A stretch of 57,124 nt of DNA, filler included, from Squatina squatina (lineage: Eukaryota), in NCBI GenBank assembly GCA_031763465.1. It is 3 parts of 3 records of this genome, joined end to end, with 100 filler letters (N's around TTAATTAATTAA, not from the genome) between each part and the next. Parts side by side here need not be neighbours in the genome. Positions count along the whole stretch, not along the records: positions 1 to 26,326 come from JARFOE010000203.1; 2 more parts are not named here. One strand, written 5' to 3'. Of this stretch, positions 1 to 57,124 are shown piece after piece. A program made the translations under genes and the position numbers. A model generated the notes under the pieces. That model saw nothing but the letters and a program-made list of their open reading frames with translations, searched no databases and was not told where the DNA came from. Numbering within the stretch: position 1 is the stretch's first letter; every line of letters begins with the position of its first letter.

Positions 1-180
1 GCTGAGGTGGCGTTAAGTCGGCATTGTACACCAACTGATGTCACCTTCAGTTAATTTACATTTTTGCTAAGGCCTTCACCAAAACAGCAGCTTCTGAGTC
101 CCACACCAGAGAAGCGCGTGAGAGTGGCAGCCACCATTTTAGACTGGATTGAGGTGAAAACTCAAGGCAGTAAATGGTCC

Positions 181-505
181 AATTTTTAGGCCATTGAATT
201 GAAGGCAAATTATTGACCTGGTTAGGAGATTGATTAGGTTATAGAAGACAGAGAGCAGGAATAATGGGTATGCATTCAAATTGGAAGGAAGTGACTAGTG
301 GTGCCTCACAAGGATCTGTGCTGTGGGTTCAACTATTCATTATATTTATTAATGATTTAGTTAATGTAATAGAGAGTCATGTATCCAAGTTTACTGATGA
401 CACAAAGATAGTAAGTAATGTAGACAGCAGCATAAATTACAGAGAGGCATTGATAGATTGAGTAGGCAAAACTGTGGTAGATGGATTTCAATGAAGGTAA
501 TTGCA
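181..505 (+). mobile_element. CR1-clade LINE reverse transcriptase fragment (decayed)
   Basis: Translation WKEVTSGASQGSVLWVQLFIIFINDL...SKFTDDTK matches the CR1 RT motifs GVPQGSVLGP-LF-IFINDL and FADDTK; stops on either side. Confidence 0.9.
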
Positions 506-2868
506 TTAAATTGCATAGAATATATGCCCAGAAAGACCATTTGGTCTAACTAGTCTGTGCTGGTACTTTGACTCCACTAGAGTCCCCTCCCATTCTGTCT
601 ACCTCATCTCAGTCTTTCAGCAAATCTTTCTATTCTTTTTTCACCTGCTCACTGATGCTCAGCTCNNNNNNNNNNNNNNNNNNNNNNNNNNNNNNNNNNN
701 NNNNNNNNNNNNNNNNNNNNNNNNNNNNNNNNNNNNNNNNNNNNNNNNNNNNNNNNNNNNNNNNNAATGCTCTTTGATCTAGGACCCCTGTGTCCTGCTT
801 TCATTAATATATTCATGCAGAAATTATCTTGATTTATCCCTTCTGCAACAGAATAAGTATTTCCCAATGTATATATAACACTTGCATCCATGTCTAGCAT
901 GGGCATTAGTTCTTCACAGATTTTGCACGACGCACCAATGCACATTAAACTCATCAGTGTTAGTGCCTCCATATACATTAGTCATTTCGAGCAACACATT
1001 CTGAAAAAATATTACATATTAAAAACACAACTTCAATTGAATCTGGTCCAGATAGAATAAATTAATGCTTGGCCTGAGTATGACTTATAACTCCAGTAAA
1101 GAACATCATGTAACTATTAAGAATTTTCAGCGTGCTTAAAGTTTATTGAATCCACCTCCATTAATTGGAAGCTTTTAGTCCACCAGCATAAAATACTGCC
1201 AGTAGAAAAAAGACTCCCTGAAGGTTTTAAGCTCCATTGCAAATGCTGTACTGCTGCGAATGTGAAATTTGCCATATATAATTTAGAATGGACAGTGGAG
1301 TATTTAAGGAATTTATATTTCTCAAAAATCATTTTAAACATGTCGGAAGTCCTTGTAACTTCACCAGGTTAAGTTTGTGTCTTCCAATAGAAAATATATA
1401 TTCCAATATTGTTCCGTGCTAGCTGTTGGAGATGAACAGAAATGGTTTCTTTCCTGGCCTTGATTGGGAATAGGTATTGATTCCTGTTGTAGTCAATGNN
1501 NNNNNNNNNNNNNNNNNNNNNNNNNNNNNNNNNNNNNNNNNNNNNNNNNNNNNNNNNNNNNNNNNNNNNNNNNNNNNNNNNNNNNNNNNNNNNNNNNNAA
1601 AACCTCCCCCCCCCCCCCCCCGCGTTTGAAAGTAATTCGCCCACCATTTTGCAAGAACTGCATCATTGAAAGTTTTTTTTTAAAAAAAAAGCATTTTTGA
1701 AGCTGCTCTTTCTGAGCTGCTTGCCCTGTTTGTGGATGTGCATGGGTTCGAGTGCAGCAACCCAGGAGTAAACACTCCGCCAGTTAGTGCGGGGATAGGA
1801 AAAGCAGCACATTTATATTTAACCAAGGCACAACTGTTAAACCCCATCATTACCCAGACTAGTCCGCGATCGGTGTGATACAGATTGGTTTCAAGAATGG
1901 CCCCACCACTTCTAACATTTCTTGTAGTTCTTACGATGATGGTTTGGAATTCATTGACAACAATTCTGAAATAGGACCAGAGTTGAAGCCAAGAAGCAGC
2001 TTGGTGTTTTTCTATGTTATTCTTGGGGACGGGGCTGACAAGGTTAAGTGTGGAAATATCTTACTGGTGTATATTTTCTATTTTTGTCTGTCTTAATCTG
2101 AATAAACGTACCTTGCCGTGGCGGTGTAATTGTAGATGAACAGACACGCATTCATGTTTGTATACTTTACACAAGTGATCTAATGCATCAGCAAGAGGCG
2201 AACACCACGGGGAGACCTCATCTTTCCGTCTTTTCCTTACTNNNNNNNNNNNNNNNNNNNNNNNNNNNNNNNNNNNNNNNNNNNNNNNNNNNNNNNNNNN
2301 NNNNNNNNNNNNNNNNNNNNNNNNNNNNNNNNNNNNNNNNNTTCTGTCTGGAGCAGGCAGTCAGAATGGCTCAAATTACACTTTGCAAAGTCACTGATTA
2401 CATAGGCAGGGCAGTTCTAATTACACATTCCAGAGAAACTGCTGGGCGTGTCTTATCCTCCAAGGGAACCAATCAGCAATCAAATCTTGTGATCAAGGGG
2501 ACCCAATCGGAGCTTTAGGTGTTACAAATAAACACGTCTGTCTGAGAGAATGACACAAAAACGATGTATTTGCATTACTTCCCATTTTTAGATTTGAAGT
2601 CTGTAACCAGTCTCTTACAGGTGTCGTCACTGCTGTCAGAACAAGGTAGGTCATTCACACTGGGGAGTGCCATCGGCCATGCAAGATGTTGAGTGATTAT
2701 CAGAATTGTCTTTTTTAAGAAAGTGTTGATGACAGCCGGCTTGTTTTGTCACATGGTTGCCCTCATTAATGTAATATTATGTGATGTACGATGCAAAAAA
2801 TATCAGTTATCTTATTGTATCAACAACTTAATTTTCATTCCCTCTCATTTCAGGACATATGACATAGG

Positions 2869-3577
2869 ATGAACACTGCTCATCGCCTGATACTATCTGT
2901 GTTGTTGTTCCTTGTTCTGCTCACTTTGGGGTTTGATGTCAGTGAGAACGTATGTTCCACATTGGTTTCTGGAGTTCTGTACAGATCATTCTCCTTACAG
3001 GACATATTCCCTAAAGCCTTGTCTGGCTGTTCCTGGACTATTGAAAATCCAGATCCAACAAAATATTCCATTTATTTAAAATTTCACAAAGAGCAGCAAA
3101 TTTGCTCCCATACCTCTCTGATGGTACTGCAATTGGATCACTACGTTCCGAACCAGACCTGTAGCACATTGGATTACATCGATTATGATGCTGTTAACTT
3201 GTGTGAAACTAGGAATTTGTTTACATTTTTACAGTTTGATAAAGATTTTGTACAATTTTGCTTGACCTCTGAATCACTTTTGAACGAACGCCTAGGGAAA
3301 AATGCAATGGAATTTCAACTCTTGGAGGTTATTTTACTGAATAACGAGAATTCCAGCCAATTCGGCTGTGGAATATTGTGCCATTGGTTTAAGAGCTGCT
3401 TGAGCAACAGAAATCGTCATGAACCATGTGGAATTAATTACTCAGGATGTGCATGCCCCGACGTGCATGAAAATGAGTCCGTCTCAAGCACGGTACTGCC
3501 TTTCATCGAGAATGAGTTCTTAGCATCAAAATTACATTCCAGGAATGTAAATGATTTGAATGTTGCACCAAAAGCTG
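2869..3577 (+). CDS. ADGRB2: ADGRB2 (BAI2) first coding exon: signal peptide and N-terminal extracellular domain
   Basis: Acceptor ctcatttcag ends 2853, ATG at 2869, donor G|gtcagt at 3577/3578 (phase 1). Peptide SGVLYRSFSLQDIFP..SGCSWTIENPDPTKYSIYLKF..LDHY..FTFLQFDKDFVQFCL..NNENSSQF fits recalled human BAI2 better than BAI1 or BAI3. Confidence 0.93.
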
Positions 3578-4606
3578 GTCAGTGTGGGGTTTTTTTTTGT
3601 GCAGCTTTATCGTGANNNNNNNNNNNNNNNNNNNNNNNNNNNNNNNNNNNNNNNNNNNNNNNNNNNNNNNNNNNNNNNNNNNNNNNNNNNNNNNNNNNNN
3701 NNNNNNNNNNNNNNNTACCACAAGTCATAATATTCAATATAAAACTTTTTACAGGATTTTTGCGTCCACCTGAGAGGGCAGATGGGGCCGCATACTGTTT
3801 ATATCTATTTTCAATATGACCTCAAAACGTCTTGGAACTTTGGCGTAACTGTGGAATGAGAACTGTGTGGCGCCGCTTGTTGGGAGAAAGTACCCGCATA
3901 ACTGGAATGTGAACTCACTTGTACGCAGAGCACCTTCCGAGTAAGGGCAAAAGGATCAGGATCACATTATCGGTCCTGTAGCTCCCTGTGGGGGGTGGGG
4001 GGATATCCAATACACTAAGCTGTACAAGGGCCACCATTAAATTTATGCTGAGGCAGGCAGCCATTGTTTTGGTGTTGCTGTTTGATCGGTAAGTATTCTG
4101 AATCAAGTTCTGAAACAATAATAGTAGAAAATCAAGGGAGAGAAAAACTAAAAACAAAAAGAAAATTATTGACCTGGAGATGACAGAGTAGACTGAAGAA
4201 TGTGGTTGAGAACTTGCAACAAACAGTTCAACACCGTAGCTTTGAAATTATGGTAGGGAATAATAGGTATGAAAGCGTTAATAGCCCCGCTGAAATGGCA
4301 GCGAGAGACTTGAAGTGTCCATACCTCTTTCCCACAGCATAATTTCAATGCCTTCACACATATATTAAACAATGAGAATCATGTGACAATCTTCACTGTA
4401 ATTTTTCTGTTTCCTGATTAGCACTAAATTAACTTGCATTTCTTTTTTTTTAGTGGAAGTGAATTCACATAAGGAACAATGATAATGAATAAAATAGAAA
4501 GTTGTGATTGAGTGATGATGAATAGTGCAGTCTGGCTGCTTCTGTGATGAATTTGATGATTTATTATCAAAATGATTAACTCTCGTTTGTTTTATTCTTT
4601 TGCTAG

Positions 4607-4771
4607 GAGATCCTGCTGCTGAAGAGTGGTCTCAGTGGAGTGTGTGCTCACTGACGTGTGGCATGGGGTGGCAGGTGCGAACGAGATCTTGTGTAGCCTC
4701 CCCCTATGGGACTCTGTGCAGCGGTCCGCTAAGGGAAACACGGGTTTGCAATAATACAGCCACATGTCCAG
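4607..4771 (+). CDS. ADGRB2: ADGRB2 exon, thrombospondin type-1 repeat 1
   Basis: 165-nt phase 1-1 exon with ag/gt ends; [55 protein letters not shown]. Confidence 0.95.
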
Positions 4772-6026
4772 GTAGCTTTAGTTGTGTGGTTAAATCTTAC
4801 ACCACAGTATTGATTGTTGTCCTTGAAGTTAACTAAACTGAATGATCAAAATCTGATCCACTCAGAGTAGATTAGGTTAGAATTTGCTGTTGGGGATATT
4901 AGCGAAGCAATACTTAATATTTTCATATAGCGTTCCTCTGCTATTTTAACACAAGTTAAAGTTTAAAGCTAATTTAAAGTTAACCCTCTTAAAATAAATG
5001 TATGTTAACACCTTAGTTAAAATAGTGGACTGAGAATTGTCATATGTAAACATTNNNNNNNNNNNNNNNNNNNNNNNNNNNNNNNNNNNNNNNNNNNNNN
5101 NNNNNNNNNNNNNNNNNNNNNNNNNNNNNNNNNNNNNNNNNNNNNNNNNNNNNNCCCAAACATTTTGTATCGTATTTCCTTTTTGCGATGACATTGTTGA
5201 GGGAACCTCATGATGTTGCATCAAAAGAATGCAACACAGAATTGATTACCTGTTTAAAAATATAATGCACAGTAAACCATGGCCAAATGAGAGATTCAGT
5301 ATACGAGAGACCAATAAATGTACAAACAATTCCCTTTCCAGCACTTAGGGTTTTATGTGAGAATTCAATACAATATACTTCCACATTAATTCCAGCTCTA
5401 TAGAGAAAACTAAAAGGGAGTTCATAACTGGAAATATGTTTACTTGTTTTAGGTGAATTGATGCTCATAGCATCAGGGCTGGAAATCAACTGGTCTACCT
5501 CTGTTGCCTAGTTTTGGCTTTACAAACAGCATGGTCTATCTTGTGCATTAGGTCAAACCACAATCCTCAAGAAGCAGCAAAATTACTAAAACAAGATGAC
5601 TTGACTTCACAAAATGTAGGGGTGGTGGAGAGCTAATTCATACCTATAATTATGTCCAAACTCTGAGCTCCTGACCTCAGCAAAGCTGTCCAGGGAAAGC
5701 TACCGAGAAAGGAGTAAATCCAAGTCAGAGTGAGCAAGACAAACCATTGCAGGTTGCCTGCACCCAACTTGGCTGGTGAATTGTCTTTCGTTTGGGGACA
5801 AATAAGTTTGGAAATGGGGAAGGGAGGGAGGAAAGGACAGTTTTGTTTTTAAAAAAGCTTATCCAGTTTTATGTATGAAAAAACTCTGCAGTATAGCTCA
5901 ACTCATAATACCCCTACCCCTTTCCAAAAAAGGAACAGCGGTAAGACCAATGGTGTATTCCAGGCCTGGCGGTAGTGACGAGAAAACATACAACATGGAA
6001 TTTATGTTCCTCTTATTTGTTGACAG

Positions 6027-6188
6027 TTGAAGGACAGTGGCTGGAGTGGGGACCATGGAACAGGTGCTCAGTAACATGTTCAAATGGAACGCAACAGAGA
6101 ACCCGCAAATGCATTTCGACCCACGGTTGGACAGAATGTAAAGGTCACCAGGCTGAGGCCCGGGACTGCTTCAATCGGGAGTGCTCAA
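6027..6188 (+). CDS. ADGRB2: ADGRB2 exon, thrombospondin type-1 repeat 3
   Basis: 162-nt phase 1-1 exon (tgacag| ... A|gtaatt); VEGQWLEWGPWNRCSVTCSNGTQQRTRKC... Confidence 0.93.
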
Positions 6189-6894
6189 GTAATTTCCTTT
6201 GTTCTTAAATAGAGTAACTTATCACTCTAAACCTCGTTGCTTGATAACAGCCTCCGATTATAACACACACTGCTTCAGACTCTCTATAAAATTGCCACTC
6301 TAAATCTTAGTAATTGACAACAACCTCCATTTATAACTCACCGTGCCTCTGGATGCCTACAAAATAGTGTAGTCTTTCACTCTAAAGCTCTGTGACTGAG
6401 AGCAATTCCTCGGCTGCCTCTGGGTCCCCTTCAATAGAGCAGCCTCTCACTCTAAAGCTCTGTGATTGACACCAGACTCCGATTATAACAAACAGTGCCT
6501 TTGGCTTTTTATGTAATTAAGCAATGATACAATCTTCTCAATGTTATTGTTGGATGCAGCACTCATCACATTGAAACTGTAAGCCACAAAATGCGTAATT
6601 ATAATCACACATAAAACAGCAACAATACCAAAAAAAACTATTATAGTCGGAGAAGAGTTCAAGATGGAATGAGATTCATCGACTGCTCCAGCTTTGCTCC
6701 TACGATTTATCTTATCATCTGAATCCATTTGTGATTACAGCCCCATAACTNNNNNNNNNNNNNNNNNNNNNNNNNNNNNNNNNNNNNNNNNNNNNNNNNN
6801 NNNNNNNNNNNNNNNNNNNNNNNNNNNNNNNNNNNNNNNNNNNNNNNNNNGCACAGACCCCATGAAAAAACTGAGGAGGCGGATGAAAAAGTAA

Positions 6895-7200
6895 GTTGCT
6901 GAAAAATCAAAGTGGCGCACGCACCTCCCCTTTAAATTTTGCCACGTGAGCGGAGTGCGGCCCAGTTCATGATCTGCGAGTCTGGCGCTGACATCGCCTG
7001 CAGCGGCCTCACGGGTCACTGGCCAATTTCCACCGTGGGGTGAAACGGCCCACTGCGCATGGCAATGGTGACATCGCCGGAGATGCAGCGGCCCAGGGTG
7101 CTACCGGTTTTACTGGAGTCGGTAGCGCCCCATCCCCCGCCACTCCGGACGAGAAATGGTTTTGTGCCCTGTTAGCGCCCCCCAGAGGCACTAATGGCAG
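6895..7200. mobile_element. GC-rich non-autonomous DNA transposon fragment, probably Harbinger-related
   Basis: GC/CpG-rich patch sharing the motif gttagcgcc(c/t)cc-gaggg with the element at 23963-24703; no coding similarity seen. Confidence 0.45.
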
Positions 7201-7696
7201 TCACAAACCATGCAAACTTGTCCGTCTTAGTTTATACTACATGAGAGAGTAATTAATCTGTTTGTTATTTGCAGTAACTTCATAAGCACATTCAAAAAGA
7301 ACATGGGTAATTTTAATCCAACCCGCCTGGTGGGAAACTAACGAGATTGGGTCAGCTCCAATTTTTGAAGTCAATGGAGAATAAAATCTGGTGGGGCATA
7401 AAACAGGCAGCCAACCTGATCTCTTCAGTTTGCTGCCAGTGTATTAGGTTTAAATTACCCTTGATGTGTTCACAGTGTTACACACTGTATCTACAGCAAT
7501 TCTTACCTTCATCTCAGAGTCTTACTTTTCTGAGGAGAAAGCTGAGATTTTCTGCGTGTAAAATAGTTGCCTGATTTTGATGATGAATGAAATACAATGG
7601 TCAGATATTTACCTACAATTGTCATTTGGGGAGACTGCTGCTGCTGGTGCATGCAAATCCCTCAAATGAATTAATTACATTTCATCATTTTTTAAG

Positions 7697-7861
7697 CTGA
7701 TGGCAAATGGGGTCCGTGGAATCACTGGAGTTTGTGTTCCAAGACGTGTGACAGTGGCTGGCAACGGCGCTTCCGAATGTGCAAAGGGACAAGTGTCAAA
7801 GGTTACCCATGTGAAGGATCAGGGGAAGAGGTCAGGACATGCAATGTGAAAAGATGCCCAG
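7697..7861 (+). CDS. ADGRB2: ADGRB2 exon, thrombospondin type-1 repeat 4
   Basis: 165-nt phase 1-1 exon (tttaag| ... G|gtagga); [55 protein letters not shown]. Confidence 0.95.
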
Positions 7862-8459
7862 GTAGGAGAATTATATTTCATAATACTTACTTCAATTTAT
7901 GCTTTACTTTCACTTCTTATTTGCTTTCACACACCTCAGCCACTTTAGTTCAAGACGTTCCTCTACCCCCTGGAGGGGAAAGGAGTGAAGCAGACAGAGA
8001 AAAAATTCTGCATAACATCTGGTTCTGGTAGTAACTCCTGATATATCATTAGATTAAGGAGCAGATCTATCTCAACAATGTAGTTGGGTAAACCCTAGGT
8101 CCCGTGGAATCATCCATAAAATCAGAGATATTGGTCTAACACAGTTTGACCTAATGGGGTACTGTTTAGCTGACATTATGATTGCAAAAAACAGAGGTCA
8201 AATTATTTGATTAGAACATCAGTTTAATTATGTCTTTTTTTTGCAATATTCTATGTTCTTCCTGGTTTTCCATTCTCTTGCTCAGACCAGGAAATCTGCT
8301 TCAATGTCCATGTCAGTTGCTCTGCAACCAGCTGCTAATAACTGCATGGCAGCCATCCAGGGTGCCTCTTTCTCCCTTTGACTTTCATTGTCTTTGTCCC
8401 TGCAAAGACATGCCTGACCTCGCTTGGCATCTATCCACAATGGCATGTCTGAAACTGGG

Positions 8460-8796
8460 AGAATGAGAACAGGTTTCGGCCATTTGACCCATCGAACATT
8501 CTTGACTGTTTTATGGGAACTCCATTTTTAAAATCCCAATTGTTTTCCTTTTCTGCAAATATCCTTGCTTGCCAAGTAAGTATCTGTTTCACTCAAACAC
8601 TTCAATTGTTTTGCATCTGGAACATATTTTACAGCCCTTTATGTGAATGATATTTTCCTGGATTTGCTTGAATTCTGATTATATCCCGTTATCTGATTTC
8701 CCTATTGGAAGGCAGAGTCATTCCTGATCTACCCTGTCAATTCATTTCATTATCTTAAATGCTTCAATTAGGTTCCCATGGTAATCCTCCTGTATG
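8460..8796 (-). mobile_element. Decayed CR1 LINE 3' end
   Basis: Resembles the reverse complement of the CR1 3' region at 38874-39406 (ggccattt, tctaccctgtcaattcatttcattatcttaaa...caatta). Confidence 0.55.
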
Positions 8797-10189
8797 NNNN
8801 NNNNNNNNNNNNNNNNNNNNNNNNNNNNNNNNNNNNNNNNNNNNNNNNNNNNNNNNNNNNNNNNNNNNNNNNNNNNNNNNNNNNNNNNNNNNNNNNAACA
8901 GGACCCAAGTTTTGCGCCAAAAATGGCTTAACGCCAGTTTTGCGCCACTTTCATGCGAGAAGTTTTACCACGAATTGGCCGCCCCTATTTAAACCCAAAC
9001 AGATCATTTCATAATGCGTGCTCCTGGCCTGGAACTTTTTGCACTCGTGGCACGCTCACAATTTCCCAGTTTATACACTCCTGGTCGACGAAGCTCCAGG
9101 CCAAGAGCATGCATTCAGAACACTAGCCCTCAACTCACAAATAGCAGTAAAACATATTCACATTACTGTCAAAATGCTGCTGGAACAGATGGTAACAACA
9201 TACAAAATTAACCACATAATGTGATTAATTGTTCAATAAATAACTATTTACTCATCTGTTAAAACACTAAAAAGAACTGTAATTTTAAGAATTGTTGAAA
9301 GGAGTCAAACACTGCCACAGCTGCAACCAGAAAAGATAAATTGTAGGTAGACAGTTGTCAGAGCTGGTACACAGCTCCAGAGGATGGTTATTGTGTATTT
9401 AGCTCTTCAATGCGGCCTCTAAGTGTATCTGTGCTGGTGGGCTTCCAAGATGTAACACCTGGACCAGCTTGAATGGAGAATTGAGCTGGGTTTTATAGAA
9501 AACCCCAAAGCAGATAAGCATTGCCTGTTTGCCAATGAAGTAACCTGATATCTGCACAAAGATGTACTTGCATTTGTTGTGCGCAGCTTCTGAATTCCAA
9601 TGAAAGATGCTGGGGTTTTCCATTGCTGCACTCACCAGCTGCATATTTCTGCCCATTCACTTTAATGGACAGAAAGTTGAGAGCCGACGATTGCAGAAAT
9701 GGAAAACCCTGGCGACTGTTTGGAAGCACCTGACCAAGATACAGGTGCATATTGCAGCTTACTGTGGATGAAAGGCTGCCAATCTACGCAAATCTGACAG
9801 ATGTTAGCTGTCTGGCAACCTCGCTCAGATTGACACCTCGCTCATTATGAGAGTAAAAGTCAACCACAGCAGTACCAACTCATTATTTTCATGAACTTTT
9901 CGTTGTTGAATATGATGGGAGGTTGGCCTTAAGATCAGTTGACTTGTCATGTTAAGTGCTTGGCACTTTCTGGGCTCAAACACAACCTCCCATCTCTTGC
10001 CTCAGCACTGAATAACTCTGAGATCCTAGTTCAAAGCTGGCACACTTCCTTGTGAGTGAGGTGTTACAGTCGCCTGCAGGGAGATGTCTTCAACATAGAT
10101 TACCAGATTGCAAAAACAGACTGTTTGTCAGATGTCTTTCAAAATATACAGTAAAGAAGGTTGGCCCCAGGATACTTGAAGAACACCAA

Positions 10190-11661
10190 GGGCTAGAAAT
10201 TCATAGGTCCATTGCACCTGGGTAGCGCCCGCTGGAGGTGCTCCCAGGACGCTCAACTATTTTTTGAGGCCCGTGCAGCATTAGGGGGATGTTTTGTGGA
10301 AGCATCGAGAGGACACGCCTCCGCAGCCGGCGGTGCACGGTGATGATTACATCAACACCATACGTGCCACACCCTGAGCAACCCGGCATAGAATTCATCC
10401 ATGAAATTGGCAATGGCGCCGGGTGTTTGGAACGACAGCAGGAGCTGTCACTGCACAGTCGACCCCCTGATGCGGCGCCATTACTTAAAGGTGAGTTTTG
10501 CACTCAACTTCCCATAAGATATTATAACAGTGACTTGTGACAAGTGAAGTAACAAATTGCTTGAGTAAGGACTTGAAGGAGGTAACAACGATAATTTACT
10601 AATTGTTTCAGTGATAATTTGGCAGAAAGTCCATTTTGGTCAACTGTTGAAGGGAACTTGTGGGGACTGTCCTGGCAGTGGACTGTCTCCTGTTGCTCCA
10701 TCTTGGGAGGTTCCTGCTTAGAAGGTGGTGGCGGCAGATACATCGTCAAAGGGTGCAAGAGAGAGATGCACAAAGGAGAGGGGTGGGTCAGGCTGCAGCA
10801 GTAATGCAAGCCATTGAACCCACAGGTGCTGAGACCTCTGTAGTGAGGCATAGACAGAGGGCAATGCACAGAGGAAGGGGGAGGCAGCCACAGTCACAAC
10901 CAGGCCCACCAGCTCCAGACCATCAAGATGTGGGTCGATGACAAAAGAGTCACCCCAATGTTGAGAGGAGGCCTTAACCCCGCAAGATATACTGGCAACA
11001 AGTCTCCTACATGAAGTTAACTGAGGAGTAATGTGTGAGAGACGGCTTCATTTCTCAAGGGAGATTATAACAGAGCTGTGCCATCTGCTCGCTCAAGATC
11101 TGGAGGTTCACACAAGGATGAGGACTGCTCTTTCAGTAGCAGTGAAGATCACAATCGCATTAAACTTCTACACAAATGGATCATTTCAGGGAGCCACTGG
11201 AGACTTAGGTAACATTTCACACTTTGCTGTTCATTGGGCCATCAGAGATATCACAGATTCTCTCTAAAGAAAGAGAAGGCAATACATCTCATTCCCCATG
11301 ACTAGTGAGAAGCAGCAGGAGAGCGCAACTGGATTTGTGAGAATCGCTGGATTCCTGATGGTGCAGGGTGCAATCGACTGCACTCACATAGCCATCAGGA
11401 CATCTCATAACAATCCTGAGCGCTGCAGCAACCGTAAGGGGCTCCTGTTTCTCAATGTGCAGTTGGTGTGCGATCACAACAGAATTATTATGGTGGTCAA
11501 TGCCCAGTATCCGGGCAGTGCCCACGACGCATTCATCTTGCGTCAGAGTAGGGTGCCGCAACTGTTTCAGGGACCAAATCCACCATGTGGTTGGTTACTT
11601 GGAGACAAGGGATACCCCTTGCAAACATGGCTGATGACACCCCTTCAGCACCCAAACACTG
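10190..11661 (+). mobile_element. PIF/Harbinger DNA transposon, 5' part with disrupted DDE transposase
   Basis: Starts with a TIR-like GGGCTAGAAATT. Transposase motifs ALSVAVKITIALNFY..GSFQ, VQGAIDCTHIAI, NVQLVCDH, YPGSAHDAFIL and WLLGDKGYPL (DDE_Tnp_4/HARBI1 type) are interrupted by stops; the element runs into an N gap. Confidence 0.92.
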
Positions 11662-12722
11662 NNNNNNNNNNNNNNNNNNNNNNNNNNNNNNNNNNNNNNN
11701 NNNNNNNNNNNNNNNNNNNNNNNNNNNNNNNNNNNNNNNNNNNNNNNNNNNNNNNNNNNNNGATTCTGTTATCTAATTCATTACATTCAGAAGTGACATT
11801 GGATGGTAATTATGTGCATCATATTTGTTCTTTTATGATTTGATCCCAATGTTTCCTTCCAAACTGGAGAGAATTGTTCACACAAAACAAAACCCAAATA
11901 TTTTTATGTCAGCCTTGGCACACTCATCTCTGAGGCAGGAGGTTGTAGGTTCAAGCAACCAACTCATAAATTTGAGCACATTAATCGAGGCTTGCACTTC
12001 AAACACCTTGAGAGTTTGTATAACGTGTTCCTTTTTCATGTTCCCCCATTTTTCCATTCTTCTTGTTTTGCTGAGGTTTATAGTCAGCTTTCTGGTTAAT
12101 TTACAGACAATATTTAACTCTTTTAGATGCAACATTTCATACCATTGTGGGGAGCATATATTCTCCAGAGCAAATTGGGACAAAAAAACACCTGGCTGAA
12201 AATGTTTTAAACAAATTTCCCCAGAAATTAATAACAAAAAACACTACTAACACAAAATGAAAATGGAAAATTACAAAATGGCAAAAAAGCCAATGCCCGT
12301 TTAAGAACTCCATCATACAAAGAGCTTCCCTTTGGGCTACTCCCTATGACCGAAAGGAATGCCCACAGCAAACCCATCCTAACTGGGTGGAAAATGATTC
12401 TCTGCTTAATTGAGATGTGCTGTAATATTTAAATAAAGGTCTCACCTGTTTTTTGTTGATACCACTTTACGTTAACCTAAAAAGCAGGCAGAAAAGTGAC
12501 ACAGATCTAGCAATATAGATCTCCAACTGCCCATTGCATCTCTGCACTGCTAGTCATGGCAACCAGAAAGTTGTCTCTTTAATGATTTTAATTAGTGTCT
12601 TGAACTGGGTGCAAACCTTACATACTATGATTGCTGAAGGAACTGGCAGGACTCTGGGGAGTACAGGGAGGAATGGTATGACTACATTATCTATTTCTGT
12701 TTTTTGTTTCCTTGATGTTTAG

Positions 12723-12829
12723 GCTCAGCAAGCCGCAGATGTTTATTAAATTCTCGTGGAATTGCATTTTGGGGACCACCGAGTTTTGCCAGATGTGTCT
12801 CGCATGATTACAGGCACTTACATGTATCG
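12723..12829 (+). CDS. ADGRB2: ADGRB2 exon, hormone-receptor (HormR) domain second half
   Basis: Not in the ORF track. 107-nt exon (tgtttag| ... TCG|gtaggt) reads [36 protein letters not shown]. Confidence 0.93.
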
Positions 12830-13214
12830 GTAGGTACAATTCGCTTCTTTTGCATATCAAATTAGCGAGAGCTTCAAAGGTGGTAGTATAAGGCATTGGG
12901 TGATGTAGTGTGTTAAACACCTCAGCTAAGGATACTGATCCATATCTAGCCCAGATTGCTGAAATGAAAGTCTGTTCACTATAAAAGTTCCACATAAAAT
13001 GAGTTTATTTAGTCTTGCTTTAGTTTCTAATGCAATAATAATTGGAACAAAATTGCAATCAAATGTCAGACGCAAAGGAAAATGCTATCTAATAAACCAT
13101 GGCAATGTATTGGTAGATAAGGGGAGACTTTCCACTTCGGTGCTCTTGGGAGTGCTGCAGTGGAAAACCTCCCTCATGATTTTCCTTTAATGAATGTGTG
13201 CTGGTTTCCCTTAA

Positions 13215-13288
13215 TTATTCAACACTTGTCCAAGTGACTGTTAATTTTGTCCCTGATTATCATTTCTAAAAGCTTCCCCACCACTGAG
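13215..13288 (-). mobile_element. CR1 LINE ORF2 fragment
   Basis: SVVGKLLEMIIRDKINSHLDKC is typical CR1 RT N-terminal sequence. Confidence 0.8.
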
Positions 13289-13388
13289 NNNNNNNNNNNN
13301 NNNNNNNNNNNNNNNNNNNNNNNNNNNNNNNNNNNNNNNNNNNNNNNNNNNNNNNNNNNNNNNNNNNNNNNNNNNNNNNNNNNNNNNN

Positions 13389-13875
13389 CCACGGGTATCA
13401 CTCTCTGACCTACAGATAGAGCACCCAGCGTATCACTCTCTGGCCTACAGATACAACACTCAGCATATCACCTTCCGGCCTACAAATACAGCACTCAGGG
13501 TATCACTCTTTGGCAGGCAGATATAACATTCAGGGTATCCCCCTCTGGACTAGAGATACAACACTCAGGGTATCACTCTCTGGCCCAGAGATGTAACACT
13601 CAGGGTATCACCCACTGGCCCGCATATCCAGCAGTCAGGGTACCACTCCCTGGCCTACAGATACAACTCTCAGGGTATCACTCTCTGGCCTGCAGATACA
13701 GCAATCAGCGTATCACTCGCAGGCCTGCAGATACAGCAGTCAGCAAATCACTCACAGGCCTGCAGATACAGCAGTCAGCGTATCACTCACAGGCCTGCAG
13801 ATACAGCAGTCAGCGTATCACTCGCAGACCTGCAGATACAGCAGTCAGTGTATCACTCGCAGGCCTGCATACAGT
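13389..13875. repeat. 35-bp minisatellite, about 14 copies
   Basis: Unit cagggtatcactctctggcctacagatacaacact recurs at 35-bp spacing (e.g. 13566/13601 and 13741/13776). Confidence 0.92.
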
Positions 13876-14298
13876 GTTCAGAATATGCCATTCTTCCCTT
13901 TATGCATAGCAACCAAGTTATATTCTGCACTTCAGAGTATTTGAAATATTTATTACTTGTAAAGGGAAGCATGGCTTATTCTGTGGACTGTATCCAAGGG
14001 CAGAATGCTATACCTTATGTGTTGTATCTGCAGGCCTGAAAGTGAGTCCTTAAGTACTGTTATATATTAAACTAATGAAATGAGGAGATATGAGTAAACA
14101 CCCAGATTGTCAATGTACAAAGAAATTAATATTTGTATTTTCTCAGTGTTGGAGCAAATCATTTATAAGTAGGGGAATAGATTATTAATCACTGTTTGCA
14201 TATAAATAATTAAGCTAATTTAGTGTCAGCAAATGTTCAAGTAATCTGATTGTTGTGAGTGACAATATGCTAAATTTATATGTGTGTGTATTATTTAG

Positions 14299-14397
14299 AT
14301 CCGCGAGCACCTGGCTAAAGGACAGCGGACCCTGGCAGGAGAGGGCATGTCGCAAGTCATAAGGACTATGCTGGGTTTAATGGAGAGAAAGAATTTC
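14299..14397 (+). CDS. ADGRB2: ADGRB2 GAIN-domain exon, 5' part only (truncated in this sequence)
   Basis: Acceptor ttatttag| followed by [33 protein letters not shown]; homology ends abruptly with no donor site and no gap. Confidence 0.88.
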
Positions 14398-14973
14398 ACC
14401 TTTATTTATTAAGAGAAAAACTATATAGAAAAGATAAATTACAGCAGGGAGAAAAGAGTAAAATTACAAGACCAAATAACAGACCAGGGAGAATGGGATT
14501 GTAGAATTGTGCCCAAATTGAGACTGTATGGACAATAACCTGGGTTTTAAAATGGAGTCCTGTCAAACAAAATGGNNNNNNNNNNNNNNNNNNNNNNNNN
14601 NNNNNNNNNNNNNNNNNNNNNNNNNNNNNNNNNNNNNNNNNNNNNNNNNNNNNNNNNNNNNNNNNNNNNNNNNNNCAATGATTGAGCTGGCACATGTACA
14701 AACTTAAAACTAATAGGTACAGTCCTCTGTGCTGACTAGAATTACATCATTTTTCATTATTTGCAAAATTTGGCAAACAAGAAACAGGTATGCCAAACAG
14801 ATTTAGTAGAAAGTTGTGTCCCTTAATGTTGACACTTAGAAACTTCCCCCAAATCCTTTACAAGCCTCAGGAAACATCACAACACTCAAGTAGCTATCCT
14901 AGACCATGTTGAATCTATTATAAACTATTAGGGAGGCTTTTAGGTACCAATGTTTTATCTCCTAAAGGTAACT

Positions 14974-15154
14974 GAAAATGCTTGAAATACACTGCAGGTT
15001 CATCAACTTCAATAATGACAGAAGACAGATTTACGCTTTCGGTTACAGACCCTTTACCAGACAAGTCAGACCCCAGTTCTGACCAAGGGATACAACTGAA
15101 GTTCTAACTTGTCTTTTCAGGTGCAGACAAATCTGGTGTATATCCAGTATTTTC
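14974..15154. mobile_element. Decayed Penelope-type fold-back (inverted terminal repeat) element
   Basis: Ends gaaaatgcttgaaatacac... and ...gtgtatatccagtattttc are imperfect inverted repeats; internal ttctgaccaagggatacaactgaag resembles the motif at 50147-50172. Confidence 0.55.
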
Positions 15155-15786
15155 AATAACATTGCCCAATTTGACAGCCTAACTTCTCAAAGTAAAATTA
15201 TTAGCCCGAGAGCAAAATTAGGGTCAGTTCAACAGTACCGAACAAATTCACACCAAATTAAAAAAAAATTGGAATCTTGTATATAGGAAAACTATATAAA
15301 AGTCAGACTTATTAAAAATAAATAAGAAAAATTAAATTATTAAAATAATTGAAAGATACATTTTCCAAAATTTGGCACCTGGAAAATATAAATCTAAAAT
15401 TAGATTTTACATATATATTATATAGACATATTGAAAATTATGCAATCAAAAAATGATGCATAAAATCAAATTTTTGAAAATTCTACGTTTTGTTTTAATG
15501 ATACATAAAGCATGGAAAATATACAAGTATAATATAGAATTGTTTTTTAAAAATCAAGAGTTTGTACTGAAGGAGAGCGACAGAGAGGCGCAAGGGCGAC
15601 CTCAGCCAGTCAGGCTGCTGGGAGTCACTGGGAATCAGCAGGAACATTCTGGGGCCTGAGTGACACAAGCCTCCTCCCTCCCGGCCCCAATCCCTGGCGT
15701 TATTAGTGCTCCAAAGACTTTTATTCGGGTGGATAATACCAAGTACGCTCTCGCTATTTGTCCCATTCACAGTTGTTGTTATTTAC

Positions 15787-15870
15787 CGGTCGAACAGCGC
15801 TGGCGAAGGAAAACTCTCCGGCTTCCTTCAAGTCGAGCCAGATCATCGGCATCCGCGGCACGGCCTCCAT
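15787..15870 (-). CDS. PTPN23: PTPN23 (HD-PTP) first coding exon, start of the Bro1 domain
   Basis: Not in the ORF track. 84 nt from aacATGG to CCG|gtaaat read MEAVPRMPMIWLDLKEAGEFSFASAVRP, near-identical to the recalled human N-terminus MEAVPRMPMIWLDLKEAGDFHFQPAVKK. Confidence 0.93.
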
Positions 15871-15990
15871 GTTGAGAGGACTCAGACTGCGACCAACCGG
15901 AAACTGGGTCGCCATTGCCGGGTATTACGTCATGGGACGGTAGGCGAGCATTCTGGGACTTGTAGTCCACATCGTCACCATTCGTTTCCC
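15871..15990 (-). promoter_or_regulatory. PTPN23 CpG-rich housekeeping promoter / 5' UTR
   Basis: ZNF143/THAP11-type motif GACTACAAGTCCCAGAATGC (- strand, 15948-15967), CRE-like TTACGTCA (15925-15932), YY1-like CGCCATT (15910-15916) and ETS CCGGAA (15897-15902), directly upstream of the ATG. Confidence 0.85.
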
Positions 15991-16019
15991 TTTTACAACA
16001 AATATGTTGAATAAAAGGA

Positions 16020-16194
16020 GAAAATGCTGGAAATACTCAGCAGGTCAGGCAGCATTTGTGGTGAGAGAAACGGAGTTAATGTTATATCGACCTGAAACGT
16101 TAAGTCTATCTTTCTCTCTCCAGAGATGTTGCCTGACCTGCTGAGTATTTCCAGTATTTTCTGTTTATATTTTAGATTTCCAGCATTTTGCTTT
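16020..16194. mobile_element. Penelope-type fold-back insertion with 15-bp target-site duplication
   Basis: 36-bp inverted arms at 16020-16055 and 16126-16161; flanking direct repeat tgttgaataaaagga at 16005-16019 and 16195-16209. Confidence 0.8.
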
Positions 16195-17459
16195 TGTTGA
16201 ATAAAAGGACAAGGCGATCATGGACGCTTCATAGGATCAACCCCTGAGAAATCGGGAGCCTTTCAGTCTAATGAACACGTAAACTTTACATTTTATCACA
16301 ATACTTTCAAATCAAATTGACTTTTTAAACCAGGGTACAGTTTGGTTAAAATTCATGCTTAAAGATTTTGTAAATGTATTGTCTCATGCAATATTTTAAT
16401 AAAGGATTTACTCTAACTCTGGACCACTATATTAAAATAACATTATTGGAATCTAAATATTGTTATTAATATTAAATAATACCGTTGTATTAAGCATTGC
16501 AAATCATTTGTTTTATCAGCCGTAACACATACAAGGAGTAGCTTTATTACTACAAGATTCCAGCACACGAGGTATAAGTCAAGGCACGTACTACAGTAAA
16601 GTATTCCATGTTTTAATGTAATTTCAGTTTTTTTCACTGTAAAGCCATGTGGGAAAATTCACTAACGCACTAGTTTCTAAGCTAATAGTAATTCTATTGA
16701 GATTTTGCATTAATCACACAGCTATTTGAAAGAAAATCCCTGGTAAATGAGACATCTGTGCCTGCTGCATTTTATGCCATTAGTTGCAAAACTAAATAAA
16801 TAGTCTGTGTTCTCTGACTACTAGATGAATTGATTAAATGCCACATTTTCTGTCGACATGTTCATGATCTTGTGAGGTGCAATGTGTTATGATTCCACTG
16901 GTACTGTATAACAGTAATGAAGATGGCTATAATCAATAGGAACTCTGACTTCACACGGCACTAAGATATGATTTATTAGATTGTAGATGCTGATTATTCA
17001 GTCTTGGGCATAACAAGCATGCACAGCTGTTCTGATTTAGGAAGGCAAGAATATTGAACCATTTTCAGTGTGACATCATTAATGATCATGCTGTAGTGTG
17101 TGAAAAATCCTCCCTATGGTGAATAGTCAAAACCATAGATTAACACATGGCTCCTTCAATCTTAGCTAGCTGTGTACATCCAGTTTATTTGAAAAGCACA
17201 ACCAAATAGAGAGAACCTTTTTTGGGAGCTGTGATTCAGCCCAGTATCTCTGAATGCACTATTCTGGAAATTTATGGGTGTGTTAACAATGGTAAATAGC
17301 TAGCAAACAAACATTTTCTCATTTAAAAAAGTTAACTTTTGAAGTCAGAATGAAAATGAATGATGCTGATGTAGAGTGTAATGTGGCAGAGTTCCCTGGG
17401 CTGGAACAATATTCTCTAGCTCGAGCTTTTTTAAAAACCTTTTCTACACCTTCTCCCTA

Positions 17460-17950
17460 TTGGAACTTTATAGCACAGAGGAAGGACCATCATCTACGGG
17501 CTGGCTCTCTGCTAGAGTAATCCCAGACTAATCCCACTGCCCCGTGCTCTCTGCTGGAGCAATTCCAGACTAATCCCACTGCCCCATGCTCTCTGCTAGA
17601 GAAATTCCAGACTAATCCCATTGCCCCATGCTCTCTGCTGGAGAAATTCCAGACTAATCCCATTGCCCCATGCTCTCTGCTGGAGCAATTCCAGACTAAT
17701 CCCACTGCCCTGTGCTCTCTGCTGGAACAATCCCAGACTAATCCCACCGCCTCCCCCAACCCCACCCACTGTGCTCGCCCCCTGTAGTCTAGTATCTTCC
17801 TTTACTCCAAATCTTTAATGACTCTTCCCTTAAAAAATGTAATGGCCTCAACTATTCGCTGTGGGGAAGTGTTCCATGCTCCAAGTGAGTAAAGGCATTT
17901 ATCCTAACTTCTCTCTTCACTCTCTTGGGAGCAATTTAATACTGATAGCC
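17460..17950 (-). mobile_element. Decayed CR1 LINE 3' end hosting a minisatellite
   Basis: tagcacagaggaaggaccat...ggctctctgc corresponds to the reverse complement of the CR1 3' end at 39300-39400. Confidence 0.65.
17505..17753. repeat. 42-bp minisatellite, 6 copies
   Basis: Unit ctctctgctggagcaattccagactaatcccactgccccatg; produces the 14-aa periodicity in the 17490-17765 ORF. Confidence 0.93.
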
Positions 17951-18389
17951 CTTCGTCATTACAATTCAAGACCATTCTCCCCATCTCTTCTCTTTCCCTC
18001 CTGGTTTATCAATTTCTTTTTTTTTTAAATTGCTCTCAATTTCACCTTTACAGGCTCTGCCATTTCAGGGGGTACTTTAAGAAATTAATGGGGAGTGATG
18101 CTTCTTTTAAAAGATGGAATAACAGCCATAAAAATAAAAGCATAACTGGCAGCAAAAGAGAGGCAATGGGCAGGAATCAGTCTGAGCATGTAGCAGGAAA
18201 AAAAAATCACAAGAGCAAAAGGGGTTTGGGGGCTGGGGTGCGGTGGAGAAGGATCTAATGTCAGGTCAGTTACTTGTCAATTTCTGATTTAGATTTTTCC
18301 TGCTCATTTAAAAGAAATTGCACAGGATTTGTTTAGGATTGCTACACAAAGGTCCAGAAGGATTTCCACACGGGTGAAAAAAATCCCCA

Positions 18390-18635
18390 AAGCAACAATT
18401 TGCATTTATCAACGCCTTTAGCATAATAAAACATCCCAAGAAGCTTCACAGACAAAATCTGACATCAAGTCACATAAGGAGCTTTCAGAACAGGTAGAGG
18501 CAGGTTTTAAGGAGCATCTTAAAAGGAGGAGAGAGAGGTAGAGAGGTTTAGGGTGGGAATTACAAAGCTTAGGGCCCAGGCACGGCCACCAACAGTGGAG
18601 CGATTAAAATCGGGGATGCTCAAAAGGTCAGAATT
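18390..18635 (-). mobile_element. L2-clade LINE 3' end
   Basis: LLSIPDFNRSTVGGRA..LSTSLSSF matches the L2 ORF2 C-terminus; tail ttgcattta...aacatcccaag..gcttcaca is shared with 51585-51822. Confidence 0.8.
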
Positions 18636-19099
18636 NNNNNNNNNNNNNNNNNNNNNNNNNNNNNNNNNNNNNNNNNNNNNNNNNNNNNNNNNNNNNNNNN
18701 NNNNNNNNNNNNNNNNNNNNNNNNNNNNNNNNNNNTTGGCCTTGGATGGGGTGCTGCGCATATTCACCAGAATGATATGAAATGGCCAACTCCTGTTCCT
18801 ATTTTCCATGGCAAAAGGGTTTTGGGGGAGTGAATGTTACCAGGGATCTCTCGCTTGTCCATTTTAATGTGGTTGGAAGAGCTGTGCACCCCTGTCAAAG
18901 CAGGGTAGGCACTGTTCACACTACTCCCAATCTTTGGTCCTCCCAACATTTTGGGGAATGATTATTTGAACCACCAAAGGCCAGGGAAAACTCTGCGCTG
19001 GATGTTCATTTCGGTCTTGCTGCTGACCTGTACTGCTTCGAATCAAAAGACGGACGCCTGATCCTTAACAAATTGTTTTCCAAAAGGTCTAAATTAAAA

Positions 19100-19700
19100 T
19101 CGGGCAGATTTCATTGCCACGGAATCGGTACGCAGAGTTTAAAAACGCTTGCGTCTGGCGTATATTCTGGGCTGACGCTCGGAGACCATCGTCATTGTGA
19201 AAGGTGATTGATTGCATTGTAGCCCCTGCTCGATTTAATCCCCCCCCCACCCCGCCCAAACTCCCCGCCGTTGCTGGGGTTTCAGTTGGTGAGCACTGGG
19301 TCCAATCCAGCGTGAGCAGCGCCACAGTCTAGGCCATTTGCAAAGAGATTTGCTGGGGGCGGGGGAGAGAATCGATCCGGCGGCGCGATCCAGAGCCCAG
19401 ATAGGAGACGACTGCGAGCGATAGTGGCTTTGGCAGCTCGCCGCCGAGCAGTGAACGGACGCCGGCTAACGTGCTCGCATTGCTGGCGGTGCGTTCACTT
19501 GCACTGAGCTCCACGCGGCAAAGAAGTTGCGCGAAGTGACAGAGGTGGGCAACTGAAGAGAAAAAGACATCGATCATCAGACTAAATGTGGTCTGAAAGG
19601 ATTTACATTTTTTTTTCCATTAAAGAGCTTTTCCGTTATGGTAGCGTGCGCGCGGTCCCTCCGGTGATCCGGGGAGTGTGGGGGTCTCGTCTGCTCATGA
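19100..19700 (+). promoter_or_regulatory. Intronic CpG-island-like candidate internal promoter of ADGRB2
   Basis: Dense CpG in AT-rich surroundings, with CCAAT at 19302-19306 and GC box GGGGCGGGG at 19356-19364; same contig as, and about 160 bp upstream of, the GPS exon. Confidence 0.6.
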
Positions 19701-19860
19701 TTGATGTTACAACACTTGCCTGATGTTAATGTCTGTTGCTTTCCCATTTCCTTCTCTTTATCACTGAACAGTGCTCAGCTGATCGCTCATTTAAGCAGAA
19801 TGAAAGCAGGCTGCTGTCTGATCTCTCATGTCTCTCTCTCCCTCCCTCTCTTTATCGCAG

Positions 19861-19987
19861 GGACTCTGGTCCAGGGAGCTGGGACCCTCAGGGCTGTGAA
19901 ACAGTGCATACACAAGCAGCACATACTAAATGTATCTGTAATCAACTGGCTACTTTCGCCATTTTAGCCCAGCAACCGAGAGATTCG
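19861..19987 (+). CDS. ADGRB2: ADGRB2 GPS-motif exon
   Basis: 127-nt exon (tatcgcag| ... TCG|gtgagt); [42 protein letters not shown], with the BAI2-like TQAAHT. Confidence 0.93.
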
Positions 19988-22324
19988 GTGAGTATTGTAA
20001 AAAAAAATAAAATGCCTGATTGCATTTCACACCTACAGGCTGTTTTGGAATTCATTTATGATTTTATTTTCTCTTCTGCTTCGAAGATTACAGTAAAATG
20101 TAATTGACGTGTCTTTTAAAANNNNNNNNNNNNNNNNNNNNNNNNNNNNNNNNNNNNNNNNNNNNNNNNNNNNNNNNNNNNNNNNNNNNNNNNNNNNNNN
20201 NNNNNNNNNNNNNNNNNNNNNCCAGAGTGCAAACCGCCTATAATACCATCTTTCACAGAATGCATTTTATGAAACAGAAGCAATGAAATCTCCCCGGTGA
20301 GCGCAGAACGACACAGCACATGGTTTGGAAGAATGGGCAGAGGACTGTACTTTAAATCAGAGTTTTCTATTAAGATAAGTGAACGTGTCCTGACCACATA
20401 AATTGGCTAATTTACGACTTGGGCCATAATACAGAGAAAATGGCCGTTTATCAAGACTTTGGAGAAATGCCGATAGGAACTGAGCTGAATAGAAACTCTC
20501 CTGCCTTAATGGCTAAATTGAAATTTACTGGGCTTATCAAGCTCCAAGGCAAGATCCTAAAGATGAGCAAATAATCACACTACAGCAACTCTGAAGACAT
20601 GAACTACTTTGAAATCTTGGGCCGACATTCCTGTTTGCCTGTCTTAGTAAAATAGAGTAGGCATAAATGATGAACGGTGGAATGTCAGAAGAAAGCACCA
20701 ACGGATTAATCATTAATGTTTAACATGCCTCAGAGCATTCCGACCTGTCAAAAAGCTAGAGTAAAACATGCTAACAAAATACCACCTGTTGCATGCTGTA
20801 CCTTTTCATGACATATAAGTTTTACCTGCAGACACGAGATTTAAGTGCAGTGATGTGACCTGTGGAAGTTTCTTTCTGCAATGCATTCACTCTCCCATTA
20901 TGGCATATTATAATGCAATTTTCAGAACTTAGCTATTTTCACTTCCAAACTTTACTTGCTACAGTCTTGATTAAGTCTTGTCCCTTCCACCAGATTCCTT
21001 ACGAGATTAACGCTGTTTGTGGTGTATTGGCAAAGTTTATTCCTTGGTCCCATCAAAAATGTGCGCCAGTCATTCCACGATGATTGGCTGATATATTTTC
21101 TAATAAAATGGCATTCATAACAGTTGGCATTTAGGAAGGCAGATGCTTATGTGATTCTGCCTGCATTTCACTAAAATAGTTGTAAAGCGTGTTTTTTACC
21201 TTTCAGATACCTGAGGAAAACTGGCCCCTTATCGCTACCAAGCCATCTACTTATCTCAAAATATCTATATTTATCACTGTTTCGCTCTGTTAGCACTGTT
21301 TATTAAAAGATGCAGAGTGTTCCATTGCTGTTGTGCTCTTTGATATGGCCCTGCTAATGCAAAACAGATCACAGTAGGAACAAAATCATATCTAATACCT
21401 TGTGGTTCTCAAGGACTGGTTTATTGAGGAACCCTGGTGTATTGCAATAAATATGTACAATACAAAGACCTGCATAACAAGTAAGACACACTATGATAGC
21501 TGTTATGCTAATATCACTCAGTGCACGGAGTAGTGTAATTAAATCCAATGTGAATAGTAGCATATTATACAAAGAAGATCATTGGTTTGATAAAAACAAA
21601 GTAACACGGAANNNNNNNNNNNNNNNNNNNNNNNNNNNNNNNNNNNNNNNNNNNNNNNNNNNNNNNNNNNNNNNNNNNNNNNNNNNNNNNNNNNNNNNNN
21701 NNNNNNNNNNNAAGACACAAATAATGTTACAAGAACAAATCTTCAGGTTTCACTCAGCAACACAAACCCCCAAGGTGACAGATACGCAGGCAACAGTACT
21801 GGGCACTTTTCCCACTCTAGTAACCCTGACAGAATAATATGTACATTTGTGCAATACAACTAAAGTTAACAAGTCATTCTTAGGACCGTGCCGTTTAGAG
21901 CCCTCACAAAAATTCATGAAACCTGCTGCATGCTTCATGACGATTTTAATCTGTGAACATTAGCAACAGTACAAAACACATTCTGGCTAATTAGTTTGCT
22001 AATGCCTATATGGAAGTCTAGCTCCTGACACTCTATTACACGCACAGTGGCTAGATCCAAGGTTCATTCAGTCTCATTAACTGCTACTGGATATCATTAT
22101 TAGGACACTGATGATGCTGTATTGCAGTGTGTCCTATCTATTCAAGGATGAGCAATTTTGGGCACAACTGCTTTGGAATTATCACTGCAGGAAAAACAGC
22201 AGTAAGGTTGTTTCAGATGAAATCNNNNNNNNNNNNNNNNNNNNNNNNNNNNNNNNNNNNNNNNNNNNNNNNNNNNNNNNNNNNNNNNNNNNNNNNNNNN
22301 NNNNNNNNNNNNNNNNNNNNNNNN

Positions 22325-23350
22325 TTCATAAAGGAGGTGGTCACAGAACTCTGCCACCTCCTGGAACCAGACTTGCAGCCTCAGAGCAGGGCAACAACAG
22401 CACTGCCAGTGGCCCTTAAAGTTACCGTGGCCCTCAATTTGTTCACCATTGGATCCTTCCAGTCTGGAGCAGGAGACATAGCTGACATCTCCCATAGGAC
22501 GTCCATTGCTGCAATCGGGAGATCACAGAGACTCTGTACTCCAGGAGAAGGGAGAAGGGATTTCATTGTCTTCTCTCTGAACAGAGAAAGAGGAGCGTGT
22601 ATGTGGCTTTGCCAGGATATTGGGCTTCCCCACGGTGCAGAGCACCATCAACTGCACACATGTGGCTTTACAGGCACCGCATATCAATCCTGAGATGTAT
22701 CGCAACCGCAAAGGCTACCACTCACTTAATGTGCAGTTGGTGTGTGACCACGCCCAGCACATCATGATGGTGAATGCCCGGTATCCTGGCAGCAGTCATG
22801 GTGCATTCATGCTGTGCCAGTCCGCTGTGCCAGCAATCTTCCAGGCACCACGTCAAACCTGAGGGTGGTTGCTTGGAGACAAGGGCTATCAGCTCTACAC
22901 CTGGCTGATGACTCCCCTCCACAACCCACCACTCGTAGCCAGCACTCATATAATGAGAGCCATGCTGTCACGAGAAACCTTATTGAGCAGATCATTGAGG
23001 TTCTGAAACAATGGTTTCGCTGCCTTAACCGCTCGGGAGGAGCCCTCCAGTAGACACCAGAGTGGGTGTCCCATTACTTGGTGATCTGCTGCATCCTCCA
23101 CAACTTGGCCAATATGAGGGCGCAGCCCTTGCCACCACGGGTTCCATGACCACATCAGGAGGAGGAGGAGGAGGAAGAGGCGGAGGAGGAGCAGGAGGAA
23201 GGAAGGAGGCAGGCAGCAGATCCACGATCCAGATCGGCTATCCGTGAGTGCCTCATCAGAATCTGGTTCCACAGATCCCCATTGCCCATTTCCCCACCTC
23301 TGTCACAGAACAACACAGCATGCTCTTGGATACAAAGCTGAAATGAGAGC
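22325..23350 (+). mobile_element. PIF/Harbinger transposase pseudogene
   Basis: ALPVALKVTVALNLF..GSFQ, NRKGYHSLNVQLVCDH, YPGSSH, WLLGDKGY, YNESHAVTRNLIEQ and CCILHNLA occur across several frames with stops, followed by a GAG-rich acidic tail. Confidence 0.92.
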
Positions 23351-23962
23351 CTCCACAAAATAAAGATTCCAATCATAAGCTATAAATCATTAGAATGAGC
23401 AGGCAGTACAAATTTTGTGTGCTGCCTGCAACATTTTCAATGGACGTTGGCATGTCACACTGTGTGCTCCCTGCACCCGTTTTTAAGCTTTATTCAATTC
23501 CACTCCTCTAATCTTGAAACCTGAGTTGAGGGCAGGAAAGTTAGTCTGGTGTTGCATGGGCCGAGGGCGAGCCTTCCTATTTTCAACCCTTCTTTCCGTT
23601 GCCTCATGCGGTTGGTTGGAAGCCAGTTGCATTTCTTCATTAAACTGGTCAGTGGTTGAGATGGGGGGCGGGGGCACCATCAATGGAGAGTGTGTGCACC
23701 ACGTGGCCTTGGAGGAGGTGCGGAAAGAAAGAGACTTGTAAGTCTCTGGACCTGCAGCAAGGGTGTGGTATTGAAATAAGAGGAAACAGAGGCTTGGATA
23801 CCAATTGTAGCATCGCTACTGCCACCGTAGCTCAGATCTGGAAACTCAGCACTGGCCAGGGATCGAACCCAGGCACCTTTCTGCTCTAACATTAAGTAAG
23901 TAAAACAAAAATAATAAATATATATGCTTAATTATTAAACTCATTTTGATACAGAAAAAAAT

Positions 23963-24703
23963 GGGGGAGAAATTCAGCTCTGATTGCGCCCAGTTAGCGC
24001 CTCCGAGGGGCGCTAATGTGGTGATAATGGACAAAATGTCACCAGGACGAGGTCATCTCGCCTCCTGGGGAATTCAACTGGGGTGTAAAGGCCTTTGTCT
24101 TTGTGCAGGGAATTCCGCAACAGGTCGGAGCGTGATGTTATAAAGACACGCGCCGACCCTCACTGCGCAGCTGTGTTCCGATTGCGTGCCGCAGGCGGAA
24201 TTCACCCATGGGATGCGGCCGCAGCGACAGGGAAACTATCGCTGCAATGGCCCTCTTAAAGGGGAGCACCTGTGCGCCTGCGGCCGGCATCTTTATTTGT
24301 CGGCCGACTCTCATGTCAGCCGACTGATGGCGGCCCACGGCCGGATCAGGCCACCATCCCCTCTCCTGGCACGCCGACTGGGGCGCCGTCAGGATGGCTG
24401 GCGGCCCTCCTCTTCAAGGGTTTGACGTCAGCACGCAGCGACGCTGGCACAGCGCCGTTGACGTCGCTGGCATGGCACTGACGCCACACCAGTGTCGTCC
24501 CTGGCTGGATACCCCAGTTTCACCTGGGAGCGAGGCTGGCATCGCTGTGCCTCACCCCCACCCCGGAATGCTAAATTCTGCGTTGGGTGGGGGGGATTCG
24601 GGAGCCGGCGAGAAAAATGCTGCCTACTGCCCCGGAAGCACCCGGCCCAAATTGTGAGCCCCAAATATTCTGCAGCAGATGGGAGGAACCCCAAATTCAC
24701 TCC
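23963..24703. mobile_element. Non-autonomous Harbinger-like element (MITE-like)
   Basis: GC-rich 740 bp bounded by ggggagaaatt and aaattcactcc (imperfect TIRs resembling those at 10190 and 55722); no credible ORF. Confidence 0.6.
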
Positions 24704-24901
24704 ACAGTGCTAAATACACAAATTATAATGATCAAGCAGATTAACTCATTGTAGTTACAGTAAATTATGAAAAAAATTAATCTTGGTTATTTCTGCCTGT
24801 TTTGTACGAACTCTCCAGGGAGTTTATTGTAATTGGCTTGGTAAGGCATTTCTCACTCTGCTTAAAGTGTTCTTCAAAACATTTTTCCTGCTTTTCTCCA
24901 G

Positions 24902-25052
24902 GGTGTGTGTATGATGACAGCAGCTTTTCTGCATTTCTTTTTCCTCTCCTCCTTCTGTTGGGTATTGACAGAAGCTTGGCAGTCCTATCTTGCCGTGCTG
25001 GGAAAAGTTAGGACCAGGCTGATAAGGAAACGCTTTCTCTGCCTTGGCTGGG
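24902..25052 (+). CDS. ADGRB2: ADGRB2 7TM exon (TM3, ICL2, start of TM4)
   Basis: Not in the ORF track in this frame. 151-nt exon (ttctccag| ... G|gtatgt) reads [51 protein letters not shown]. Confidence 0.95.
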
Positions 25053-25659
25053 GTATGTGACTCTCTTTATATTTAGAATGCATATCATATGTGATTTGCA
25101 AAGGAACTGTTAAAATTCTAAACTCAGAGCAAATGGTTCGGATCTGACCAAATACATTGGATGTTTCTTACTATTAANNNNNNNNNNNNNNNNNNNNNNN
25201 NNNNNNNNNNNNNNNNNNNNNNNNNNNNNNNNNNNNNNNNNNNNNNNNNNNNNNNNNNNNNNNNNNNNNNNNNNNNNCCCTTGGCAGATGATTAAATGTA
25301 TAAGTAATCATATAATTGTGAGGAAAGATCTGCTGCGGTTTTTAAAAGTATAAACTATGAAAGTCTTATTAAAGGTTAAACATGTAGGCCGAGCCATAGT
25401 GTGGTGCTTAGGCCTTTTATTGGACAAACTATTGATGAGAAATAAGTGGTTATTGATCATCCTATTAACGTGTTACCCAAAAAACTAGTAACTATTAACA
25501 TCACAGGCAGTTGTGATCTCTGAATACAGTTTGAAGAGTCAAAATAAACACCATCCTCCCAAAGATAAAAGAATAAAAATACATATGGTGGCAAAAACCC
25601 TGTTGCTTTTTTGATGGTTTTCACCCTATGTTCACCAATTCTCTCTCTAAGGTACTTAT

Positions 25660-26010
25660 GCAATGTTGTAGATACGGTTCTGTGAGTACTGGGGCACCCT
25701 CTAACAGATCACTCAAGTGACCATTTGTTACGTGTGAGCCCAGACACTGAATGTTGTTAGATAATTCATCTCTGATGGGCATCACATTCACAAGCGCATC
25801 CCTCCAGCAGGAGTGATTGGATGGCGATCAGAAGCTGGAACCTTTGCTGATGATTTCTATTCGCTATCCCATGGATCACTGAGACCAATTGCAGAGCTCT
25901 TCAGCTGAAATCAGCTGAACCTGCATAAATTAGGGATCAAATCTGGGATCTTTCAAATCTGTATGGACCAGCTATTCACTGCTTTAACCAGATGATCTAT
26001 TGGGAAGCCC
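25660..26010 (-). mobile_element. Old decayed tRNA-derived SINE
   Basis: Minus strand has degenerate A/B-box-like head (ctggttaaagc ... gatttgatccc); a related fragment lies at about 23790-23890 (gggatcgaaccc). Confidence 0.4.
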
Positions 26011-26133
26011 AAAAGTCCTGTTAAGGAAGAATGATTTCGAGTGTGATTCTGAAACTAACAGCATACAGGATAACACAGCCACAAACATGATGTGAACTGT
26101 TACCATGTTTCTCATTCCAACATCAAAGGTGAA

Positions 26134-26326
26134 TAAGGAATGTGACACATTAAAGGGGACTAGCTGGGTAAGGAATGTGACACATTAAAGGGGTCTAGCT
26201 GGGTAAGGAATGTGACACATTAATGGGGACTAGCTGGGTAAGGAATGTAACACATTAATGGGGACTAGCTGGGTAAGGAATGTGGCACATTGATGGGGAC
26301 TAGCTGGGTAAGGAATGTGGCACATT
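26134..26326. repeat. 35-bp minisatellite, at least 5.5 copies, running into a gap
   Basis: Unit taaggaatgtgacacattaaaggggactagctggg at 26134, 26169, 26204 and onward. Confidence 0.93.
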
Positions 26327-26426
26327 NNNNNNNNNNNNNNNNNNNNNNNNNNNNNNNNNNNNNNNNNNNNTTAATTAATTAANNNNNNNNNNNNNNNNNN
26401 NNNNNNNNNNNNNNNNNNNNNNNNNN
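26327..26426. other. Artificial scaffold linker (44 N + TTAATTAATTAA + 44 N)
   Basis: Palindromic six-frame stop linker centred in an exactly 100-nt spacer. Confidence 0.95.
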
Positions 26427-28657
26427 TGTAAGTAATAATGTAAATACTGAAAAAAAAGAGGTGCCAATGCATGTTAATTCCTATTTTTTAAATCGAGTAT
26501 TTAAACGTTAAAGTTGATATACGTGTTATAGTCCCTTTAAGAAATGCACAATGCTATGCATATGGTATGCATAGACAAATATTTGTTTTAATATGAGAAA
26601 TAACATAATTTTCAGAATACTCCTAAAACATGAAATGTCGCTGTTTTCTGTTGTGCAACGTTTGATATTCATAATACTTCGTTTTTAATAAGCACGTTTA
26701 CTTTGGAACAGAATGCTTGGTAACTCATTATCGACCTGATGGAGAATTTAAAAACATCTTGCAGAGAGAAAAAGATTTGTTATTAAAATCATAGTATTTA
26801 ATATTTTGTTTTAATCAGTTCTGGCCGGAGGTATTGCTAGGGTGTGCACCGAGGTTAACTGTTTAGAAAACTGGGGTAATTTTATATGAATCTGATAGAC
26901 ACTTTGCATTGTTTTGGACTATTTTAACCAAGCAGCAGAAAGCTTCAACGCACAAACTTCACCAATGGGACCAGAAATTGATATTAAGGATTAAAGCACA
27001 GTTCAAAAATCAGTAAATAACCAGGGGCCAAATAGTAAAAATCATATCTGATTGTTTAACTTTCTGCACGACGTGTCTTTGTTCATTTAATAGGTACTGA
27101 CGTTCAAAACATGTTGCAGAACTTGCACTGAGCACGAGTACAGTGCATCATAATATTGCCCGTTGCTGACTGATATACTGTTTGTCAGTTACCACAAATT
27201 GAAGTGAAATATACTCTTAACATAGTTTGGAGTCTATCATGCAATGTAGCCCAGAGTAATATGAAAGGCAGATCATAAATAAGGTGGTAATTCACGTGCT
27301 GTTGAAAACATTAAAATAAATAAAGAATAATAATATACATGAACCTCTAGCAAAAGAACAACCGACCGTTTACACAGTGAGTAAGCAATCAGGCGCTTCA
27401 CTTAACAGGTGAAGGTAACATTTATGTACTTTTAGTGACCATTGGCTACTGATACCCAGAACAAATTAGCTCGCGTGCTGAACATATTAACGCCATTTAA
27501 AAAACGTTAGTAACTCCAATAGTGACTTAGAGAAGCATCTGTACTGATACAGGTTTATTTTACTGGCAGTGCGTTTACAGGGATACAGTTATGAGTGATT
27601 CGACTGCGATCAATGGCAAATAAGGTTGTAAGGAACAACTTTATGCAATGGCCATATTTAAAGTGGCCTTTTGTGGAAATGTCACTTTAAATATTCACCA
27701 GTCCGTTTCCATCACAAAGCAGCTTTAGAACATAGGGACACTCTCCCTTTGCTTCCCTTTAAACCACCAGCCATCAGTACCTTTCTTGTAATCACTGCTT
27801 TGCGCAAATTGTGTAAAACAAGCAGATTGGTGCGTGCCACATTGTTTGCAGCAGGGCGTGTTGTTAGAATTTATTAAAGACAGATGATTCTCGTGTTTTT
27901 TAAAACATACGGAAAAGATTTACAATTCAGTTAATTGCAATGTACTTAGGTCCATCATCACTCCGCAGGTGTAAATATAGGTCGTTTAGATGTGTGACAT
28001 GTATAAGAGCACTCTTCTTCAAGGTAGCAAAACGGTATATTACTGAAAAGCATATCCGGTCGATTTTACGCGACCAGTATTGTGTTAGTTGTTGGTAGAG
28101 AAAACAAAAACATGGAAACGTCACATTAGGAAATGTTTAAGGTAGTTATTTTTGAAAGAAATGCAAATATCAATGGAAAGTCCGAGAATGACGTATTTCA
28201 AATACTTATGCTGATACAAATATTGTAAATAATGTTAATAGTTTATCATATAGAAAATAATGGCTAAACAATACTAAACTGGTTTGGATAGGTTGCGTAC
28301 AAAAAAAATAGCCTTATGCTTTAACTCTCCTATTGCAAATGCGCATCTTCTGTCTTACTATAACAGCGCTAAAACGCCCTGTGGTACCTCTCTAGCCACC
28401 GTAGGCCAAATTGCTCCCCTGAGAAATAACAGCCATCTATCGCTTGATGGCGCTGTCTTTGGGTTCCCAGCTTTTGCAACCCAAGATTTAGCAGGGAATG
28501 GGCAAATTTACTTCTGCTGCTCCTTAAACCGAATGCCATACGTGCTATTTCTCTGACAAAAAAATTTTTTTCTAAGCAGCGAGAAGCCGTGCAACGTGAT
28601 ATATTATCTTTTTTTTCGGCGATGGAACAATATAGCAAATAAGTTTTTTTAATCAAT

Positions 28658-28789
28658 ATGTCAATCACACTGGCAAATATCAGCCATCGCATCTTGAAAG
28701 GTCCCATTCCCATGAAAGTTGAGCACCGCTGTGAGTTTCACTGCTACAGAGAGCAGTGGAAGCCCTGGTGTGAAGCTGGAGGTCAGCCT
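28658..28789 (-). mobile_element. Harbinger transposase fragment
   Basis: LSVAVKLTAVLNFHGNGTFQDAMADICQ is homologous to the copies at 11130-11230 and 22400-22490. Confidence 0.8.
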
Positions 28790-31700
28790 NNNNNNNNNNN
28801 NNNNNNNNNNNNNNNNNNNNNNNNNNNNNNNNNNNNNNNNNNNNNNNNNNNNNNNNNNNNNNNNNNNNNNNNNNNNNNNNNNNNNNNNNNNNNNNNNNNN
28901 NNNNNNNNNNNNNNNNNNNNNNNNNNNNNNNNNNNNNNNNNNNNNNNNNNNNNNNNNNNNNNNNNNNNNNNNNNNNNNNNNNNNNNNNNNNNNNNNNNNN
29001 NNNNNNNNNNNNNNNNNNNNNNNNNNNNNNNNNNNNNNNNNNNNNNNNNNNNNNNNNNNNNNNNNNNNNNNNNNNNNNNNNNNNNNNNNNNNNNNNNNNN
29101 NNNNNNNNNNNNNNNNNNNNNNNNNNNNNNNNNNNNNNNNNNNNNNNNNNNNCACCAGGTTAGTGCCAATCTATTCAAAGGTCATACGGTTCTAATCTGA
29201 AGTCAATATAGTCCGTAAAATCGATTTTATTATGTTACACCTCAGCTTGATCAGTAAAAAGGAAAAGAAACACATTTCCCCCCTCATTTCAACTAGTGCT
29301 ACATTTCTATTACATTGATAACGTTTGTTGCTCCTGGTTATGCAGCCTGCAATAATCTGCTGATATAAATGCTGTGGTTGTCATACGTACAGTAAATAGA
29401 GTGCAAGCTCTCAGTGCTGGGATGGAATAAAAATGTTCAATGGGCAGAGATGTTCAAACTTGAGGTGTACAGNNNNNNNNNNCACCACTGTACATTTATG
29501 TTAATTAAACTCATGAGCATTTTGTGTTTATGAGGCATATCTAACATAAGTTATTTTTTTATATTTGCACGATCGTATCTAAATTATCCACGTGTTAATT
29601 AGATTTTCTTCAAAAAAGCCTGTACCGGATATTATCCGAATGCCAAATTACTCTACAGCGCTGTATTTTGACCTATCCTCCAAGCAACCACGACATCGCT
29701 TTAAACTTTGAGCCCAGACACGAATCCTATTATCAACGCTTCAAGTTAAAGACCAGAGCAGTAAAAAAAACTCAGCGGCCTTTTGCACGGAGAAGAAATG
29801 CCTTAATAAGATCAATATAAAGAGAAAGACAAAATCTTAACAAAGGTTCACTGCCAGTCTAACGACCTCTGACATACATTGCAAATTAATTGGAGACTAT
29901 ATGAGAGAAGGTGGGATTCCAGTTAATTAGTCGAAAATGAATAAAATTGAACATTATATGATTTGTCTCCGAGTACCGCTTTGTTAGTGCGGATTTAGAG
30001 ATCAGCTTTTGTACAGAACAAATTGGATGTGAGTAGCGTGGTGCACTGTTACACTGTCGTTTTGTGCCCTGGCGACAGCTTCAATCCTGGGAAAAGGTAA
30101 AGGGATCTGGGCGATCACAGCCCTCATTATCTCATGTCTGAGCACATCTTTGGGAACAATTCATAATCAACATTGGCACTCACAGTGTTTGGACTCGTGG
30201 TTATAGTTCCCTTTCAACACAAAGCACACCTTATTATTAATAACTTTATTGCAGATAAAGCGCCGTAAGAATTTTGCATTCTCACAAACCTCTTCATTTT
30301 TTTAAGANNNNNNNNNNNNNNNNNNNNNNNNNNNNNNNNNNNNNNNNNNNNNNNNNNNNNNNNNNNNNNNNNNNNNNNNNNNNNNNNNNNNNNNNNNNNN
30401 NNNNNNNNNNNNNNNNNNNNNNNNNNNNNNNNNNNNNNNNNNNNNNNNNNNNNNNNNNNNNNNNNNNNNNNNNNNNNNNNNNNNNNNNNNNNNNNNNNNN
30501 NNNNNNNNNNNNNNNNNNNNNNNNNNNNNNNNNNNNNNNNNNNNNNNNNNNNNNNNNNNNNNNNNNNNNNNNNNNNNNNNNNNNNNNNNNNNNNNNNNNN
30601 NNNNNNNNNNNNNNNNNNNNNNNNNNNNNNNNNNNNNNNNNNNNNNNNNNNNNNNNNNNNNNNNNNNNNNNNNNNNNNNNNNNNNNNNNNNNNNNNNNNN
30701 NNNNNNNNNNNNNNNNNNNNNNNNNNNNNNNNNNNNNNNNNNNNNNNNNNNNNNNNNNNNNNNNNNNNNNNNNNNNNNNNNNNNNNNNNNNNNNNNNNNN
30801 NNNNNNNNNNNNNNNNNNNNNNNNNNNNNNNNNNNNNNNNNNNNNNNNNNNNNNNNNNNNNNNNNNNNNNNNNNNNNNNNNNNNNNNNNNNNNNNNNNNN
30901 NNNNNNNNNNNNNNNNNNNNNNNNNNNNNNNNNNNNNNNNNNNNNNNNNNNNNNNNNNNNNNNNNNNNNNNNNNNNNNNNNNNNNNNNNNNNNNNNNNNN
31001 NNNNNNNNNNNNNNNNNNNNNNNNNNNNNNNNNNNNNNNNNNNNNNNNNNNNNNNNNNNNNNNNCAAGCATAACACGGAAGCCTAGAGAAGTATTATAAC
31101 AAATAAGTTGTAATATATTAGCATTGAACTCTTTAATTGACACTTTCATTCATTTTAACTCGAAAATAGTGTACTATAAAAAAATAAAGGAAAGTTGTTG
31201 ACACCTTGGGTGTATTAATGCCTAACATTTAGAGATGTAACTCTCTCAGTGTGGAATGCCAATCCTAGAAAGCCCAGAAATGCTGATTTCCCCCACTGTG
31301 TTCTCCTTGCATGTGTGACCGATTCAAGTCCAATGAAGAGCAACAAAAAAAAACATCCAAGTTTTTATTTGAAACTCTGAGGTGGGAATAGCTTTTTTGT
31401 TGTTGTCCAGTAATATATCATTCTAGGCTAACCGCTGGTGATCTGTTGCGCAACCGATATTGCAGGCAGTATAATTGCAGCAGTTGACGATTTTGCCTCA
31501 AACATATTGGCAATAACTTCATTATCACGAAGCTGGGTGTTGCATGTGAACAGCGTGTTAAAATATATATATATATATATATGTTGATTTGCTGCAAGTA
31601 ATAAATGCGCTTAGCTTCAGGTAAGAATGGAAATGTGGAATGTCATCGAGATTTACACCTGTCCTATGGCTTAAACTGACAGAGCTATTGCCTACAGAGA

Positions 31701-34700
31701 TGACCACTGGTGCCAGTCTGTCTGGGACTCATCAGCCTTACTTGGTAACTTTAACTGGACGAGACGATCAAAACAACCCAATAGCACATGTATCGTTTTA
31801 TCATCAGAAAGCGTCTAGAGAGGTAAAGACAAATATTTATTTTTAAATACGTATCATAATTGCTGTGCTTTTTGTTATAGATCTTGATTGTTAAAGGGAT
31901 GTAGCTAAACTATTATTACCATAAAGAGGGAGTTTGCCCTGACAGCATCAATAGTGATCTATGTTAAAGCAACCCCAAACAAATAACCCTAACACAATCA
32001 CCCAAAGGTCCCACCCAATGGACAGTTCAGTAACAGATATTAACCAGACACCAAAGGAATCCCGTTCAACTGCAAACCCCTCTTTTCCAACGCGATGCAT
32101 CTGTTGCGCACGGCTCACACATTCCCATTTCGCAAGGACTGTTGCCATCCTATAGGGCTGTTGAAACCATTCATCATATTGGCCAAAGTGGAGCCAGGCC
32201 ACTCAGCCACCGTATTCACACACAGGTAGCCTAATGGTTCCATTAGGCTAGACCAAACCGTTCTGGATCAGTAAGCGCATGAGGGGCTAGAGAAACTAAT
32301 GCCCTACTGTCACCGTCATTTAAAGATTTCAAGGAAAACACAATCTGACATCCCAGCACTGGCCTCCAGCAGGCATTCAGGACTTATCTTTCGCCCAGCC
32401 NNNNNNNNNNNNNNNNNNNNNNNNNNNNNNNNNNNNNNNNNNNNNNNNNNNNNNNNNNNNNNNNNNNNNNNNNNNNNNNNNNNNNNNNNNNNNNNNNNNN
32501 TCTTTCGCCCAGCCAGAGTAGAATAATTCCGTAACGCGCTCTATATTAATTTGACGACACTCTTTGAAACATATTTGTCAAATATTTACCAAACTGACTC
32601 AAATTTTTCTCCAATTTGCTTTTCCAGAATTATGACCGAAATGAAGTCATCGACAATTTTTATTTATCAATGATTGTTGTAACATTTATTTTACATCTTC
32701 CAAGTCCTGAAGCAATCATTCGAGAAATGCTTCAAGTGCTTTCAGCTTCCTGGAAACTCATTTCAAAATATTTCCTCGAACCTTCCACATTCATATCAGA
32801 CTAGCCGTTTAACACTCCCATTAGCAAAGCGCAACATCAGCTAAATTGCGATTTGGAGCTTAACTGTAAAGTTTTCATCCATACAATTTTTAGAAATGTT
32901 GCTTCAGCTTTTTTGTAACGCCACTGACAAAATAAATGTGCCTACCTGTTGATTCATTGCTAAATCATATTTATATTCGAACAGATAATTATTTTTTTTT
33001 AAAGTCAGGGCAGTTTATACAGAGCAATCAGCAGTCCATTGGCTCACTGTAGGCCAATAAACAAAGCCTTCACTCGGCTTTCAAGGAAAGGTGGCGAGCT
33101 CAGTAAAAACAGAAGCATGTTTTACTTTGAGCATGACGATGAATTCGGTTTATCAATGTATTTAGTGCCAAATTATTCATTAATTTATAAAACTTAGGTC
33201 ACTCATCGTTTGGTGGCGATGAATTCAACTTGGAAAAAAACGTATAAGTTAAAAGCATGACCCGATAGTCGTGAAAAGACAAAAGCATGAAGCAAGTTTA
33301 TTTAATGTCAGTGGTGGCATTTGTACACTGGAACTCTTCCGAGAACTGTGAGATTATCGCTGCAAACAAAATAACTAGGCAGATACCATTTGGGATTTAT
33401 ATCCACAATGTCTAACATATCCACGAAAAAGTGCGGTAAAACTTATTGTTCGACCACAGGGGAAAATATATGTTTTTTTATACAATCCAGTGCTATTTTG
33501 ACCAGGAAATTGTGCCCTTTTATGAATCCTTAGTAGAGTAAAACTTGAATTGGCATTCCGTTATTTTTAATCGACATTATGCGTGAAACATATTCAACAG
33601 AGAAGTAAACAACAATATTTTCAGCATTATATGACATATTGATGCAATAATAATCAAACATAATATAAAAACCTGTTTTTAATCTAGGAACCCTGCACAT
33701 CTGAAATAAATAATAAAGGAGACTGCAATGTCAAGTTTGGATATCTTATTTGGCATAATATACAGGGAAGAACGGGTATTCTGCTTTAGTTTGTTACCCA
33801 ATCGGCACATCACGTTGGAGGCACATCAAAATGTCGCGTTCTCAAATCTTCACAGCGGCAGGCAATAATTTACAGTCTTCAAGCTTGTACAATGATAAGC
33901 GAGATGTTAATAATGTAAATGCTTGTAGAAATTAAAAATATGTAACAACCTATTACTGACTGCCCAGCGTTTCTGAATAATCCAAAAAAGCTCAGGTATT
34001 CTTGCAGTTGCAGCTCTGGTTTGCAAAGAAGTAAAAACTTTCAGACTTACTGTTCAGCTGCAACAATGATTTATTGTTGTTTACACTTCAGCACCATTTT
34101 GAATGCTAAACATTAATTTCTAGCTTTTAATTATTTGCAATTCTTTAATTCTTAAAGAAAAAAAAACAGCAGTTAAAGCAGCTTTAACAGGAACCGCAGT
34201 TGCTGCGGTCCGGATAAACTCTCTTCCTCCAGCAATAATGGATTTAATTACACCACTCTCGCAATCAAGATCTGTAACACAGAAAATGAGGAGAATGCCA
34301 AAGCACATGAATATGATCACATTCGTGGCAATCTCCAAAAATATGCAGTCCGTTACTAATCCCACTTTGCTCCTTAATAGCACGAATGATGTAACTGCCC
34401 AGCTGTTTCAGTCTGTTTCCTTTGGTCCAGCATTTTGTATATTCTACTATTTCCCCCAGAAATATGCGCGTTTTCTAAATGTATATTTACCTTCAGGTTT
34501 TATACTACAAAGATTACACCTGTATCTAGAACACAAGTCTTCAATTATCTACCTGTGTTCTATCCGTGGAGCAATATCTTGCAATACTTATTATATAATT
34601 ATGTATACTTACTCCGAGACTATATAAAAGACGTTTTAAACGTGTGTAGAGTTTCACAGTCAGTCTAAAGCTGCCGACAGAGCGCTCAATCCCATGAATA

Positions 34701-37700
34701 CTTATACCCATTATATCAATTCTGAAGTTTCTGCATTTAGAATTTGCATCAGAAAACGATTGATTGATGTGTGCTAAATAACGTAGCCAAATAATGAATA
34801 TCTCATTCCTATCAAGAAAATAGCCCCCAAGTGAACATGCCGGTTCTTGTGGCAAATGCAATGCTGGGTTCCAATGGAACATGCATATGTTGCAAAATCA
34901 TAAGGCCGATTAGTCTGAAATTAAATATATTTCCAACGCATTAACTGACAGAATGCTTATTAGCAAAGTCTCCCAGGCAGTTGGACGCAACATTAGAAAG
35001 AGCAAATAAATTGGAAAAAATGTAACAACAATTGCTATATTTTACTTAAGATCAAGTGTTATATTTTTGGTCAATTGCTTAACCCTCAAAACACCATTGG
35101 GACACGACATGCTTTTACTCTTTCCAAATATTCAGTGTATGTTCCTCCAAGTATTTTGAGGAGGGTAAAAGGTGTTTCGGTACGAAAAGATGGCGGGTGA
35201 TTCCGCATAATCGCTGCGTTAGTTGGCTCTACTTTACTTCAAAATTTCGAAATCTTTGTTACTTAAAAAAAAACAGCTGCTTAAATTTTTTGCAAAGACA
35301 CATCTCTTTAACTGCTGTCCCATCCCAACCGCCCCCGGGAACTGAGGAGAGACACTTGCTGTAAAGATAAGAGAAGCTAAGCGTGCAAGTGGACACACGC
35401 TTAACACTGTTCCTCCAGATAAAGTGACTTTTGTTTTGGGGAATATGTGGGAGGGATCAACAAGGACACGAGTCTCCGCAGTTTGGAACATGATAAGGCA
35501 ATTTCAAAAGAGAGAACATATTAAAATCCGGCCATTAACCTATTAACTAGCACAATGATTCCAGTGCCAGTGAGAATCAAAGATTAGGAGCACATACTTT
35601 ATTTTTGTTCCTAAATAACTCAGATGTGTACAGAGCACAACAGCTGAATATTTGTGAGTGGACATTGTTGTAGGAAAACTTTGAGGTTTTATGTCTAGCG
35701 GGGAGTAAACATTTTCAAAATGTTGGTAATATTAAATCTGTACACGCCTGTTTCACTGCTCCTCGTGCAAACAGACAAACGCCCTCCAGTTTTCGCCAAA
35801 AATCTAGCACGAACTGGAGAAAAGCCAGCGGGAAAACACATTTCTACCAATAATTTATATTTATTTTATCTTTCAGGGTTTTAAGTTTTCCACTTTGAAA
35901 TCAGTTAGCAATTACAATATAATGATAATTGCTCTGCACATGCCATGTAAATTTATAGGCTAATCCTATGTGCTGGGCACCGTCCCGGAAGAGTCCACGG
36001 GAGACGGCGTGCATAGTATGCAGGTGACAACACTGAACCCCCATAATCAGTGTAACAAAAACAAAATTCAGCTACACTGAGGACTGGAGCCACGTGTTCG
36101 GTATTGGTTTCCGCAAAGCATTCAACTAGGATGCAAGTTAAACTAGGAAAATTATAAAAGGAAGTAACCCCTTCACGGAGGAAAAAGTGCATTAGGGAAT
36201 ACAACTAAATGATGGAACGGAAAGGAAACAAAGAGAGCATAGATTGGAAAGTGGTTCACTGGACGCAAATGTCGCTGATTGAGAATACGCAGGCTAGTAA
36301 CTGGCTGGCAACACAAAATATATTTTTGACCAGCAGAGAGGAAGATGATCAAATTGGATTTGTTGTGGATTATGGCTGGGAGTAAAGTCGATGCTAAATT
36401 AATTTCAGCTTGTCAGTATTTCGAGTCCTACCCCCCTCAAAGTATGTGGCTCCACCAGAACGGAGGGACTGCATAAGGGACATGAAAGGGCATATTCGTT
36501 TATTCTGAGCGACATCCCCATAAACGTTGCTTCCAATTGTAACTAACCAACAATCACCATGCTGATTCCCCACGAAACATCATGCTTTGAATTGCTATAA
36601 AATATATCGCTTTCGCGTGTAGGCANNNNNNNNNNNNNNNNNNNNNNNNNNNNNNNNNNNNNNNNNNNNNNNNNNNNNNNNNNNNNNNNNNNNNNNNNNN
36701 NNNNNNNNNNNNNNNNNNNNNNNNNNNNNNNNNNNNNNNNNNNNNNNNNNNNNNNNNNNNNNNNNNNNNNNNNNNNNNNNNNNNNNNNNNNNNNNNGAAA
36801 AAGCAGGAAGACTGTCACTCGGATCAGACATGCTGCACCAACAGGAGGCACTTGCATTATGCTGTGGATTTCATGACCCCTATTCAACTCGAAAGAAATA
36901 GTACTTCATCCTTAACGCATAGTAAATTAGAAAATGTTATTTATTGCCAAGGATTTAAGCGTTTCACGAAGTGGGGGGGAGGAATAAAACCAATTTGACC
37001 CCTGGGGAGGAGGCTGACGTATTCCTCTGTTTATGTGTCATGTTCCATAGGCAACATTAAAAAAAACTTAGAACTACAACATTTTTCTGCATGCAATTCT
37101 GTGATATTTTAATACATTTGGTTTAAAGTAATCAGATGTTGGAGCTGCCACTTCAGAGCTCTGCTAACCATTCAAATCATTATTGAACCATACACAGATT
37201 TAATGGTCTCAGCAGAGAAAACATAAGTTGGCTGACCTTCCTCACCCTCCCGTCGTCTCCCCTTCCCCCTCCCCTCTCACAGGGCAGGGAGAGAGAGAGA
37301 GAGGCAGACAGGGAGACAGACAGAGGGATAAACAGAGACACAGAGGGAGAAGGGGGCTTTGACGAGTTCAGAAGCAGTGAATATGCCTGCGTGGAGCAAT
37401 CGCAAGCAGAAATTCCTGGCTCCGAACTGGCCCTGCTGCCCAATCAATTATTAACCAGTAAACTGGCTCCAATGTCCAATTTGTGCGATTCCTCCCTAGA
37501 TTTCCGTGTCACGAGTATTGGGAAAGACGGCCAGAGCAACATCACACCCCACGCTGCCGACACAGCCACACAGAGTGATCCGTTTCCACTCCCCCATACA
37601 TAAAATCACATTCCATGAAGGTGCAAACAGAATTTGATGAAAGAGATGAATATTAACAGCCTTTTCTTTATGGAAAGCAATGAGATGCAGACCGTGTTGT

Positions 37701-38873
37701 AATTTAAGAACGGATGATTTAGGGATTATTGTTACGGTTGAAAGATGGGAACGTGCTTGCACTTGCGGGGGTGGGGGGTTGACTTCAGCATTCGCTGCTA
37801 TCTCACGCAAGCATGGCCACGTTACATCATGGGGCATCTCGGCCAGTTGTCGGTTACATCGTCAGACTGGCAAACCCGATTACAAGACGTTTATAACCGC
37901 TCCTGCAAATTGATCCCCGGATCGCAATTTTATGATTTGTTTCTCTTAACAACTGGCGGGGCCGCGTAAAGCACAAACCTCTGGGTTAATGTTAATCATG
38001 CCCCATTCATCGCGGATGGGACTAGAATATCAGAGAGGTGACCAACCATGCAATCAGATGCCACGATTACATTGATTAATTGGCTTCATCTAGCTTTCTA
38101 CGGAGCCAACTGTTGCATAGTTGCATACCATTCACTGATCAATAAGACCGCATCTTTTTACAGGCGTGTACATTAGGATGCAGTACTTTCAAAGTCAATT
38201 CTGCACAATATTCTTTATGCAAATGTGGACATCCCATTCGTTTCTGATTGTGTTTCTGATATTTGCTGTGAATACCGTTTCTGCTAATTATCAAAGACAC
38301 GCGCGCCTTGACAACCTGGTTGGAATCGCTAGGACATCTCCGCACTTTAATGTTTAAGTAGCACCCACGCAAACTTAAAAACAGGATCCCACAAAACTCG
38401 CTGCAGTGTGCCAAGTGCATCGGTCTGCTCAGGTTAGCCCTACTTACTGCCTCCAAGCAGCCTTAAGTTCATCAGTAAGGGTAAAACACTGAGGCGAGTA
38501 GGGAAAACGTGGACTCGGGGTCACATCAGTCTCTTTTGATCATCCACGGCAGGGATGTGAAACAGAGGTCACACATTCTCATATCGAATGAGTTGTAGCC
38601 GACAACAGCAACTGTTGGAGTTTCCTAGTCATGCAATACCTTCCATCCCTCCTCCCACGTCCTTCGCTGCCACACTGTGTCCCTCTGTGTCCGTCATGCT
38701 TTAGCGATGTGACGGATGCGTGTTTCTGTGAAACATGACGCTGCCTGCCCCGCCAACTTAGCAAAATTTGAGTNNNNNNNNNNNNNNNNNNNNNNNNNNN
38801 NNNNNNNNNNNNNNNNNNNNNNNNNNNNNNNNNNNNNNNNNNNNNNNNNNNNNNNNNNNNNNNNNNNNNNNNN

Positions 38874-39406
38874 ATTCTAGGGACTGCACTTTAGGAAGGA
38901 TGTGAAGGCTTTAGAGATGGTGCAGAAAAGATTTATGAGAATGATTCTAGGGATAAGTGACTTTAGTTACGTGGATAGACTGGAGAAGCTGGGGTTGTTC
39001 TCCATGGAGCAGAGAAGATGGAGAGGAGATTTGATAGAGGTGTTCAAAATCATGAGGGGTCGAGACAGAGTAGATAGAGAGAAACTGTTCCCATTGGCAG
39101 AAGGGTCGAGAACCAGAGGACACAGACTTAAGGTGATTGGCAAAAGAACCAAAGGCAACATAGGAAAAAACTTTTTTACACAGCGAGTGGTTATGATCTG
39201 GAATTCACTGCCTGAAAGGGTGGTGGAGGCAGACTCAATCGTGGCTTTCAAAAGAGAATTGGATAAGTACCTGAAGGAAAAAAAATTGCAGGGCTACGAC
39301 AAAAGGGCAGGGGAGTGGGACTGGCTGAAGTGCTCTTGCAGAGAGCTGACATGGGTTTGAAGGGCCAAATGTTCTCCTTCTGTGCTGTAACCATTCTATC
39401 ATTCTA
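38874..39406 (+). mobile_element. CR1 LINE 3' end (ORF2 C-terminus and 3' UTR)
   Basis: LEMVQKRFMRMI..RLEKLGLFSMEQRRWRGDLIEVFKIM..RTRGHRLK..FFTQRVVMIWNSLP; ends in the attctatcattcta CR1-type tail. Confidence 0.95.
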
Positions 39407-42351
39407 AGCTTCATCAGAAACAGGTACAGAACAAGTGCATGCATATCAAAGCAAATTCTGAATACACTCTAGTGCTTCCTAGCTCAAATGCCATTTAATA
39501 CGCAACGACACTGGAATATTCACCCATTTTTACTTGCTCAGCCTCACTTGTAATCAACTGTTTACTCATTAGTAGAAAAGCAATCTCCCAAATATGTGCA
39601 CGTACAAACAGGCGAATCCTAGTCACCTCAATTCCCAATGTTATTCATTAGCCAGCCTCTATAAATATTAGGCTTACCATTCATTTGGGTCAGAATGATT
39701 TAGATGCATTGCTCTCGGTTATTTTCACAAAATTAATAATTAATATCACAAAAATACAACTGCAAGTTACTTTCTGACATTGCCTTTTCTCTTCTGCAGT
39801 AGTCTTACGTATCAAATGCATGTTAAGAATTGGAATTTGTATCAAGCACAACTAATGCTGTTCCAGGAAAGCTCACGGTGTTNNNNNNNNNNNNNNNNNN
39901 NNNNNNNNNNNNNNNNNNNNNNNNNNNNNNNNNNNNNNNNNNNNNNNNNNNNNNNNNNNNNNNNNNNNNNNNNNNNNNNNNNAAGTAATATATCAATTAT
40001 ACTGGAAAATTCTGTGCCAAATTGCTGTCTATGTGACCTATGGTCTCTAAAGTCTGCAGTCTGTCAGGTCCCTTCTGATTCAGTCAGTAGCTCTGTCTTT
40101 TTTCTCGATTCCACGTTCGAGCAGTGGCACACCTTTTGGTTCTTCTCCCACAGCAGAGACTTCTGACTTGCTGACCCATGAAGTTGCTCTTTGACCTTTT
40201 ATTTGACCTTCTTCACAGGGCCACTTCTGTTTCGCTAGAAATCTCCATTCAGTACCTGTCACTGGCACCTGCTCAGAGGGTCTTTCAGAAATTAAACTCA
40301 AAATGGGTCCCTGGAGATCTCTTGATATTGCTTACAACAGTCTGGTCCTAAGCAGTGAATGGTGTAGTCAACCAATCTCACTAATCATCTATTGGAAACC
40401 ATTTTATTTCTGCCTTCATTCTTTGTAATTTCAATTAGGAAAGGGACCTTTGAGAACATGTGGTGCAGCTCTCATTTCCAACTAGTAATCATTAAAATTA
40501 TGGAATTATATTACCACAAATAGCTGCAAACAAACCTAGCTTGAACTTTTGCTGGATTGTGCATTAGAACTTTTACAATTCATGAAACTCAGCATTGCAT
40601 TGAAAAGACAGCTGTTCTATTCAGCCTCTTTCTAATTAAACATCTGTGATTGAAAACGTTCCCCTCTAATCTGATAGTTGGATGAAAATAAAGATGGTCA
40701 GATGGTCAGAATCAACTCTGAATTGTAGTATTTAATCTCTTCCTGTATGAAGCACATCTGGCCTCTCCATTCACCAAAGCTCAGACTCTGTAATCTTGCT
40801 TTTCCTGAAGGATTGTGTCTATATTAACAAGATCACTACCCTGGAGCAGATCAGTAAAAACAAATCTCTTTACGTCCTCACTTCAGGAATTACAGATGCC
40901 AGGCAGAATGCAGCCCTTGTCGTGTAGCGAAAATGTAAAAGGATGAGAGGAGCTGGGTTAACCGGCGAGCAGTGGCTGTATTTAATGAATTCGCCGAGCT
41001 CTTTAATTTTAACAGAGTCTGCTTGGAGCTCATTTAAAAACCTGGAAGACTGGAGCCTGGTGATGGAGGCAGGCCTGGCAGTATTCCTGGGGAGAGGTGG
41101 ATATGTTGAGGCGGAATTTGTGATCGGAGGCTTCCTGTGTGCGGATACCTCTGCTCATAAATATCTCTACGAACATACCTGAGGGCCCGGGAGCCATGTA
41201 AACTTGCTGTCTTCTGCCTCCATAGTTGGGCATGGGCAGCGGGGCCTCTCCTCTCTCATGTGTGAGTCCTTCGGAGAGATTGGAGAGGTCACATGGGAGG
41301 CCCCAACCTATCAGGTAGGAGTGTCTCCCATTCATGCTTTTACAGATCTGGTCCATATATGGCAGGTTTGTAAAAGTATGAATGGGAGATACAAGCACAT
41401 CAAAAAACATTTTAAAAACTACTGTAACATTAAAATAAAAAAAAAAGNNNNNNGAGGATGCACAGTGCCAGGTTCAACCTTCGCGAGCAGCCAGGCAGGG
41501 GATGGAATCAGGAGCTGAGATGTGGAGTGTCTGGTGAGAAAGAAAATAAGTTGGCGCTGGTCTCACTACTCTTTGGCTAGAGGTAGCTGTGGCTCATCCA
41601 CGTCAAGATTGGGGAACAAGAAATTATGACACAAATACATTGATAATATACAAGAGTTTCTTAGGGAAAACAGACACCATCTGAATATAGACATAAAAAA
41701 CAGTTAGCTGCACATCCTCTCCGTAATTTAGAGGACCCATCTGTGTTAGCATTTAAAATGGTTTTGGCAAAGGAGGTATAGAAGCAGTATTAATATTCTA
41801 TAAAGTCTGAATTGACATTGAGCTTGTTAAGTACGTGAAGCCATAACAGACAGAGAACCACTGTAAATGGAAACAATAAATCTTGATATAGCACAAAGCT
41901 GAATGTGATCTGTCTGTATTTTCTTTCAACCCTGTCAGAGCTGACTACTCACTAGCTCTACGTAATGGCACAGAGCAAAGCATGGGCAAATCTCACATTT
42001 TACATTCCATCATTTTCTTAATCCCCTGTTACTTCAGCCTCGGTGAAGGCTACTAATTGGCTGAGATCCCTTTTGAGCCTCTCCAAAGGCTTTCCGACTT
42101 TTTGTCCCCCCATATCATGGCACCTACGTTTAATTGTTTCCATCCTTTTTAAGTCTCATTCACATGCAATTTTCCACTCACACCACTTGTGTCTTGCCTG
42201 AAACGTTCTAATTTGTACCTGGAGTTGTGAATAATTATTCAAATGAGCTTGCACGAGAATCAAATACGATTTGCATTTGGCCTTTCAGGCAGGATTAGCA
42301 CTAGTTCTAAACAATTTTGTAACAACTTGGACCTGGATGAAAATCAACCCC

Positions 42352-42451
42352 NNNNNNNNNNNNNNNNNNNNNNNNNNNNNNNNNNNNNNNNNNNNTTAAT
42401 TAATTAANNNNNNNNNNNNNNNNNNNNNNNNNNNNNNNNNNNNNNNNNNNN
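42352..42451. other. Artificial scaffold linker (44 N + TTAATTAATTAA + 44 N)
   Basis: Same design as 26327-26426. Confidence 0.95.
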
Positions 42452-43663
42452 CAGTCTTGCTCAATTAGCACTGATCCTGGAACCATTAGCGCTGATTTGT
42501 AGCTGATTTTATAGTCTGCCTGAAAAAAAAATTAAAGTGCCCAATACTTAAATCATCAGCACAAAATGGGCCTGAAAAACAGGCCTTTTGGTCCCCTTAA
42601 GTTTGAAACGCAGCGCAGACTAATTGGGCCCCCAGTGACTTCACACCACAATTATTATAAACAGACAAGTTTGAGACAAGTTTTTCAGCATTCGCTTGTG
42701 AGGCTGAATCTACCTCACCTGATGATTTTCTTGCGGTGAGAAGACAGATGAGTGTGTTTATTTAGTATAAAACTCAAAAATTATATTACACTAAAAATAA
42801 CACAGAAAAATTTGGATATGGTGCTGAGCCGTCTATCTGATTATCTTGTGAAACATTTGCCTTTATCCAGAGTCTAGCATACTGACTGGCTGAAAAAAGA
42901 CTGTAAATCAAAGTGGTATAATACCTGCTTGTCACACTGAATTTAAAGCAATGATAGATTTGTATTATGCCTGATAAATTGATTACTCAAATGTCAGAAA
43001 CAAAGAGACTTTATCTATTGAATTTGGTCTGTCTGGTTCACTAAAACCTTTTGGTCTCAGTTCAGATCAAGTGTATATTTGAAATAACTAAAACCTGAAA
43101 ATATGTAGATCCAATCTTTACCAAGTCTGGGAGAAGGTGCAGATGCCAAATAATTGGGGGGAAAATGCTTAGAAAATTGCTCAGTATCTCATACATATTG
43201 CAGAATAAGAATGAAAAATATTTGCTAATTGTAAAACGCATTTGTAAACACATTTCTCAGCTAATCTTGAAGCCATTGGTGTCACAGAAGAGAAAGTACA
43301 ATATAGTTACAAAAGAGTGTTCTTAGAAGTATATACTTTAATTAAAAAAACAGCTTCTCAATTTCCTTGTGAGCAGTTTCGTTATAGAAATGACAATAAT
43401 TTTTAACCATTTTTACCAATATACTGCATCTTGCATTGTGTCTCACAATAAAAGGTTGCATTTATCAAAAAGGAAACACTCTTAATACATTTAGAAAACT
43501 TCAAGTGGTTAACACCATCAGGAAATGAAACCCAAAACCATTTCCAGAGGGCATCTGAAAAGGNNNNNNNNNNNNNNNNNNNNNNNNNNNNNNNNNNNNN
43601 NNNNNNNNNNNNNNNNNNNNNNNNNNNNNNNNNNNNNNNNNNNNNNNNNNNNNNNNNNNNNNN

Positions 43664-43765
43664 TTGTCAGCATAGATTATGTGCTCTAATTCCTGGAGTG
43701 GGTTTTGAACCCACTACCTTCTGGCTCAAAAGTGAGACTGCTATCACTGAGCCAAGGCTGACACA
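43664..43765 (-). mobile_element. SINE 5' head fragment (same family as 53150 and 56677)
   Basis: Reverse complement tgtcagccttggctcagtgatagc...gggttcaaaacccactccagg contains A and B boxes. Confidence 0.8.
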
Positions 43766-43992
43766 TTGGGGAGGTGACTGATTTTTCATTTAATTTACAG
43801 CAGGAGTTCCAGTGGTACTATATTCTATCGTGTAACAAAGTAATGCAGTGCAGCATATGGTGAAAACAAATGAGACAAATGTCCTGCCCTAGAATAAATA
43901 CATTTGCCAAAGCTAGCTGGAGAGGTAACACTGATGGGTGCCTTAGCAGCTCACTGGGTGTATGCAAATATTGTCTCTTTTTACCTTCACAG

Positions 43993-44340
43993 GAGAAAAG
44001 GAGGATTTAATGATCACACAGCAACCCCCAGCAGTTAATATTACTGAGGGAGATCCTGTCACAATGACATGTTCGTGGAACAACAGCCAGAGTGAGAGTG
44101 TTAGAGTGGACTGGTTAAAGGACAACGTCAACATTTTTACAAAAAACAAACATAACATGCACAAATCCAAAGCAGGACAATAATATCACACCCACCAACA
44201 TTTTCGGTAAGGGTAGACCTTCTGGACATGCATTCTCTGTGGTGTTTAATGCTATGGTGCAGTTAAACCTTACCGTGGTCCAGCTTATCTGTGTCCCCAG
44301 GTCTCTGAAGTATAACGTAATGATGGAGGAGAGCGCAAGG
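43993..44340 (+). pseudogene. Decayed immunoglobulin V-set exon (CD28H/TMIGD2- or NCR3-like)
   Basis: Phase-1 acceptor ttaccttcacag|; [39 protein letters not shown] has the B-strand Cys and C-strand Trp. Stop at 44181-44183; an in-frame AYLC lies 74 codons after the first Cys, behind further stops. Confidence 0.7.
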
Positions 44341-44499
44341 TTCTTAATTACTTTGGTTTCTTTCAGTAGTGGACCACCTATGAACAGGAAAGACCAGGAA
44401 CAACATTATGTTTATATCATCACTTCGGTAAAGGCAGAGTGAACATTTATTGCATTACAGTAAGCTGCCAAAATAAATCAAGATTAGAAAAATCTTGGT

Positions 44500-44760
44500 G
44501 CACAATGCTCATTTAAAAACATGAATGGTGGGAGAGTGGAACTCATTGCTACATGGATTGGTTGAAGCATGTAGCATTGATGCATTTACGAGGAGGCTAA
44601 ATGCAAAAATGAGGGAGGAAGGGAATAGAAGGAGAAAAGAGCAAGGTGGGAAATGGTAATTAGAGTCGGAGGAAGCTCGTGTGGAGTATAGACACTGGGA
44701 GAAATCAGTTGGGCGGAATGGCCTGCTCCTGTGCTGTACATTCTATGTAATGCTATGTAG
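44500..44760 (+). mobile_element. Decayed CR1 LINE 3' end
   Basis: tggaactcattgc..gttgaagc..gcattta; ends ggcggaatggcctgctcctgtgctgtacattctatgtaatgctatg. Confidence 0.8.
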
Positions 44761-44852
44761 CTAAATAGAATTTTAATAAATCATATTTCATAATTTTACT
44801 GTTTAGTACTTGCATCTTAATTCATAACTAAATTTGACCTGATCAACATTAC

Positions 44853-45198
44853 CTGTTGTATCTCTGCTGAAGCATTCCTAGTGTAACTGTTGTATTCATT
44901 TATCAATGACCTGACGTAACAGTTCACCCTCACTGCAGTGCTGTGGATCCGTTGCCACCTATTTTTTTCGAGCTTATAGAAAATCTTGGACAGCTCTGTG
45001 GTGATTGTCAATGCTCTCTTCAGCAGTGCCTGCAGGCTGCCTTGTAAATTTTGCTGAGATGTTATGACAAGCTCGTTGTGTCCATCACCTTCCACACTGA
45101 TGGGTTTTGATTGAAGTATGCTCATGCACTCACATTCTGCCATCAATCTCAAGTCCTCCATCCAACGCTGCACAGAATCCATTTCCATTAGATGCATG
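44853..45198 (-). CDS. INSC: Inscuteable (spindle orientation adaptor) exon containing the LGN-binding segment
   Basis: 346-nt exon (ttttctag| ... CAG|gtaatg); MHLMEMDSVQRWMEDLRLMAECECMSILQSKPIS matches recalled human LHLMQVDSVQRWMEDLKLMTECECMCVLQAKPIS. Confidence 0.95.
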
Positions 45199-45621
45199 CT
45201 AGAAAAAGGATATCATGAAGTTAGAAAACAAAATCGAGTTAATGCTGTCACTGTAGTAGTATTTTTTTGTACTTCCTCCTCCTTTACTGATAGCACTGAC
45301 ACGGTCTGTACATGATTACACGGGTTAAAAAAAATCCTCCAATATTTTCTGAAGTGCCTAGTGTTTATTTGTGCGATTAGACAATGGTCCTGAATTTCTT
45401 TGCTAATCTTCAATACTTATCTCATTGTTATACCGTGCTGAAAAGATTGAGGAAATTTGCATTTTAGCACATTTGCGTATATTAATGCCGTTATTATGTT
45501 AAACGCAAGTTTCCTTGATCTNNNNNNNNNNNNNNNNNNNNNNNNNNNNNNNNNNNNNNNNNNNNNNNNNNNNNNNNNNNNNNNNNNNNNNNNNNNNNNN
45601 NNNNNNNNNNNNNNNNNNNNN

Positions 45622-45698
45622 ATGATCATATTGAATGGCGGCGCAGGCTCGAAGGGCCTAATGGCCTACTCCTGCACCTATTTTCTATGTTTCTATGT
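45622..45698 (+). mobile_element. CR1 LINE 3' terminus
   Basis: gaatggcggcgcaggctcgaagggcctaatggcctactcctgc followed by the ttctatgtttctatgt tail. Confidence 0.75.
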
Positions 45699-46984
45699 AC
45701 CAATGAGAGCTCATGCACAGAGCCTTCACCTCCAAACACTGTACACTAAGTTGTATATAATCTGTACATTTTGTATAGTGCTTGGACATTAAAAGGGTTA
45801 AAATATTAAACCTGTGTGCTGGTGGGGCTACACAGGCAGCTGGTAGATCTGGAAAGGGGTACACGATAAGTTAAGTTTGGGAATCTCTGTTCTAAAGGGA
45901 TTATGTTATTCCTTGTACATAAAAATTTCACAGTGAATGCATAACTAAGTATACATTGTTAATATGTGAAAGACATAAAACATCCTGGGAAATTACTGAC
46001 TTCACTAATCTGTCCAGTAACAAAACCAACGTGGTACACATCCAAGTGTATTTATGCAAATATCTAACATTTTAATGCACATTTCTTTCGTTTTTTTTTA
46101 AACATTTCAAACGTTGACTTGCATATATTTCTCTGCGATTTTTGAGACAAAAGTAGGCTTGTTTTTCATTTAAAAAATACATCACACAGAAAGAAAACAA
46201 TAGCTTCAAATAAACTGTCTGACAAAACAATCTCTTCAACAATTCGCATTAGACAATGACATTAGAAGTGTTTTCCCATGAGACCAATTTCCTGGATTGT
46301 GAGAAATATTAAGTCAGAATGATCTCTCTTCCTGGCAGCCAGCAGACATCCTGATGGATCGACCACAAGCTCAGTAGTCCTGCACATAGAAGATGAAGGA
46401 AGTTCAAACATTTATTTTAAACAAACATTGCATCCTGTTTGGAGGACACCATGCCCTGCTCTCGAAGAAGCTCCCATTGTCTGAAAAGGTTTGAAAGAAA
46501 AAATAAATGATATAGCCTTCAGGCAGCAAAGTATTGTTCCTTCCTGTCCTTTTGACTGTCCTCACCTTCTTTGTGTTCTAATTACAAATGCAGGGCTCCC
46601 ATATCTGGTCCTCTAATATGCCTCCTTTCCAAACACCAGCTGCTTCGATTGATCATGGCAGTGTTGCATTTACAGCACCGATAGCTCAGTGCTTCAGTCA
46701 GTAAGTTATACTAATTTTAACTTGACCAGTATAGTTGTATTTACACCACTGCTTTAGCTATGTCATTTTGTAACCCCAATCCTTTGAGGCTGTTAACTTG
46801 CTTAACGAAAGTGAAAAAACTGCAAATGCCAGAAATCTGAAATATTTTCTGACAAAGGGTTTGTACTCAAAATGTTAACTGATCTTTTCTCTTTTCAGAC
46901 ACTGATAAACCTGTGAAGGGAATCCAGTGTTGAGGATAACTGTCATGTTCCTGGATGGGGGGACGGATTGGAGTGGGGTGGCAG

Positions 46985-47081
46985 GTTTTTTCTTAATTCG
47001 TTCCGGGATGTGGCAAGGCCAGCATTTATTGCCCATCCCTAATTGCCCTTGAGAAGGTGGTGGTGAGCTGCCTTCTTGAAC
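46985..47081 (-). mobile_element. LINE/SINE 3' tail fragment
   Basis: gcatttattgcccatccctaattgcccttgagaaggtggtgg is the reverse complement of the tail at 49232-49272. Confidence 0.75.
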
Positions 47082-47182
47082 NNNNNNNNNNNNNNNNNNN
47101 NNNNNNNNNNNNNNNNNNNNNNNNNNNNNNNNNNNNNNNNNNNNNNNNNNNNNNNNNNNNNNNNNNNNNNNNNNNNNNNNNT

Positions 47183-47390
47183 GTCCTTGGCTTCCTATAC
47201 TGTTCTAATGAAAGCTCAATGGAAGCTCAAGAAACAGCACCTCATCTTTCTATTTACAGACTTACATCTCTAACTTTTTCCAGTTTTGATGAAAGACCAT
47301 CGACCTGAACTGTTTCTCTCGCCACAGATCACAGATCACAGATGCTGCCTGACCTACTGAGTATTTCCAGCATTTACTGTTTTTATTCCA
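47183..47390 (+). mobile_element. Penelope-like element 3' end (GIY-YIG C-terminus and terminal repeat)
   Basis: Frameshifted VLGFLYCSNE / AQWKLKKQHLIF resembles the recalled PLE endonuclease C-terminus; then ttgatgaaagaccatcgacctgaac and gatgctgcctgacctactgagtatttccagcattt, as in 16126-16161. Confidence 0.7.
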
Positions 47391-48896
47391 CTGCTACTTG
47401 TCAGTCAAACCTGCTTGCTTTGGTTTTTAACAGTTCACAGCTAGATGGAACACTGCTTGGAGGTGGTAGTGAGAGGGGAAGAAACAAAAATGGACTTTGT
47501 CCAAGTTATCCATCTTAAATCATGTTCATTCCTGGGTCATTACTGAGTGTCATGAACGAAGTCATAAATATGCCTGCAGCTCTAACCCCTGTACTTGCTA
47601 TTTATTAACCATCACTTTTATTCATCACATAACTCATAGAAACAGACTACACTGCAGGGCTTGGTATCTTAATAAAAAAACAACAGCAATGCTTGGTTTT
47701 GCAAATCGTAAGCTAAAAGGGCCAAGCGAGTTATGTCAGGCCCACTCATTGGTAGTGCCATATGCCTGTGCTGGGCAGTAATTGCCTTCCAGTGCATCAT
47801 CTATCAACTGGAACCGGAANNNNNNNNNNNNNNNNNNNNNNNNNNNNNNNNNNNNNNNNNNNNNNNNNNNNNNNNNNNNNNNNNNNNNNNNNNNNNNNNN
47901 NNNNNNNNNNNNNNNNNNNAGCTGAAACTTGACAGGTCGCAAGTTCCGGGCTTTTGCGCATGTGCAACGCACGTGGAAACCTGGAACTTGCGGGGCACTT
48001 ACGTTCATATCCGGGCCATTATGTACACTTGTTTTATTTAAATAAAACACATAAATAGAGTTGGCTTTTAAGATACTTAAAAGTCTTTTCAATTGGACAT
48101 GCTTCATTAACGACAACAAAATAGCATACTTGCATCAGGCTCCGATACAATTTGGAACAGTATTGTTGACAAGCAGTGGCAGATTTATCCATACAAGGCT
48201 GTAGATATCCAGTCAGAGAAAAGATAATTGTCTCCTCTGTTAAGAGAGGTTGACTGCATTCTATGAACTCTGAAGAAAAGTAATTGTGAAGTGCCAGCAG
48301 GATCTACGTCTATGAAATGACTTGTATGCTGAGCCATTGCCTCTCAGACTAAAACACAGATTAATTACTTTATCCAGGCTGGATGATGCTAAAGTTCAGG
48401 TGTTTTCATGATAAATAATTTGTGGTACAAGCCCTCCTAGAGAACCTCTCACCATGATGTCCACTAATAAACGACTTGAACAAAGCTTTGTTTGTACAGT
48501 GATATTTTGTACTCATGCAAATGTGACATTGGTGTCTGTCAAGCAGAACAATAATCCAAAAGAGTATTAAAATAGGAATGACAGTTCTGTAGTAAGTACA
48601 TATAGCAACAAAGAGCAGCACCTCAACAATATTCTTCATTTTTAATGATCTAATTTAATGGAGAATTACTTGTACCTTTTAAGGGTATAGTTAGAGATCA
48701 AGTATATATTTTACAGAACTGTGTGCACACTTCAGGGCAAAACTCACTGTTGATGAAACTGACGGTGGTTAAAGGGGCATGTTCTTGTTGGTTACTTCCA
48801 GAGGCAATGTAGATTCACACTGTATTCCTTCAAATTTAACCCTTTTCGTTGACTATTTTTTCCTCATGCTGTCACTCAATGGATTGTTTTGTCAAT

Positions 48897-49290
48897 GTGA
48901 GGGTATGGTAGCATAGTGGTTATGTTATTGGACTAGTAATCCAATAGCATGGACTAATGATCTCAAGAATATGAGTTCAAATCCCACCATGACAGCTGGT
49001 GAATTTAAATTCAGCTAATTAAATAAATCTGGAATTAAAAAGCTAGTGTTAGTAGCAGTGACATGAAACTACCAGATTGTTGTAAAAACCCATCTGGTTC
49101 ACTAATGTAGGGAAGGAAATCTGGCCTACATGCGACCCCAGACCCACAGCAATGTGGTTGATTCTGAAATGGCTAGTAAGCCACTCAGTTCTACCAAACT
49201 GCTATAAAGAAGTACTGCAGCAGTTCAAGACCACCACCTTCTCAAGGGCAATTAGGGATGGGCAATAAATACTGCCCCTGCCAGATGGAA
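48897..49290 (+). mobile_element. tRNA-headed SINE with LINE-derived tail
   Basis: A box ggtagcatagtgg, B box gagttcaaatccc, tail cttctcaagggcaattagggatgggcaataaat. Confidence 0.8.
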
Positions 49291-49899
49291 CATTCTGGGT
49301 TATAGTTGTGCCATAGTATTCTCTATGCCATGTACATTACACATTTCATGGCAAGCCTAACAGCATTATTCCCCACCAATAAAAAAACAATATACATATT
49401 CTCCAAATCCAACAGACTAACTTGCCTTCCTGCTATAATTCCAAAGCTTTTTTTTTTACACATTCTGTTCAACCTGTTAGTATGAGCCAGGGAATATCAG
49501 TTCTAGAGAGACAAGGCCTGGATTACAGAAGATTATTCCACAATGGATTATTTCCTTGCTTTGGCATTTATAATGGTTGATAAATATGTAACAAAACTAA
49601 AATCTAATCTTTATACAGTTTCCATTGATTTGGATGCAACTTCTGGTAAAGAAATGAGACAAGATTGGTTTATGTCTAAAATTAGTGGTTATTTTAACGT
49701 CAAAGCACTTGAATACAAGAGCTGGAATCAAAGTAGATTCAATGGGAGACTTTCAAATGAATTCACTGTATCTTCAGTAATGCTACCTTGCTGCTTGACG
49801 ACCTTTATTAATGCATTGCATCAAAATGAGAAGATTCTGGTAATGAAGGATTGCTGCACCAGAGCCTCTGGGAGTAGCAGAAGTGTGGGCTGCTGCTTG

Positions 49900-50230
49900 A
49901 GGCGAGCATTCCCTATAGATTGCACCTCTGGGGTCTACCTGCCTTTCTTCTGCCACATTCCCAGGCCACAGGAGCCTTTTCCTGTTTTTACATGCTTCCC
50001 CGTCCCCTACTCTGCTATTCAGCTGTAACTATTTACACTCCTGCCCTCCACTCTATTCCAGACCTTTCCCTTCTGTTCTATCTCTGCCCCCTTTTCCCTG
50101 GCTCAGAACTTGCTTAAACATTGTTCATCTCCAACATCTTCCAGTTCTGATGAAATGTTATCGACCTGAAACTTCAACTCTGTTTCTCTTTGCACAGATG
50201 TTGCCTGACCTGCAGATTGTTTTTTGTTTT
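49900..50230 (+). mobile_element. Penelope-like element 3' UTR/terminal repeat with hammerhead-like core
   Basis: Pyrimidine-rich tract, then CTGATGA-aatgttatcgacct-GAAAC (50147-50172) and cagatgttgcctgacctgc. Confidence 0.65.
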
Positions 50231-50275
50231 AATTTTAGTAATATATTGTTGTGAATTTATTGTTGTGAATTTATC

Positions 50276-50372
50276 CATCTGTTGGATGAGACGTTAAACC
50301 AAGCCCTCTCAGGTGGACATAAAAGATCCCATGGCATTATTTCGAAAAAGAGCAGGGGAGTTATCCCTGGTG
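50276..50372 (+). mobile_element. DeuSINE core fragment
   Basis: aaaagatcccatggcattatttcgaaaaagagcaggggagttatcc matches 53320-53365. Confidence 0.85.
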
Positions 50373-50472
50373 NNNNNNNNNNNNNNNNNNNNNNNNNNNN
50401 NNNNNNNNNNNNNNNNNNNNNNNNNNNNNNNNNNNNNNNNNNNNNNNNNNNNNNNNNNNNNNNNNNNNNNNN

Positions 50473-50670
50473 CTCCTGCCAGTGGAAACAGTTTCTCCTT
50501 ATTTACCCTTCATCCTTTTGGACACCACTATTAAATCTCCCTTCTAACCTTAAATCTAACCTTCTCTGCTCTAAGTAGAGCAATCCCAGCTTCTTTAGTC
50601 TCTCCACATAGCTGAAGTCCCTTATCCCTGGTACCATTCTAGTAAATTTTCTCTCCAAGGCATTGACATC
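50473..50670 (-). mobile_element. CR1 LINE fragment
   Basis: Reverse complement of the ORF2 C-terminal region seen at 38930-39100 (aatcccagcttctttagtctctccacatagctgaagtcccttatccctgg). Confidence 0.8.
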
Positions 50671-51584
50671 TGGTATATACTTCTAATTCCAGCTATGTTT
50701 TTAAAGTCAGATGCATTTAACATATTGTGGGGTTTTCCACATGTTAACGGACCCTCCCCACTCCCAGCACGCCTGCATATTAAAATGTGTCTAATAATTT
50801 GTATGAATTGACCAATCATTGATTTCAAGTTTTATCCAAATATTGTATTACAAAGAATATTGATTCAACTTTATCTTGGCAAAAGAATGTTGGATTAAAC
50901 AGTGAAATGAAAAATGGCATTAAAATACTCTGTAGTTTATTAATATGAGCATTTATAGAGATTTAAATAAAATCAAAATCAGGTCAATTTTGTCTCAACT
51001 CCATTCCATGGGGCCATACTAGAGTACTTCTGTATTAATCTGGTTTAAGGCCAAAGTTTCCATTTCATTTAGAATGAAGGTGACTCAGAGAGATGGTAAT
51101 AATGAGAAAATCTATCTTTTAGTACCATTGATGTCTCATTCAAGTAGGGCTCGATAAATACATTTTCTGTGCAAAAGCTAATTTTGCCATGAAATTGCCA
51201 AGTTGACAAAAGAAGGCATTAACGCATTAGGGTGACGTGTGCCAGGTGTTTTGCTGAGGTTAGAGTATTGACTTTATGAACATTTACAAATTCATTATGA
51301 AATTAGCTCAAAACTTTAGCAACTTTTGATTTACAAATTTGTTTGTTGCAAATCTGCTTTCAATTGAGTCAAGTCAGCTATACCATTTAGTCATTAAGAT
51401 TATTACAATCATGAAACTGGCAATAGAAAATAGCATAAAGGCCAATTTTGTGAAGCCCCACACTGCTGTTCAGAGCATAGGGCTATCCCCTGCATCCATG
51501 GCTACTGACTCCACTGGGAAACTCCCCTAATAGCAGAGGAGCACATCAGCCTGGGTGGCTCAGCATCTGTTTACTAGTCAACAA

Positions 51585-51822
51585 CATCAACTTGCATTTA
51601 TAGAGCACCTTTTGTAAAAACATCCCAAGGCGCTTCACAGGAGCGATTATCAAACAAAATTTGACACTGATCCACATAAGGAGATTAGGACAGGTGACCA
51701 AAAGCTGAGTCAAAGAAGTTGATTTCAAGGAGCATCTTAAAGGAGGAGGAGGGAAGTAGATTTGCAGAGGATTACGGAAGGAATTCCACAGCTTAGGGCC
51801 TAGGCAACAGCCAACAATGCTG
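51585..51822 (-). mobile_element. L2 LINE 3' end
   Basis: Closely similar to 18390-18635 (aacttgcattta..catcccaaggcgcttcacagg..gagcatcttaaaggagga..agcttagggcc). Confidence 0.8.
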
Positions 51823-52161
51823 NNNNNNNNNNNNNNNNNNNNNNNNNNNNNNNNNNNNNNNNNNNNNNNNNNNNNNNNNNNNNNNNNNNNNNNNNNNNNN
51901 NNNNNNNNNNNNNNNNNNNNNNAATGGCTTATTAGCAGCTTAAGCTCAAACTTTATCGAACAGCATTTTCTGTCAAGTTAAGGTCACAATGCTTCAATCT
52001 GCCTGAATGTTTCAGGCATGCGTCTAATATTGCTGATACCAGTGCATTTCCGGCACATTGCCATGAAAGCTTTTTCTCATAAATTGGATCAGAATCCATT
52101 TTCAGCCAGCAACTTGTTATACATCAAAGCAATTAATTAATGAAATGAGCCCAGCACTTAC

Positions 52162-52214
52162 CGCTGGACAGACGATGAGAGAGATTCAAAAAGACTGCCG
52201 CCTCCAGAAGCCAT
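52162..52214 (-). CDS. INSC: INSC first coding exon (whole exon 52162-52257)
   Basis: Not in the ORF track. Acceptor ttttag| at 52257, aacATGG at 52214, peptide MASGGGSLFESLSSSVQ, then CG|gtaagt. Phase 2 joins exactly to the exon at 45198 (CG|C = Arg), paralleling human MMALPGGRHLDSVTLPGQR. Confidence 0.88.
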
Positions 52215-52479
52215 GTTCAACAGGTCAGCCACAGGTAAAATCTTCCATAGACAGTACCTAAAACAGGATTTTTTTGGTGTCATTAATATTAATTTCATGA
52301 AGATCAATCTCAGCTAATCAACTTCAGTTCATCTGTTGGAGTTAACTACATAAAAAAACTATTGCATGCTTGCACGTGCAATTACTTGCTTTGTTGAAGT
52401 TTAAAACGTTTACAAAAATTGCACTACAGTATGTTAGAGCTCTAATGCACTGTGCCACAGAGTGATACTTCACTACTAA

Positions 52480-52690
52480 CTTACAGTCTTGTGCTGCATC
52501 CCACCCATCCTTCACTGATCTCCAATGGCTCACTGTCGCCCAACACATTGAATCCAAAATCCTCATGCTTCTGCACAACCTCAGCCCACCCTTCCCTACT
52601 TCTTTAGTCATATGTCTGGAATTTCTGAATCTGAGAGGCCTCATGTGCCAACATTTACCCTCCCCCAACTTGTGCCTCAGGTCCCAAATT
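52480..52690 (+). mobile_element. Old L2 LINE fragment
   Basis: Reads like H-P-LTDLQWLTVAQHIESKILML, the L2 C-terminal motif L--LHWLPV--RI-FKIL. Confidence 0.55.
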
Positions 52691-53149
52691 CAGAGCCCAT
52701 GTCTTTCAGTGATCCATGTATTAATTTTCCGTTGTATTAGCAACAGCAAATGAAGCAACAAGTATATGTCATGCCAAAGGTGCAGAAACTGAAAGCAGAC
52801 TTCCTGCTTATGATACACAATTGCATTACTGATTTACAATCAATCCTCCATGTTTACAGAACAACACTGTTACAGCTCTGTTGGCACAAGTGGGTCGGAG
52901 GAAGAAGTGTACGAACCTCTCAATTCTGTGCCTGCACATGTATGGTTCTAGTCCTGATAGGTCTTTTGGTATAACACCTGCAATAGGCTGCGTAATTGAC
53001 ATGCAGTAATTCATCATAATGCTTAACAGTCTGCTAACTACTCCACCAAGAGCTGTGCACAGGGAGAATTTGTTTGCCCATCATGAAATGCTCATTTTTT
53101 TCATGAAAAGTCGCATGTTGCCTTATGAAGACGAAAGAATTTAGATACA

Positions 53150-53580
53150 GTGTCAGCTGTGGCTCAGTGGCTAGAACATTCACCTCTAGAGTTATAAGGT
53201 TGTGGGTTCAGGTCCCACTCCAGGGACTTGCACATATAAATCTAGGCTGACCGTCAGTGTCACTGGCTTTCGGATAAAACATTAAACAGAAGTCCCTTCT
53301 GCTCTCTCAGGTGGATGCAAAAGATCCCATAGCACTATTTTGAAGAAGAGCAGGGGAGTTATCCAGTGTCCTGGCCAATATTTATCCCTCAATCAGCATA
53401 ACAAAAACAGTTTATCTGATCATTATCATATTGCTGTTTGTGGGAGCTTGCTGTGTGCAAATTGGCTGCCACGCTTCCAACATTACCACAGTGACAATAC
53501 TTCATAAGTGCTTCATTGGCTGCAAAGCACTTTGGGACATTCGGTGGTCATGAAAGGCGCTATATAAATGCAAGTCTTTC
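53150..53580 (+). mobile_element. Near full-length tRNA-derived DeuSINE (SacSINE1-like) with L2 tail
   Basis: A box tggctcagtgg, B box gggttcaggtccc, Deu core aaaagatcccatagcactattttgaagaagagcagggg, tail gcgctatataaatgcaagtctttc. Confidence 0.85.
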
Positions 53581-54971
53581 AGGTCGTTCTTTTAATGTTC
53601 TTCAGGGAAGGAACATGATCTTCCCTGCATGTGATTCCAGTGCTGTACTCTTCCAGCCACCTAAGATGACCGAGAGAACCAGGCAGTTGTCATGGCGAAA
53701 AGGGATGCATCAACCATATCCCAGTATACATATGTATATTTGAGAAAATTCCTGCCAAAGTCAGAGCCTTCAGGGGAGATGGGGCAGTTCTTCCAAGAAC
53801 AAGCGGTTGGCATGGAAACCACAAATCTAATGGTTTGGATTGACCAATAAGGCTTGGGAAAACAATAACTCGATAATAAATAAGCATAAAACAAATTGCT
53901 TGTTCAAAGTTTGCACTGAACAAATAGTTTCAAGGGAATGATGTTTGCCAAGATAGTGAGTTCTCCAACTGGGAGCCAAGCCAATAACTCTCGTGTTAGC
54001 AAAAGACTGTTTACAAACCAGACTCCGCTTCCTCACAGATGGAGGTCAGGACAATGGGAGGATGTGGTGGAGGGGNNNNNNNNNNNNNNNNNNNNNNNNN
54101 NNNNNNNNNNNNNNNNNNNNNNNNNNNNNNNNNNNNNNNNNNNNNNNNNNNNNNNNNNNNNNNNNNNNNNNNNNNGTGGCAGCATCCGTGTGTACAATAC
54201 ACTTCAGGAGTGGGAGCGAGGGCAATTAGAGAAAAAATACACTGATTCTGAAATGTTAGATGCACTTCAAAAGTAACATTTTAATGGGAGAAAACACAAA
54301 ATAATTGTTTCTATTTTCCTGCGGGTTTTCTTTACGCAACAACATATTTGGACTTGCATCATACTGAAGAGTTATAGGATTGAGCATCCAGGCAAGCCTA
54401 TTCAATTAATCAGCTGATGGCTCTATCCTATTTTACAATGTAATCTAATTTTAGCTGAACTGGCTTTCAAAAGATGGGCTCAGCAAGTGTCTGACATGCG
54501 AACAGACCAAGTTTTTTTTCTCCCCTGCATTTTATAACTGTGGCTTTCTGCCCAACCATGATTGTACACAATCTGTTAGAAAAAAGGACTCAATGCATTA
54601 AGTGCCTGTGNNNNNNNNNNGCCTGTGACTTTTTTCAGCGTACACTATTGATGGGTCGCATTTCAATGATTCCATTTTAAACCTAACGCATTAGAGCTGC
54701 AAGTCACTCAGATCCATTTGGCTAATGATTCCCCACTGCAATGAAAGCAAATGATAGCTATTTACAGTAAATTATTCAATTAGCTGTAAGGAAGTGCAGT
54801 ACTCACATCCATTGTTTGACATGGAGAAATTAAGATACACAATAAGCCTTACCTCACTATAGTTGAAAATCNNNNNNNNNNNNNNNNNNNNNNNNNNNNN
54901 NNNNNNNNNNNNNNNNNNNNNNNNNNNNNNNNNNNNNNNNNNNNNNNNNNNNNNNNNNNNNNNNNNNNNNN

Positions 54972-55722
54972 GGTTACCTTCACAGCCTCTGGCAATGCAG
55001 TCCTTGCCCTGCTCTGAGGTTGGAATTGTGGCTGCAGCAGTTAGCAGATTTCAATGACAGCCTCCTTAGTGAAGCACAGACCTCTCAAACATTGGTCGTC
55101 ACTGAAGTTCAGGTATGAGAATTGATCCCTAAACACCATCTGCGGATATGGCCTCCTGCTGAGATCCCTTCTCCCCCTCCTCTTCCTCCTTCTTCTAGCA
55201 GCTTGTCCTGCTCTGCGGGTCTTCTGATCATTCTCCCAGTCATGCTCAATGCCAAGAGGAAAGCCTACTAGTGCACCCATGTCTAGGAGCAACTGGTTTG
55301 TGCAGAAGCCTTTAAGTCAGCTAAAAACTCCTTCAGCACCTGCCACACCATTTTATGCAGACTATTGAAACTTTAACCAACTATAGAAAGCACTCAAAAT
55401 GTGTAGAATTGCAGCAACAGCCAGAAGAAATAAATCAGCAACTAACCTGTAAGTAGTTCATGATCTCTTGAAACAGCGCTGCTGTGAGGCTCCTTCATAC
55501 TGTTTAATGTCATGTTCAGCTGTGCAAGCTTAAGAGGCTGGAGTGTGGAGCTCCAAAATGGCAGTGCTGGCGTCATAATCTGCCTGCTCCTCATGCTGCC
55601 GGCTGACATTAGGTGCGTGCACACACAAACATTTTACCAATAACTCGTTAGAAGTGTGCGCACGCACGCCGCAAATACCATTTTTGATGATTAAGGGGCC
55701 TCTACAGAGCCCAATTTCGCCC
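54972..55722 (-). mobile_element. PIF/Harbinger element 5' end with transposase N-terminus
   Basis: Begins gggcgaaattggg on the - strand at 55722; RRPYPQMVFRDQFSYLNFSDDQCLRGLCFTKEAVIEIC is homologous to the copy at about 10970-11080. Confidence 0.85.
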
Positions 55723-56676
55723 ACAGAGAATTTTTGGATAATGAATCAAAACAACACAATCCAATAGCACTTTGTTATCAAGTAAAGCTATAACACAGCA
55801 AAGAACCATTAATGAAACCACACAATATTTTCCAATTTTAAAACAAATGAAGAATTCAGTAACCTTCAATAGTATGAATAACACTAGATGACTTTCAGTG
55901 GGTACACGCAGCAATCTAATCTCATGATTTAGCTGGCAAACAAACCATGCCAGAGTTCATGATATCATCTGAACTTCTATTTGGATTACTGCCTCGCAGT
56001 GCACTTTCTATCATTCTGCAACTTCCCAATAATGACAGTTAAATAATATGGGCCATATGCTGCACAAATTTAGTGCCTATTAAGTCTAATATATCACTCC
56101 TCTTGCAAACAAAAAGTTAACTGTCATTTTACCAGGGATAATGAATTTCAAACTGAATTCCTCTGCAATTTATGTACTAAAATATATAATTCATTAAAAA
56201 TATACTGAAATTTCAATCTGTTTTGTAGAAATTAAATTTGAAAATATGCTGCATTAAAAAACTGCAACCATGATAAATTCTGCAAACCCAGAGTCAAAAA
56301 TAACAATCATTTGTGAGAGCAGTGCATTGCTGGAGGAGCAAAGAATTGGCAGTGATGCACAAACAGCTGACAGAGAGAAATTATATAAACTTCTTACTTA
56401 TTATAAGATTGTGCCTACTTTGCCCTGAGAATGTCTTGGTGGTGGGGGCAAGGGGTGTGGTTAGTGGGGGGTGGAAAGTGAAAGAAAATTTACTCAAGAC
56501 TGAATGAGAGAAAGTGTGTGCCAGGCAAGTGATAGATCCTGATGTTTGGAACATTGTACAATTCCTAATTTGCCTTTCATCGATAAAGTGTTTTAGAACC
56601 TAGAGAAGCTATAAATCTTAATTTAGTACCGCTGGTGGTAGAATTGCTGACATTTTTATTTGGATTACCACCAACA

Positions 56677-57124
56677 GGTGTCAGCCGTGGCTCAGTGGGT
56701 AGCACCCTCGTCTCTGAGTCAGAAGGTTGTGATTTCAAGTCCTACTCCTGAAACTTGAGCACAAAATCAAGGCTGACACTCCAGCGCAACACTGAGGGAG
56801 TGCTATACTGTCTAAGGTGCTGTCTTTCAGCTGAAAGGTCAAACTATGGCCTGTCTGCCCTCTCAGATGGACGTAAAAGATCCCATGGCACTAATTTGAA
56901 GAAGAGCAGGGGAGTCATCCCTGGTATCCTGGCCAACATCAATCAATCAACATCACTAAAAACAGATTATCTGGTCATTATCACTGCTGTTTGTGGGACC
57001 TTGCTGTGTGCAAAATTGGCTGCTGTGTATCCTACACTTCAGAAATGCTTCATTAGCTGTAGAGCACTTTGGGACATCATGGGGCGGTGAAAGGTACTAT
57101 ATCAATGCAAAAATGTCTTTCTTT
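56677..57124 (+). mobile_element. Near full-length DeuSINE (SacSINE1-like)
   Basis: Same head, Deu core and tail as 53150-53580, ending tatatcaatgcaaaaatgtctttcttt. Confidence 0.85.

Follow-up and report, generated by a model that had tools for sequence, protein, structure and literature searches.

The window analysed here, 57,124 nucleotides of Squatina squatina DNA (assembly GCA_031763465.1) in three stretches joined end to end, carries exons of a gene which, judged by the names of its homologs, its domain order and its placement within an elasmobranch clade, is an ADGRB (BAI) adhesion GPCR and the shark ortholog of ADGRB2, as an earlier note on this DNA had proposed. The domains follow one another in the order AGRB_N, three TSP_1 repeats (TSRs), hormone-receptor domain (HormR), GAIN subdomain A, GPS and 7tm_2; HormR and GAIN-A were recognised by tblastn and the others by Pfam. 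Identity of the window exons to the sawshark (Pristiophorus) ortholog is 96-100% where the match stays inside the exon. The exons on either side of the GPS exon are as follows.

2869..3579, + strand: ADGRB2 first coding exon (AGRB_N region); Pfam PF19188, E 3e-60; 96% to Pristiophorus ADGRB2-like; end approximate
4606..4770, + strand: TSR1 exon; Pfam TSP_1; 100% to Pristiophorus ADGRB2 isoform X3; borders approximate
6026..6190, + strand: TSR3 exon; Pfam and match to the sawshark ortholog; borders approximate
7699..7860, + strand: TSR4 exon; Pfam and match to the sawshark ortholog; borders approximate
12722..12829, + strand: hormone-receptor-domain exon; 97% to sawshark isoform X3 residues 493-529; borders approximate
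14299..14397, + strand: first GAIN subdomain A exon; 97% to sawshark isoform X3 residues 529-561; borders approximate
24902..25054, + strand: 7TM exon (TM3-TM4 region); Pfam 7tm_2, E 6.9e-13, and sawshark match; borders approximate

Other exons of the gene lie farther along the same contig (C203) or on small contigs; TSR2 is on contig C13 (96% identity), and several GAIN and 7TM exons are located on contigs other than those of the window. Annotated full-length ADGRB2 orthologs of relatives are about 1400-1540 aa long. Sawshark isoform X3 has a 14-residue insert (residues about 777-790) between the GPS exon and the preceding exon; this insert was not found in the window or in the other loci searched, and isoform X5 lacks it.

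In a homolog search, 14 of 15 matches were named ADGRB2 or ADGRB2-like, all 14 from sharks or rays, and one was unnamed; among the best 120 matches to the GAIN region of the sawfish ortholog, 119 were named B2 and one was unnamed. The GPS exon is identical to that of a Heptranchias ADGRB2-like protein at 41 of 42 residues and to that of Pristiophorus at 40 of 42. A quick 34-row tree built after masking of the GPS residues, with a single B3 outgroup and with the window filling 25% of the columns, places the window in the elasmobranch clade with an SH-aLRT of 99. A B3-like locus lies separately in this genome on contig C4, where its GAIN exon matches human BAI3, and a further separate locus, on contig C13, is B1-like and is called ADGRB1 by elimination. 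One result counts against the assignment to ADGRB2: the GPS exon taken alone matches human BAI3 (E 1.2e-13) better than BAI2 (E 3.5e-11). Taken whole, the sawfish ortholog matches human BAI2 slightly better than BAI3. A collagen neighbour was sought as a synteny marker, with no Gly-X-Y runs found in loci L041 and L042; this genome's own B3 GPS exon was not found, the region being gapped, and Rfam gave 0 matches over 14676-21611.

Sequences of other kinds are present in the same DNA. The first coding exon of PTPN23 (15787-15870, - strand; 28 codons from the ATG, with a GTAAAT donor; E 1.6e-9 to PDB 5CRV) lies within single-copy CpG-rich DNA between ADGRB2 exons. As this exon stands amid those of ADGRB2, and as the TSR2 exon of ADGRB2 is on C13, the arrangement points to misplaced contigs having been interleaved in the scaffold at its 100-N gaps; the alternative is a genuinely nested gene. 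The third stretch contains an exon of Inscuteable (INSC; 44820-45212, - strand; Pfam INSC_LBD and Insc_C), and there is a weak TECR_N match, below the Pfam cut-off, at 44118-44405 on the - strand. Remnants of a DDE_Tnp_4 transposase are found in ADGRB2 introns (11268-11660 and 22581-22859), and a long degenerate tandem repeat with long open frames on both strands occupies about 5100-9900 of locus L041 (C203, downstream of ADGRB2).

The GPS exon and its tripeptide

The features of the GPS exon are as follows.

19861..19987, + strand: ADGRB2 GPS exon, coding for the last part of GAIN subdomain B and for the Stachel strand; begins in phase 2 and ends in phase 0; 42 residues
19931..19939, + strand: C-x-C motif of the GPS disulfides; from translation, alignment and Pfam
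19943..19951, + strand: GPS tripeptide Gln-Leu-Ala (CAA CTG GCT), replacing His-X-Ser/Thr; gap-free alignment to 8OEK and 4DLO
19952..19969, + strand: Stachel (tethered-agonist) core TFAILA; its Thr stands at +2, one residue beyond the nucleophile position

A pyrimidine-rich AG acceptor (19859-60) precedes the exon and a GTGAGT donor (19988) follows it; in a profile search the exon matched the Pfam GPS family (PF01825) with an E of 6.9e-12, above the cut-off. Codons 19931-19972 read TGT ATC TGT AAT CAA CTG GCT ACT TTC GCC ATT TTA GCC CAG, with Gln at 19943-45, Leu at 19946-48, Ala at 19949-51, Thr at 19952-54 and Phe at 19955-57. Alignment to human BAI2 (8OEK, CQHLSTFAVLA) and BAI3 (4DLO, CDRLSTFAILA) needs no gaps, which confirms the human motifs given in the earlier note and fixes the register in which that note had read these codons. 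The His at GPS position -2 is absent in shark ADGRB2, with Gln (CAA) instead, and the Ser/Thr at +1 is also absent, with Ala (GCT) instead. In cleaving receptors the His is positioned by a Phe at S10.49 that stacks on it (PMC13062082). The S10.49 residue in this genome is Val, not Phe, in the preceding ADGRB2 exon on contig C463853, an exon placed in ADGRB2 by its identity to shark ADGRB2. The Stachel consensus F/Y-A/G-V/I-L (PMC13470171) is matched by TFAILA, and the Gly-Cys motif, a Gly before the conserved Cys, is kept as PQGC. An AlphaFold model of a stingray ortholog, built from a 32-row alignment, had a mean pLDDT of 46.7, with values <50 across most of GAIN-B; the GAIN fold of shark ADGRB2 is predicted from homology to 8OEK alone (sawfish ortholog, E 1.6e-168).

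Human ADGRB2/BAI2 (HormR-GAIN, 8OEK) is an ortholog with a gap-free GPS alignment, and it shares with the shark receptor the lack of Phe at S10.49 and, as predicted for the shark, a resistance to cleavage. It differs in having His-Leu-Ser where the shark has Gln-Leu-Ala, Ser876 where the shark has Val, and Asn893 where the shark keeps the Gly before Cys. Despite its HLS motif the human receptor was uncleaved in the crystal and has been reported to undergo slow cleavage of 2-4%, with a half-life of about 100 days (PMC13062082). ADGRB3 and ADGRB1 (RLS; 4DLO) have no His base and carry the same TFAILA strand as the shark receptor, and B3 crystallised uncleaved; they differ in keeping Ser at +1, and the Arg and Ser of B3 are reported to be fully conserved. 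The B1-like GPS exon of this genome (contig C13, locus L039 1442-1353, - strand) reads RLS-RFAILA, with Arg (AGG) at +2 as against Thr in the BAI records collected here; the exon adjoins an assembly gap, and the Arg may be an error. Cleavage-competent GAIN domains (ADGRL1/L3, ADGRG1) share the W..GC and C-x-C framework and a hydrophobic Stachel core but carry His at -2 together with Thr/Ser at +1 and Phe at S10.49, all three of which are missing in shark ADGRB2.

Spread and history of the site

Departures from the canonical site have been counted before. Among 13,611 vertebrate aGPCR sequences, about 30.6% lack H and/or S/T (PMC13470171), and ADGRB2 orthologs have been reported to carry His (31.6%), Arg (30.8%), Gln (28.0%) or Lys (8.4%) at -2 and Ala (18.6%) at +1 (PMC13062082). 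The ortholog set behind the latter figures is described as 148 mammalian sequences in the results text of that source and as 608 vertebrate sequences in its methods and peer-review file; Ala at +1 occurs in 0 of the 92 mammal records of our tally, which fits the vertebrate reading. Lineage mapping of -2 and +1 in ADGRB2 was not found in print in a literature search that had most subscription journals outside it. The searchable supplements of PMC13062082 contain neither 'shark' nor 'QLA', and the available text of a paper on vertebrate aGPCR evolution (PMC8584163) has no mention of 'cleavage'.

Our tally was drawn from three homolog searches, one representative search and two cluster look-ups; its records include isoforms and are top matches to shark or marsupial queries rather than a random sample. 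The comparison across sharks, rays and bony vertebrates that the earlier note had called for found QLA in 12 of 17 elasmobranch species, HLA (His without a nucleophile; stingrays and mantas) in 4 and RLG in 1, with Ser/Thr at +1 in 0/17. By record (n=51), elasmobranchs comprise 21 QLA-TF, 9 QLA-TI, 11 RLG and 7 HLA, with 3 lacking a GPS; Ser/Thr at +1 is found in 0 of the 48 that have a GPS, and S10.49 is Val in 48/48. Bird records (n=126) are QLA in 122 cases, RLA in 2 and QLT in 2. Elsewhere, the motif is QIS in sturgeons and paddlefish (9/10, the other without a GPS), QLS in coelacanths (3/3), caecilians (9/9), monotremes (15/15) and marsupials (12/12), and HLS-TY in turtles (3/3). The 65 placental records consist of 59 HLS, 4 RLS, 1 RPS and 1 HPS, and the five named teleost records of 3 RIS, 1 KIS and 1 QPS. 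No named ADGRB2 record that was scored has Phe at S10.49, the residue being Ile, Ser or Thr outside elasmobranchs, and Thr occupies +2 in every one of these records. Bird ADGRB2 thus resembles that of the shark in its QLA-TF motif and in a Met at +15 (126/126); it differs in having Thr at S10.49 and an Ala at +1 of probably separate origin.

Several lineages depart from these patterns. Carpet sharks (Chiloscyllium, Hemiscyllium, Stegostoma), 4 of the 17 elasmobranch species, have QLA-TIAILA, in which the conserved Stachel Phe is replaced by Ile. ADGRB2 of Narcine is divergent near the site (RLG-TFAIFA), with 24/42 identity to the window exon compared with 35-41 in other elasmobranchs. Two records from little penguins (Eudyptula) have QLT, a hydroxyl at +1 without His, and Pro at -1 is found in single bat, ground-squirrel and halosaur records.

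Resistance to GPS cleavage is an already known and published property of ADGRB2, and QLA, which most of the examined sharks and birds have in common, is ordinary for this gene. The surprise implied in the earlier note does not survive this comparison: human ADGRB2 resists cleavage despite HLS, and both Gln at -2 and Ala at +1 had already been counted among orthologs (PMC13062082).

We reconstructed the history of the two positions by Sankoff parsimony on 54 genus-level tips, with a textbook topology. Position -2 takes 10 changes with Gln at the root. Forcing His costs 13 steps when it is imposed on the elasmobranch and bony-vertebrate ancestors, 12 for the ancestors of amniotes and of mammals, and 11, a one-step margin, for those of therians and of sauropsids. 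Hence, Gln is likely to be ancestral at -2, and His, which is a single-base change from Gln, appears to have been gained three times, in myliobatiform rays, turtles and placental mammals. On this parsimony the human HLS is likely to be a secondary look-alike. We hold a late gain of His to be probable rather than firm because the reconstruction is without chimaeras, lungfish, gar, frogs, salamanders, squamates, crocodilians, Afrotheria and Xenarthra and because two of the margins are of one step. For +1, Ser and Ala tie as the root state within ADGRB2 (Ser 3, Ala 3); Ser is favoured by its presence in BAI3 and in the B1-like exon of this genome, and with a Ser root Ala would have arisen in elasmobranchs and separately in birds.

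Cleavage and signalling of the shark receptor

With no His base, no Ser nucleophile and no His-positioning Phe, shark ADGRB2 has very likely lost GPS autoproteolysis. The earlier description of this receptor as naturally cleavage-dead is supported as a likely property but not as a surprising one; its resistance to cleavage is predicted from the three missing residues and by analogy with human B2. The shark receptor with its Gln-Leu-Ala site would probably stay one uncut chain and signal as a full-length adhesion receptor whose N-terminal fragment is not shed at the GPS, a reading to which we assign a probability of about 0.8. We infer that the ADGRB2 lineage lost efficient autoproteolysis before the split of sharks and bony vertebrates, a loss that would have left -2 and +1 free to drift. 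It is also possible that the constancy of QLA in elasmobranchs and birds reflects constraint instead of drift.

The earlier note pointed out that the tethered-agonist core TFAILA is intact. This is weak evidence for use of the agonist, because the same residues form the last strand of the GAIN domain and because the core Phe is Ile in the carpet sharks; TFAILA was probably retained chiefly as the last beta-strand of the GAIN fold. In cultured neurons BAI3 is reported to need GPCR activity but neither its tethered agonist nor its GAIN domain, and it still functions when the Stachel is mutated or the GAIN domain deleted (PMC13322242). Judging from BAI1 and BAI3, the shark receptor may be activated by the binding of extracellular ligands and by direct coupling to its 7TM domain; reversible exposure of the Stachel could take part but would not be required. 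Counting against this Stachel-independent view, a BAI2 CTF construct has been reported to be constitutively active (PMC13062082).

It could be argued that the motif is an error of assembly or the decay of a pseudogene. The assembly is fragmented, with several ADGRB2 exons on other contigs, and the codons are without raw-read coverage from this animal: the sampled reads (~6% of the run) gave 0 over the site, which lies in the first of the three stretches (1-26326) with no mismatch to contig C203 around it, and the best contig aligned here ends at 19904, short of the motif. An assembly error is nonetheless unlikely, because contigs of two other organisms cross the site and have the same Gln-Leu-Ala codons save for one T>C, in the Ala codon, that is synonymous, and because 12 of the 17 elasmobranch species carry the same motif. 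Given in addition the close identity of the window exons to the sawshark and the full-length orthologs of relatives, we consider error and pseudogene decay together to be extremely improbable. A receptor still cut near the GPS in vivo, whether by Thr +2 acting as nucleophile, by strain-driven hydrolysis or by another protease, is a more serious alternative. Its supports are the universal Thr +2 in the named records and, from PMC13062082, the residual, strain-driven cleavage that persists in SEA domains after Ser-to-Ala replacement of the nucleophile, the presence of CTF-sized BAI fragments in mouse brain and the mention of additional N-terminal processing of human B1, B2 and B3; one reviewer of that paper held that every BAI is cleaved inefficiently in vivo. 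The Thr is an unlikely substitute nucleophile, though, because human B2 and B3 have it together with Ser at +1 and yet remain uncleaved as purified proteins. At the shark site base, nucleophile and Phe are all missing, and bands in brain can also arise from internal promoters. On balance, we regard cutting of this kind as improbable.

A further alternative, which is compatible with an uncut full-length receptor, is that the 7TM part is also made without its ectodomain, from a promoter just before the GPS exon.

19101..19700, no strand: single-copy CpG island, candidate internal promoter; GC 0.56, CpG obs/exp 1.03, 48 CpG

In a transcript from this candidate promoter, Met +15, at the beginning of the next exon, would serve as the start codon and would give a short receptor lacking the Stachel, similar to the intron-17 isoforms of ADGRB1. 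We consider such a promoter possible because a single-copy CpG island precedes the exon and because Met +15 is placed as in the ADGRB1 isoform. About 160 bases separate the end of the island from the GPS exon downstream, and both lie on one gap-free segment (18736-20121). The island has 1 candidate copy in the genome, compared with 8869 for a CpG-rich high-copy repeat of the window (24001-24600) used as a control, and island-like tiles are rare (10 of 239 across the window). Single-copy CpG-rich patches appear to mark gene starts here, since the other patch tested is the PTPN23 first exon. Met is found at +15 in 48/48 elasmobranch, 3/3 turtle and 3/3 coelacanth records as well as in all birds, and the next exon (contig C388720) reads AGC ATG G, a good initiation context with A at -3 and G at +4. 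There are precedents in mammalian ADGRB1, in which a promoter in intron 17, at the homologous position just upstream of the GPS exon, drives an isoform from Met +15 as demonstrated by long reads, chromatin marks and a reporter assay (PMC11711277), and in mouse Bai3, for which a CTF promoter is reported (PMC6667449). In contrast to the experimentally shown ADGRB1 promoter, the shark ADGRB2 counterpart is a candidate, marked by the CpG island and the Met alone. Against it, Met +15 is replaced by Leu in 92/92 mammal and 9/9 caecilian records and could be a mere hydrophobic linker residue, no island is present in the sequenced parts near the ADGRB1-like GPS exon, a gapped region, and the scaffold appears to contain misplaced contigs. 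The comparison with other organisms covers 19614 onward, and the upstream and downstream introns are about equally conserved; with 15 changes in 247 bases upstream and 7 in 133 downstream, from one other organism, we rejected conservation of the upstream intron as evidence for a promoter. All in all, the internal promoter is a tentative proposal that we think may well not hold.

Two related candidates were also rejected. A coding mini-exon in the island would depend on one in-frame ATG-donor pair only, with a weak donor at 19664, and two short ray and shark records proposed as CTF isoforms proved to be one that starts in the HormR domain and one unannotated hypothetical protein.

Combining these elements, one could suppose that ADGRB2 was never self-cleaving, that His was gained thrice on a dead scaffold, once without a nucleophile, so that the human HLS is a look-alike, and that sharks, possibly along with birds, obtain a receptor without ectodomain by starting at Met +15 from the CpG-island promoter rather than by proteolysis. 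On this view the promoter in ADGRB1 intron 17 would be a feature of ancestral BAI genes that predates the split of sharks and bony vertebrates, and mammals would have lost the ADGRB2 start codon. As a joint proposal this is unlikely, and we put it forward as speculation.

In summary, the reading that we prefer remains that of an uncut, full-length shark receptor, and the shark result confirms the published point that ADGRB2 does not need GPS autoproteolysis. A late gain of His, if correct, would explain why human BAI2 combines a canonical-looking motif with hardly any cleavage. Should the CpG island before the GPS exon be a promoter, the CTF-sized BAI bands in brain could be transcriptional in origin across jawed vertebrates rather than products of cutting. 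The QLA receptors of sharks and birds and the HLA receptors of stingrays, in which His stands beside an Ala with no hydroxyl at +1 to activate, offer natural controls on the dependence of BAI receptors on cleavage or a tethered agonist, and the Phe-to-Ile change of carpet sharks is a direct test of the Stachel.
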